Assembly: GCA_046563655.1 (NCBI GenBank)
Contig: CM102287.1
Location: forward strand, 5,332,001-5,396,000
DNA from: Yuukianura sp. NJ FZ-2021
Taxonomy: Eukaryota
Reading direction: 5' to 3'
Length of the DNA stretch: 64,000 nucleotides
Numbering within the stretch: position 1 is the stretch's first letter; the number at the start of each line of letters is the position of its first letter. Of this stretch, positions 1 through 64,000 are shown one piece after another. A program made the position numbers and the translations under genes. The notes under the pieces are model-generated. The model was given only the letters and a program-made list of their open reading frames with translations. It did no database searches and was not told the DNA's origin.

Positions 1-813
1 CATCACTTTCAATTTTTTGTCGAGGTGGTAACGCTGATAGTGAGATTATGTAAACTAGTGCTCGTGGACCACGCGTTTGACCTTGCACGTTCTAAACTAA
101 AACTGGACACGCTTACTCTCAAATGTTTAATATTATCCTGTATACCACTTGGCAAAAGTGAAGGTTAAGAGCATATAGGCTCAGAGTGTCAATTTGAACT
201 AAATCCTATAATACACAAAGTCTCTACTGATGCTTTCTATTCTGGGCTATGTGTTACTATACTGTTGTTGTACTCAATTCTTTTGTTAAACTTTTCACAA
301 CTGAAACTAGATGAATCCTGTGGGAGTGGGAAGTGATCAATTTGATAACTGGTAATTGGACGTATTTTAATTACTAAATTTTATTATACCAGATCTGTGA
401 CTGACAATTACATAGGTTCTAAGCTTTTTAAAGGAGAAACTGGTTTTAATTCTCGAAACTCATTGAAAAGTCAAAAAATATCGTTTAATTTTCATCCATA
501 CTCATAAGAAAATGACGCCGTGTTTGAAATCTCCCGCCGTTTCAAAAAATATACAAATCGATTAGATGCGTTGGAACGAAACAGCGAGAAGAAAATTAAA
601 TTTATAATCGACGTTTAGGTTTTGATTCTCTTTATGAAAGAAACTGAAATGAATTCTCCAAAAAGTTAAAAAAAAAATTTCACAAGATATTTTTTTTGAA
701 TTTTAGGAAAGTGAAATTTTGAATTTGATGTTTTATTTGCCAACTAAATATTGCAGTTCTCTGATCAGTTTAGATTTGTAAGAGTAAAAGTAAATTCAAA
801 GTAAAAGTAAAGC

Positions 814-2116
814 CTAATTCTGGAGCTCCTTCATAAAAACGTTATGCAGAATGACTTTCTTCCTTCGTTTGCTGTAAGTGTTGTCAAATGTCACTGCGTA
901 TGTTCCCACTCTGTCGCAGACCATTGACCCCTCCTTCTGCGTCACATGAGCGTCAATTCTGTGATTGTCCACAAGAGCCTCTGACCTTGACCCAAACTCA
1001 TCTTTAAACGTCACTTGAAATCCAATGTCATAGCCCTCTGATTTGATTCTCCACATGAGCAACAATGTTGACTCTTCATCTAACTGTGATTTAGACACAG
1101 GAAATTCAAGTTCAATTTTAGATCCTGCTGGAACTTCTGTTCTCGTAAAATTTGACTCTGGAGTGTCGAAACTTCCTTTTCGACTATTGGATCTTTTGAG
1201 GTCAAGAGTTCCACTGACGTCAAAAATTGAGTTTCGACCTTGGGACATGTCGGCTTTGAAGTAGTTCTTGGGCAATGGTCCATCGTTCCAAATGCTTGCA
1301 TTTGAGCAGTACTCATCACTTCCTGGAAGAGTTCCACCGTAAAACGGTGGTAGCAGTTCAGATGGAACTTTTTCTAAAAGTGCTCTTTGCCATTTGGCTG
1401 GATTTGGACCAAAAAATTCCATTTTGCCAATCGTGCGAGGAGACAGGAAAGGACGCAGAAGTGCAAAAAATATTGGGAAAATCCTTGGCGTGTTGATGAA
1501 AAAGCAGTGTTTCAAAATTTCAGGATAATTGGCTTCAAAAATTCTGAAAAATTCTATTGCTCCTTGACACACTGTGCGACTGTTCAGTTGTCTGTAAGAA
1601 AACTGTTGACAATCAAAAATAACCAAAACTTGATTCACCGGTTTGTTCAAACGTTTTGAAGATTTTTTAATTTCATCTTCCAGCATCACGAGCAACTTAA
1701 TTGCAGCTCGAACTCCAGGAATCAAATCGCCAATTTCAATTACTTCACGCATGTCCCAAACTCCCATGGGACAAATGAATACTAAAAAACGCAACACCAA
1801 AATTTTCAAAATCATTTTAAAAAAAAAATGTTTTTCGAAGCTTACTTGGAGATCCTTCTGAATCTGATCCCAAATGAGCATATCGAAAGTAGTTGTGAAC
1901 TGGTTTCCAATCAAGCAGTGTATGCAATTCGTTTCGGATGGTCCATGCCATTGACCTGCGCAACATTAGCTCTGCTTTGTCCAAATCAAATTCCCGGGCG
2001 CGCAGCCACCGAATAAGGTAATGGTCATCTTTCAGATTCTCCGGCGGAACGACGTCTGTCACCCGTTTTCGAAATTTTTGCACAATGACGAGTTCTTTGG
2101 AATCAATTGTCGTCAT
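814..2116 (-). CDS. SEC14-like lipid-binding protein (CRAL-TRIO N, CRAL-TRIO, C-terminal GOLD domain); exons 2116-1846 and 1781-814
   Basis: Motifs DDHYLIRWLRAREFDLDKAELMLR, FEANYPEILKHCFFINTPRIF and LLPPFYGG, plus GOLD-like YDIGF...GTYAVTFDNTYS. GT-AG intron 1845-1782 restores the frame. Confidence 0.92.
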
Positions 2117-3473
2117 GTTCGTTTCAACGGTTGTGGTGGGTTTCTTGTTAGGTTAACAAGGTTAGTTAGGTTCTGGGGTAGAATTGTTAGGCTAGGTGAG
2201 TCCTGTTTACTTGTACTTTGCAAACTGACAAGCACTTTATCCAAGTGCTGGACATGACTCGTCAAGTTTTGGTTTAAAACCTGTTTTCTCCTTGGAAATT
2301 AAACAGGATAGGCAAGGTTCTACAACAAAATAACAAAAATACTTTTGTTTTTTGTGATACATTTTGGTTTAAATTGTGACGTAACAAGGGAAGTTCTTTT
2401 TTAATGAATTTATAATAGAAGGTTTCAATATTTCCAAATAATTGTGAATTCTGAATTGCGGAATCCAGTTTTTGCTACAGAGAATTTTTTCGTTCCAAAA
2501 CAAAAGAATTTTTTCCGGAGTTCGCATCGCTTTAAACTGGAGGAAATCACGCAAGGCTTTTCATTAGTAGCTTCCAGTATTCGTTAGGACAAAACTTGTT
2601 ATTATTTTTTCAATTTTGAAATTTGGGATGTTGTTTTTTTCGACGCGTGAAATCGAAACGGAATAAACAAAAATGTTCATGCGACAGCACGGGAAAGCTT
2701 TAATTATGCTGAAGCTTATGTTGAGCTTATAATTAATTAAAGTGGACTTTGTGAATTCTTGATTATATTGTGAGACTTTTCATGCAATGCAGATCGTATG
2801 ATGAGATTTTTCTCACCACAAACTGTAAAAGGAAAGCTTTCCGTGAAATTTTATTTCTATAATAAATGTCTCCTCCTGCTAGGTTAGGATTTTAAATTTA
2901 AAGAAGTTGATTAACATTCCCAAAACGTCAAAAAGTTTTAGCTTGAGAGTAATGCATTTTCCAAACTTTATTTCTTGCTTTAAAACGAGCGATGCAGCAG
3001 ATTATGTGCCCCGGAATTGAAAAAAAAATCATAATGTGAGTCACATTGTGTAAATCTGAAATCCCCTGAGATCATTTAATCAGTTTAGCAGTACGTGCAG
3101 GTTATTCTTTGTTGAAATCGTGTGTGTAAAAAATATCGAGGATCTAAAAAAAACAAAATTTTTAAAAACTGGTTTGACAGCTTTCTTCAGTTTCGAATGC
3201 TGCGTTGTGTTGTTTTTGCTTTTCTGCGTAAAAAAATTTCCTTGATGCAGTTCAAGGTTATGTTATGCGCACATGCTTCAAATGTCGTCACTCTACAGAC
3301 TAAAACAATTATCAAAGCTGACGTAAATGCTACTAGACTGGAATTTTGTTTTAATTTTGATTTCTAATAATTCCGAAATTTTGGGATTCATTTTTGAGTC
3401 AACGTTTATAGTTAACAGAACGAAAGAATTGTTAAATAGGCTACTCTTCAGAGACTTTTAACTTGATGTTGGC

Positions 3474-5569
3474 TTAGCCAAAAAAGGAGTTGAAGCGTTC
3501 CTGATACGGTTGCGTAAAAAGTCGTCGCTCAAATGGGCCAACCCCTCGTTTCAAATTTGCCACACTGTAGGTTACGTGACCAGTCTCCGGCGACAAGCGT
3601 CGCTCTCCAGCATTGTTCTGGATATCAGCAATCCCGTTCCAAACTTCCTCTGAAACAAATAAAACTATTAAGTCAACACACTTTCCCTAACAGTTAACCT
3701 AATCAGAAGCAGTAAATTATGTTAGTTTGGTAATGAATGATACAAGTAATTGTAAGTACCAGACTGCCCGGATGGAGGTCGTGACCTCATAAGAGGAATT
3801 ATGGAGTCACTTTCGAGTGCCTTGACCCTGCCCGAATATGGTCGTTTCTCTGCAGATTCAATTGATGAAAACGGATATGGATTACTTCCGTAAAGTTCAA
3901 TGACATCGCCATCCTCATCGTTGTCAACAAAGTCAGTTTCGCTTTCCCTGCCCACAACACGATCCTTCCCTGGTCCATGGAGAACGTTCTCCTTTGAGGT
4001 CAACATGGACATCAATTTCATGTAGTACTGGTCAGGCGTCAGACTCTGAGAGTTTCTACACGCATAACAAAAAAAATCAGAGAACAACTTAAAAATGAAA
4101 AACTCTTTAAACTAACACTAAAAACACGCTAAGCTCAAAAGACTTACTGAAAGTTGGTTCGACGTGGTCTACCGAAAACAGTTGCAACTGTAGCTCCGCT
4201 TCCTTCGAAAAAAAAAATCGGGTTCGTTTCTTTTAAAGAATGAAACAAACTGTATTCTGGACTAAATTCAACTTGCCAAACCTTTGTCGTTGCTGTTGCC
4301 ATGTTCTGTATTGATATTTCTGAAAATCCAGAATTAAAAATTCTTTTGAAGTGCCTCACTTTCAATACTTTCAAATTTAATTTGATTTTGAAGTGCTTTT
4401 TTTTAGACTAAATTGAAGTCAAAGTATGACTTCCAGAAGACAAATCAAATTAGCAAACTCGGAAGATGCGTCGTCACATTTGTTGATTTTGCCATTCAAA
4501 TTCTAAAACACAGAAGTTCTTCAATTCTCACTTGTAATTTAACTTTTAGAATAATAGATTTCTAGCAAGCACAGCTCGTCTTTTTAATTTCTTTGAAAGC
4601 TTTTTATTTGGATTCACAAAGTGTTTTTTGATACTATTCGACAGGCAATGTGTAGGTGTTGTGACGAAGGCATTGAATAATGTGAAGTATAGGAATTTGC
4701 TCTGTACTTTCGCCCAGTACTTTCTCCGTTGCATTCCAAAAACTAATTAATTTGTAAAAGTGCCCCAATTTCTTAAGCGAATTTACTTTGCACTCGTGTA
4801 AAACTTTCTGCCACAAGTTGTGGCAACCATACTTCAGTATGTTAGTTTTGTTTTAAAAGTTCGGAGGAAATGAAATTATGTAATGTATTACTTTTTCTTA
4901 ACAATTTTTTGCAAATTTGCAGGATTTTTTTATCGATTCTTTTTTGCACAATTGCACCAATTTTTGCCAACGGCTTCGGTGGACTTCGAGCAGTTTAGCA
5001 GCCGTATTATTAGAAAGAGCTTGTTTAAGAAAGTGTTCTGTTTGAAAACGAGACTTACCGGTTAAGCTGTTGGTGATTTGGAATTGAAGAGTCCTTCTTG
5101 GCGACCTGTTTCATTACTTCTGAACACAAATAAAACAATTAAAACTTGGAAATTTCCCATTACAAACAGAATTACAGTTACACCGGAAATACTAAAATGC
5201 TTTCCAAGTACCCAATGCAGTACATCAAACTAACAATTCACAGGTTTAATTGTGTTAGATCAACTTAGAAATTGACTATGGCCTTCAAAATACAAAACAA
5301 AGTTTTCAACCCTTTTTTTTAATTATATTTAACTTAATTCGTTTCTTGTTCCGCAGAAAATAATTATTGATGCCATTGTTCGTGACAATAAAGTGAACAT
5401 TTATAGTTGTTCAGTATGTATTTATATTTTATGTCTAATCCTAATCTAAATACATAGTATTGTAATATATCCTACCTGTTGTAGTAGTCCATCGGTACCC
5501 TTGAGTTTTCGGAACTGCACCCACCGATACCAAAACGACAAAACTTATCACGCGCATCCCTCGTAGCAT
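3474..5569 (-). CDS. Putative secreted neuropeptide/prohormone precursor, 6 exons (5569-5476, 5119-5059, 4319-4282, 4202-4148, 4055-3760, 3649-3474)
   Basis: All five GT-AG introns are phase-compatible and give one ORF. It has a signal-like N-terminus MLRGMRVISFVVLVSVGAVPKTQG, several KK/KR/RR sites and the C-terminus KR-GVGPFE-RR-LFTQPYQERFNSFFG-stop. Confidence 0.7.
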
Positions 5570-5725
5570 AATTTTTAGAATTTCAGCAAGTTTAGAGGGT
5601 AGGTGCTTTTCCAAATTAGGTTTGAAATCTGCAAAGTATTTGGTAAACTAAACATAAACTGTTAAACGTAAAACCAAATTCCAAACTTTTTGAATTGCAA
5701 AAATTACAATTTGAAAATTGGGAGT

Positions 5726-5788
5726 TCGGTATGACTAAATTTGAATGCGGTATGACTAAATTGGAATTCGGTATGACTAAATTTGAAA
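5726..5788. repeat. Three tandem 21-bp repeats (ttcggtatgactaaatttgaa)
   Basis: Directly visible, with 1-2 mismatches per unit. Confidence 0.8.
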
Positions 5789-6787
5789 CTGGGAGTGCAG
5801 TTTAACTGGTTTTCAACAAATGGGTAAAACTCGAAACACTACACCACTTACACCATATTCAGGGTTACTCAACAGCATAATAGCAAATTTCTGAAAATAA
5901 AAAGCGTTAGACATTTTTTAAACACACTTCTTACCGTATTTTGTTCAAGAAGCAACAAATTAGCGAATCAGAGTTAGAAGAAAGTCAATGCAATCATGGA
6001 CAATTAGATCGACTGCCGAGTTGAAGTTTGATTTGTAGCAGAAAGGTGTGCATTTGTTTTTCTAAATCCTGTCTAATTACCAACTTTGTGTTTAGAAATT
6101 TGAAAATTTGAAATGAATAATGTTTACTTGTAAGTGGAATGATCCTGATTAACGACGCTTTCCTTATCTCTCGCAGTAGACAAAGTTTATATACGCGTAG
6201 GAATCCTTGTCGAAGTTGCGTGGGATGGAGCTGGCAGGGGCAACGCAGATGAAGTCAAAATGAGTTCACAGGGAAACTTTTCTCTGGAAAAATTGAGAGT
6301 GAAAGTTACTAAAGTAGGCTTCAATTTCAAAAAAATGCTAACCAGTTTTTGATGAAAAGCAGAAAAAGCTTCACAAAAAGTTTTGCCAAGAGAAATTCAA
6401 AACGCCAACTTTCATTTCATTAGTTTTCATTCAAATTGAAGGAGTTTCATTTTCCTAGTGAAAATTAAAGCTGTTGTTTATGTCAATTAGGAATTCAAGT
6501 AATAATCCGAAAATTATAATAATAAAAAATTTTGTTTTACTAATTAATTAGCTTAGTTCCACGAAAATTTTTAGCATTATTCACGTAAACAAAACTGTGC
6601 TGTTCCTTTTTAATGAAGACGGTTTTCGTATCACTTTTTGCTTCGCTTGAATCAGAAAGAACTTGTGCTAATTAATAACACTGAAATTGTCTCTCAAACA
6701 TTTCAACTAAAAATAGTTCATTTAGATGGTAATAAAAGCATTTAAAATCAACAAAAAATGCTTAATGCCTAACAAAAGCTTGTACGG

Positions 6788-8092
6788 TTAACGAAAAGTA
6801 AGTAGTAGGTCCACTGTGGTTTTGAGCACAACATTGACATAGGTTTGGAGACAGAAATTTCTACTGGACACAGTAAATATTCCACCTACATTCATTGTGA
6901 TTGGGCGACACGACATTCGGAAAGCATGGTCAAATTTTGTGAGAGGCAAATTTTTAGAATTCTGAAACGAAATAAAACGTTTTGAGTGAATACTGATGTT
7001 TACACTAATTTGACATAGGACAAGACCCATGGCCAGTACTGCAATGTCGAGAGTTGTAATCAGGAACAGTATGAGGGGATCTCTGGTCCAACTTGCCTTC
7101 ATCAGCATGAATGTAAATCCAATGACGAAGAATATGTCCCCGTAGTACGCAATTTGAAACCAATGTCTAAAGTGGTCGTTCATCCTGATTCCATATACTT
7201 GGAGCGTTCTGTAAAGGGTGTAGCGTTTTAGCCGGTCAGATTCTCCTCTTCTATCAAAAGATGTAGGTTGAGCCAAGAGTTTGAGCCATTGCATAAGTGA
7301 AACCTCCATTAAAAGTGCAGTGAGCAAGCTGAAGCAGGCCCAAAACGCAAAAACGTTTCCCCCCAAACCAGTGATGATACCCGCTAGAATAGCTCCGACA
7401 GTATCGTTTTGGACTAAAAGTGAGTAGAAGCGGACCAATAGCCTCATAAAGAAAAAATTTGTGATTGCCGCCAGAACAATTACAACAGGCAGTTCGACTA
7501 ACACCATAAATCCCAGCAGCCTGAACGGTTTAAAGCACAGATACAGCAGTTTGTCACTTTCAGCCCATTTGACCATGTCGCGAATTGTTTTACCTAAAAA
7601 GCAAAAATAAAAATGCTTCATTGTTAGTTTAGATTCAGGCAAATTAAAAATGTTAATTCTCAAATTCAACGTGATTCAAATTCTAGCGTGGAAAAAGAAA
7701 AGAATTTATTTATTTCGTGTAATTTAGGAAATTGAATTTTTACGTGCGGTTCGATCAGTACTGAACAACTGATTCAGAAATTGCATAGATTTGTCTGTAT
7801 TCGTGTTCCATAATAGCTCTGCGTAGAGAAAATACCAAACTATGATGTTGACAGAAATGCTGCCCGCGAATTCAAGGTCAGTTTTACTGTTTACAAGCGT
7901 TCCGAGTGTTAATATACCCGTTAAAACACCAAGAATGCGCCCAAATATATAAATATTAGCCACGATTTTCCTTTGCTTATGTATTGCAGGTAAAATTTGC
8001 CATTGAGAATTTACGCAGCCCAACTTGAATGGACAAATTTTAAAATATGCTCCAATGTCTAGGTATCGGCGGTACTCAGAGTAGGCTGACAT
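6788..8092 (-). CDS. Divergent multi-TM chemoreceptor-like (gustatory receptor superfamily) protein, copy A; exons 8092-7744 and 7593-6788
   Basis: Several hydrophobic helices, a YRTLQ motif and a C-terminal VLKTTVDLLLTFR helix. The phase-1 intron is shared with the paralog at 51918-53394. Family assignment is by topology only. Confidence 0.6.
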
Positions 8093-9270
8093 TTTAGAAT
8101 AGTTGTGTAAGCGCCTATGGTGTTGACATAATAGTAACAGCAGAAAAGAAATCTGTTCAACCGAAAAAGAAGTAAATTTTCTGAAAAGTTGTTTGAAAAT
8201 TGAACCTTCAATTGAAAAAACGAGACCTTCTAATGCCCACCCGCCCGCGACCTCGATATTTTGTCCACCCGCCCAGTACCAACAGGGTATCGGGCGGGTA
8301 TAGGGTTACCCTACTGAGTAGGGCTCGCTGCGCTGCAAATTGCAGTCTGCAATACCCTACGGCCGACTCCCCTGGTCCAGACTTGCAGAAATAAGAATTC
8401 CTGCACGTCTTTATAAACACTAAAAGTAACCACAATTTTCTCCGGAATGTCATAAACAAGTCCAGAATGCTAAAACTAAAAAGCTAAGAGATGTTTATTC
8501 TTGCAAAAACACAAAATGCATTGGACAAACGTTTTTGATGATGATGTAGAAGTTTTTAACTGTAACCTTGCTTCTCAAACCAAAACATATTTCAGTGAAA
8601 GTGGAAGCATTATGGAGGAAATACTGGAAATTCTCATAAAAAATAAATAAAAGGGAAAGTACTTTTCAAGTAATAGACCTCGATGTAATGTGAAAATTGT
8701 ATGTAATTTAGTTAGCTTAGCATTATACTAAACGTATATTCAATATAATTCTTAGGTCGGAACTACTTAGAAATTGCATTCATGAACCCTGCGTGATTTG
8801 GTCAAAAGTGAAATGATCAGAAAGTGAAAAGGTCAGAAAGTGAAAAGCTCAAAAACGAAATGAACTATACGGCTATGTATGTTTTAGAAATATAAAAACT
8901 ATTATAGCCTTCCACTGCCGTATTTTTTATTTTACTATATTTATGCTCAACGGATTATATTTATTTATTTAGTTAATCATTAATTAAATAATGTTCCCAT
9001 TTGTAATAAAATTACGCTGATAACCAAAAATTTCTGAAATTCGGGCACCACTTACCACATTTAGTACAGCGAAATTCAGAGGTGAAAGTTCCATAGTTGG
9101 GTTGCCATAAGCATACATTTCAACAAGTAACACAGATAATAAATCATCTCGTTGCGTTGCCTCATTCGTTTCTAATTTGGAAAGTTTTTTTTTATGTTTT
9201 TATGCGTGTTTGGCTCAAAATTTTTGTTTTTGTTTTTTGGTACAAAGCAGTGTAGTGCTCAAACTGAAAA

Positions 9271-12200
9271 ATGAATAGGTTATGCAGAATATTAAAGAAA
9301 GGAACTGGACCTTCCAAGAAGGAAAAAACTGGCAGCAAGGACAGTGAAACCAATTCCGTCGACACCAGCGACAGAGACGTTAATTCTACCGTTCCGACTG
9401 GAGTGACAAGTTCAGAGTTAGTCACTCCGACAAGATGTATATATGTGGTATGTTTAGTTCCAACATTTTCAAAATTAGAAAGACTTTAAAAAAAATATTT
9501 CCTAAAAATTTCTTAAGAACCCCGAATTCAATCGGAGCCTAACGGGCTACAATGCTTCGCACAAAAATTCAAAATCTCCTGAAAAACCAAATTGTTCCAC
9601 AAACCTCGGAGTTCTGGAAGCAGCCAAATCTGTTATGAACAAAAGTTTTGTACAGGAAAGCCCTGCTTTCACTCAACTGGAGGAAAGCTATGTTCAAACA
9701 GAAACTCAACCAGAACCAACGTTTAAAAAATCAAACATTGAAACAAACAGAAGATCTAATTTTACCAAAACACATTCCGGTATAGCACAAGTGACGTTTG
9801 AAGAAGAGCCGAAGGATCGCGGTGACGCTTTTCCAGTCGCCGATGCTTCGAGGACAGAAAATGAATTGGAAAAAGATTTTAATGAAAATGCCAAAAATGA
9901 CTGGACTTCGAAATTTCTGGATTTACCCGAAAATCTTCCTTCATCCAATTCTTTTGCTTTTGTTGTTGACCAAGTCAAACTCAATTATCAAATTAATGGA
10001 TCCTCATCTGCCAATAGTCAAGTCAATTGCGATGTGAACTCTAGGAAAGTTTTGGTGGATAACAATGGAAGTGAAGTGGTTGTGTCACGTACAGATCCAA
10101 ATACTTCTGAAATTTTGAACTATATTCGTTCAACAGTTCGTGACATTGGCAGTGATTTGTACTCAGCTTGTGACTGGTCCAATCAAGCCAATCGAAGTAT
10201 TGAACTTAACCGTCGTCATTCGGACCCACCGTCGAGACAGGTCAGGAGAATCCAATTTTCCAAAATTTTGAGTTTCAAAATTTTTTTCTCCAAATATGAT
10301 CATTAGTTTCCATGGGAACCGAACCCACCGCGTTGCGGTTTGGTTGTTGATGATGAAACGAATCACTTGCGATTTGAAAATCCCGCGTCAACAGAACTCC
10401 ATCCAACAACAGCTCAATACACAACGCAACGTACTCACCGTAATGATTTGAATCGAAATCCGACAAATTTCGACGCAATGCATCATCATGCCCGGAATGT
10501 CCATTCCGCTGACACTCCTTCACATCGCTTGCGCGAAATCATCCAGAACCAAAATTCTGACGTAAACAATAACGTAAGTTACAACCGTACTCATAACATT
10601 GACCATAACAATCCAATGCTTAACTTGGGTAAACTTAACATTTTAGCATTGCATTCAAGAGCAGTCGCCATCTACTAGCACCGAATCCCTCCAGACTTCT
10701 CACCAATTCACGACTCGGACAAACTCAAATCCGTTTTTGGTGGAATCCGAATTCGGATCGGAATGTTTCAGTCGCCCAAGAACAAAAGCTCGTCGAGATC
10801 CGAGTTTTCCAGTCGATTCAAATTGTCATTTCAGCAGTAGCGGAGTTTTTGAACGACGCAGTTATAGTCCAAGCGTTCCCGGTAAATTCAAATTCAATAT
10901 CATGACATTATGTCATTTTGTAACATTGCTATTTTTGCCTCTCAGAAAGCACTGATGGTGAGCGAGGCAGAAACAGGCCACGCCCACGCTCTCCCGTAAA
11001 GCAAAGAAACTATGTCACCAACAACGTCTCAAATCGCGTTGCTGATACAAGCGTCGTTTTGGACGAAGCACAGCATGCCATGTCAGCGCTGTTCAATGAC
11101 CTGCAATCGCTCTGGATCAACGTCTCTGACACTCACAAAGTTCCACTTCCAGCTTCATCGGTAACTTTTTAAAAAATTGAAAAGAAATTCGATAGCTTTT
11201 TTTCTTAAATTGAATTGAAATTCAAATTCAAATTGGCGTAATCTTAGGGCATCCTCAGTATGATTGGACTCTCGTCGTACATGGTCAAAAACATTGAAGA
11301 TGAATGGAAGTCTCGTGAAAACTTTGGTGTTGAGAAGAACGGGTATTACAAAATCAAAATTTTGAAATTAATTTTGAAAACTATTTCAATTTTTTATGCA
11401 GAATCAGTACAGCAGCCCAAACGCATCAGCTACTCCGAAGTCGTCTAGATGAAGCCAGTGCTAACGAAAGTTACCTCCGTTCTGAACTGTCCTATTTGCT
11501 CAAAGAAAAAGACATGATGACAAATGAAATCAAAGAACTGTCACTTCAATTGGCAACTTTGAAAAAGAGGTCAAAGGTCACGGATTCAGTGGGTTCACCA
11601 GCACAAGACGGTCCGTTTTTTACTGTTCCTGGACTGAGTTCCACAAGCAGTACTTCAATGGGATTCAACGTGACAAATGACCCAGAGCAAATGATCAATC
11701 CAGCAGTGAAAAAGCGGGAAGACGACTTTGCTTCCATTTTGAATAGTGTACGAGACCGTGGAAATGAAATGGGAGGCTTCCAGTCACAAATTGCGCAGTA
11801 CGATGTTGAGTTAGATGCGCTTAGACAAACAATTGGAGCTACAAATTGCAAGATGCAGGATCTGGAGCGGACTATTTCAAAATTGGAGGAGGAGAACAAA
11901 GTCATTGGTCGAGAGAGAGCTCACTACGAGGGAATTTTGAAATTGATTGTACAGGAAAAGCAACATGGAAATTCAAATGTGACTGAACTTTTGAAAAGTT
12001 TGATTTCAAAACTTAACGAAATGGAAGCAGAAATTAACCCGGAAGGTGCACTGATGGAAGGAGCAATTTTGGCTCTGCAGGAACAGAATTCAAATTTTAG
12101 GTTTCTAGAATTCGCCAAAAAACTTTGAAAGTTTGGAAAGTTTTGAAAATTCATAATTTCAAATCTTCTGTTTTCTAGAAACGTAATACAGCAGCTCAAG

Positions 12201-13422
12201 GAAGCTTTGGGAAAAGTTGGACCGAGTTGTATGAACGGTACTTGCCAAGAAGAAGCTAGAAGTGCCGCTGCAGAAAATTTTTTCAAAATTTTGAATGAAA
12301 AAGATGAGGAAGTCAAGCAACTTCAGTTGAGCCATGAGTTAAAATATGCACAGTTCCAGGAAATCCATGATCTGGTGTCACAAGCCAAAGTAAGTTCAAA
12401 AGAAGTGTCTAATTTTTGAAAAAAAAATGTGTAAAAAAGATAACTAAATTTTGTCTCTCAAAAAATTGAAGTCTAAGTTGGAAGTGTCTTTGGCCGAAAA
12501 AAATCGCGAACTTAAGAAATTGAATGAAGAAGTTTCTGCGCTCAGAAAATCAAACAATCGCCATGACCTGCGACTTGAAGAAGCCAAAAGTCGAAACGCA
12601 AAGCTCCTTCGCGAGAATACCGAGTTTAAACAGAAGGTATAAGAATTGAGATTTAATAATTTGTAATTATTTATTACATTTTATTAGTTTCTTTAATTTT
12701 GGTTTTTCAATTTATGTGCAAAAAGACTGAAACGCTTAGCAAAGTCGTGAAGAACCTCCGAGCAACGTTTAATGAAAAGCGAAACGAATGGATTGAGCGG
12801 GAACGTGCAAGTAACGACGGAGTTGCTCAGGCCCAAGAACAATCCAAATGGTTTCAAACGCAAATCGCCTCGCTTACGGAACAGCTAGCTGATGCCAACG
12901 AGCGACTCAAGGCACACGAAAAGGAAAAGAAAGGACTTGCCAAAAAATTGCAGAGTGCTGAGGAGGAGCGGTTAGCAAATTTTGAACTTCCAAGAATAAA
13001 GCGACTCAATTTTTTTTATTTTGAAGTTTTTGTTTTTGAAATTTAGAAAAGTCGTTGACTCGAACCTCAACGAGCTACGGATAGCCCTTCAAGGAGGAAA
13101 CGTCCTCACGGATGCTTTGATGGAACGAAATGATGCACTCAAAAATGAAATCAATCGACTTCGTCGTGCAAAAATGCAAAATTTGGAGTTGACCTCGGTC
13201 AAGGATTTGGATTTGACCTCAGTCAAGGGCATGGAGGAAGCGGGAGTTGAATCCCCACCGCCATCTGAAATGGGAACTTCGTGTGGATTCAAAGATGCTG
13301 CTAGGCTTCAACCAAATGCAGATGAGAAACGAGGGCCAAAGAAAAATTGTTTCACGTCCGTCAGCAACTACGAAGAACCACGAGTTGTGGTAAGTCGCGA
13401 TAAGGTCAAAGGTCAACACTGA
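9271..13422 (+). CDS. Multi-exon protein with low-complexity N-terminal half and long coiled-coil C-terminal half; function unknown
   Basis: Chain of plus-strand ORFs (9271, 9635, 10340, 11496, 12207, 12451, 12699, 13021) separated by short AT-rich introns. E/K/Q/L heptad-rich segments are present. Internal exon boundaries are approximate. Confidence 0.7.
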
Positions 13423-14168
13423 TTTTGGTGGCCTAGGGTCATTGAATTTTACAACTTTTCATTTTGTGTGGTGAAATTTAGGCTTCAATGCAGATTCCTT
13501 CCTCGGAGAGGAACACAAAATGAAGAATTCAAACTCTTTGAAAAACCATGCCTGTAATTTATACACAAAATTTCAAATGCATTACGAAGTTGAAGTAACT
13601 TTGCTCAACCCAAAATCGTATTAAAGCTGAATTTATTAGTTTATACTCCTCTGTTCCGCTGTTTTTGTACCATTTTCAATTTTTTTTGATATTTTTTCTT
13701 TAAACACCAGCTTCGTTCTCCCGTTTTCTCATTTTGACGTTTTGTTGATTTTGTGGTAAAATGTGAACCAATTACCATTGACGTCAGTTTCAGTACATAG
13801 CTGTGTCTTGCAGCGGAAGCTAATGCAAGTATGACCGGAAATTTTGACCTTGACGAGTATTATCATAACTGTCGGACAAGTCCGGAGAGTTATTCACGGA
13901 AAAAATTCAACTGAAGACGAATCTATTTTTTATGAGAAAGGACATTAGGCAGAAAATTTACTTGGTTATGGTCACAAGAGTTTTGGCAAAATTGCACGAT
14001 TTTATCGATTTTGGACAAAAAGTTTAGTCTCGCTCGGTCACGCAACCAATTCAATTCAGTCACTACAAATTTTCTAAACGTAGTACATAGCTATGTACTG
14101 TAGAGGGTGACATTTTTTTGGGAAACGCAGCAATAACTTTGTAGAAAGTCAAAAAAAGAGGAAGAAAA

Positions 14169-14900
14169 ATGTCGCTATCGCCGGAGGCTTATATTCTACC
14201 GATCCTTGTTGTAGTTTTTGAATGGGTATTGTCAACTTACAATATTTACATAATGATATTGGTACCATAAATGTGATGTCATACTTTTTTCTTACATTTA
14301 GCATCTACTCCTTACATGTATGTTTACTGTATGCACTTTATAGGGCAGTGTGATTTACAGCGGAATGTACGTCTCAATCGTGTTTGAAGCAATCTCTATA
14401 CAGATTGCTTCAAATACGATTCAAATCGGGAACTACTATAGTTCCCGAGTCGGATTCGAGGCATATTACGTCGTTATTGGTTGCGTAATATTTTTCAGCT
14501 ACCTCGGACTCACCATTCTCCTTACAAATGGTGTGAGACGGGTATGTTGTTTGCAATTGTACATAGAATTTGTCCTTCAATTGTATGTAATGTACATAGA
14601 ACATAACGTAAGCGAAAAAAAAAGTCATGAAACATCACTTTTTTTCAATTTAAGGGCTCTGTGTGTGCGTTGAAGGGGTGGGTTGTGACGTGGGGCATCC
14701 TTTGGCTTCTGATGATAGCATTTATCATATACTTCATGACGCTGGGTGCTATTGGGAAGTATGCATTGGTGATTGCAGCTCTGGTTCGCCTGGGTGCCAT
14801 CTTCGTCATCAACCACCACAAGAACGAAGTGGCTTCGGCCATTCAGAGTGTGCCCGAAGTCCATGTCATTGGGAATTATGAGTTCTATCGTGGTCCATGA
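14169..14900 (+). CDS. Small four-pass membrane protein (DUF4728/LAPTM-like), tandem copy 1, 3 exons
   Basis: MSLSPEAYILPILVVVFEW | GSVIYSGMY...LTILLTNGVRR | GSVCALKGWVVTW. Four hydrophobic segments; same exon structure in all 3 copies. Confidence 0.8.
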
Positions 14901-15218
14901 AGAATTTCGACAAAAAAAATCAAGAATAGTTCATAAGGGCCTCTTTGACCTTTGCCTCGCATCTAGAATAGCACCAAATGAAGAATTCAAATTGACCAAT
15001 TCCGTGACCGAAAATGCAAAACTGTGCTTAATTTTACTAATAATAAAAATTTCTCTGTCTTGTTGTCATTTTGCTGTAAAATTTTATACTTCTGAAATTA
15101 AGTTTTCCTGATACTTATTTTCTTCTAAGCCCAACTTCGTTTTCCTCTTTTCGTTGACGTTTTATTGTGGTAAAATGTAAACCGACACTGACGTAAGTAG
15201 GTTTATCTTGAACCGCAA

Positions 15219-15487
15219 GGTAGCACGCCATTGTATCAATTGAATTGTATCAACTGCCATTGCATCAACTGAATTGTGTCAATTTGAATTGTATCAACTG
15301 ACCAATTGTATCAACGACTAATTGTATCAACGAGTGTAATGCTTAATTTAGCTTAGGTTAGGTTAGGTTACGTTGGTTGATACAAGTAGCCGTTGATACA
15401 ATTGAGCGTTGATACAATTCAAATTGACACAATTCAGTTGATGCAATGGCAGTTGATACAATTCAATTGACACAATGGCATGGAACC
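15219..15487. mobile_element. Foldback-type MITE with long repetitive TIRs (attgtatcaac units), central TTAGG run and 8-9 bp TSD
   Basis: The ~110-bp arms are reverse complements. aaccgcaa(g) is duplicated at 15211 and 15488. The paralogous upstream regions (~13810, ~16870) lack the insert. Confidence 0.85.
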
Positions 15488-15846
15488 AACCGCAAGCTAA
15501 TATGTATACATGTATGACCGGAAATTTTGACCTGTGACGATTATTACCATAACATAGAAGTTTCAAAATTATTTATAAAAAACGAACAAATTCATTGAAT
15601 TTCTTCCTTTTTTTCTGACGAAGGATGTTTATGCAGAAACAGAAAGTTTCCTTGGCTGTGGTCACAAGAGTTTTGACAAAAGTGTCTGATTTTGGACAAA
15701 AAGTCCAAAATCAGAGAATAGTATCGCTTTGGCTTTACGAGCAATTCAGTTCACAACACTTTACTGAAAGTCACTTACAAATATTTTCTAAACCTGAGTG
15801 TGATATATTTTGAAAAAGTAGCACTCAAGTTAAAAAAAAAGAAGAA

Positions 15847-16553
15847 ATGTCGCTTTCACCGGAAGCTTTTATTCTACCGATCCTTGTTCTTGTGTTTGAA
15901 TGGGTAAGTTAACGATATTTCTCATAGCGTCCGTACAATATTAAATGTGGTTACCGTAGTGGAATAAATGTGGTATTATTTTTTCTAACAGTATTAACAT
16001 CTACTACGTGTATTTTCACTAGTGTATTTATATGCAATTTACAGGTTATGGTAGTTTACAGCGGAATGTACTGCTCAATTGTGCTTGAACTGATGTCTAG
16101 TTCCCGAACGGCTGGAATTGGCACAGGTTATTACGTGTTTGGTTTCCTAATTCTCTTCAGTTACCTCGGACTCACCATTCTCCTTACAAATGGCGTGAGA
16201 CGGGTAGGTTGTTTACAGTTGTTCATAAAATTTGCCGTTCAAATACATGTACATACGACATAACGTAACCTATAAAACATAAGGTATAAAATAACATTTT
16301 TTAATTTAAGGGCTCTGTGTCCGCATTGAATGGCTGGGTGGTGACGTGGAGCATTCTCTGGTGTATCATGATTGCATTTATAATATATTTCATATCATTG
16401 GGTGCTACTGGCAAGTATGCCTTGCTGATGGTAGCCCTCGTTCGACTAGGTGCCATCATCGTCATCAACAAGCACAAGAACGAAGTGACTTCCGCCGGAC
16501 AGACTCTGCCCCAAGTCCATGTCATTGGAAAGGACGGGTTCCACCGAGTGTAA
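15847..16553 (+). CDS. Small four-pass membrane protein (DUF4728/LAPTM-like), tandem copy 2
   Basis: MSLSPEAFILPILVLVFEW start; paralogous to 14169-14900 with the same introns. Confidence 0.8.
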
Positions 16554-17238
16554 AACGATTCAACAAAAATTTCAGAAATTTCAAAAAATTTATTAATTCC
16601 TAAGGACTTCATGTAGAATAAAACGCTGTAACTTTTAAACTTGCGTACATTACTCACTCGTCAAATGGTGAATATAGTAAGCATTAAATTGAACGCGTTT
16701 CTGCCACTTTGCTATAAAATTTGGCACTCTTGAAGTTATGTTTTCCTGATATTCTTTTTCTTAAAAACCCAACTTCATTTTTCTCGTTTTCCATGTAACT
16801 TTTTTGACGTTTTGTTGATTTTGAGGTAAACTGTGATCCGAGTACCATTGCCGTAAGTAGCCATATGTTGAAGCACAAGCTACTGCAAGTAATGACCGGA
16901 AATTTTGACCTTGGACGAGTATTATGATAACTTTCGAATTGCAAAGTTATTAATAGAACGAATTCAACTGAATTTTTTTCTTTTTCCTAAGGAAGGATGT
17001 TGATGTTAGGCAGAAACACAGAAAGTTTACTTGGCTATGGTCACAAGAATTTTGGCAAAAGTGTATGATTTTTAGACAAAAACTTCGTAGTCGAGCTTTG
17101 GTCTATCAAGTTACAAGTTGCAACCTATTCAATTCAGAACACTTTACTGAAAGTCACTAAATTTTCTAAACGTAATACTGCGGCGTGGGATATTTTTTGG
17201 AAAGGTGGCAATAGTTGAAAAGTCAAAAAAGAAGAAAA

Positions 17239-17904
17239 ATGTCGCTTTCACCGGAGGCTTATATTCTACCGATCCTTGTTGTTGTCTTTGAATGGGTATG
17301 TTAACTAACTATGTTTTCATAATTAAGTAAGTACCATAAATGTGGTATCTTACTACCTACACTTACATGTATTTTTTACATCTGTATGTACTTTCTAGGG
17401 TAGTGTAATTTACAGCGGAATGTACTTCTCAATCCTATTTGAAGCAATGTCTAATTACCGAGATGGAATCGGCGCATTTTTTGTCGTTCTTGCTTGCGTA
17501 ATATTCTCCAGTTACCTCGGACTCACCATTCTCCTTACAAATGCTGTGAGAAGGGTAGGTTTGTTTACAATTGTACACAAGCTGTTCAAATTATAAATAG
17601 TACGTACAACATAACGTAACCTATAAAACAAAGTTCTGAAACATTTTTTTTTCAATTTAAGGGCTCGGTGTCTGCTTTGAAGGGCTGGGTTGTGACGTGG
17701 AGCGTCCTTTTGTTGATGCTGATTGCATTTATCATATACTTCATGACATTGCATACTATTGGAAAGTATGCCTTGGTGTTGACAGCTCTCCTTCGCCTGG
17801 GTGCCATCATCGTCATCATCAACCACAAGAACGAAGTGGCTTCCGCCGGTCAGACTGTGCCCCAAGTCCATGTCATTGGAAAGAATGAGTTCCATCATGT
17901 GTAA
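17239..17904 (+). CDS. Small four-pass membrane protein (DUF4728/LAPTM-like), tandem copy 3
   Basis: MSLSPEAYILPILVVVFEW start; paralogous exons and shared upstream sequence. Confidence 0.8.
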
Positions 17905-18218
17905 AATGATCCATGAAAAATTTCGAAATTTCAAAAAAAAAATATTAAGGGCCTCTCTGACCTTTTACTCGCATCTAGAATAATGCTGGAACTTTTAACA
18001 GTGCGAACAGGACTCACTCGTCAAATTTTGAACATTGTAAGCTTTCAGTTATACAATCGTGCTTTATTAATTCGTTTTAATAAAATCTTGTTTAGTCAGA
18101 AGAATTTTGGGAGAACATTTTAGTTGCATTAAATTCTAAATTCAAAAGAAATCTAAATGCGATGTCAACTTCGCGTTAGCCTCGAGGTCAATTTCGAGGT
18201 CACGGTTCCACTGCTACG

Positions 18219-18965
18219 TCAAGGAGTCAACTTAAGCGTAAAAAGGATCCAGGAGGCAAGGATAAGTAGTGTTCCTGATGCCATCATTCCTGTTCCCATG
18301 CAGATACAAAGCCCTTCTTTGGCTTTCTGAAGACGAAACGCTGGAGTGATTTCAGTCATGCCTTGTTCCAGTGCCATTTGTTGAATCGCTTCTTGCATCG
18401 CTTGCGCAGTACATTTGGCTCCATCTTCTTTAAAGATACATCCGACTGCACTTGCGCATCGAAATTCCTGTTTCTGAAGACTGCCAAATAGAGGATTCTC
18501 GTCCTTTAATTTTTCATGGTCATTTGATTCCATTGGGAGACAAATGGATCCAGCGGAGATTAGGCACAGATCGCCAACTCTTTCTAAGGTCAAGCTCGAA
18601 CCGAAAGATTCCTCCGTCTGAGCACAGCCGCAGTGACCTTTGCCAATACACTGGAGATTCCTGGATGAATTGCAGTAGTCTCCAGAGACCATGGCCATGG
18701 CAGTTACGGTCTGTGTGAGACTTGCCTTGAATTGATCAGCCTTGAATGAACTGGCTCTTGACACTATATCCAGAAGGGCCTTGCCCTGCTCTTTTCGAAC
18801 TTCTTCAAAGGCGGGGTCACAGGATTCACCGAATCCCAGAACATCTTTGGCAGCTAAGAGGCGCAAATGTGGCTTCAAATCACGATACAACTTTTCATCG
18901 TCAATGGCACAACTCACTACACTGAACAACCAAAATGTAACCAAATACGGCAATAGGAACTTCAT
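18219..18965 (-). CDS. Cysteine-rich cell-surface protein, probably GPI-anchored; unknown family
   Basis: Signal peptide MKFLLPYLVTFWLFSVVSC, about 12 Cys in the mature region and a hydrophobic C-terminal tail after small residues. Confidence 0.75.
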   Translation of the reverse strand: MKFLLPYLVTFWLFSVVSCAIDDEKLYRDLKPHLRLLAAKDVLGFGESCDPAFEEVRKEQGKALLDIVSRASSFKADQFKASLTQTVTAMAMVSGDYCNSSRNLQCIGKGHCGCAQTEESFGSSLTLERVGDLCLISAGSICLPMESNDHEKLKDENPLFGSLQKQEFRCASAVGCIFKEDGAKCTAQAMQEAIQQMALEQGMTEITPAFRLQKAKEGLCICMGTGMMASGTLLILASWILFTLKLTP

Positions 18966-20823
18966 AATTTTGAAAATACTTCCTGAAATCAAGAATTCAA
19001 TTTCAACTTATCGTTTTTAAAATTTTAATATTTCAAATTGCAGAAAACTGATTGAGTGTAAATTGTACTTGCGAGCGAAGCACTTTTGTTGTTCTTATGC
19101 GAAACTCAAAAAATTATTCCAAAATTTCAAGGAGAAGCGTATATTGCTTCAAAAGTTTGGTCCAGAGATTACATTCTTTTGTTTTGGAAGCGAGAGGTTA
19201 GAATTTTGAACGTTTCAAGGTTTGATAGCACTTGTGACAAAATTTTTACTCTAAAAACTTGTGTTTACTTTTCGCAAAATGTTGGTTTAGCAAATACGGA
19301 GGAAGTGTTTCTCGTAAGTCGCTTCTAAACAATCTGAAGTAGGTAACACAAGTTAATTTTGGAAATGTGTAGAAAATATTCCCGAAAATCCGGATTCCTG
19401 TCTCTCTGGCCCACTTCCAGGGTTGGCATTTTGGCAAAAAAAAATCGGTAAAGTTGTTTTTGTCATGTGAATCCAGGTTTCAAAATAACTCTGCAAAATA
19501 ATTGGTTTAGAATAGAGCAGAAGCGTTCCGGTAATTTAGTTCCGTCGAACAAAACAGGAACATAATTTTCGTCCTACAATTGATTTACCGAAACCATTAA
19601 GCACCAAGTGCTATGGAAGTTTATTTTTGAATGTCTAATTTGAAGTTTAACTATTTATAGATACAATCATTTCAAAACTAAACATCTTTAATATGACATA
19701 TTATAGTTTCACCTCAATTCTCAAGGCTTTACGCTCCCCAAACAATTACTAATCACAATTTCCACTTAAAAGCCAAAGTTCATCAAAATCCAATCTGTTT
19801 TTTGTTTTTATGACACATCAACAATTGCCTTGGGATATCTCAAATTCCGGGAGCTGATTGGACGGAATTTCCCGGACTAGAGTTAGTATTTAACGCGCGA
19901 CTTATGAAAATGAATTCTTCTCATCCAGTATTTAATCGTTCAAGACTTCGTCCATGAGCATGCGTCCATACTCAACTGTCCGTAAAAGTTCGTCCATTCC
20001 AGTCCGTCCTTAAAATTCCTATCATGACGTTTACTTTGTGACTCATGTAATGTACTTGGAATAATGTGGTTTCAGTGACTTAAGACAGGCGTTAATTTAT
20101 GTCATGTCATTTACAGCAATCACAGAAAACAACCATATCTTTCCACCGTTTCCTTCCGCCTCATCTTTTTCCACTAAAAATTTCAAAACATGTATTTTTT
20201 CCACTTTTTTTCAAGGAAGCCACTAAAATTTCGAAATTTTCAAATTGACAGTCATGACTGCGTCGGAACAAGAAAAGAGGAAATGAACCTCCTCGAAATT
20301 TTAGAAGCCTTAAGTGATGCATACGAATAAGGTAACGTTTCTTCGGAGGGGGAAACGACTAGTTTTCTAACTGCTAATTGCTTTAGGGCCGTTACTCACC
20401 TTTAGTATTACCAACCTCCACTAGACTTATATGCTTTAACTTTAGTATATTTTAATGTTTGAGGTTCACAGGGTGGATTTTAACGAGCGTCCATGACAAA
20501 AGTGTGAGTTCATGTTGACTCTTAGCTTAGGTTTAAAGTTAACAATAGGCATACTGGGAACCATTGTTTTCATTGCAGTGCTTTTGCAATGAGTCAAGAC
20601 TAAAACTTCAACACCTTTCGTATTCATTCCATTTCCACTTTTAGTTTTGGCTTCTTCAAGTTCGTAAAAGGTTTTGATTTTGTTGTTTCTTCACGTCTTT
20701 ACACTTACTTTCAATTTCATTTTCACCTTCATTCCTCCTGGTAGTGCCTAAAAGTCTAAAAAGTTGGTGCGTGGCTAAGAATACATTTTGAAAAACAGAT
20801 TTCCCATTTTTTGCCATTTGGAA

Positions 20824-22125
20824 ATGGCATCTCCTACAGGAACAAATAGAGGAGCAGCGGCTCTATCGGGCGTAAGAAACAAAAAATTTCCGGGTTTTTG
20901 AAAGTTCCTGGTTTGAATTTAGAAGTAGAACACCAGAATTTGGTAATAAATCGTAAAAACTAAGGAGTAAATGCATAAAAATATTTTTAGATCATGGCTA
21001 TAGCGGTGATAGTAGTCTCGGCAGTGCTGATGGCCCAGTCTCTAGGTTTCAAATCAGAACTAGGCTATGCTTTTGGCTACGCCTTGCCAAACATTGGTCC
21101 AGGACCGGGCTACTACAACAATCGCAACACGTACAACTTCTTTGGTTATGAATTGGACCCACTAATAGGGATTTCTAGTGGTGGAGTTGTCATTGGCCTA
21201 CTTCAGCTCGTTTCATGCTTCTTCCTCTGCTGCGGAAGGAAGGTGAGTCAAGATCTGTTCAAATATTGACACTTTCTTGTGCAATACTGCGGTAGAAAGA
21301 TGCGTTTTGCAAATTTTGCAATGTTTAAAATTGGCATCGGGCGTTTCGATCTAAAGATTATGAAAAAGTCGTAACTTTGTAAATTCCCGGTGGGAAATAA
21401 TTTGGTTTGACTCCAATTTCCAAATGGATTTGAATTTTAAAATTTCGTTTCAAAATCCAAATCAGAAACATCGCGAAAAATCTTTGAAGGAATCATTTTT
21501 CAAAAATTTCGCACATCGGTTCCAATTTTGTTCACCTTTTGCGAAGTTTTGCATGTTCCATCTTGCGCATGACAAGTGTTTGAGACATGAAACGCTTTAT
21601 GTGGAGGAATTCGTATCTAAAAGGCATTTTTTAATTCTTTAGAGTTTGTCTGTCGGATGGGCCGTGTTCCAGCTGCTCATCTTGATCGGTGTTGTCATCA
21701 TCTTCGCACTGGCAATATACTTCGAAGTATACTCGTACAGAACTATTCCTGGATACGGAATTCTAGGTGTCGGACGTGGAATTGGTTTGGACTATAATGG
21801 CCAAGGGGCCTACCTAAATCCTGGAATATACAACAATCCACTCTACACTCAACAACAATTACTTCAAAATCAATATTACAATCAACCTGGTGTAGGTTAT
21901 GGAGGCTATCCAGGAACCTACGGAGCTGCTGGAAACACTAGGTACATCGGAGACTACTTTTGCAATCCAACTGGCCAAGGATTCGTCGGAGTTTTTGGTG
22001 TTGACATTGTCGCTCTCATTGTCGCCATTATAATGGTCGCTGTCGCCTCAAGACAAAGCAGCATCTCAGACGAATATGTTCGAACAACCTCGCCACCCCG
22101 AATGGACGTCAGGTACAAAGCATAA
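20824..22125 (+). CDS. Four-pass membrane protein with G/Y/N/P-rich loops; exons ~20824-20871, 20991-21242, 21643-22125
   Basis: MASPTGTNRGAAALSG | IMAIAVIVVS...CCGRK | SLSVGWAVFQ...; four TM segments; canonical splice sites. Confidence 0.8.
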
Positions 22126-24073
22126 ACAAGTGTCATTGCCAGAAGATAGATTTTTTCAGTTTTGAAAAATTTAAATTTTGAGTTTAGAACAAAATTTCAG
22201 ACAAAAAGAATACCCGAAAAATTCTAAGCCTGACTTGAATACCAAATTTATTAAATTCATTTGTTTCATCACTAGCCAAAGAAGACGTAGCATTAGAATT
22301 GTTAAATTTTCTGCAAATTGCAAAATTTGCGATGTAATGATGCAAATTTTGAAAGCAGTTTTGAGGTTTAAGGTTACAAGTTATACTTCCTCATAATTTC
22401 AAAATGAAAGGAAAATTTTGTATTCCGTGCAATTTCTGTGTAAGTTAATTGTTTTCTCAAGATGTATGACTACTTAAGGTGATTTCATACTTTTGTATAT
22501 ATGAAACTATGACCTTCCAGGAACTTAAGAGTTGACCCCGTGTAAATATAGTGTGTCATTGTTTGTTGTATGTTCCAGTGTAAGGTCTAATCCATTACAT
22601 GTGCCACATTTTACCCTCTTTTCCCAGTTTCTTCTTTAAATTTTAATGATTACGTGAATAAAGACAATTAAACTATATAAAAAATGGTTGAAAATAATGA
22701 GAAGGCGTGGGAATTTTTCTGTTTACAAAATCAGTAGACCGGATGAAATTTTCGATGTTTTCTGTGTCAGTGTGCATGTCACAACGAAACAGGTTTCAGT
22801 TGTCGGAAATTAAACAATAAGGTAAATTTTCATTAAAGCAACGGAAAATGGTGACCTTCAAAAACTTCAAAACGAACAAAAAGCAGGGAATGACCTTGAC
22901 TAGATTTCTAAGAAATATTAACAAACGTTGCTTACAGCTTGAATAAGGTGGTTTTACACACTTTGTGATTCACTCTGTAGAATGTACTAATTTAGACATT
23001 AATATAAGGCTCTTGAACACAAGTAACCGAGTGAATAATTCATTTAAATTACGGGAAATGACTCAAGTGGAATTCAGAGTTGTAGTAATTAGCGGTTATT
23101 CATAAATTACAAATGTTTAAGTTTAGGATGCATCAAAGGAGACATCAGCAACGTCCATTATGGTTGACATTTCTTTAAGGTGACAAAACTTGACCTTATG
23201 AAAAATTCCGACAAAAATTGTTTACCTAAAATGAACTAACGAATTACTCAAACCCCCCACATTAATATACAAATTCACCAAAACCTAACCATTTTTACTT
23301 AACCACGGATTTAACATCAAATTTAAAAAAAAATCAAATTCTACAATTATTTTCGAAATATCTACAATTTTGTTTACTTTTGCAGGAACGGCTGGACAGA
23401 TCATGAGCTCAACCCAACGTCGGAAACACGCATAGAACCAGAAAAAGTACAACCAAAAACAGTAGCGAAACTGGAGAAAACTACGGAAGTTTGAACTTTT
23501 CAAAGGAATGAACAAAAGAAAGCTCATTTTTACAAAATTTTTTATTTTTTAATATACATCGACTCATGATTTATTCTAAAAATTAATTTATACTTTACTA
23601 ACTTATTGTAATTTATTTTCAGAAAAATATTTTGTATTTAAGTTTTTGTTAGACGCTAGTCATCTGTAATCATTTAACTAATATCCAATAATCCTATTCA
23701 ATGTTTCGAAATGACAAAGTCATCTGCAGATCGACGTAATTTGAGTTTTAAACTTGAACTTTTGAACTTTGAATCCTAAATTTTAAGTGCTTTTGTTAAA
23801 CTTGTCTTTGTGTTAGAAATAAGCAAACTTTAGTAGAAGAATTTTAGAACCAAATCGACTGTAACAACCAGCGTCAGCAATCAGCGTCACATTTCAGATT
23901 TTTACTAATTTAGCAATTTCCCATCAGTTTCTGTCTGTAACCTTTGCCCTCGTCATTCTCAGAAAATCAGGAATTATTGGGCTACTTATGTTGACGCTGA
24001 AGTTGAGCCGCGTTCAATTGCTTGCTGACTTTAGACGGAGAAAGTTCAATTTTTGAAGCAGAAAACGTGAGAC

Positions 24074-24787
24074 ATGAATCGAGACATTGAAGTAGTCGTT
24101 GACAGAGGAACTGCAGACAGAAAGTGCGATCTATTGCTTCGGCAAGCCGCTGCGATTGCGCTGGACTGCGAATGGTTCCAGCAAGGAAATTGGCAAAACA
24201 AACTAAGCTTGGTTACAATTGCTGGTGATGACGGCAAAATCATCATTTTTGACGTCTACAGATGCCCGGAAATATTAACAGGCAGATTGAAAAGTTTGTT
24301 GCAGGATAAGGACACTGTGAAGGTACAGTCTTACAAAAAAATCGCATTTTCATGAACTTTCAATTTCACTGGAGAATCCCTGATTCAAATAGGTTTTGTG
24401 AAAAAAATTGAATTCGAAAACTTTTGTTCTAAGGTTCTTCACGACTGCCGGGGGGACGCTAAAGCCTTACGTAATGCCGGGATTCAACTCCATAACGTCT
24501 TTGATACGCAGATTGCCTACAAGATCATCTTTGGCATTGATGGCATTGGGTTCAACGCGCTGTGTGAAAAATATCAACAACCGAAGAATCCAAAGAAGAA
24601 CACGGGAATCTTTGGACCTGCTTCGATCAATAGCACTTGGATGCGACGTCCCTTGACTGAAGAAATGCTTGAGTATGCTGCGGCAGACGTACGCCCGCTT
24701 ATGGCCTTGTACAAGGCGTTGTTAAGATCTATTCCGGCTCATAAGGTGGCGGAGTTTAATAGACTTTGTCGGGAGGCAACAAACTGA
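24074..24787 (+). CDS. Stand-alone DEDDy 3'-5' exonuclease, EXD1/Egalitarian-like, copy 1 (200 aa; exons 24074-24322, 24434-24787)
   Basis: ExoI IALDCE, KVLHDCRGD (ExoII), NVFDTQIAY, and WMRRPLTEEMLEYAAADV (ExoIII). Confidence 0.88.
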
Positions 24788-25530
24788 TTACCCTCTTTGG
24801 AAAAACACTACTTGTTTTCAAGATGTGGAATAAAAAGTAAATCTTGGTTTCATACTGCGTATGAGGAAGTTACGAAGTTAGTACTGGCTTAAGTTTAAAT
24901 CGGATTAAGATGCTGATATTATTCACACGCTTACAATTTTGATGGGAAAATTTCAGAAATTCGACATGAAAAAGTTAATTCGTGTTTTTAGGCACAATCA
25001 TATCTTCATTTCTTCTGACTTCTCTTTTTAATTTTTGCTATTGTCTTTCAAAATGTAGCCAAGTTTTGTTGAAATCAAATGGAAAAATGGGATACATACT
25101 TTGCAGATTGATGTAAGTTGATTCATTTTTTGCAAGTTTTGCGTTAAGCAATTGTGCTTAAAATATTTCCGAACCTTATAACATAGCGTCGTGAGTACCA
25201 GAATTTTCCAAATTGCTTGTACATTTAAACACTTTCTATTCAAAATTCGACTAGTAAGCACTTTCATTTATTATTGTCTATTTTGTTGTGTGAGATAAAC
25301 AAACTCCGATGATCTTCAGTTTTAGAACAGTGATTAATATGTCACAAACCAAGAGTTCGATTTTTGCTAGCCAAGCATTTTTCATTTTTATAGTTTAGCC
25401 TTTGCCCTGAATAAGCTTAATCAGATCATGATCTTCCAGCGTCTTTTGTCAGCGTTGAAGAAATTTTGATCATTTCCATTCTGACTTTAGGCGGGTAAGC
25501 TTCAACTTTTGCAAATAACAAACTTGCAAC

Positions 25531-26263
25531 ATGGATCGAGGCATTGAAGTCATCACCGACAGAATTACTGCAGACAAGATGTGCGATTTTCTGCTGCGAT
25601 CCTTTGCTCCGATTGGCTTAGACTGTGAGTGGTTCCAATTGGAATATGAACAGAATGATCGACTAAGCTTGATTACCGTTGCTGGATCTGACTCAAGAGT
25701 GCTCATCTTTGATGTTCTGGAATGTCCGGACATTTTGAACGGCAGATTGAAAACTTTGTTGGAGGATCCCAAAATTATGAAGGTAAATTAAAATAAAAAA
25801 AAGAAACAAATCAATTTTTGCGAATTTATCAAACCCTGCTGCTGAAAGGTTGAATTTTATACCAACTTTTATGTAATTATATTTCCAACTTTTTTTCTAG
25901 ATTGTTCACGACTGCCGCGGCGACAGCACTGTTTTGCGTCAAGTTGGAATTCGACTTGACCCCGTATTTGACACTCAAGTGGCCTACAAGGTCATCTATG
26001 CCACCACGGAGGGTATTGCGCTCAACGTGCTGTGCCAAAAATATTGCCAGCCACAAAATCCACTCAAAAACAAAATTTCGGACATTTTTGGCAATTCTAC
26101 CGAGAAAAAATTCTGGGCTAAGCGTCCCCTGACTGCTGAAATGCTGGAATACGCAGCAGCAGACGTAAGTCCACTTACTGCTTTGCATAAGACCATGGCA
26201 GGCAAGATCAGACCGTACAACATGGCGGAATTTCAGCGCATGTGCAAAGACGCCACACTTTGA
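25531..26263 (+). CDS. Stand-alone DEDDy 3'-5' exonuclease, EXD1/Egalitarian-like, copy 2 (204 aa; exons 25531-25782, 25901-26263)
   Basis: IGLDCE, KIVHDCRGD, VFDTQVAY, WAKRPLTAEMLEYAAADV; same intron position as copy 1. Confidence 0.88.
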
Positions 26264-28026
26264 AGCTGGAACACTCCTTTCAACGTAAATTTTTTCCACA
26301 AGCTGTCTACTTTAATAAATACAACAAAAAGGAACATCGAAATTCAATTTCATTTTTATAAAGTTATGAATATTTTCTTTGCCAAAAATCGATACACGCC
26401 CTTTCACTTTTCTTCTGTTTTTTTCTTTTGCTTAGAATTTCTGATTGTGTAAAAAATTTTCCCCTATGCTTTGACCTATTTTAAATTGAAATTGTACAAG
26501 TAGAAGGTTTTCGCTTAAATAAAAAATTAAAATGTGCTTGTCATAAAATGGCCGTCCAACTTCCGTTGGTTTAATTCCGGTTTTGACAAAATAGTTTTCA
26601 TTCTGAATGAAGATCCGTTTGGTAGTGGCTGGAACTCAGAAGTCACGTAACATCACTTCCTCGTCACGACATGGGTCATCCAATTGTTCTCGACTGCCTT
26701 CCATTGTTAGTCTTTCAGAGCAGGAAAGGAAAATGGGAGTCGAAATTGTGACATGTCCTTGTACGTACTACAGTAAATGCGAATGTACAGATGAATGGCT
26801 CTACTAACCGAAAAGATCTAATTCTATTAATAGCCATTTTTTGCAGTGAAGTTGCTGAAATAGCTAACTACATGCTTAGGTCAGCTATTTACTTCTAGTC
26901 GGTGACACTTGGAATACAAATAAATCTTGGAGTCTCCTATCTTAGTTTTGATTTGATTCTTCTGTCAATTTTAAGTGTCTAATCTCAAATTTCAAAGAAT
27001 TAGTCATCACCTAACTCCGCTTGGACGAAGGACTTAAGACCATAAGGTAAACGGAGAAATTGGCATTTGAAGTTTAGATGAAAAGTTTAGCATTAGCCAG
27101 CGTTAGAAGACAACTTAAATATTAAGTGTTTTGCTAAATTATGTTTTAGTAGAAATTGAAGGTAAAGTGATGCGTTTCGATTAACCTCTTGAACCCTGAG
27201 TTATTTTCGTGGTGTTTGGTTTTCGGCCCTCTTTTAATTTCCATTGGTTACCACGGCTGACTAAATTGAAATATTGTTACGATTCGAGGGCGACGCCATT
27301 TTTTTTGTGGGGTGGCACAAGTGGCCGGATTTATGCCTCCATATTTTCTCACATATTTGACCCAAAATTAAATACACAATCCAACATAATGTTGGTGCCG
27401 GGTTAGTTTGACACAAATTCCGATTTTTTTTTGGAATAATATGATACAAAAATTCTGGAGTTTCTTGTCAATTGCCTTACTACATGTACATACACCGCGA
27501 TTTTTTTTAAAAAAAAAATCAAGAATTTAAAAAAAAAACCAAAAAAGAGTTTTTCGAAAAAGTGTTTGCTTAAAAAGGACGGAGTATCGTCCTTTTTAAG
27601 CAAAATTCAAATTACTGTTACAAAATGCATTTCTGAGAACATATTTTACATTTTTTTGACAACCAAAAACCATTTTCTCAACTTTTCATGACGAGTGCAA
27701 CATTTTTGATTGTAATAATATTATAATAATACTAACAATTGGCATAAATATTGAATATGCCGAGGCTGCTCCGCGTGCTTACTGGGGCTTCGCCGCAAAG
27801 AGTGATTTACGTCATGGGTGGGATTGTGACCCACACTCTTGCCGTACTGCAACATAATTTCTAATAACTTGCTAATAACTGTACTTACCATATATTACAA
27901 CAAGGTAATATATGATGATAATAATAAGAATAACATATTATTATTATTTATATTATGTGGATAATATAACATATACACATATTATATGCCGTAAACAATA
28001 CATTACCTCTTTAATGTATTTTGTAT

Positions 28027-29473
28027 ATCCAGAAAAGTTTGACCCATAAAAGTCTTATCTTGAAAAGCCTGATCAAGAAAAGTCAGATCCAGAAAAGTCT
28101 GATCCAGAAAAGTTTGATCCATAAAAGTCTTATTTAGAAAAATCTGATCCGGAAAAGTCTTATTTAGAAAATTCTGATCCGGAAAAGTCTGATCCATAAA
28201 AGTCTGATCCAGAAAAGTTTGATCCATAAAAGTCTTATTTAGAAAAATCTGATCCAGAAAAGTCTGATCCAGACGAGTTTGATCCATAAAAGTCTTATTC
28301 AGAAAAATCTGATCCGGAAAAGTCTGATCCAGAAAAGTCTGAGCCAGAAAAGTCTGATCCAGAAAAGTTTGATCCATAAAACTCTTATTTAGAAAAGTCT
28401 GATCCAGAAAAATCTGATCCAGAAAAGTCTGATCCAGAAAAGTCTGAGCCAGAAAAGTCTGATCCAGAAAAGTTTGATCCATAAAAGTCTTATTTAGAAA
28501 AATCTGATCCGGAAAAGTCTGATCCAGAAAAGTCTGAGCCAGAAAAGTCTGATCCAGAAAAGTTTGATCCATAAAAGTCTTATTTAGAAAAATCTGATCC
28601 GGAAAAGTCTGATCCAGACGAGTTTGATCCATAAAAGTCTTATTCAGAAAAATCTGATCCGGAAAAGTCTGATCCAGAAAAGTCTGAGCCAGAAAAGTCT
28701 GACCCAGAAAAGTTTGATCCATAAAACTCTTATTTAGAAAAGTCTGATCCAGAAAAGTTTGATCCATAAAAGTCTTATGTAGAAAAATCTGATCCGGAAA
28801 AGTCTGATCCAGAAAAGTCTGAGCCAGAAAAGTCTGAGCCAGAAAAGTCTGACCCAGAAAAGTTTGATCCATAAAACTCTTATTTAGAAAAGTCTGATCC
28901 AGAAAAGTTTGATCCATAAAAGTCTTATTTAGAAAAATCTGATCCGGAAAAGTCTGATACAGAAAAGTCTGAGCCAGAAAAGTCTGATCCAGAAAAGTTT
29001 GATCCATAAAAGTCTTATTTAGAAAAATCTGATCCGGAAAAGTCTGATCCAGAAAAGTCTGATCCAGAAAAGTCTGATCCAGAAAAGTTTGATCCATAAA
29101 AGTCTTATTAGAAAAATCTGATCCGGAAAAGTCTGATCCAGAAAAATCTGATCCGGAAAAGTCTGATCCAGAAAAGTCTGAGCCAGAAAAGTCTGATCCA
29201 GAAAAGTTTGATCCATAAAAGTCTTATTTAGAAAAATCTGATCCGGAAAAGTCTGATCCAGAAAAGTCTGAGCCAGAAAAGTCTGATCCAGAAAAGTTTG
29301 ATCCATAAAAGTCTTATTTAGAAAAATCTGATCCGGAAAAGTCTGATCCAGAAAAGTCTGAGCCAGAAAAGTTTGATCCATAAAAGTCTTATTAGAAAAA
29401 TCTGATCCGGAAAAGTCTGATCCAGAAAAGTCTGAGCCAGAAAAGTCTGATCAAGAATAGTCTAATCCAGAAA
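28027..29473. repeat. 15-bp tandem array (atccagaaaagtctg and variants), ~95 units with ~90-bp higher-order modules
   Basis: Directly visible. The minus strand reads as DQTFL/DQTFP/DQIFL/NKTFM/AQTFL pentapeptides. Confidence 0.95.
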
Positions 29474-29749
29474 TGGTGATATGTGCCCAAGAATACACTT
29501 TCTCACATTGAATATTTGTTATAATTAGAATTTTGGCCAAGAAATTCGAATTACGTTGGAATACGTTTTTACGGTGTTGTTAAAATTTTTGATTTTTTTT
29601 CTTTTAAAAAAAACGCATCAGAATTTAAAAAATTTCGATTTTTCAATTTTCTAAAAATTTTCTTTTATAAAAAGATTTTCAATTCATTTTCGAAAAGAAT
29701 CCGTGCCAATAAGATTTCACAAAACGTTTCTTTTTTTTTTTCAAATTAA

Positions 29750-29941
29750 AATACGACAATAGTCGTAGTCCGGCTCCTGAGCAGGGAAACAGAATACGAC
29801 TAAAGTCGTATTCAGGCCCTGGAGCACGCACAGAAAGTACGACTAAAGTCGTATTCAGGCCCCTGAGCACGCACAGAAAGTACGACTATAGTCGTATTCA
29901 GGCCCCTGAGCCCGCACAGAAAATACGACTAAAGTCGTATT
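29750..29941. repeat. Subterminal 43-bp tandem repeats with palindromic core aatacgactaaagtcgtatt
   Basis: Cores start at 29750, 29793, 29836, 29879 and 29922; the last abuts the right TIR. Confidence 0.9.
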
Positions 29942-30133
29942 TAGGGTTCAAGAGGTTAAGTTTTTGCGAAATCCTTCAAGGTTTACAAAATTTTGTGTGT
30001 TTTTTTTTAGTTCTCTCGATCTGGGTTCTCTACTAGATTTTCTTTTAATGAGTTTTTTTCTTCGCAGGGGTCAAAGGTTAAAGCAATTTTAGAAAAGTTC
30101 AACCCTGAAGACGCGAACAACACTTAACTAATC

Positions 30134-31611
30134 ATGCCGGTGAATGACGCTTGGTTCCGCTTTGGGCTTCCCCTGGGAACTGCTCTCATCCTCACTGCTA
30201 TAATAGATTCCGTAAGTACAAAACGAGACGTTTAGACTTAAAATTATGAAATTTTGAAATCCCGGTTTTTACTAATTTTGAACTTCTTCGTAATTTTTTC
30301 TGCTAAAGTGTGGCATTGTTGGTTTATGTAGGCACAGAATCTCTTTAGCGCGTGGATGGATCTTGGCAGCATATTTCTCTATCACTTAAATGACATTACG
30401 AAAATTGGTAAATTTTGAAAAACTTAGATGAGAATTTGGATGTTGTTAATTTGTTTATTTTAAAACGTAGTTTTTGTTTCTAGATTTTATCACGACCATT
30501 TGGATTCTTATTATTGTTACTTGGAATTTGGCAAATTTTTTGATTCTGTGGGTTGGAGTTATCATTAAGGCAAACCAAATCAAAATCATCACTTTTTCAA
30601 GTTCTTTGTTTCAAATTCAAAAATGTATAATTCCTTTCGTTTTAGGGAAGTACTGCGATGCTCATAGCCTGGTTGGCAACAACCCTTGTGTGTGCTCTCA
30701 TCTTAACGATTGTATGGATTTACATGTCAATTCCTGTGTGGGGTCACTGGGGTTACGTTTTTGCAGAAATTTATGGAATTGTGACCTACATCATCATCAC
30801 TGCTTACTTACTCAACCTAGCTCTCCAGTGTCTCAAGGCGTTAAAGGGAAATGAAAATTTGGAACCAATTGGAAAAGGAGTACGACACATTTTAAAATTC
30901 TACAGCGACGATCCTACTCTTGCTGGAAAATTTTTACTTATTTCTGAATTGGTACGACTGTCATCAGCAATTTTGAAAACAGAAATCTGTTTTACAGTGA
31001 AAATTTTTTGACTTTTAATTTTTCTTTGCAAAATTTTTAGGTAATCATCGGTGAATACACTTTTACGCGGCAAGTGATGATATTCATTTTGGACGAAGAA
31101 TTTCCTGGACACGAAGGTCTAATGGAATTGTCATGATTAACTTAACTTTTGCTCAATTCTAACTCCAAAGTTAACTTAAGTTAAGATTCTGAAATGTTGT
31201 GCTTTACTTTAGGTGACTCAAATCCGGCAATCATTGCTGAGGAATACGTTATTCGTGCACTTCGCTTCATCATTGCGGGCGTCGGAATATATTTTGTGAT
31301 AAAGGTAAATCAGTTTTCAAGAAATCTTATTAACTTTAGTCAAGTTAAAATTATTTTGTGAACTTTTTCAGGGAAAAATTAAGGAATTGAAATACTGGGG
31401 AATGGTCTACGGGGGATTGATTGGAATCAGCTCCATAATTTTGTTGTACCTTATTTTCGCATGGAGGTCTGAAGAGCCGTTGTTCACCGCTGGTTACTTC
31501 ATTACATTCCTTGTTAGCCTGTTGTACCGGTCATGCATTTTGTATGTTTGTATGAAGGTTGTTCGACCATACAGATCTTCAAATACTTTTGCTACACTAC
31601 AAGAAACATAA
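30134..31611 (+). CDS. Multi-exon multi-pass membrane protein, apparently two DUF4728-like tetraspan units
   Basis: MPVNDAWFRFGLPLGTALILTAIIDS start. The pattern LWVGVIIK|GSTAMLIAW recurs as GIYFVIK|GKIKELKYW with an intron at the same point. Exon limits are approximate. Confidence 0.65.
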
Positions 31612-31784
31612 GTTCATGCACAAAAAATATTCCATGGTCATTATAACCCGAAATCTATTTGAAGTTACTTTATGCATTCTAGAAAGTGAGTGTAAATTAA
31701 TTAGTATATATAATAATTAATCTTGACTTTCAAACCTACTAACTCTTTTTTGAGATTTGTTTTATTTCGGTTGTCTTACTACTT

Positions 31785-32159
31785 TTATTTTTTGAATTTT
31801 GAATTCCATAAATTATGGTATTGATTAGGAAAAGTGACTCTGGAAATTAATGTCTTGGAGCCGAAGTTATGGAATCGACAAAATGGTCTATTCGTTTCAA
31901 TTGCAAAGATTCCCCCAATTCCGGATACAATTAGAATGGGTATTGATGATTTCACAGCCGATGCCAATATTTTGCCCAGAACATCTTCCGCTTGTCGGAT
32001 CTCCGGTGTTTTTTCAATCCAAGTTTCCAAAAGTTGACATTTGACCCCCGTAGGTGTTAAGCTGAAGCGTTTGGACTTATGTGACCACTGAAGACGATGA
32101 AGTCCAATCGTACATCCTAATTTTATATACCACACCAGTGGTTCTACTAACTTTTCCAT
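31785..32159 (-). pseudogene. Internally deleted duplicate of the chemoreceptor-like gene at 34791-36298
   Basis: MEKLVEPLVWYIKLG...QLLE is fused to exon-2 KTPEIR...RPFCRFHNFGS and then to an exon-3-like ISRVTFPN. The upstream ~450 bp matches 36300-36780. Confidence 0.8.
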
Positions 32160-32627
32160 GGTGAGTTGATAACGAATTGAACTGTTCCGCCGACAGTGTG
32201 AATTCAATATGGCGTCAAACGCAGAATCGAAGTTGCTATTATACGAATATACAACGGAACAATCCCCTACTCTCAGCTCGAATTATGTTGTTTATACATT
32301 CCTGTATGTCAAAATTTTTGAAGATTCTTTTACTAGATACATTTGCTACCAGTTTCAAACTGAATTTTTTAGTTTTAAATGTTACATTTTATCTGAACAA
32401 AAAACAGTTATCCTTACAATCAAATCAACAATGTAAGGCAAATTTAAAACCGAATTTACACAAAAGCGTGTCCAAATTCTGGTTTTTATAAGAAACACAA
32501 AATTCCGAATTCTTATACAATTTCCTTTTTTCTGTTTGTCTGTGAAAACACTGCTTGAAGTATTTTAGTATTCTTCCTTAGAAGCATGACATTGATGATG
32601 ATATCAGTCCGTATTGTGTTCCGAATG

Positions 32628-34251
32628 CTAACGCCTAAATGTAAGGAGCAAGTCGGCGAGTCTGAGGAACATGAATTCAAAGTGTGACGGGAAAGTTTCC
32701 CTGGAGATGTTCTCCATAACTGTGGAAAGTGCAAGGGGCCTGAAAGTCAATGAAATTTTTTTGGAGTAAGGACTGTGGCGTCTGTGTAGAACGTTGGTTC
32801 TGTTAAATTCTCCCGGAAATTCTATTGAATCGGTATTTAGCCTGGCCGGATAGACGCAGATTTCATGCACCATAGTCATTGCAGTCATGGCAACCGTAGC
32901 CCCACAGAGGACGAAGAGAAGTCCGCAGTAGTTAATGCAGTAGACGAGGCAGAAGGTTAGAATGGGGACGAACCCGGTTGCTCCGTACATGAGAAGTGCT
33001 GCCCAGTACTGAAGATCAAACGAAATCCAGTTCAACACAATTTGCAGCGAGCGGTACACTACTACCGTTTGTTGAATCTGATTCGGAGAGTCATTCAGCT
33101 CGTAATGTATTCTGTAAACTCAATATTATATTACACAAGAACCTCCAACCTGTAGTTGAATGACTTCTTAGTATTAGATTAGACCAAGGTTGTTACAGCG
33201 CCTATTTATACAAATGCACTAACAGGTTATGCCATAACTGACTTTTTTTCAAAAAATTATGGAAAAACAACTCTTGTATGAATCCCTTTTGCGTAACATG
33301 GCGCGAGCTCGACGAATCGAAGGAAAAATTCAAAACAAACATTTTTTTAAAACAGGAGTTATGGCATAACCTGTTAAGGAAAAACAAACAAAATTTCAAC
33401 AACCTTGGATTAGACTGCTTACCTGGCGCTGTCCAGGATGATGCGATGCCATTTTGCTATAGCCAACACCAAAAGCATGTGAGCAAAGCAGTATTGATCG
33501 AGTAGAACTGCAACAGCCATCATTATTGCCAGTGCAATAAAGCCCAAATATGGATAATTCCCCCAACATGGTACATATATGCGGTTGAAGGCCAAGAAGC
33601 ATGGAATATCACTTTGCATTACTAATCCTACGATCGTCATTGGTATCCCTACCAGTCCGAATGATGATATTGCGAAAATCCATTTCAAGTATATTTCCAA
33701 TCCGTCTGTCGTCCAAGTCCACTCGTATAGTTTTTCTAAATAAATATTTTTGTCATTGCTTATATTTTTTATTGTGTGCTTGTGCAAAATATTTTCGGCC
33801 TGAAAAATAATTACGGTATGGTCATACCGTACGAGGCCATCGACTGTGAAATATTTTGAAGCATATGGTAAAGAGTGCTTCGCCTTTTGACTACAAATAT
33901 TTGCATCGCAATGCCAATCCCCATCCAAATTGCTACTACGAGTATCAAGGCTCTGTTCTGTGTATTTTTGTTGGAAATGACCTCTCCAAAGGTCAACATA
34001 AATAGAATGCAAGAGCCATGCCATGCCATTAGGCCGAGCATTCCAACAACGGAGAGTACCTGACGTATTTTGTTTCCTCTGACAATTTGATATGCGAATG
34101 TTGGTTGACCTTTGACCTTCGCCTTCGGATGATCCTGACCCCGGTCACTCATACGAGAGTAAGGCACTAGCGAAAACTTGTAAGGTGATATGCCAAAGTA
34201 GTATCCAACATTTACAATATTTTGAAGCATAGTTAAAGTGAAGGTTGACAT
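32628..34251 (-). CDS. Divergent chemoreceptor-like (GR superfamily) multi-TM protein; exons 34251-33828, 33735-33423, 33111-32628
   Basis: Phase-compatible GT-AG introns. YRSLQ motif, ISRETFP motif and C-terminal LADLLLTFRR, as in the neighbouring receptors. Confidence 0.65.
33185..33407. mobile_element. hAT-type MITE in a receptor intron
   Basis: 8-bp TSD GATTAGAC at 33177-33184 and 33408-33415. TIR caaggttgtt/aacaaccttg. Internal 20-bp inverted repeat taacaggttatgccataact. Confidence 0.85.
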
Positions 34252-34790
34252 AGCTAAAAATTTCAGCTTGAAAAATTCCAGAAAATTTTATATAATTTTT
34301 ACTGTGAGCTTTCCCAAATTTTGAGACTAACTGAAGCTGGATTTGACAAAGGGCAACTATATGTTTTAACTATATTTTTATAGGCAACTATATTTTTAAC
34401 TTATTTTAAGTGAGCAGGGAGCATAAATTATTTCAACTTTTACTGCCGCTTACTTTTGGTAGAACTAAAAATTCCTTCTTTTCTTTGTGAAAATTTTTGA
34501 TTTGAAAAATAAAGTAGTTATTGATTTCATTTTCAAGAAGCAAAAATGGTTATATTCTCAATACCACTTAGGTTCTGCTCATACGAGGACTAGTCGTTAA
34601 GAGCATCCAAAAATGGTCGCGAATATTTCTACTCAAGACTTTACGTGATAAGAACTTAAAAAACTTGAAAGTAAAACTGTTACGTAAAAACCATGGGCTG
34701 AATAATTTACACTAGAAACTGGACGCTAATGTTAATTAGTAAATATTTCGTAGAACACAATTCGTTTTCTTGAATTTTGAATACCTAAAA

Positions 34791-36298
34791 TTATGGTATT
34801 GCTACTAGCAGGTTGATGACATTGTCGATGACAATGTCATTGATGATATTTGGAAAAGTGACTTTGGAAATAGTGCAACACGAGTTTCCTAGTTTCCAGC
34901 GCAAGGGACGATAAGATCTGAATTCACGCTCCGTTATGGACTCCAATGTCCGTTGACCTCGAACGTTACCTCGCTTGTATCTGATGCAATTTTCAGAGGC
35001 TGCTGTCACCCCACTAGCAAGTCGCAGCATTGTTTGCATTGCAATCCAATTCACCACAGTCAGATATAGGCAGCTGTTGAAGATGAAGAGGTCAAAGTCA
35101 AATCGAACGAGTACGAATGGACAAAATATTAGGAAGCCTCCAGACATCACCGCAAAAGGCGTTGAGAACGTATTCATCAAGAAGTCATGAACCATTCCAT
35201 GGTTCACTTGCAACGTCCTGTACAACAAATGAAATTCCTCGCGCGTCTTCCCCCCATTTTCGGCACTTATAATCCTGTGAAAATATTTTTACTTGTACAA
35301 AGAGCCATAAAAAGGCTGCAACGCTTTCTCCAAAAGTTGATTTTTAAATCTGCTTTCACAGTCAATTGTTATAATTAAAATTCAAAAAGTGAAAGTATTG
35401 GCAGCATCTAGATACTACATGAACCAGCTTCGGCTAGTGTTCTATTACATCTGAAACTTTTGCTATCCTGTACCTGTGAAAGGACGAATTAAAAAGGTTG
35501 CGGAGAAAGCGTTGCAGCCTTTTTATATCTTACTGGACAATTGTTCTATACTGTAACAATTATTTGTGAACATTACCTAAGTTGAGTCGCCATTTTTAAA
35601 CCATTCCTTGTAATGAACATATGAATTACACCAGAAAAAAGAACTAGGAATGTCGTTAAATTCCCAATGCATGTTAGTGCAGCGGCTATTACGACAATTG
35701 GAGTCGTGATAAGAACGGAGCCAAAATTATAGAATCGACAAAATGGTCTATTCGTTTCCACTGCAATGATTCCTCCAATTGCCGATACAATTATGATGGG
35801 AATGGATGATCTCACAGCAGATACTAATATTTTGTAAAGAGCACATTCCGCTTTTCGGATCTCCGGGGTTTTTCCAATCAGGTTCTCTGCGAAAGCAATA
35901 AAATTGACGCAAAACTAAACTTAACAAATATTTTAAAAAATAAATAACCCACCGATTAACCCATCAACAACGATGCTGCCATTTACAATCATCACAAGCT
36001 TGTGTGAGAAAAAATTAAAGCCAATGGTATCCAGAAAACAAATTATCCAGACACCTCCAACAATTCCAGCAATGACGAACTCAGAAGGACCTCCGTCTCG
36101 GTGTGTAGCTAAAGCAAAGCATGAGTAGCCAATATAAATCAGTAGCAGGGTTACTTGCAGAATTTCCAAAAGTTGACCTTTGACCCCCGTAGGTTTTAGG
36201 CTGAAGCGCTTGGACTTGTGTGACCACTGAAGGCCATGAAGTCCAATAGTATATCCTAATTTTATATACCAAACCAATGGTTCTACTAACTTTTCCAT
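34791..36298 (-). CDS. Divergent chemoreceptor-like (GR superfamily) multi-TM protein; exons 36298-35953, 35886-35577, 35274-34791
   Basis: In-frame splicing; LYRTLQ and ISKVTFPNIINDIVIDNVINLLV motifs; same intron phases as 32628-34251. Confidence 0.65.
35307..35526. mobile_element. MITE-like insertion with 25-bp inverted repeat in intron 2
   Basis: ataaaaaggctgcaacgctttctcc (35307-35331) and its exact reverse complement (35502-35526). True termini and TSD are unclear. Confidence 0.6.
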
Positions 36299-39200
36299 GA
36301 TGAGCTCTAATGAATTGAACTGCTAAGCCTCAAGTAACCATTCAATATTGAGTCAAAGGCAGAATCGAAGTTGCTATTATACGAATTTTCAACGGAACAT
36401 CCCACAACTCTCCAGCTCAACTTTTGCTGTTTTTACATATGAAAATTTTAGATAAGATGTTTTTTCATAGATACATTGCAACAAGTTACAAACTGAATTT
36501 TTAGATGTTAAATTTTATCTGACTACAAGTTTCAAACGGAATTCTTATTTTTTTAGATGTTACATTTTATCCGAAGAAAAAAGAGTTATCCTGGAAATCA
36601 ACAATGCGACGCAAAAACCGAAATGACACAAAAGGCGTGTCTAAATTCGGATTTTTCATAAGAATTCCACAAAATTCCAAATTCTTACAATTCCTTTTTC
36701 TGTTTGTCAGTGAAAACACTGCTTGATGCGTTTTAGTATTCCTCCTATTAGAGAAATGACATTGATGATGATATCAGTTTTTACATTTTTAGAGCATATG
36801 AGTGCAATTTAAATTAAAGTTTTTGAGCAAATGAATTTGACACTAAAAGTGCAAGTTTTCACAGTATTGGCCACACTCAACATCACTAAAATTCATTGCA
36901 AATGATTTAGGAAGTGAACAATAAGCAGACTTGATTGGATCAAAATTCATTTTAATGAATTTGAACACCTTCCTCCCTCTGGGAGATTTATGTTTACTGT
37001 ACTTTTTTTCACTTTTAATTGATGATTCCTGCTGAAAGGGAAAGGAAATGGCAATGGTATTGATTTGTGTAATTATGGGTGAATTTATTTCAGCCTACTC
37101 ACAGAAACATCATCACTCCTTGCCAATTCAAGTTTATTTGAGCATTGCAATATTGAAATACAATTGGTTCACAATTGTGACACGTCGCGGACAATTAAGC
37201 GAATGATTAAGCTAAAAAAAACGTATGACTAATGTTTTTGTAAGGTAATTCGCAACGCGAAAGTTTTGAGCAGGAATTAGCCAAATTTTAACCCCTTCAA
37301 CTTGGAATCAAGGAAAATTTGAAAGTTGGTGTAAGTAAATATAAGCTCAAACTTGAACAATGGAAAACGAAATGTCAAAATCCAATTACTCTTTCGCTAC
37401 TTTAATATTGCTGTTTACGACAATGTAGTCAAAATCCTACAACACTAGAATCAAGTTTTTTTTATTTAGATTTTAAAATTTTTACGAAATGATGAAAGTG
37501 TCTCGTCCATCGTCCTCTTCTTAGCAAATTAAAACTTTGTGATTCGTGATTTTAAATCAAAATCATCAAACTTTTTAAAAATCTTTGATGCTAAATCATT
37601 GTGAATTAGAATTTCGAAACTTTATTAGAATTCGAGTGAAAGCGGAATTGAGCTATCCAAAACTTTGTTTCAAGAATAATGACTACACTGCCCAGTCACT
37701 GTTGCCAGCGAGGCTCAAAATGTTGACACACAAAGTCAGTCAGTAATCCGGTTGGTAGAAAGACAAGAGTACTTTTGACAAGTCCAAAATTGGACCAAAA
37801 ACATAATCATATCTGGCTCATTTGAGTTTGAAAACTATTGAGGCAAGTGGGCACTTAACTCCGCAAAAAAATTGGAAACTGCATTCGTATTTCAACAAGA
37901 GTCAATAAGTGTAAAAAAGAAAGTAAGTGTGCGCGGGCATGACACACTTCGTAAGTTATTGCAAAAGCATCACTTTTCCTGGCTCCTGCCCTGTCATACG
38001 CCTGGCAGTGGACAGCGTGACTTCCACATTCACACTATTATGAATTCCAATTTGCCAATTTGCACTTTTGCAAATTGAGATTAATAAGTTGAAGTCAAGC
38101 ATGTTAGCATAGGGTGAGACAGTGTTGTGAATCGTGATGAAGACAGTTTGTCAATCACTTCATTTTGGTCCAAAGTGCTCTTTGGCTTCACAAATGCTTG
38201 ACTAAAATTGTTGAACCGACGAAATTTGCAGCATCACTGTTCAAAAGTAAGATCTTTAGAATGTCCAATTCAAAATCGTCTCCCTTCAATTTGTCACCTG
38301 AGCGTCATTGCCTGATCAACTTTTACTCAACGTTTTCATTGAACACGACCTTTCAAATTCACGTTAGCAGAAACCAGAGTCATACAGCGAAAAATTTCAC
38401 AACGCGAAGCACAATGAAAGATGATACATTAAAATTTTGAAAGTTCTGTAGAAAGCAAAGCTGTGAAAAAAAAACGCGTAAAAGAAGAGCAGCATTTGTA
38501 ATTAATTACAACTGCGAAATTTTTAATCGCAATGGCCAATTTCCAGCATTGTTGAATTAAAATGCGCAATTTTTATTTGATTTATTATTACAACTGGCGA
38601 AGCTTAACAAAATTTCGTGAATGTAAATTCGTGTATTAAAGTTACATCGTGTAATAGCTTGTTTGTCGCATGTTGTACTTTAGTTAGTGACACTTTAAAC
38701 AAAAGAAGACGCCATTTGGAAGACTACTGAACTGAAGCAAAGCAGAAGTCAAATAACAAGGGAGATAATGACTGCAGATTCCCAGGAGAAAGTTAAGCTT
38801 ATGTTTTGCATTCCCTAACATTAAAAAGTGTCTCATCGTTGCTTACAAACACTTGCAGTGCATCCCAAACACTCTCCATAAGTTCACACATTTTTGCACC
38901 CTAAAGATTTCACCTGAAACCTAATCCCTAATACTGTCCAATCTTTGCTCTCTACTGACTTTGTTTTTGCAGTGTCCTCCTGAAGTTGATTCAAGATTCA
39001 AGCCACTTCAATTCGCAGTCCCTCGTAGGTAAGGGTGAATGCAAAAGAGGCTCCCTTAGCATTACCGTGCACAACAATCTACTTAAGGGCCTATTGTCGT
39101 TCTGGCCACGGAGAAGGTGACAAGGAGATTGTTAAGTGCTCGACTACTTTTAAGCAAAAGTCCACGATCAGAAGGCGACTGCAGCAGTGGAACAACAATT

Positions 39201-39470
39201 GCCAATAATCAACCTAAGCCGCTTCCTAACACTTTTCTAATCTTCTCATCAAAGCATCGTTGATTCTTCAGAAGAGCTTAGCAAATATGCAGATAAATCC
39301 TACCATACGCAATTAACTTGATCGATAGATCCGATTTCTATTGCATCCGGCCAGTTTTGCAGTCCAGTACATCAAAAGTAGTGCAGGGTGACGGAAGCAC
39401 TAGGAAGACGTGTGGAGGTCCATACTTTTCTGAATCTAAGTTTCAAAATTCGTGTGCCTAATTTAAAACA

Positions 39471-42400
39471 ATGGAGATCAGCCGCAAGGAATCGGTGGCA
39501 AGAATGCAAACATTTGCTCTGCTACTCTTCTGCCTAATTGCAACGAAGCCACTACAGGTAAGAAGAAAAGAAGTTGAACTATTTTTAGAAACTGTTTATA
39601 AAAATTCATTGTTAGGAAATCTGAGTAGGTAGGGGATTGTATCACTAAAATTTTCGAGAAATTTTGTTTTCGAAATCGGAAAAGTGCTTTTTCGGAAAGT
39701 GTTATGTTAAGATCGAGCGTTTCTAAATTCTTACATTTGGAAAACAAGGATTAATGACTCAATAGAATTTGATTTTGTTTTCATTAAGTTGGGAGTGAGT
39801 GACCCCTGCCGTTAGGTCAAATGCAACTCCTTAAATGAGATCACGAACGAAAACGGTTTCACAGCAGGTGAAAGTAAAATCAACCAAAATTAAACTCTTT
39901 TAAAAGTCAATACAACACGATCTGAAAATCTGAAAATTAATTAGACCAAGCCACCCACTGAACATTCGTTCTAATACACGACTACAACCAAGCGTCCATT
40001 TTTAATCCAAGTTTTCATGTCACGAAAAATAGTTCATTTCAATTCAAATTTTAAAACAAACCATTTTATGGTTTCCCGAATTAGTAGTGCGAATTGTTAA
40101 AAGTGAATTAGATAAAAAAAATTGTATAAACAATCCGTTTTGCTTCGTATTTCTTTGGATTCAGAAGAAAAGTGAAATTTGAAACCCAAGAAGTGTAAAT
40201 CTCCTTTTAGATGTAGTAATTCATAAGCAGAGTGATTTAGCACGAGTCCAAACGATAATTGAGTCAAAACTCCTTGACTTTTTGACTCCTGAGTCACCCC
40301 ATACTAGAAAGTAATGTCTTTTCATTTTCTAAAACCATCTCCCTTTGTTATTAAAGAGAAGCTTAATAATAATTGTTTAATTTTAAGAATAAGGAGACTC
40401 CCAGTCTTATTAAGAATCAGTGGTCTTTCAAGGGAAATTGTGTCAACAAAAGTGTGAAAAAGTGAGTTTTAAAATTATGCACGAAAGAAACAAAAGTTTT
40501 AAGTTTGACTTTAAAAAAAATTACAAATGCACATTGCCAAAACTGGTAAACTTTTTGCTCATTTCCCTTTGTATGTGTCCACTTCACTCTCTGTTATTGT
40601 CATCATCATACTGCTTTATCTTCGTTTTACATCAAAATTTTGACACTTTTGAAGCGGAACCGTTTTTCTCTCTTCCATATCTGATGGCATTTTGAAGATG
40701 ACCATCACAAACACAAACCAATTGAACTTAATGACTCAAAAACCACATTTCTAAATTGGAACTATTCAACTAGGTTAGCCTAATAACGAGACTAAATGTT
40801 AGGTTATGGTGAAAATGTTTTAAAAAATTTAGTTTTTCTACAGTTAGTTAAAATTTGGTAAAAAAAAGTGAAAATTTGCTTGATGTAAAATAATAGTTGA
40901 GGTGAATCTCTTTTGTAGTCAAATTTTATGCTACGAATTTGTAATTTCTTGATTCAACAATTTACTGAAACGTTTTCCCTTTCAGTATTTCTCTGATTTC
41001 CAAAAAATGATGTTTGAGTAATACTTTTTGTTTGAAAATACAATCAAAAATGCACCATTTCCTCTTGTTCGTAATGCAATTTTCATTGAAATGTATTCAC
41101 CTTAAGACCAAACCCAAAGAAAACCGCAACTAACACCACACGTCACAGCATTGGCTCAGCGATTCCCTTTGTACTTCAAGATGAGTTTCACTTTGGGGTG
41201 CTTTCCAAATATTTTGACACCTAAAGTAATACGGATCACTCAAAAACCGCAAAAGAGGAATTTTAAAAGAAAAACTGCCGTTTCATTTTCAATCTTATTC
41301 AATCGCCTTTTTTTCTAGAAATTTTAGGCTCCATTTAGAAGTCGGCTTAATTTTGACTTGTCGCTTGTCGAAAGATGCATATTACGGTTCATAGGCGTTG
41401 TTTTATGAAATTTTGAAATTTCGAAATTTTGATTACAGATGGAGAGACTTGAAATAAGGGTGAGGTTGAATTGTACAATGAGGTGTTGAGAGGCTGTCAA
41501 AAGAAAATCACAGCAGGAGGTTCATATGATCCTCATTTCAATATAACTTAAGTGAGAAGTGATTTATGTTTAACAAAAACAGCAGGCTTTTCATCCTGTT
41601 CATCAAAAGAGCCGTACTTACTTCATAATTTGAAAATGCGACTTGAATTAAGTTTTCATCAAAATTTTAAATTAGGTGCAGGTATTCAAAGGTGCATTAT
41701 TTTGAAGCCTCCAAGGCGGATCTAGTTTTCAGTAGGAAAAGTGAGGCACACTTCCAAAGGTGTGACTTCTATCAAAAAATCACACTTTTCACTTTGACTC
41801 GGTTTCATTTTATCATCACATCAGCATCTGAGCATACATTTCATGTAGAGTTTGCGCAGTCATAGAGTTTAAAAATGCATTTTACAATTTGCATTTGATC
41901 ATGAGCAGCATTTAAGTCTAAGTAGTGACAGGTTGAAGGATTCGCTTCGCTGACTTCAAAAAATCACATGTGATTCCTAAATAGTTTTGACAATTTAAAC
42001 AAATGACAAGTTTTTTTCAACAGTTTTTGAAATAAGAATTTTTGCAAAAGAGTCGTTTACGTAACAGAATAAGTATTTTAGGCTGCAGAAAGTCATATTC
42101 AAAATTCATGTAAAAACTTGTGTTTTCGTTTTCGAAATTCTGAAATTGGAAATTTTTGAGTTAGTAAGGAAATGCTGTTTTTGTTTAAAAGTGAAGCAAT
42201 CCTTGAGGAAATTAGATCCATTTTAAAATTATGGTCAAAATCCTCTTGAGCACGCACACTTTCATGTTCTCCTTAATTAGCCCTTAAGGAAAACACTTTC
42301 TAAGGTGCACTTCAAAGTTGGCACTTGAAACAAACCAACTTGAGAGATCCTCAGCCCAAACAAATCTTCCTGAATTTACTGAAAACTCAATTTGTAAAAC

Positions 42401-45400
42401 TGTAATTCTGTTGACAAGGCCTGTAATCACGAGATCCTGATTCCGAAATTTTGAAGACGAGCAATAATGCTATGTATATTACAAAAAAAATTGCATAACT
42501 TTTTGCAATGGTAGTTAATTTTTCTGAGAACTTCAATTTGACTGGTGAACTAGATCACGACATTCAACAAAGATGCCACGAGGAAGTGACTTCCTGTGTC
42601 AAAAAATTATTATTTGTCGTTACGCAATAAAACTAATTTGTGATGAAATATTATATAATTTTTAAAGTGAATTTATGTTTTTATTATTGTTTTTGCTGAT
42701 TATGTTGTCGTTTTTTGCAGATCAGTGCAGATGCAATACAGCACAACTTGCCAGATAATTTGGAGATCATTGACCCCAAGTCACTTGGACTTTCCGGAAG
42801 TGATCTTGAAAAATTTCTGGGAAATGTCAAACTTTTACCAATTGAAGGGTACGCTTACCATTTCTTAAAAATTTGTTAAAAACTTACTTCCAATAATAAA
42901 AATTTCACAACCTTGTTTGTTATATTTCGTGTGCTGAGGATGGAAGTAGATGTGGCGAATAAGACGCGGTTTTTGTGTGTAAAATTTTTTAGGTCACTTG
43001 GTGGTTCCGGTTCACCAAAAACGCAAATTTTAACCGTTGGATTTGATGGAAACGAGCAACTGAATTTGCAAGACTTTGAGTCGATTTCTACTGCAGGGCT
43101 TCCTGACCAAGATAAACAAGTAGCAGAATTGGCTTTCAAAAAATTTCAAACTTTTTTTCAAAATCCACAAACAGCTCAAGATTTTGATGCAGCGACAAAT
43201 CAAGCTGGAAATCCCGGTTCAGGTTCGAGATATGGAGGCAACAGCGTCAGTACTTTTGTGACATCGACTCCGCCAAGTGCAAGCTACGACGGGTCATTCG
43301 CCAAGGTCAAACATCGTAAGCGTCTTCGAAACGGAAAAGGCCCGTTGTTCAGCTCAACTTTTCGAAGCGTCCAACCTGTTCCAGAAAAATTTGAAACTAC
43401 TACTCAGCAATATGTCGATGTATCTCAAAATTTGATTTCAAATTTTGAAAATAACGTTCAACATTCACCGCCATCGCGAGAGAAAAGTCCCCAACCCCCA
43501 AATTTCGAAAGACAACATCAGTTCAATCGTCAGCCACAATTTGAAAATCCCCAAACTCAGAATTTCCAAAATCAAAATTTCAAAAATCCGCAACATTTTC
43601 AGAATCCTCAAAGCTTCCAAAGCTTTCAAAATCTGCAAAACACCCAGAATTTTCAAAATCCGCAGTATTCTCCAAATTTTCCGAGCACCTTAAATTCTCC
43701 AATCTTTCAGCATACACAGAATTCTCAAAATTTTCAAAATTCACAAAATTTGCAGAACTTGATCCCCACAGAGAGCAATCCATACCAAGCAATTCACCCG
43801 CAGCAAGTGACTGTGAGAACAAATTCCAATGAAAATTACTACAAGCCGCCAGCGTCATACACTCAGCACCAGTCCGTCGTTTCAGTCACTCCTCTTCATC
43901 AAGGTCACTTGGCATCCTCCCCAACGGGGTCATCAGACGGCCGAAATGCAGGTCAACACCCTCATCACGAAGTATTTGTGCAAAATGAAAACAGTTTACG
44001 GGCAAATCAAGATCATCAGCAGATGCACTTTCCATATGTCGCCAAACAGCCTCAGTTTTCTCTCCATCCACCGGCACTTCCCAGACCATTCCCTTCTGTC
44101 AAGCCACAAAATCCCTTCCAACAAAATAACCAAGCACAGGAGCAAGCTTTGACATTTCAGCAGTATCAACATGTCCCCAGTGTGGATAACATGCAACAAC
44201 AACATAATGTCATCGGAAATGACCATGGACTGGGTCATGTCCATTACCCTGGTGCTTCAGAACAACATTTTAATCAAAATTTCAACTACAATTCAATTCC
44301 ACCGAATTCGAATTCTGAATCAGGCGGTAATCACAGAAAGCAAAAGCAAATGGCTGTCACACCGCCTCCGGTTCCAAAACTTGCACAATCAACTGAGCAC
44401 ATAATTTTGCAACAACGCCCGAACCCAGCCAATCAACAACATCAACAGCACCAAGCATTTCAAAATGGAGGAAACTTTCAGAATCAAAATACGATTTATC
44501 GCGGTCAAAATTTCAATGCAATTCCGTACCAAAACAGTTTCAAAAATACTGAAATTCGTCCTTCCCAAATTGATCCCATTTCGACTCCGGCTTTCTATGC
44601 ACAGGCGCAGTTTGATCAAGATATAAAAATTCCTAAGAAACCGAAGAATCTAGAACAGTTGAGGGTTGCATCTACCAGTTATAATGGATTCGATCAGTCC
44701 TTACATGCTCACCAATCACAGCGATTTCCACAATCTTATGCTCATGCGTCATCCACTCCAAAATCCATTTCAATGAGCGGTGTAATCCAAATTACACCAA
44801 GTACGCCACTAATTCCTTTATCAACTGTCGAGAACGCCATGACGGCTCACAATAACCTAGTAAAAATACACAGCGCCACGGGAGTTTTAGGCAAGGAGCA
44901 AGAAATTGCCAAAAACCAAATTCCTGGCAGCAGTACTTCCGATGTTTCAAGGTCAAAGTTAGAAAAGCCAGGATTCCATGCACCGCATGCGCAGATACAA
45001 AATTCGCATTCAACGCATGTGCCAGCAGGCCCTCAGATACCTCCTCCTCGTCCATCCTCTAAGGTACCGTTTGTTCCACGCGTGCGCCGTCCGTACCCTC
45101 ATCACCCACCACCTCTCCATCAGCTTCACTTTAGACAAGATCCTCTGCCATATCAAGCATCTCCGTCGCAATTCCTTCCAGAACCGTCTCGTTTCGTCAA
45201 TGCTCCACCGCCAGCACAAGAAAATTCTAACTTTGGTCAACAACAAATTGCATACAACCGATTTTCTGGAAATGCTGGAAACGGTTTTAACTTTAGAGAA
45301 TCCAAAGCAGTTGGGCCAATGCCGGTTCTCCAAGATGCTGGAAGTATACAATTGTCTCCAGCTCATAATCCCCGGCGACATCCACCCCCTCCTCCCCACC

Positions 45401-45651
45401 ATGCTCCACGTCCACAGCTCCACCCTTCGCGTCCAAGCCAATTTCGACCAGAGCTTTACCAACAGTTTGGATCACAACATCCACCGCCGCACATGAATGT
45501 GATGTCACAGCGTAACCCTATGTTACATCCGGACCAACTCCGTATGGAAGATCCGAATTTCCATAAAGAGGCCAGTGACTATGCCAATAGCTTAGGAGTC
45601 AATATTCAATCAATCAATTCTGCACCGCTCATTGGATCTTTTGTTGCTTGA
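39471..45651 (+). CDS. Secreted low-complexity Q/N/P/H-rich protein, 957 aa; exons 39471-39557, 42721-42848, 42993-45651
   Basis: Signal-like MQTFALLLFCLIATKPLQ|ISA. Intron phases 0 and 2 are compatible. The last exon has FQN(P/S/L)Q repeats and Pro/His tracts. Confidence 0.8.
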
Positions 45652-45943
45652 GCTTTTCTTTCTATTGAAATCTATCAATTTATAGTAGTGTTTTTGAAGG
45701 CTGCAGTATTTCAGAATCAGTATTATGTACGGGAAACGTAAAATTTAGAATTTGAAATCAAAATTTTTAATTTTGGAAAAGTACCAAATGAAAATGGACC
45801 AATCCTTTGAATGTCCTAATAAATCCTTTTTGGGCTGCTGTTTAAAATACTGTGGTAGAGACTGTAGTTAATACCAAGGTAAATAGAATACTACTAGGTA
45901 GTGCGAATGGAAAATTTGTTTGGTTGCCATGTGGAAAAAAAAA

Positions 45944-46082
45944 TGACGTCACCCGCTGAAAATACCGGAATTCTGCCAATTATTGGTGGTGTCCTATAGA
46001 AACCCGTAAGACACATCTTGTTTACATAAATGCCAGCGGGTTCCAATTTCACGATTACGGTATTTTTCAGCTGGTGACGTCA
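45944..46082. repeat. ~24-bp inverted repeat, probable MITE remnant between convergent genes
   Basis: tgacgtcacccgctgaaaataccg versus cggtatttttcagctggtgacgtca. The direct repeat agttaatac at 45866 and 46132 may be a TSD. Confidence 0.5.
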
Positions 46083-46150
46083 CAAACAAAAAATTGCGTT
46101 GGTTGCTATGGGCGCCATTTGCAGGGGGCTGAGTTAATACAACTTTTTTT

Positions 46151-48518
46151 TTACGTTTTTAGAATTTTAAAAATGGGCTGTTGTTCCAATTCCCTGTTAC
46201 ATTTCCAAATGGGAAACTGTTTCCCACCTCGAATAAACTAAAAAATTAAACAAATTGAGTTGTAAGTTACTAAAAAGTTTCAACTATTATTAGCTAACGA
46301 TTATGGAAGCTGTTCGTTTTTAAACTCACCATATTTACCACTGAAAGAGAGAAGAATCACGTTTAGTTTTTGAAAAAGTAACAAAGATTATTAAGATTGT
46401 GAAATTGAAAAAGTTGTGACCTACCCCATTTTGTTTTTCCCATTATGAGCGGACACGCCCCATGATACACACGCTCATCCAAGTCTTCGTCAACTTGCAA
46501 ATTAAACCAAAAAACACCGCTGCCAGGAATCGGTTTGATAGAGAGGCCGAGTTCTGGAAATGCCGTTAACCCTCCAGCTTCAACCTCCGTCAGCTATTAG
46601 AAAAAAATTGACAACTCTGAAAATTCAAATTTTCAGAAAAAAGAAAGGGACTTACATAAACCAAGAATGTGGCAATCCTGTTTCCTTGAGCAGCCAGCAT
46701 CGGATCTGAATTTGCAGTTGCAGCATTCTAGAAATTCCAGAAACATCACTTCTAACTTAACCAAAAAACCAAATTAAAACGTACAAGTTTGAACAAACCG
46801 CCGAATCATGATGCAGGCCAAAGCTTCCTCCGTAAGTATACGACGTAAATTGCATTTCGACTCCGCCGTGATTCAAGCGATATTTTGTGATAGCTTCGAC
46901 TTTGTTCGATAGACGACGAAGTTCTGGAGTAGCTTCCGTTTGTCTAAAAATTACATCAAAGGAGTTGCGTAGAGGATGGCGACGCCCAAGTGTTGCCCGT
47001 CGTCCTTCTTTGTTTGTGTATTCGGCTATGGAATAGTTAAGCTGCGGTTCGGCTGTACGAATCAGTCTTTGGCGGTCGTTCGCGGCAACAATGTCATAAA
47101 ATTGAAGAAGTAATGGCGATATTGACAATTGCTCAATTTTCAATGGAGCAATTGGCGAGAAAATTCGAGTGTCGTACCAACAGGACAATTCAGGGTTAGT
47201 CTCATTACCATTCTGACAGAACAACAAGAGTTTTAAGTTTACTTTCAAAATTTTAAATTCCATTTTGAAAATTCACCTCAAGTTTTTCCCCGGAACATAA
47301 CTTGTAATATTTCAGCAGGCGCGAGTTGTGGTAAAAGTTTTTGGCGTAGTATGTCCTTTGACGCGGAATTTTCCAAGTTGAAGACGTTTCTCGTTTTTCA
47401 AATCGTTCACTCAATTCTCCCACAAAAAATCTGTAGGTGTTGCTTTCATTATAGTCAAAATCGTCATCGTGCTAAAAACCACAAGTCGAGTTTGAGTACA
47501 ATTTTTTCATTTAAAATTTAAAATTGTTTTTCTTCCTGTCATTGTGGAACTTCTCACTCTTAAAACGGCAGCCTCAAGCAGTCGTGTCATTGCATCCTTG
47601 TTTGCTTGTGTTTCCGACGACCCCTCCAAGGTCATTCTAAGAGCTGCATCGGCCCAATCCACTGCAAGTGCATGATAGCCACTGTCAGACGCAAATTGAG
47701 CAATTCTAGCACAGTGATTGGCATTAAAACTGGCCTCAGTCGGGACATTTTGGAAACGACCAGCAATAACCTTACCAATACCAAAGATGAGTCAAAAATC
47801 CAAAATTTGAAAATTGAGATTCAAAATTTCGCTCAATATGTAAAAGTGAATGGCTAACCTCCCAAACATCCATGTCATATGTGAGCATGTTTTGCAGTAA
47901 CCTTTGCATCGCTTCTTTTAAAACATCTCCATTTCGCAAACTGCTCAAAAGTGGAATCGATTGCAAGTTGTTTAAAATCTCAAGCTGACCTGGCCGTGAG
48001 GATTTTCGTAATCGAGAACTAATTATCTCCAAATCAATTGATAGTCTTAATAGCATTCGAATAACTAGAACTGGATTTGCAACAATTTCAAGTTCAACAT
48101 CTCCTTCGGTGATACGGTTGAGCATCAAGCCGGAACTTGTTTCATAGTCATCACAATATCTAAACATCACAGAATGCGGAAATTTAGCAGCATTTTGAAA
48201 TTTCTTGAATGTTGCAAGAAGCCGTAAATCCGATTATAAGTTCAAAATATTATAAACTTACCGATCAAGTTTAATCATTAAAGAATTATCAATTTCAAAT
48301 GAGTTGCGCATCAATTGATGCAATATTTTGTACACTGATTCATCAGTTGTGATGAGTTGCTGCAAATGGACGGTGGAAAATACCAGTGGAGCACTGGGGC
48401 TGAACGGTGGATCCGAATACGATTGATGAATAACAGCAATTAAAATGAAACACTCGAAATAAAAGTAAAAATTTACAGAAAATTTATCCCGTGCTCTTTC
48501 ACAGTCAGTACGAGCCAT
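46151..48518 (-). CDS. Prolyl 4-hydroxylase alpha subunit-like 2OG-Fe(II) dioxygenase, multi-exon
   Basis: VANPVLVIRMLLRL (P4Ha N-terminal), PLKIEQLSISP, FGLHHDS (HxD), RIATFLVY, VEAGGLTAFP, VFWFNL and HGACPLIMGKTKW (distal His and Lys). Confidence 0.9.
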
Positions 48519-49391
48519 TCTATTTCAAATAAATTATATTTTCTGGAATTTTTTGTTTTATTTCTGAACCTTAATTTAAAAACACTTGGATGAAAATATT
48601 TTCTGGAATTGTACTGGAATTAGTAAATCCTATTAGAGGAATGAAATTCGGCTCTTCAGAAAATCGCTTAAGGCTTATAACTATGAAAAAAATTTAAAGG
48701 GCTATAAGAAACTTTATAACAATGTACCAAAAGCTCTAACAATAAAATCATATTAATAAAAAAGGAAGTGTCTACTAAAATTTGTCTACTAAAGTGTCTA
48801 TTTTATAATTCATTTGTGTTCAAAAATATTTACAGCATTAAAAACCGGTCGTAAACCATAGTGTACAAAAGTAGCGAAAGATATGACGCTATATTCGTGA
48901 ACGGCTGCTCACACCGGCACACAATGAAAGTCATGGACTATAGTTATGAACGCTAAGATCAAAAAAGATTACCTTAGCTGTAATTGCCGTCGACGGACGG
49001 TCGGGCGGCCTTACAGACAGACAAGGTCGAAGCATCAAGTAGCTTTCGCTACTTAAGCCGTTTGTAAATCGAACATAAAACGACAATATTGAGACAATGT
49101 CTTGCAGAGTATTAATTAGATGATAATGTGCCAAATCCATCTGCTTTTTCGGCAAAGCCTTTCAAAGTATTTAATTAGATGGTAAAGGGCCAAATGTATC
49201 TGCTTTCGCTGAAATTTCCTAATAAACTACTAATTTATGGCATTAGTAATTCACTTAGCACTTTGTATCGACATTCTAGCAGAATCTGCATTTAGTTATG
49301 ATACTAAAACCATCTAATAAAATTGGTGATTTTCTGTACAAGCATTTAGAGAGTCTGAGAGTCACGGAACGAGAATTTCATTGCTACAAAC

Positions 49392-50135
49392 ATGCTCAAA
49401 TTTCTTGCGTCAAAATACTTGTTAACGTTAGTTTTAGTTACGGTAATATTCTTTGTATCTAATGTAACCGGAAGATCTTGGGATTTCGAGGACATTCTTG
49501 AGCCTCAATGTGACGACTGTCGCTGCCTAGGCCAAAGTTTACCCTACAACGACACTGGACTGCAGAAGGTCCTTGGGAAAGCAAAATTCCATATGATGAG
49601 TAGCCAATTGGGAGCAGTCATTGACAGTTTGTTCATGCGAGGAGTCCCAATTACGAGCGACGCTGAATTAAAGTCCATTTGCTACCGTAAGAGACACGAC
49701 TTTGGAAAAGCGGGAAGGTTGATGGTAATATGGGAATTGAACAATAACATTGTCGGATTTAATTGGAAAATGGAAAATGAAAATGAACATATTCGTTGTG
49801 GTGAAGCAGTTTATTTTAGAGACAATAAACCGACCCGATACAAAGATTGTGCGCATCGTCACGTCTATTTTCCAAAAATGAACAAGAAGAATACTGAACT
49901 TTACTACAACGCTTTTGGTAATGGAGATCCTACGCGTCACATTGTGTGGACTGACGGAACAGTTTCAATCAGTACGACATGCCACGGAGGGAGGTCTTGC
50001 TATGTAGTTGATTCACCAAAGAAACGCCTCAAGAAAAAAACAAAGACGGCGGTATTTTTGGCCTTGAAGAAATTGGGATTCGACACCACCAAAACAGCCA
50101 TCTACTCTCCTCGGAAGGCTTGCAAAAACGTTTAA
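49392..50135 (+). CDS. Intronless secreted protein, divergent lipocalin-like, copy 1
   Basis: Signal peptide and conserved Cys. The C-terminal HIVWTDG..STTC...YVVDS.KK.L...ALKKLGFD resembles lipocalin SCR2/SCR3 plus the helix (inference). Confidence 0.6.
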   Translation: MLKFLASKYLLTLVLVTVIFFVSNVTGRSWDFEDILEPQCDDCRCLGQSLPYNDTGLQKVLGKAKFHMMSSQLGAVIDSLFMRGVPITSDAELKSICYRKRHDFGKAGRLMVIWELNNNIVGFNWKMENENEHIRCGEAVYFRDNKPTRYKDCAHRHVYFPKMNKKNTELYYNAFGNGDPTRHIVWTDGTVSISTTCHGGRSCYVVDSPKKRLKKKTKTAVFLALKKLGFDTTKTAIYSPRKACKNV

Positions 50136-50242
50136 AACAAATCCTTGTCTGTCAAACATTTCAAACAAGAATTTAATTCAGTAATAATAAAAGCATTTGA
50201 AATCTATAAAAATTTCGTCATTCCTAACAAAAGCCTTTACGG

Positions 50243-50502
50243 TTAACGAAAAGTAAGTAGTAGGTTGACTGCTTTTAAGCACAAGAAAAGATTGACATAG
50301 GTAGGTTTGGAGACGGACATTTCTGCCCACCTACCTACAGAAAGTAAACATTGCACCTAAACATATTGTTATTAAAGGGCACGATTTTCTAAAAGCTCAG
50401 TTATATTTTGTGAGATGCAAATTTTCAGAATTTTGAAACGAATTAAAACGATTCGAGTGAATTCTAATATTTGCAAATAATTGACATAGAACAAGACTCA
50501 TG
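50243..50502 (-). pseudogene. Frameshifted 3' remnant of the 6788/51918 chemoreceptor-like family
   Basis: ttaacgaaaagtaagtagtaggt...gacataggt...ttggagac...ttttgtgaga matches the receptor 3' end and UTR, with indels. Confidence 0.8.
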
Positions 50503-51050
50503 TTTCATGTTACCTAGAATGGAACCGGCTGACCTTGGAGCCAGAAGGAGTCAGCGAACAGTCAACACCTCCTGCACTCCCGCTGTTCAATAGTGAAAAT
50601 TGATCCCGAAAATGTTAGCGGTTTACGAGATAATTACTTTGCCGTCAAAAAGCGTACGGCTATACAGACAGACAATGCCGATGCATAAAGTATTCTTTGC
50701 TACTTAATAATCCGTTCGTAAATTGAACATAAAATGACAAAAGCAAAGCCTTTCAAAGTATCAAGTAGATAATTATAGCTTTATTCTTTAAAAAGTTTTT
50801 TTTTCACAAACTTACATCTGCCAATGGTATGTTTAGGTATTTACAGAGTAAAGTTAAGTTAATTATACATTAATTAGATGGTAATATGCCAAGTGTATCT
50901 GCTTTCGCTGAAGTTTTCTACTACACTTTACTAATTTATTACATTAGTAATTCACGCAGAATCGGCATTTAGTTATCATACATATCATAATAAAACTGGT
51001 GATTTTTTCCATTTAGAGAAACAGCGAACAAGTTTTGCATTGCTCCAAAA

Positions 51051-51791
51051 ATGCTCAAATTACTTGGGTCAAAATACCTGCTAACTTTAGTTACGATAAT
51101 ATTATTGTTTGTATCTAAAGTAAACGGAAGATCTTGGGATATCGAGGATATTCTTGAGCCTCAATGTGACGACTGTCGCTGCCTAGGTCAAAGTTTACCG
51201 TACAACGACACTGGGCTGCAGAAGCTCCTTGGGAAAGCAAAATTTCATATGATGAGTAGCCAATTGGGAGCAGTCATTGACAGTTTGTACATGCGCGGAG
51301 TACCAGTTACGAGCGATGCTGAATTGAGCTCCATTTGTTACCATAAGAAACACGATTTTGGAAAAGCTGGAAGGTTGATGATAACATGGGCATCGGATAA
51401 TAACATTGTTGGATGGAATTGGAAAATGGAAAATGAATTTCAAAATATTCGTTGTGGTGAAGCAGTTTATTTTGGAAACAATAAATCCGCCCGATACAGA
51501 AACTGTGCACATCGTCACGTTTATTTTCCAAAAATGAACAAGAAACATAGTGAACTTTACTACAAACTTTTTGGAAATGGCAATCCTACGCGTCATATAG
51601 TGTGGACTGACGGAACAGTTTCAATCAGTACGACATGCTACGAAGGGAGGTCTTGCTATGTCGTTGATTCACGAAAGAAACGACTCAGAAGAAAAACAAA
51701 GATGGCGGTACTTTTGGTTTTGAAGAATTTGGGATTCGACACCACCAAAACAGCCATCTACTCTCCCTGGAAAGCTTGCAACAACGTTTAA
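51051..51791 (+). CDS. Intronless secreted protein, divergent lipocalin-like, copy 2
   Basis: Closely similar to 49392-50135, including upstream sequence. Confidence 0.6.
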   Translation: MLKLLGSKYLLTLVTIILLFVSKVNGRSWDIEDILEPQCDDCRCLGQSLPYNDTGLQKLLGKAKFHMMSSQLGAVIDSLYMRGVPVTSDAELSSICYHKKHDFGKAGRLMITWASDNNIVGWNWKMENEFQNIRCGEAVYFGNNKSARYRNCAHRHVYFPKMNKKHSELYYKLFGNGNPTRHIVWTDGTVSISTTCYEGRSCYVVDSRKKRLRRKTKMAVLLVLKNLGFDTTKTAIYSPWKACNNV

Positions 51792-51917
51792 CAAATTTTG
51801 ACTGCAGAATATGTTACCGAAATTTCAATATTTCAACCAACAATAGTTCAATTAAGGGGTAATAAAAGCATTTAAAATCCACAAAAAATGATTCCTGCTT
51901 AACAAAAGTTTGTGTGG

Positions 51918-53394
51918 TTAACGAAAAGTGAGTAGAAGGTCAACTGTGCTTTTGAGGATAACATTAACATAGGTTTGGAGACAGAAATTTCTACTGGACA
52001 AAGTAAACATTCCACCCACATTCACTGTAATTGGGCGACAAGATTTTCTAATAGCATGGTCAAATTTTGTGAGAGGCAAATTTTTAGAATATTGGAACGA
52101 AATAAAACGTTTTGAGTGAATACTAATATTCACACCAACCTGGCATATAACAAGACCCATGACCAGTATTGTAATGTCGAGAGTTGTAAACATGAACAGT
52201 AAGAGGGGATCTTTGGTCCAACTTGCTTTCATCAGCATAAATGTAAACCCAATGACGAAAAATATGTTCCCGTAGTACGCAACTTGAAGCCATTGTCGGA
52301 GGTGGTCGTTGATCCTGATTCCATATACTTGGAGTGTCCTGTAAAGGGCGTGGCATTTCAGCCGGTCACGCTCTCCTCTTCTATCCAAAGGTGTATGTTG
52401 AGCCAAGAGTTTGAGCCATTGCATAAGTGAAGCCGAAATTAAAAGTGCAGTGAGCAAACTGAACCAACCCCAAAACACAAATGCGTTTCCTGCCAGACCA
52501 GTGACGAAACCCGCTAGAATAGCTCCGACAGTAGCGTTTTGGACTAGAATTGAGTAGTAGCGGACCATAAGCCTCATAAAGAAAAAGTTTGTGATTGCCG
52601 CCAACACAGTTATAACAGGCATTTCGACTAACACCATAAATCCCAGCAGCTTGAACGGTTTAAAGCACAGATACAGAAGTTTGTCACTTTCAGCCCACTT
52701 GAGCAAGCCGCGAATAGTTTCACCTAAAAAGTAAAAAAAAAATTCAAAGTTATAGTTTGCCTCTTTTCAGAAGGCACTTTTCTTTAGTGTTTTTTTTTCT
52801 TCGATTTCGACGCTCATGGAAAAACTTAGTTTTTGAGAAACGCTCTCCTCATTAGCGTTGAAATTTCAAAAAACTGGTAATTTCTAATGTTAAGCATCCG
52901 TCAAGCCAAGCCACTGGAATTTTTTCAAATTTGAAAAGTGCCTTCTAAAAAGAGACAAACTATAGTTTAGCTTTAAGGAAATTAAAAATTTAAATTTTCG
53001 AAATCAGTATTTTTTTTAGAGAAATATAAGAAATTGAATTTTTACGTGCTGTACGATCAGTACTGAACAACTGATTCAGAAATTGCACAGATTTGTCTAT
53101 GTTCGTGTTCCATAGTTGGTCTGCATATAGACAATATAATACTACAATGTTGATAGAAATGCTTCCCGCAAATTCAAGGTCAGTTTTGCTGTCTGCAAGA
53201 GTGTGGAATATCATTACAACCGATAAAATACTAAGAATACGCCCAAATTTAAAAATATTTGCCACGATTTTCCTTTGCTTGTGTGTTAGAGGTATAATTT
53301 GCCATTGAGAGTTTACGCAATCCAACTTGAACGGGCAAATTTTAAAATATGCTCCAATGTGTAGGTATTGGTGGTACTCAGAGTAGGCAGACAT
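51918..53394 (-). CDS. Chemoreceptor-like protein, copy B of 6788-8092; exons 53394-53046 and 52723-51918
   Basis: Colinear and closely similar to copy A, with the same phase-1 intron. Confidence 0.6.
52753..52962. mobile_element. TA-target (Tc1/mariner-type) MITE in the intron of receptor copy B
   Basis: ~30-bp TIRs tagtttgcctcttttcagaaggcacttttc / gaaaagtgccttctaaaaagagacaaacta, flanked by TA. The empty site gttagtttag is in the copy A intron (~7623). Confidence 0.85.
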
Positions 53395-54682
53395 TTTAGA
53401 ATCTGTTCAACTAAAAAGAGGTAAAGTTTTTGAAAAGTTTATTGAAGATTGAATTTTTTCAAAGCTGATTGGATTGGGAGACCGAGTTCACTGGACATAC
53501 TTCTAAAATAATCAGAATGCATGTACGTCTTTACAAACACTAATAAAAGTAAACCAGTTTTCTTGGGAATGTCGTAAACATGGCCTTCCAGAATACTAAA
53601 TACTAAAAAGCGAAGAGTTTTCAGTTATCTTTTCAAAAACAGAAAATACACGGCACAAACGTTTTTGAATTTCAGTGAAAGTTTTTTTAGTAGTAACATT
53701 GCCGTTTTTCTCATTCCAAAACATCGTAACATTTTGTCTAGCTTTAAATAATTCAGTGAAAGTGGAAGCATTATGGAGGAAAGGTTAAGCAGGAAACTGG
53801 AAATTGTCATAAATTCCTAAAGATAATACTCTTTTGTGGTAAATTATTGTACTGAAAGTACCTTTTATGTAATATAGATCGTTCTAATGTGAAAATTGTG
53901 TGTACTGAGGAGTTAGCGTTATACTAACCCTAAACATATTCAACATAACTTGTTTGTAGTTCGGAACTATTCTGAAATCGCATAAATTTTTAGTAACACA
54001 AACCCTGCGTCAAGCTCTATTATTACAGCAGCTTACTTTACTGCAAATGTATGTTAAGAAATATAAAAATTATTAAACAATATAACGAAAAAAGCTAACC
54101 TAAATTTAAATTAACTGATATGGCAGGCTCTGTTGTTTTTCGACAAATAAAATCTCGTACGTTTCTTACTGGAATACCAACCCAGGCAAAAGTAACAATT
54201 CAATGTGGATGTTTACCATTTGGGAATTGCCTTAAATTGTAGGGATCTTAAGATTATGCCGTTAACTTAAGGCGTGTCTGAGTTGTCGGCCGAGTCTTTG
54301 ATGGCCTCCGAATGTCACTCTGAGCAAAGTTATCAGACGTTAAATTTAAATTAATTTGAGACGATTACAGACCCCTTGTTGCATGGTCGTATTCCCACGG
54401 GTCAAATGACCGTCCGGGGATCATCGGCTTAGAGTCGCTTCTTCCTTGTTTGCAGGAAGGAGAAAACAGCGCATGACAGAGAAAGACTAGATCTGTTCGT
54501 GAATCTCAAGAAGTGTGAATGTGAAAGAACAAGATGTGAAAGCAGGAAGATGAACTTCATTATTCATTAGATGAGCAAGTCGAAATGTCGCGTGAAGAGG
54601 AAAGGTCACGCTGGTGTGGGTCAATAATACAGTAAAGTTTTTTCTACATTTTGTAAAGTTGTTCAGTTTTCACACAAAAGTG

Positions 54683-56886
54683 ATGAAGATTTTTCGAATT
54701 ATAAGGTAAGGAGAGCTCTGATTTCATAAAAACTTGTTGAATTCTGTACTGAAAAAAGTACAAAGTTCTTTTTTGGTCTTTTTCAGCTTCTTCTTCGTGT
54801 TGCTTCGGTTGGGCGGATCAATGAACGCAGCGCTGAAAGCAGCACTTTCGAAGAACATCAGTAGCATTTTAGACTCTTTTTCACTAAACTATGACAAGCG
54901 TGTGAGACCAAACTATGGTATGATTGCGAAAAAAAATTTAGTAGCTTTTCATAAAATTTTGCATTTTGCCTTTTCAAACAAGATTGAAATGCCTGTATAT
55001 TTCGTAAAAAATGTATTTTTTGTAGGAGGGGATCCGGTAGTCGTGGGAGTGAGCATGTATGTTCAAAGCATTTCGAAAGTTTCAGTTGTGAATATGGTAA
55101 TTTGCTTTTTTTTACCGAAATGTCCGAAATTTGCCAAAAATGACAAGCTAGCATTTCAGACACAGTTAAATTCGGTTCGATTTTTTGAAATTGTCATTTT
55201 ATAGGATTTCACCTTAGATTTTTATTTTCGTCAAACATGGAAGGATCAACGTCTCACTTTTACTGCACCAGAGGGCGTCAAACAACTCAGCGTGAGCACG
55301 GAGTTCTTAAAGTCAATTTGGGTTCCTGACACGTTCTTTGTTAATGAAAAAACGTCATATTTCCACAACGCAACGACTAGCAACGAATTTTTAAGAATTT
55401 ACCCCAACGGAGACATTCTCAGAAGCATTAGGTAACAAACCTAGTCTAATCTTGTGTTAAATCCAAATTTAACCTGGGAAATCTAAATTTTTCAGACTTA
55501 CGGTCACAGCCAGTTGTCCGATGAACTTACAATTCTTCCCGATGGACTCTCAATTGTGTAACGTGGAAATTGAATCTTTTGGATACACTATGCGTGACAT
55601 ACGATACGTCTGGAGTGACGGACCCAAGAGTGTTGGCGTGTCCAACGAAGTGTCACTTCCGCAGTTCAAGGTCATGGGCTACCGTCAACGAGCCAATGAA
55701 ATCAGCCTGAGCACTGGAAACTACTCTCGTCTGGCCTGCGACATTCTGCTTGTACGTTCAATGGGTTACTACATGATTCAGATCTACATCCCCTCCAGCC
55801 TCATTGTCGTCATCTCATGGGTATCATTTTGGCTCAACCGCAACGCTGCTCCAGCCAGGGTCTACTTGGGCATTACTACGGTAAGTTTGTGTCAAAATTA
55901 GTTTGTCGTATCGCTAAAGTAAAGTTTTGACTCGTTTAAAGTAGTGAAAATGAAAATCCAAACAGTAGTGTAAATTATGTTTTGCAGGTATTGACGATGA
56001 CAAGTCTTATGACTTCGACAAATAATGCCCTTCCAAAAATTTCATACGTAAGTTCCAAACGTTTTTGAGAAATTGCTGCATAAGTGGTTTGGATTCAATG
56101 CATTTCTGTACTGAGCATAAATTGCATAAGCTGCAATGACCATAAACTGCAATTGCTATAAAAATTTCAAAAAAAAAATCAAAATTCTGCTTCACGATTT
56201 GATAAATTAAGAAATACTAATTTGGATTTGGATTGTGAAGGTGAAATCTATTGATGTGTTCCTGGGTACCTGTTTCGTCATGGTTTTTGCCGCTCTACTC
56301 GGTAAGCGCCGAGCTTTACTAATATTCATATAAGCATATATTGAGTTTCAAGTCATAACGTTTTAGCAAAGATTCAGTTTTGGCGAAGCCAGAAATATAA
56401 GTATATTTAATAATGTGTTCTGTTTAATTGAAAGAGTACGCAACAGTGGGATATTTTGCAAAACGAATCCAAATGAGAAAGAACCATTTTGCAAATTTGA
56501 AAAAGCTGGCGATGCAAATCCAGCAATCTCGTGCCAATTCCCAGTGTCATTCGCAGGTACTTTATATTTATATGAATAAATATTTATAATTATATTTAAA
56601 TTATCCCAACATCTAATTGAACAATTGAAACGTAAAGTTAACCTCTAATTTGCAGGATCCTAGAGGCAACAATGCAATGTACCAATCAGATGAACTAGTT
56701 CTTCGACATATCCTACCGACCAATCCAAATCAAATTTGTGGTATTACCCCATCCGACATTGACAAATACTCCAGAGTCGTTTTTCCAGTTTGCTTCATCT
56801 GCTTTTCACTGCTCTACTGGATCATCTACCTCCACACTTCTATCATTGCAATCCCAAATCTTATTACGCTTAACCGAAAAGATTAA
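54683..56886 (+). CDS. Rdl: RDL-like GABA-gated chloride channel subunit, paralog 1 (9 coding exons)
   Basis: [31 protein letters not shown], Cys-loop [31 protein letters not shown]1 [48 protein letters not shown]. Confidence 0.93.
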
Positions 56887-57849
56887 GTTATTGGACCAAA
56901 TCACAGCAACCCACGACCTTAACATAACAAGAATCAGTAACGATAACTACAAATTATAAAATACTCAAAATGTACTGTAAAGGAACAGACTCTGTAATCG
57001 AATCATGTAGCAGATTACGTAAGGCCTTGCAAAAGCCAGTATCAAGCACACGAGCTTTGTACAGCACCAGTGTTACTTCTAAAAATAGTCGACAATAAGC
57101 ACATATCGTTTCGAACGAACCAAACATTCAGAGACGAAGTACAAAAAATCACATCAATTTTCATGCAATGAACGATTTCAAAATTTGCAAACTGCTTTAT
57201 AATGTCAAAAAAAAATCATTTCAAATTTTCTGACTTAATAGTTTTCACACTCCAGAGCAATGACCTGCTTAAGCCGTTTTATAAAACACGTTTCAATTTT
57301 AGAAACGCAAATTTTGTAATCTACTTTCTCTTTTGCACAAAATGAGGAACCATATTTCTCAAAATGATGAATTTCATCCGCTTTTGTGCCCTTTTCTCTT
57401 TGACATATGTGAAAGTTTGGAATATGTAATCATGTTCCATAACCAAACCTGAGGCACAAGTTCCGCCTGTGCCCGACAGCTTATCGACGCCTTTCTCCTT
57501 TGTCTTGGAAGTATATACTAGTAGTACTAGTAGTAAACATTTGTGCATGTGTGACCTTTTGCTTTTCGGAGAAAGTGGTTTATGGATTTTCCACTTTCTC
57601 CTTCATCCGCAGGTTCTCTGCATGTATCAATGGAGCCCAATCCTCAAAGGTATCCAGGGCTCAACATATTTTCACAACAACTTCACAAGGCTCCTTCCTT
57701 TTCAAACTTACCTAAACCCTCAACCTACCTTAACTTAACCTAGTTAACCTAATCCATAACCCAATTTAAAACAAAACCACGACCAGAATAGCCTAAATAG
57801 AGATTATGGTATGAAAACACTCTAAATTCGGAACACAATCTAGTAAATC

Positions 57850-59905
57850 ATGAGCTTGATTTACATCATCAGGTGAGTTCTAATAAAAAAAATCATAATA
57901 ATTAAATATTTAAAAACTGAGGTGAAGGTTTTTTCTTTTCATCATTTATGTTTTTAGCTTTCTCTTCCAATTGGCCATTCGGCTCCAGTTGAGTGCATCG
58001 ATGACTGATGAACTTAAAGCACTTTCCAAAAATATTAGTCTCATTCTGGACTCGTTTTCACAAAATTATGACAAGCGTGTGAGACCAAATTACGGTAAGG
58101 TCACAGAGATTGAAGAAGCTAAGAAACTGATATAAAAGACAAGTTGTATCGATTTTATCTTTTACAAGGCGTCGAACCCGTCGTCGTTGCAGTGAGTATG
58201 TATGTTCAGAGCATCTCAAAAGTTTCAGTAGTAGAAATGGTAAAACCAAAATTTCAATTTTTTTTTTCAGAATGTTGATGTAATTTAGGTAAAGTCTTAA
58301 CATTTGTTTTGATTTATGGCTGTAGGATTTCACTCTAGATTTCTACTTTCGCCAAAAATGGAAAGATCCACGTATGGCATTTAGCGCCCCAACGCGCGTT
58401 ACGCAGTTGAGTGTGAGCACGGAATTTTTGAAATCGATCTGGGTTCCGGATACGTTTTTTGTCAACGAAAAGAAATCTTACTTCCATCACGCAACTACAA
58501 ACAACGAATTTTTAAGAATTTACCCCAACGGAGACATTCTCAGAAGCATTAGGTAAAAAGCATAGTCTAATCTTAAGTAAAATTTAACTAAACTTAATAT
58601 GACTAATCTAAATTTTTCAGACTTACGGTTACAGCCAGTTGTCCGATGAACTTACAATTCTTCCCGATGGACTCTCAATTGTGTAACGTGGAAATTGAAT
58701 CTTTTGGATACACTATGCGTGACATTCGATATGTCTGGAGTGACGGACTCAAGAGTGTTGGCGTGTCCAACGAAGTGTCACTTCCGCAGTTCAAGGTCAT
58801 GGGCTACCGTCAACGAGCCAATGAAATTAGCCTGAGCACTGGAAACTACTCGCGCTTGGCCTGCGACATTCTGTTTGTGCGTTCCATGGGTTACTACATG
58901 ATCCAGATCTACATCCCTTCCAGCCTAATCGTTGTCATCTCTTGGGTGTCCTTCTGGCTCAACAGAAACGCTGCTCCAGCCAGGGTCTACTTGGGCATCA
59001 CTACGGTGAGTTTGTATCAATATAAGGTCATTTTTGTATCGAAAATGCATTTTCGATTGGAAAATTTCGCGTAATTCTGAAGAGTATTTTCGAAATTCCA
59101 AAAAGCTTTTGATTTTTGGATTTTGCAGGTATTGACGATGACCACACTCATGTCTTCGACAAACAAGGCGCTTCCAAAAATTTCATACGTAAGTTCAAAA
59201 ATTGTTCTGGAAGAATTGTACTAAAAGGGAGGTTAGTCTGAATTACCGAAAAGCTATGATTTCCCGAAAAATTCAAAATTTTGGCCACTATTTTCCAAAA
59301 ATTTTGAAATTCTTGGGATTTGAAAAGGTGAAATCCATCGACGTGTTCTTGGGGACATGCTTCGTCATGGTCTTTGCTGCTTTGCTAGGTAATCAAAGTT
59401 ATTTTGTATAATAATTACTTTCAAAATTTTGTTTTTATTTTTCAAAATTCAAACAATCGTGGTTTTTAGAATACGCTACCGTGGGATATTTAGCAAAACG
59501 GATTCAAATGCGGAAAAACCATTTTGCAAATCTCCAAAAATTGGCAATGCAGATCCAGCAGTCCCGTGCCATCGAAGCGGCCCATTGTCACTGGCAGGTA
59601 CTTTGCAAATTTTTGGACTTGTGGAACAGAGTTATTGTCGTTTTTGTCGCAAATTTTGAAAAATCTTCAAAAAATTTCAGGATCCACGAAACAATACTAT
59701 GCACCCTTCCAATGTTGCACTCCATCGTCTCATTCCGAGTAACCCCAACCAAATTTGCGGAATTACTCCATCGGATATTGACAAGTACTCTCGCGTTGTG
59801 TTCCCAGTATGTTTCATCTGCTTCTCACTGCTCTACTGGATCATCTATCTCCACATTTCCAACATCACCATCCCACACCTCATCATGCTCAAGCGCAAAG
59901 AGTAA
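57850..59905 (+). CDS. Rdl: RDL-like GABA-gated chloride channel subunit, paralog 2
   Basis: Same motifs and exon structure as paralog 1; start MSLIYIIS; M2 [20 protein letters not shown]. Confidence 0.93.
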
Positions 59906-60668
59906 ATTTAAGCAGCTACATGCTTAGTTGAAATTAATTCCTGTCAAATTGACAGAATCACCAATAATTAAAATTAGAATTTGCACGTTACTGTACTGTT
60001 GAAATGCAACAAAACTCTAGTGATAGCGTCATGGATGAAATAAATTGTTGAAAGCATTTGAGTTTAACAGGAACAAGGCTATGTTTTAGTCCAGTTCATA
60101 AAGCCGGTCTCAAATTTCACCAATTTTGAACTTCCTTTTTGCACAATGTTTTGCAGTTAAATGTGTTTTCCTTATCCTGTTCGCATTCAATCTCAATGTA
60201 TCTCGCCAAATTGTCAAAAGCGAAACCATTTTTTGAGAGTTTTTTTGCCTTTTTTTCTCATAATCTAATTTATGAGACTGTCATTAGATTGTAACTCTGC
60301 AAACTTTTCAAGTTGGCCTTCAAACAGATTATTAAAAAATTCGTCGATTCGCCTTAGGTAGCAGATTTAATTGGAATTGAAAAAGAGCTGTTTCAGCTCC
60401 CAGACATAAACTCGCTGCAGCAATTTTTTCAAGCCTCGTCGTCAGCGACTTTGAGACTTACAACTCTCAGCGACAGTTCAAACTGCTAATCAGAATATTT
60501 GGCACGCTGAAAAAGTTTGAACTTCAACAAATATTTGGTTTCTGCTGAAAAGTTTAATTTTAGTTTTAGTTTTAACATAGGGACAGAAATGCTTGAAATG
60601 AATTCAGTATTTGTGAAACTTGTAGAGAGCTAAGAGACTTGTTATAGTAAAAATAGGAATTGTTTTGA

Positions 60669-62588
60669 TTAATAGTTTTCAGTACAAAATAGTATGCCAC
60701 TGTCACCTCCACAGATGAGTCGGTTGTTCCTGGAGAGGTTGACGGAATTGATCGGAAATGGAGACGAGTAAAGCGTTTTACAACTGAGGCCTTTCGTCAA
60801 AAATCCCAAGTTCAAATCCGTTTCATAGTCGTTGTCTGGAAAATTTAGAAAACGAAAAATTATTTTTGAAAATTCGAAAACTCGAAGCGTAGAATTCAAA
60901 CCACGAAGTCGCTTCGTGCTGATCAGCTTAATAACTCTAAGATCCAGAAAAAAATTTACAAAATGCTAAGATCAAAAATGCACTTTGCACATTACGCAAT
61001 TGGAAGCTCCAGGAAGCAAAAGAAAAATTAAAATGTGCATTTTTTATAATACGCGGTCATGCCCCAACACTAACTTTGTCTGGATAAACCCTGATCTGGT
61101 TTAGAATGTTGCAACTTTCGAGTGCAACTGTCTTATCATTAGTAGTAGTAAAATGAACTTTGAAGCGAACTTACTCTGGACCAAATCAGTTTCCATGCAA
61201 TCTTCAGCCGTGAACCAATGGATGACCTCTCCGTTTTGATTGCAAGTGTAGAATCTGTCTGGACAAATCGGATGGAAAAAAATTTCACTCACGGCTCCAT
61301 CTTGCCGTTCAAGGTTGGCAATTGGTTCAGAGGTGCAACCGCGGAGATCCCAGAGATCTGTCCCACCAGAAGCGTAACCCACCATGAGAATGTGGGGCTG
61401 TGAAGGATGTGGAGCGATACATGTGGCTCCAGAAAAATCCTCAAGGTTGTCCAAAGTCTGAGCAGCTTTTTTACTCCCGCCACGACGTAAATCCCAAATT
61501 TTCACTTGGCTTGCATTATTTCCAGTGGCGATAGTACGCCCCACGGTTTGCTCCACGCAGCAAAATGAAAAGTCTTCGACCGAATCTGCTCAAAATTTCC
61601 AGTATAGAGATGCATCTTGTTGAAATCAGGTAGCAATAACTTACTGAAAGCTTGAATGATTTCACAGGTTGCTAACGATACTTCGAAAATTGATCCGTCT
61701 TCTCCGACTGTGGCAACGGACGTGTCGAGCAAAGTTAGCCCAGTTGCGGGACACGCTAATCCACCACTATTAGAAAAGCATAAATCCAGATTCAAAATCC
61801 ATGATTATGTTCATTTTAAATTATAATGGAATTCCTTATTACATTGACGACTTACACTTTGAAGTGATGAACAACGTTGGAGGACATGATTCCGAACCTT
61901 CTTGGGCTCACACCATCATCATCTGAATCTTTCAATTGGAAATAAGACACAGCGCCAAACGAGGTTGTTAAAGCAAATCCTTGATTTTTGACGGCCTAGA
62001 AGGAATTTGCAAATTGTGAGCCATTGCAAATCCTAGCAATTCTAGACATTAATTAAGATCTTCTTAGATCACTCATTACCACAATGTCTGTAACATTTCC
62101 CAAAACCGGGAACTTCTGCACGGACTCGAGTTCGGGCATTGGTTCCTCTTCATTTGTCCTTGACGAGTCATTAACAGTCAACTTCCAAATGGAGGCTTCA
62201 TTTTCCTGCCATCGGATTTAAGAATGCCATAATTTTCAGAAAGTAGAATTTATATTTTAAGTGGGCATTGGCAATGCACTGACAATGAACTTACCAGTTC
62301 TCCCCATGATCCAACGACGAAATATTCAGGCATTGAGGCGTCAGGAACGATTCCAATGTGACCTAGCTTGAGCCATCTGACCTTGTTGACTTTCTTACCA
62401 GCTTGAGTAGAAAATCGGAACTTTGAGGATGGTTTCGAGCGCTTTCGGGAATGAGCCGTGACGGAGGGTTCGGATCCAGGCGGCGTTAAATCCACTCGGT
62501 TTCCAGTTAAACTCAATCTAGATTTATTAGTTGAGGTCATTGAATTGCGTGACTTCGGAAGTCCACTTAAGACTGCTGGAAACGACAT
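60669..62588 (-). CDS. Nup43: Nucleoporin Nup43-like WD40 protein, multi-exon
   Basis: KKVNKVRW...FVVGSW, VATVGEDGSI, QVKIWDLR, CIAPHPSQPHILMVG, LWDLR...VSEIFFHPICPDRFYTC...VIHW match the Nup43 motif order as I recall it. Confidence 0.8.
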
Positions 62589-64000
62589 CTTGTCACGTCC
62601 AGATCCGACCGATTTCAAGTTTACTTTTCTTGGATTCCCGCAGCACCACCAGTACCAGTTATAGAATACAGGAGAGGTTTACTAGAACAGTAAGAAAAGA
62701 AATTAAGAAAAAAGACAAGGCGGTGAGGGCGAAGGCCACGGAAATCGTTTTTATTATCTTACGAAATAGCGAATTTCAATTTAGAATTAAAAAATTAGTC
62801 CGTTTACCCGTACCTGCGAATCTACCGATGAAAAACCCAACTGTTATCGACGATGATTATGTAAGTGGTTCAATCACTACTCAAAAAAACGCTAAACAAC
62901 GCCAAATTAATTAACGTTTTACTTTTAAATTTTAATTGAGTTCATTTAATTTTTCAATTCAGTTTGTTTTTCTTCTTTTTGCCGACAGAGAAATTTCCCG
63001 CCAAAACCGATTTGAAACCGGCGTCTCTTCCCTGCTTATGAAAACGGAAATATTTTTGTGCAAAATCATCGAAAATGTCAGGTTTACTTTTCGAAAACTG
63101 CAAAAATTTCAATCACTAATCTGATTAATTTCTTCCAGAAAAACCGGTAGTCATTTTCAATTTTTACAGGATCTTGCCAAAACTAACACTATCCATTGGA
63201 CTCAATTGTTGAAAAAATGCTGGAAAGTTTCCTTTAACCTTCGCATCAATTTGATAAACTAGTTTTTTTATGGTTTCCAATTTCAACTCTTCAAAACCAG
63301 AATTTCGAATCTTGCCAAAACTAGAAACTTTGATTCCGTGACTTGACTTTGGAAATTTTCCTCAAGTATTTTTTTGAATTCGAACTTGATAAGGGGAACA
63401 AGAGGCATAAAAATTGAGTTTTGACAAATCCCGGTCTGATAAATGTTTCTTTCTAGAACTTTTGTCCAGAACTTGACTCTTCGAGGAGGTCAAAATCTTC
63501 TCCAAGGTTGTTGTTGGGATGATTCTGGGTTAACAACAGATCGGGAAGTGCGGGGTCACGACATTGAGTGGTTGATGCTAAGAGGCTTTTTGGCAAAAGT
63601 ATAATTGCACAAGGTGTTATCTACCAGAACAAAGATACTTGGATCCTCTTCCTCTGCATCTGTCTATGTCTCCTTGTGTTAAATTTAAACAATTTTATGA
63701 CCTCTGAACTGAATCTGGAGACGATTAAAGTGGTGGCCACCCGATGGGAACCTGATGGATTAGTCTTCAGCCCTAGAAACAGCACTGAGCTTTGGTCACT
63801 CCAGACAGATGGATTTTGGTATAAAAAGGAGCCCAATTGACAGACCAAAGCACAGTCCGATTTCAGACAGATCTTGAAAAAGATTTTCTGAAATTAGATT
63901 TCCTTTCAGACTTTTTGGGTGTCCAGAAAGTTTTTTCTTGAAAAAAATCTTCTGAACTTGTCCGTTCTTCCTAAACTGTGATCAACATGAAGGCATTCTA

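What the first reader, a model, noticed from the sequence alone, without database searches (positions are those of the whole stretch)
3474..5569. Candidate undescribed neuropeptide precursor yielding LFTQPYQERFNSFF-amide
Seen: six small exons, mostly missed by the ORF track, splice in phase into a ~240-aa protein. It has a signal-like N-terminus, acidic spacers and dibasic sites (KK, RPRR, KR, RR, KR, RR), and ends RR-LFTQPYQERFNSFF-G-stop. Known: a terminal Gly after a dibasic-cleaved peptide is the substrate for PHM/PAL amidation. Other predicted products include LSPETGHVTYSVANL and GVGPFE. Inference: a prohormone. The -NSFFamide end matches no arthropod family I recognise (not RFamide, RYamide, RFLamide, EFLamide or SIFamide).
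Basis: partly seen in the sequence, partly recalled or inferred. Interest (0 to 1): 0.78.

Follow-up and report, generated by a model that had tools for sequence, protein, structure and literature searches.

The report
Orphan arthropod FNSFF-amide neuropeptide precursor candidate
Six short coding stretches in this arthropod genome join in frame into a predicted 239-residue, likely secreted protein whose tail would be cut into three small peptides, the last likely amidated (ending FNSFF-amide); no relative was found, so it is likely an undescribed signalling-peptide precursor.

Summary
Observation confirmed. Six minus-strand exons with GT-AG introns splice in frame into 239 aa. Codon usage favours that frame by about 95 bits over the next sense frame. 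The protein has a signal-like start, no Cys, six dibasic sites, and ends RR-14mer-Gly-stop. Terminal Gly plus three KR/RR sites in the last 45 aa occurs in 0.09% of shuffles (post hoc).

It is not this genome's SIFamide, kinin or EFLamide gene; each lies elsewhere. No homologue turned up in any search, but only single exons could be queried. No RNA holder was listed. Conservation, expression and processing are all untested.

Best reading (0.6): an undescribed prohormone whose amidated C-terminal peptide acts on a class A GPCR. New lead: the tail resembles SIFamide and molluscan FFamide, and the genome has three SIFamide-receptor-like genes but one SIFamide gene found; one lies 77 kb away. Extra receptors do not need a second ligand.

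The scan's index showed no look-alike on other DNA. Interest 0.42.

The parts
5476..5569 (-). Coding exon 1, with start codon and predicted signal peptide
   Evidence: ATG at 5569 with A at -3; first ATG after an in-frame stop near 5650 in the genomic frame; donor GTAGGA
5498..5569 (-). Predicted signal peptide, residues 1-24 (cleavage site inferred by the -3/-1 rule; after residue 18 is an alternative)
   Evidence: Basic start, hydrophobic core with Kyte-Doolittle peak 2.74 at residues 7-17; coordinates; no SignalP run
5059..5119 (-). Coding exon 2, holds the KK site (aa 39-40)
   Evidence: TTCAG acceptor, GTAAGT donor; codon score +4.6 in frame, best of six frames
4282..4319 (-). Coding exon 3 (38 nt, weakest exon)
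   Evidence: TTTCAG acceptor, weak GTTTGG donor; codon score not discriminating; can be skipped in frame together with exon 2 or exon 4
4148..4202 (-). Coding exon 4, holds the RPRR site (RR at aa 78-79)
   Evidence: Poly-T tract with AAG acceptor, GTAAGT donor; GC 0.49
3760..4055 (-). Coding exon 5, acidic spacer and a KR site (aa 153-154)
   Evidence: Codon score +21.6 in frame versus -24.1 and -44.8; the fragment between the RR and KR sites has net charge -9
3474..3649 (-). Coding exon 6: three KR/RR sites, three predicted peptides, Gly, stop
   Evidence: TTTCAG acceptor; codon score +8.1 in frame; single match in the genome
3552..3596 (-). Predicted peptide LSPETGHVTYSVANL (free acid, [M+H]+ 1587.80), between RR and KR
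3528..3545 (-). Predicted peptide GVGPFE (free acid, [M+H]+ 605.29), between KR and RR
3480..3521 (-). Predicted amidated 14-mer LFTQPYQERFNSFF-NH2 ([M+H]+ 1822.89)
   Evidence: After RR, before Gly-stop
3474..3479 (-). Terminal Gly codon (predicted amide donor) and TAA stop
   Evidence: Read directly
5852..5890 (-). Possible upstream 5' exon with an ATG at 5878; gives a 26-codon upstream ORF with the consensus donor, or a 28-residue N-terminal extension with a weaker donor 2 nt away
   Evidence: Inferred from splice motifs only
6186..6193 (-). TATA-like box, possible promoter
   Evidence: Motif only
2850..2972 (-). Two AATAAA candidate polyadenylation signals (first bases 2972 and 2855)
   Evidence: Motif only

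Best explanation
The locus is a single-copy, predicted six-exon gene for a likely secreted prohormone that convertases would cut at its KR/RR sites to release three short C-terminal peptides, the last of which would be amidated at its terminal Gly to give LFTQPYQERFNSFF-NH2, likely the active signal acting on a class A GPCR. Shown: the open spliced frame, coding bias, hydrophobic N-terminus, dibasic sites, Gly-stop ending, and no second copy found. From established pathway knowledge (recalled): signal peptide, PC1/3-PC2 cleavage, carboxypeptidase trimming, PHM/PAL amidation. Inferred: neuronal or endocrine expression, which fragment is active, and the receptor. My first candidate receptors are the three SIFamide-receptor-like GPCRs of this genome (about 0.2 given the prohormone reading), because the tail F-N-S-F-F-amide differs from the tail of this genome's SIFamide (F-N-G-S-I-F-amide) by one gap and one I/F exchange.
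For: In-frame splice with 5 of 5 GT-AG introns. Codon score +44 versus -51/-58 bits. In 200,000 shuffles of the mature part: P(5 or more KR/RR)=0.038, P(3 or more in the last 45 aa)=0.011, P(that and terminal Gly)=0.0009. Empirical control: 4 of 2818 other stop-ended open stretches of 57 aa or more in 606 kb of this genome's DNA meet the same rule, and by eye 2 of the 4 are basic runs. No Cys, no Pfam domain in exon 5 or 6, acidic spacer. Gly-stop endings after a basic site occur in Tenebrio HanSolin and RFLamide precursors (PMC9552230 supplement part 3). Aromatic amidated tails of similar form: oyster FFamide/SIF-like peptide ends N-S-L-F-F-amide (PMC4200219 passage). Three SIFamide-receptor-like genes versus one SIFamide gene among 13 pattern hits examined.
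Against: No homologue was found, although earlier notes in this scan cite Folsomia and Orchesella records as relatives of other genes of this genome (unchecked). Most true neuropeptides have a conserved active core, so this argues for fast evolution or narrow distribution. The chance test was chosen after seeing the sequence; at 4 in 2818, scaled by my arithmetic, several hundred stretches genome-wide would pass the tail rule alone. The three exon-6 peptides are not paracopies of each other. An alternative upstream donor would put 28 residues before the signal-like stretch. Two SIFamide receptors occur with a single ligand in Nilaparvata, and both receptor branches hold a receptor shown to respond to SIFamide (bioRxiv 2020.09.17.302331), so spare receptors do not need a second ligand.
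Confidence: 0.6

Rival explanations
1. A real processed precursor, but of non-neural effector peptides (gland, gut, reproductive or immune secretion) that do not act through a neuropeptide GPCR.
For: No homologue found, as is typical of fast-evolving secreted effectors (the generalisation is recalled). Gly-stop amidation is also used by such peptides (recalled). The window holds other lineage-specific-looking secreted ORFs.
Against: The amidated 14-mer has net charge 0 before amidation and no Cys, unlike typical cationic antimicrobial peptides (recalled). The aromatic amidated tail looks like GPCR ligands.
Confidence: 0.15
2. An ordinary secreted, disordered protein that is not cut; the dibasic sites and terminal Gly are chance.
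For: Arg is common (19 of 239 residues); 5 or more KR/RR sites arise in 3.8% of shuffles and a terminal Gly in 7.9%. The scan has flagged other orphan prohormone-like genes in this genome that follow-ups could not support (notes 1 and 4, unchecked).
Against: Joint probability 0.0009 in shuffles; three evenly spaced sites in the last exon delimit clean, non-basic peptides.
Confidence: 0.14
3. A strongly diverged member of an already named family, most plausibly RFLamide or the cockroach FERLQ-like precursor.
For: RFLamide is a single C-terminal peptide after a basic site, with Gly-stop in Tenebrio, and shares F-T and R-F with this peptide. No RFLamide gene was established elsewhere in the genome. 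The name FERLQ recalls F-E-R-R-L in exon 6; its sequence could not be read.
Against: RFLamide is described as well conserved (overall divergence 0.14) with precursors of 122-211 aa; aligning it needs a 4-residue insertion and a new tail. The Tenebrio RFLamide precursor has two Cys; this protein has none.
Confidence: 0.08
4. Not an expressed gene: a chance chain of exon-like pieces or a decayed gene.
Against: Codon score +44 bits in frame, introns strongly negative except the 79-nt intron 3, exon/intron GC contrast; no stop or frameshift in 239 codons; TATA-like box and polyadenylation-like signals in the expected order.
Confidence: 0.03

Closest known systems
Arthropod SIFamide and its paralogues SMYamide and IMFamide (bioRxiv 2020.09.17.302331, parts 1-3 of 4 read; PMC4062910, passages)
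   Same: Amidated Phe end; F-N...S-x-F tail (this genome's SIFamide ends F-N-G-S-I-F).
   Different: In this genome's SIFamide gene the peptide follows the signal peptide directly, is followed by G-K-R, and a downstream frame carries two Cys. Here the peptide is at the very end, after about 200 residues, with no Cys and without the K-P-P-F-N-G core.
Molluscan FFamide / SIF-like peptide (oyster GMNPNMNSLFFamide; PMC4200219, passage)
   Same: Ends in FF-amide with N-S just upstream.
   Different: Leu between S and FF; different phylum; precursor layout not compared.
Insect RFLamide and HanSolin precursors (PMC7179676 passages; PMC9552230 supplement part 3)
   Same: Signal peptide, long spacer, one amidated peptide at the C-terminus; Gly-stop ending in Tenebrio. 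This is the closest match in layout.
   Different: Tails are I-R-F-L-amide and G-Q-P-L-R-W-amide; precursors are shorter (122-211 and 88-139 aa); no two extra dibasic-flanked peptides before the last one.
Leucokinins (PMC7913504, passages)
   Same: F-N-S at the same distance from the amide as in this genome's kinin (T-G-F-N-S-W-G-amide).
   Different: Lacks the W at position 4 of the core, reported as crucial for activity, and the final G; the genome has its own kinin gene.

Membership tests
Amidated neuropeptide precursor (general class) | N-terminal signal peptide | tested here: inconclusive
   Hydrophobic core at residues 7-17, peak 2.74; no SignalP; an alternative 5' splice could add 28 residues
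Amidated neuropeptide precursor (general class) | Short peptides flanked by KR/RR sites | tested here: met
   5 KR/RR and 1 KK; 3 in the last 45 aa, P=0.011 by shuffling
Amidated neuropeptide precursor (general class) | Gly amide donor at the end of the peptide | tested here: met
   Gly then TAA at 3479-3474
Amidated neuropeptide precursor (general class) | Selective conservation of the peptide in relatives | tested here: inconclusive
   No relative found
Amidated neuropeptide precursor (general class) | Neural or endocrine expression, mature peptide detected, receptor activated | not testable with these tools
   Needs RNA-seq, peptidomics and a receptor assay
SIFamide / SMYamide / IMFamide | K-P-P-F-N-G-S-x-(F/Y)-amide core | tested here: not met
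   Tail is E-R-F-N-S-F-F; the canonical gene is on contig C4
SIFamide / SMYamide / IMFamide | Peptide directly after the signal peptide, Cys pair in the following propeptide | tested here: not met
   Peptide is C-terminal and the protein has 0 Cys; layout of the canonical gene; that this layout defines the family is recalled
SIFamide / SMYamide / IMFamide | Activates a SIFamide-type receptor | not testable with these tools
   Three candidate receptors located; no assay
Leucokinin | F-X-(S/P)-W-G-amide | tested here: not met
   F-N-S-F-F; motif; own kinin gene on C8
EFLamide / TRH-type | E-F-L-G motif, many copies in wingless hexapods | tested here: not met
   No such motif; separate array with 17 EFLG on C8; family description
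RFLamide | C-terminal I-R-F-L-amide 12-mer after RKR/RRR | tested here: not met
   Consensus; R-F is followed here by N-S-F-F
RFLamide | A separate orthologue exists in this genome | tested here: inconclusive
   18 hits versus 11 control (contexts not read), 4 hits versus 1 control; the best hit sits among repeated mini exons and is not established
HanSolin | G-Q-P-L-R-W-amide | tested here: not met
   Motif; absent from the protein
NVP-like, NPLP1, Pea-NPLP/fliktin, iPTH | Likeness to the printed Tenebrio precursors | tested here: not met
   Compared by eye only; no shared peptide motif seen
Pea FERLQ-like precursor | Sequence likeness | not tested
   Sequence not readable: supplement too large, table not held, no other relevant paper among 6 listed

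The most novel reading that the evidence does not exclude
An undescribed neuropeptide family, unrelated in precursor layout to SIFamide, whose FNSFF-amide peptide is a second ligand for one of the three SIFamide-receptor-like GPCRs of this genome, perhaps the one 77 kb away. It would be the unknown ligand that Veenstra listed as one explanation for extra SIFamide receptors.
Probability: 0.12. Interest if true: 0.78.

Novelty: new member of a known kind. Interest (0 to 1): 0.42.

Why it matters
Neuropeptide lists for wingless hexapods were built by similarity to known families (PMC4770511, passages), so lineage-specific signals are missed. This gene gives exact masses and a synthetic 14-mer to test. 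If it activates one of the three SIFamide-receptor-like GPCRs, it would answer why some arthropods keep several such receptors, and show either convergence on a receptor clade or a rearranged precursor. If it is only a species-restricted secreted protein, it matters little.

Tried and rejected
Expression: no RNA holder listed; this is no evidence either way, and no reads could be laid.

Homologue searches, single exons only. Exon 6: 5 candidates of 101-2000 aa, none at E<=1, candidates not shown; no candidate of 31-100 aa; 0 hits at E<=0.001 among 1.84 billion representatives; no usable Atlas hit; 0 Pfam families; PDB best E 0.68, bile salt hydrolase, chance. Exon 5: 70 candidates, none at E<=10; no Atlas hit; 0 Pfam families; one own-genome hit at E 4.2, not pursued beyond reading its frames. 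Metagenomes: 2 of 540 candidate stretches passed; both are GC-rich (0.60, 0.53) with stop-rich flanking frames, and I reject them as chance. A short conserved peptide alone could fall below all these thresholds.

Scan index: no look-alike by sequence or place, no finding with the word FFamide or SIFamide.

Literature: searches. (five motif strings) matched 335 papers; 30 were listed, none with the string RFNSFF and none a neuropeptide paper by title; 305 were not seen. PMC13760995 main text has 0 occurrences of 'ffamide' or 'sff'. The one supplement held for PMC4770511 (8,023 characters) had no hit and is probably not the sequence file. Supplements of PMC12604039 and PMC13302288 could not be read; they bear on the FERLQ and CNP1 comparisons.

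I first took locus L021 for RFLamide and withdrew that. A receptor motif pattern found nothing; in two of the three receptors the reading frame breaks at that motif. An SMYamide-like hit (L141) has no signal peptide or basic flanks and sits among 13 hits versus 18 control; not accepted. Structure and complex prediction were not run: the protein looks unstructured and the peptide is below the size the tools score.

Full report
Observation. The locus lies on the minus strand of a 98.7-Mb animal genome. Six exons (5569-5476, 5119-5059, 4319-4282, 4202-4148, 4055-3760, 3649-3474) join through five GT-AG introns into 720 nt, or 239 residues and a stop. My first attempt had two boundaries off by one base; one search corrects them. 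Exons are richer in GC than introns (0.37-0.49 versus 0.28-0.33). A codon model trained on 10 long ORFs of the window gives +44.3 bits for the proposed frame against -50.7 and -57.9 for the other sense frames. The signal is strong in exons 5 and 6 and not discriminating in exons 1, 3 and 4. Six of 16 exon-skipping combinations reach the same C-terminus in frame, so the peptide does not hinge on the small exons. A TATA-like box (6193-6186) and two AATAAA words flank the gene in the expected order. A possible upstream exon would give a 26-codon upstream ORF or, with a weaker donor, a 28-residue extension; this is unresolved.

Anatomy. Residues 7-17 are hydrophobic (peak 2.74), after a basic start; I infer cleavage after residue 24. 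There is no Cys. Dibasic sites lie at aa 39, 78, 153, 198, 215 and 223. The last three delimit a 15-mer, a 6-mer and a 14-mer followed by Gly and the stop. In 200,000 shuffles of the mature part, a terminal Gly together with three KR/RR sites in the last 45 residues arose with frequency 0.0009; the rule was chosen after seeing the sequence. In real DNA of this genome, 5 of 2819 stop-ended stretches met the rule, one being this gene. The tail pattern alone is therefore not rare genome-wide. It carries weight because it sits at the end of an independently supported gene with a signal-like start.

Organism. The genome has a SIFamide gene, a kinin gene and a 17-copy EFLamide array. Multi-copy EFLamide precursors occur in chelicerates, crustaceans and wingless hexapods (PMC7294237, passage), so it is an arthropod. 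The label 'springtail' comes from earlier notes of the scan and I did not test it.

Relatives. None was found. Only single exons could be used as queries. Exon 6 gave nothing; exon 5 nothing. Two metagenome hits are chance. The genome has one match for exon 6. These blanks do not exclude an orthologue that keeps only a short peptide: five candidates shared words with exon 6 but scored above E 1 and were not shown. They do argue against strong conservation of the whole last exon in annotated proteomes. No RNA holder was listed, which says nothing about expression.

Mechanism. The most likely course is entry to the secretory pathway, convertase cleavage at KR/RR, trimming, and amidation at the terminal Gly (pathway recalled). 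Gly-stop endings are documented for Tenebrio HanSolin and RFLamide precursors (PMC9552230, supplement part 3 of 5). The amidated 14-mer is the likely ligand. Its tail resembles three known tails: SIFamide of this genome (F-N-G-S-I-F), oyster FFamide/SIF-like peptide (N-S-L-F-F; PMC4200219, passage) and kinin of this genome (F-N-S-W-G). The kinin W is reported as crucial (PMC7913504, passage), which counts against a kinin receptor.

Receptor lead. I searched the genome for class A GPCRs (157 matches, 150 listed) and read the TM3 region of the 30 loci returned plus 60 further stretches; the rest were not read. One looked SIFamide-receptor-like. Searching with it and with a second one gave three related genes: C5, C8 (49% identical to C5, 194 bits) and C6 (45%, 123 bits); the next hit scored 47 bits. 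Their nearest solved relatives are orexin, NPY, tachykinin, CCK and NPFF receptors, which does not by itself name the clade. They match, by eye, at 3-5 of 6 residues the motifs encoded by Periplaneta SIFamide-receptor primers. The name 'SIFamide-receptor-like' rests on that and on recall; no tree was built. A relaxed pattern found one canonical SIFamide gene among 13 hits. The C5 receptor ends about 77 kb from this gene's stop; by my arithmetic the chance for any of three genes is about 0.5%, but I noticed it after the fact and roughly 15-20 unrelated genes lie between (counted by eye). Veenstra (bioRxiv 2020.09.17.302331, parts 1-3 of 4 read) names an unknown ligand as one of three explanations for a second receptor, but favours shared activation, since Nilaparvata has two receptors and no SMYamide and each branch holds a deorphanised receptor. 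The lead is testable but weak.

Comparison with known families. It works like a single-copy C-terminal amidated-peptide precursor of the HanSolin/RFLamide layout. It fails the defining motifs of SIFamide, kinin, EFLamide, RFLamide and HanSolin (see membership tests). By eye it shares no motif with the Tenebrio precursors printed. SIFamides share little beyond the final Phe-amide with their vertebrate counterparts (PMC4062910, passages), so tail likeness can neither prove nor exclude a shared receptor clade. Two gaps remain. No RFLamide gene was established elsewhere in the genome. The cockroach FERLQ-like sequence could not be read (PMC12604039: passages and section 24 part 1 seen; supplement closed). 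PMC13302288 (passages and section 13), PMC7179676 (passages), PMC13760995 (passages) and PMC4770511 (passages; one short supplement) showed nothing matching in what I saw. Nine literature searches found no description of this peptide, within the limits given under Tried and rejected.

Verdict. A real-looking gene with a clean prohormone layout and no known family. My odds: neuropeptide-type prohormone 0.6, non-neural processed peptides 0.15, uncut secreted protein 0.14, diverged known family 0.08, not a gene 0.03. It is a new candidate of a familiar kind.

Noticed in passing
G000 C5:5248558-5258856 (L144, L128), C8:11323785-about 11333800 (L123, L153), C6:221782-232617 (L129, L130): Three SIFamide-receptor-like GPCR genes against one SIFamide gene found; the C5 copy is about 77 kb from the candidate gene.
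   Followed up: partly
   Followed up: no
L154 (G000 C8:1403584-1404041): EFLamide precursor with 17 EFLG motifs in one open frame. PMC4770511 says springtails have the lowest paracopy numbers of EFLamide among wingless hexapods, so this count is unexpected if the genome is a springtail's.
   Followed up: partly
L141:1490-1530 (G000 C5:8990466): An acceptor-like site is followed by a short frame ending F-N-G-S-M-Y-G-A-stop, SMYamide-like in letters but without basic flanks; may be chance.
   Followed up: no
L021:1489-1523 (G000 C5:3820007): A 35-nt mini exon that can read F-T-S-I-R-F-L, RFLamide-like, but followed by similar repeated mini exons; identity unresolved.
   Followed up: partly
window 814-1965 (-): CRAL-TRIO plus GOLD domain gene (SEC14-like) directly downstream of the candidate.
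   Followed up: no
window 6788-8305 (-) and 51918-52766 (-): Two near-duplicate membrane-protein genes without a Pfam hit; they look like gustatory-type chemoreceptors (recalled resemblance).
   Followed up: no
window 49359-50135 and 51003-51791 (+): Tandem pair of single-exon secreted proteins with Cys residues and a basic tail, no Pfam hit.
   Followed up: no
window 28003-29223 (-): 406-codon open frame of five-residue repeats (Pfam pentapeptide hits); probably a 15-nt tandem repeat rather than a gene.
   Followed up: no
window 5715-5790: Three copies of a roughly 15-nt word in the presumed 5' intron of the candidate gene.
   Followed up: no
L146-L147 (G000 C5:5277-5289 kb): Tandem cluster of about seven glycosyltransferase-like exons (family name recalled) between the C5 receptor and the candidate gene.
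   Followed up: no

Follow-up and report, generated by a model that had tools for sequence, protein, structure and literature searches.

Two tandem genes for RDL-type GABA-gated chloride channel subunits both carry tyrosine instead of alanine at the 2' position of the pore helix M2, the best-known insecticide-resistance site in animals. Comparison with public protein sets indicates that this tyrosine arose long ago and has been conserved in a single branch of springtail genes, and that it is not a new mutation.

Structure and family assignment of the tandem genes

The two genes lie in the same orientation within the window, i.e. the whole 64-kb stretch of DNA that was analysed:

54683..56886, + strand: gene 1, RDL-type GABA-gated chloride channel subunit, 436 aa (ATG at 54683, stop at 56886, nine exons, GT-AG introns, no internal stops)
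54683-54705, 54787-54917, 55026-55096, 55205-55431, 55496-55880, 55988-56047, 56241-56301, 56435-56556, and 56656-56886, + strand: exons of gene 1 (stop included)
57850..59905, + strand: gene 2, tandem paralog, 438 aa (ATG at 57850, stop at 59905, nine exons, single open GT-AG model)
57850-57872, 57958-58094, 58169-58239, 58326-58552, 58621-59005, 59129-59188, 59328-59388, 59470-59597, and 59681-59905, + strand: exons of gene 2 (stop included)

The outer ends of both models coincide with the limits (54683..59905) given in the initial annotation. An alternative open GT-AG model exists for gene 1, in which exon 3 starts at 55029 and the product is one residue shorter. The two proteins share 86.6% identity over 433 aligned residues. 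Introns 2, 3, and 4 of gene 1 are short (64-108 bases). In a tblastn search with gene 1 as the query, each exon was found once per gene and no second copy of exon 3 or exon 6 was detected in the 64-kb window; mutually exclusive versions of these exons, an arthropod RDL trait, are thus lacking from both genes within this scope. In the Folsomia ortholog, two exon-3 versions are retained, its isoforms X1 and X2 being identical outside residues 77-96.

Membership in the Cys-loop superfamily is supported by exon matches to the Pfam domains Neur_chan_LBD (E 3e-17 and 3e-15) and Neur_chan_memb (E 6e-11), located in gene 1 in exons 4, 5, and 9, and by the C-13 residues-C spacing of the Cys-loop in the alignment of both genes. 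Both proteins read PARVY, which contains the Pro-Ala-Arg at -2' to 0' of M2 that marks the anion-selective branch. Among PDB entries, honeybee RDL scores highest (9she_A, 240 bits, E 5e-71), followed by human beta-1 (132 bits), and both genes are placed inside the arthropod RDL clade in trees of 48 and 32 rows. The RDL identity proposed in the initial annotation is therefore supported by the best match and the tree position, and the motifs that it listed as retained (the PAR filter, T6', L9', FYFRQ, EIESFGY, GNYSR, and DVFLGTC) are all present in the aligned products of both genes. According to the accessible part of a preprint on honeybee RDL (10.1101/2025.03.24.644576), R96, R151, E189, F191, and Y239 are needed for the response to GABA. 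All five are conserved here, E189, F191, and Y239 in the HMMER alignment to 9she_A and R96 and R151 by manual count along the multiple alignment.

Age of the tandem pair and distribution of the 2' tyrosine

The tyrosine codons and a tract of gene conversion were mapped as follows:

55863..55865, + strand: TAC, Tyr at M2 2', residue 274 of gene 1 (in-frame translation)
58988..58990, + strand: TAC, Tyr at M2 2', residue 276 of gene 2 (in-frame translation)
55398..55750, + strand: core of the gene-conversion tract, running from late exon 4 through intron 4 and over the initial two thirds of exon 5 (from identity and dS; limits approximate)

The partner of the conversion tract in gene 2 is located at about 58520-58875. 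Nucleotide identity reaches 92-100% in 60-base windows of the tract and is 78% even in intron 4, whereas outside the tract the other exons share 63-80% and the other introns 27-53%. Synonymous divergence follows the same pattern, with a dS of 0.07 at residues 135-225 vs. 1.35-2.27 or saturation elsewhere. Between the two genes, dN and dS are 0.076 and 0.955 overall and 0.112 and 2.19 outside the tract, giving dN/dS ratios of about 0.05-0.08. The tandem pair itself is thus old, as dS is about 2.2 outside the conversion tract, and the whole protein, including the pore helix, is under strong purifying selection.

Contigs of three public DNA runs cover both gene copies, and a run X1 contig agrees completely with the window over 58970-59430; this run is possibly the source sample and is therefore not independent support. 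None of the differences listed for the three runs falls at either TAC codon, which we do not count as independent confirmation. Some public contigs link the two genes by a jump of about 3.1-3.2 kb and could represent a collapsed copy or a single-copy haplotype. Such contigs are what might be expected if the pair were decaying duplicates or an assembly artefact. However, neither reading frame is broken, the splice sites are canonical, the dN/dS ratios are low, the copies differ at many positions outside the conversion tract, and both are covered in all three runs. We rejected a pseudogene or artefact on these grounds and regard it as very improbable.

The M2 sequence is identical in the two genes and is interrupted by an intron directly after GITT; the following exon opens with VLTM, at 55988 (gene 1) and 59129 (gene 2). 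The A2'Y replacement reported in the initial annotation is present in both genes, in frame, at a position where wild-type RDL has alanine. Alanine at 2' is typical of RDL but not defining, as known RDL paralogs have S, N, Q, P, or H. In relatives, the canonical motif PARVALGVTTVLTM is the commonest (151 of 187 M2 motifs in 180 fetched proteins). Across the wider family, a single representative among the 136 that could be scored has tyrosine, and it is a springtail protein; the other 2' residues in this set were A, S, G, T, Q, V, H, C, and N.

The same M2 sequence occurs in Folsomia candida (XP_021947667.1), Allacma fusca, Orchesella cincta (ODN04742.1), and O. dallaii (two proteins), and also in JGI proteins and the metagenome loci L006 and L008. 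The TAC codon is constant across the 2'-Tyr genes, while the surrounding codons vary at synonymous sites. A clade signature is formed by ten alignment columns whose residues never vary among the 2'-Tyr rows but are seldom seen in the 46 canonical rows. Among named species, the 2'-Tyr branch was encountered in springtails only. Ordinary 2'-Ala copies are kept by F. candida (P0121 and P0159) and O. cincta (P0040).

Two trees built from hand-picked subsets of 329 proteins, a quickly built 48-row tree that includes vertebrate-like outgroups and a careful tree of 32 rows, agree in the picture that they give. In the former, 36 rows including genes 1 and 2 form an RDL-type clade (SH-aLRT 97). In the latter, genes 1 and 2 are sisters (100/100) and are included in one clade of eight 2'-Tyr proteins and a Folsomia 2'-Pro protein (100/100), within which the 2'-Pro protein is sister to the 2'-Tyr group (87/84). 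The springtail 2'-Ala RDLs are the sister of the Tyr/Pro clade with moderate support (89/73 in the 32-row tree and SH-aLRT 91 in the 48-row tree), and the insect RDLs form a separate clade (98/98 in the 32-row tree). The 2'-Tyr branch has been duplicated in two lineages, i.e. in this window and in O. dallaii.

These placements show that the tyrosine was inherited from an ancestor common to distant springtails that keep 2'-Ala RDL genes. The initial annotation had dated the tyrosine before the tandem duplication; it is older by far more than was assumed there, being present in at least four named springtail species belonging to different orders. An A2'Y already common in this lineage had been named there as counting against its reading, and the residue is indeed common, being fixed in a whole springtail paralog clade and present in public protein sets.

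The same distribution bears on whether the tyrosine could have arisen recently as target-site resistance under selection by cyclodienes or phenylpyrazoles, in the manner of A2'S, G, and N in pest insects. The position is that of the classic resistance substitutions (Guo et al. 2023, PMC10482695, in its accessible part), but the tyrosine is common to paralogs with saturated synonymous sites and to orthologs from two metagenome loci and no fewer than four named springtail species, and two nucleotide changes are required to reach it from alanine. A recent resistance mutation is refuted by the phylogenetic distribution, and we assign it practically no probability. The genetic code would lead from Ala to Tyr through Ser, as the initial annotation proposed, and this path would also fit the sister type with 2'-Pro, since a single step separates Ser from Tyr and likewise from Pro.

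A full-length 2'-Tyr ortholog of 445 aa (P0330) is encoded without interruption on a 1449-base JGI contig. Because every genomic copy seen has introns, this contig is probably a spliced transcript, and a 2'-Tyr ortholog is thus probably transcribed; since intron positions vary among springtail copies, an intron-poor genomic copy is a possible alternative source. The metagenome loci L005 and L006, in which some exons are merged, were rejected as evidence of splicing, as introns are still present in both and transcription is not proven by them.

Proposed function of the 2'-Tyr subunits

We consider it fairly probable that genes 1 and 2 are two functional copies of an old RDL paralog branch with a pore poorly sensitive to blockers, acting most likely in heteromers with a 2'-Ala RDL. 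The hallmark of this branch is Tyr for Ala at 2', accompanied by Ile at 5', shortening of the M3-M4 loop, and a small number of further fixed changes. The subunits are predicted to bind GABA and conduct chloride. In honeybee RDL, the side chains at -2', 2', 6', and 9' face the lumen, and the GABA-bound pore is narrowest near P282 (accessible part of 10.1101/2025.03.24.644576), which corresponds to -2' by the numbering of the 9she_A alignment. The tyrosine side chains would thus reach into the lumen a single helical turn above the constriction at -2', and the site there, bound by picrotoxin-type, cyclodiene, and phenylpyrazole blockers, would be filled or narrowed by them. Receptors containing these subunits would therefore be poorly blocked and may have a narrower pore and lower conductance. 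As five tyrosines in one ring would be expected on geometric grounds to crowd the pore, a heteromer appears the likeliest assembly; its 2'-Ala partner is assumed to be present in the source organism from its presence in relatives. Blocker insensitivity and a requirement for heteromers, both suggested by the initial annotation, are what we infer from these considerations.

The subunits might instead form homomeric GABA-gated channels in which the tyrosine ring fits by sideways or downward orientation of the side chains, yielding a narrower or differently gated pore and a separate receptor class. This arrangement is consistent with the homopentameric state of canonical RDL in solved structures of the 9she family (accessible part of 10.1101/2025.03.24.644576), with the retention of all checked agonist-site and assembly-relevant landmarks, and with the separate duplication of the branch in this window and in O. 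dallaii, as might befit an independent receptor type. We nevertheless consider it rather unlikely, as the lumen-facing 2' side chains lie beside the narrowest part of the open pore (same preprint) and tyrosine is much larger than any other 2' residue among the 136 scorable representatives. Improbable, to a greater degree, is a role as non-conducting or regulatory subunits, i.e. dominant-negative partners that lower GABA currents or subunits responding to another ligand. The bulky pore residue, the much shortened M3-M4 loop without the conserved motif of canonical RDLs, and the fixed changes R to S in the Cys-loop and H to Y adjoining loop C could be so explained, but conservation of the five GABA-response residues and of PAR, T6', and L9', together with strong purifying selection extending through the pore helix, argues against such a role.

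We tentatively raise a stronger and less likely proposal, namely that the branch represents a dedicated springtail GABA subunit, kept for probably several hundred million years, whose tyrosine ring fills the blocker pocket and makes the receptor unpluggable by picrotoxin, cyclodiene, and phenylpyrazole types. If so, animals that feed on soil fungi and detritus may have adapted in this way to GABA-receptor toxins of microbes and fungi, in line with the natural toxins raised in the initial annotation; the subunit would be relevant to the pesticide response of the standard soil test animal F. candida, and the aromatic ring might add a hydrophobic gate or conductance filter unseen in other anion-selective family members. 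In any case, 2'-Tyr subunits offer a natural experiment on the bulk tolerated at the cytoplasmic end of an anion-selective pore. Folsomia candida is widely used in soil ecotoxicology, and its 2'-Tyr subunit could bear on the reading of fipronil-type toxicity data in springtails.

Comparison with known systems

Genes 1 and 2 share with canonical arthropod RDLs, such as that of the honeybee (9she), the domain plan, the Cys-loop, PAR, T6', L9', the M3 Gly, and the GABA-site residues, and they are 67-71% identical to insect RDLs over the full length and about 83% identical over the exon running from the Cys-loop to M2. The retained M3 Gly belongs to the site of modulation by fluralaner, broflanilide, and avermectin. 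They differ from canonical RDL in the replacement of Ala by Tyr at 2', Val by Ile at 5', Gly by Ser in M1 (G279 of Guo et al. by count from A301), Ser by Ala in M3, Arg by Ser in the Cys-loop, and His by Tyr before loop C, and also in the much shorter M3-M4 loop and the single versions of exons 3 and 6 in the window. The springtail 2'-Pro paralog (F. candida OXA60668.1, i.e. P0126; Logan P0351) shares 8 of the 10 signature columns with the 2'-Tyr group but differs from it by its 2' Pro and its long M3-M4 loop.

The glycine receptor beta subunit has a bulky pore-lining residue at 6', is not functional alone, and in heteromers lowers picrotoxin sensitivity and conductance. Being a relative within the family whose pore is likewise lined by a bulky residue, it may serve as a working analogy for the proposed heteromeric mode, although it belongs to another subfamily, its bulky residue is at 6' and not at 2', and its sequence closeness is only at the superfamily level.

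In agreement with the initial annotation, in which Tyr at RDL 2' was not known to have been reported, no paper describing it was found in a search of the literature available without subscription. Bulky 2' mutants were not found in the TETS-site paper (PMC7746976), the accessible part of the louse GABA-subunit paper (PMC11275251) holds nothing on RDL paralogs or 2', and springtails are not mentioned in the accessible portions of the text and nine supplementary files of Guo et al. (PMC10482695).

A close parallel is found in insects, where duplicated Rdl copies (Rdl2/Rdl3) in which the 2' residue has changed are known from aphids, scale insects, leafhoppers, ladybirds, and Lepidoptera (Guo et al. 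2023, PMC10482695). In the accessible part of that study, the 2' residues of the duplicates are S, N, Q, and P (the last with 6'I), Tyr is not among them, and old duplicates with these residues are linked to natural toxins. In both systems, a gene was duplicated long ago and the additional copy then lost its 2' Ala to another residue; the M1 Gly highlighted in the accessible part of the paper (PMC10482695) is also replaced here. Extra copies with a 2' replacement are present here, and a 2'-Ala copy is present in the relatives F. candida and O. cincta. The present duplication is independent of those in insects, being placed on the springtail branch in the 32-row tree. Springtails are mainly detritus and fungus feeders, and for this reason the plant-terpenoid explanation is not directly transferable to them. 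Duplicated Rdl genes with a changed 2' residue are thus a known pattern and Tyr is new as a variant; its conservation extends the pattern to a hexapod lineage outside the insects and adds a residue whose bulk far exceeds that of all others observed at this site.

Gene models and family assignment

Two RDL-type GABA-gated chloride channel subunit genes are arranged head-to-tail on the forward strand at 54683-59905, and a tblastn search with gene 1 found each exon once per gene and no further copy in the whole window. The gene models were built by trying every GT/AG combination around exon boundaries chosen by eye, which gave two open models for gene 1, one residue apart at the start of exon 3 (the 436-aa form was adopted), and a single open model for gene 2 (438 aa). 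Each gene has nine exons and short introns.

54683..56886 (+), gene 1
55863-55865 (+), TAC codon for the 2' Tyr of gene 1
57850..59905 (+), gene 2
58988-58990 (+), TAC codon for the 2' Tyr of gene 2

An intron directly follows the first part of M2 in both genes, and the next exon starts with VLTM. Because the exon join restores VLTM, the M2 reading of the initial annotation holds in both: the TAC codons lie in frame in complete models ([10 protein letters not shown] in both), confirming Tyr at the 2' pore position.

Exons of both genes match the Pfam domains for the ligand-binding and transmembrane parts of neurotransmitter-gated channels. The exon covering the Cys-loop through M2 has honeybee RDL as its best match among solved structures (9she_A, 476 residues, record name 'GABA receptor subunit beta'; 240 bits, E 5e-71), the next match, human GABA-A beta-1, scoring only 132 bits. 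The numbering of 9she_A agrees with that in the available text of a honeybee RDL preprint (10.1101/2025.03.24.644576) at E189, F191, Y239, and P282 (-2'). According to that text, the GABA response is lost when R96, E189, or Y239 is mutated and is shifted in R151 and F191 mutants. E189, F191, and Y239 are conserved in both genes in the alignment to 9she_A, as are R96 (FYFRQ) and R151 (F-L/I-R-I), whose positions were counted by hand along the protein alignment. The PAR filter, T6', L9', and M3 Gly are also kept, and the list of retained agonist-loop and pore features in the initial annotation was correct. Its assignment to the RDL family is borne out by the 9she_A match and by trees placing both genes in the RDL-type clade.

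Distribution and phylogeny of the 2' Tyr

Searching with the exon recovered an identical M2 in 3 of the 120 matches listed, namely Folsomia candida, Allacma fusca, and one JGI protein. A profile of these three proteins added two 2'-Tyr matches, both from Orchesella dallaii, and also retrieved, from F. candida, one 2'-Pro protein besides two RDLs with 2' Ala and, from O. cincta, a 2'-Ala RDL. A HMMER search with the Folsomia protein was made against 1.84 billion cluster representatives; 136 of the best 150 had a recognisable M2 (14 did not), and the single Tyr among these 136 was O. cincta ODN04742.1.

Residues at 2' in the two tallies
Exon and profile searches (187 M2 motifs in 180 proteins): A 151, Q 9, G 8, S 8, Y 5, T 4, N 1, P 1
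HMMER search (136 scorable of the best 150): A 60, S 35, G 13, T 13, Q 8, V 3, H 1, Y 1, C 1, N 1

In a third search, using a word index with scoring limited to M1-M3, nothing outranked canonical RDL, multi-domain mis-predictions aside, except the springtail 2'-Tyr proteins, the JGI protein, and two proteins with 2' Pro, of which one came from a Logan assembly. Overall, 2' Tyr is present in 9 of the 378 proteins retrieved; three of the nine are isoforms from a single Folsomia gene, and two are members of one JGI cluster. The M2 stretch [10 protein letters not shown] is encoded by 2 of 20 metagenome loci. All four copies read encode the Tyr by TAC, with adjacent codons differing at synonymous sites. 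The F. candida protein P0126 (OXA60668.1) and the Logan-assembly protein P0351 form a springtail-specific RDL type with 2' Pro and a long M3-M4 loop, found in at least two organisms.

Two trees were constructed from hand-picked protein subsets, which excluded many fused gene models and many insect isoforms of nearly the same sequence. In the quick tree (48 rows; outgroup proteins of vertebrate-like beta, glycine-receptor-like, and alpha-like type), both genes fell within a 36-row clade of RDL type (SH-aLRT 97). In the careful tree (32 rows), they are sisters (100/100). One clade (100/100) unites all eight 2'-Tyr rows with the 2'-Pro protein of Folsomia, the Pro row branching off beside the Tyr rows (87/84). 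The sister group of this whole clade, with moderate support (89/73), is the springtail 2'-Ala RDLs, and insect RDLs form a separate clade (98/98). Since the named Tyr-clade members belong to both Symphypleona (Allacma) and Entomobryomorpha (Folsomia, Orchesella), 2' Tyr is older than the split between these orders. The window itself most likely comes from a springtail, since all named proteins grouping with its two genes in this clade are from springtails. To judge from the sequences, it is a lineage trait of a springtail branch and, being common to orthologs across two orders, predates the tandem duplication, as had been proposed.

Ten columns of the alignment set the Tyr group apart: their residues are invariant within it and rare (under 5%) among 46 canonical rows, a set made up of the three springtail 2'-Ala proteins and of every third protein from the 134 eligible canonical ones. 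Among the ten are R to S in the Cys-loop, H to Y before loop C, I to V in M1, A to Y at 2', V to I at 5', and S to A in M3; 8 of the 10 also occur in the 2'-Pro protein.

The JGI 2'-Tyr protein P0330 is a complete 445-aa ortholog, having both a signal peptide and a stop codon, and is 75-76% identical to the products of genes 1 and 2. As the full protein fits a 1449-base contig, its coding sequence is uninterrupted, unlike the window copies and metagenome loci L006 and L008, which contain introns; the simplest reading is that it represents a putative spliced transcript of the Tyr branch. RefSeq isoforms X1 (P0046) and X2 (P0331) of the Folsomia 2'-Tyr ortholog differ only at residues 77-96, a difference that corresponds to the mutually exclusive versions of the classic alternative exon 3 of Rdl. 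Folsomia thus keeps two versions, whereas the window genes have a single exon 3 and no room for a second copy.

Divergence and gene conversion of the tandem copies

The two proteins are 86.6% identical, and divergence is unevenly distributed along the coding sequence.

Divergence between genes 1 and 2
Whole CDS: dN 0.076, dS 0.955
Outside residues 135-279: dN 0.112, dS 2.19 (saturated)
Residues 135-225: dN 0.005, dS 0.07

The duplication is old, because synonymous divergence outside the tract is saturated, and both genes are under strong purifying selection. A sliding genomic comparison gave 92-100% nucleotide identity at about 55398 to 55750 (partner in gene 2, about 58520-58875) and 78% in intron 4, with the other introns at background. 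This pattern reflects a fairly recent gene conversion that homogenised the end of exon 4 through the middle of exon 5. The M1-M2 part carrying the Tyr codon has a dS of 0.61, which places the codon beyond the most recently homogenised stretch.

Contigs from public DNA sequencing runs join gene 1 to gene 2 at 55897/59114 (run X4) and 56188/59291 (runs X1 and X2), skipping ~3.1-3.2 kb, i.e. one repeat period. These joins could reflect a single-copy hybrid haplotype produced by unequal crossing-over or assembly collapse between the paralogs. A contig from run X2 matches gene 1 from about 55633 on; its upstream sequence differs yet resembles an RDL exon, a hint that the sample may contain another RDL-type gene or allele.

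The region is rich in local duplicates, and the following features were also identified.

814-2152 (-), CRAL-TRIO/GOLD protein gene
6788-8305 and 51918-53406 (-), paralogous pair of multi-pass membrane proteins, no Pfam match
24356-24787 (+), 3'-5' exonuclease domain protein gene; second copy near 25901-26263
28003-29450 (-), long open frame of short repeated peptide units (tandem-repeat region)
49359-50135 and 51003-51791 (+), paralogous pair of secreted Cys-rich proteins, no Pfam match
61101-61804 (-), WD40 beta-propeller protein gene

Predicted pore and comparison with duplicated insect Rdl

In the available text on honeybee RDL, the -2', 2', 6', 9', 13', and 16' side chains line the lumen, and the GABA-bound pore is constricted near P282 (10.1101/2025.03.24.644576). 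Since 2' side chains face the lumen, the Tyr would sit one turn above the narrowest point, between -2' and 6', the stretch where 2' resistance mutations act (PMC10482695, available text). The subunits are predicted to bind GABA, and the Tyr may reduce or abolish access of pore blockers. A ring of five Tyr would crowd the pore, so that the subunits most likely work co-assembled with 2'-Ala RDL. The glycine receptor beta subunit offers a comparison case for such heteromers.

According to the available text of Guo et al. 2023 (PMC10482695), every duplicated Rdl copy in insects carries a replacement at 2' (S, N, Q, or P), and six sites are highlighted (I276, G279, 2', 6', V339, and A343). In both genes of the window these sites read I, S, Y, T, V, and A, i.e. 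two of six are changed; the numbering was counted by hand from A301 and reproduces the residue types named there. Its main text mentions neither springtails (Collembola, Folsomia) nor tyrosine, and its nine supplementary files available as text mention none of Collembola, Folsomia, Orchesella, Entomobry- names, or Diplura. The initial annotation took an A2'Y already common or described in this lineage to count against its reading. At the level of sequence the residue is common, being shared across the springtail clade in proteins already public in annotated proteomes; the openly accessible literature searched gave no account of Rdl paralogs in springtails or of 2' Tyr. Compared with the duplicated insect Rdl, the present branch goes back to an old duplication that took place independently, in a hexapod lineage outside the insects, and its 2' residue is Tyr, previously unreported at this site in that literature. 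The springtail 2'-Tyr copies extend the known pattern of duplicated Rdl with a changed 2' residue.
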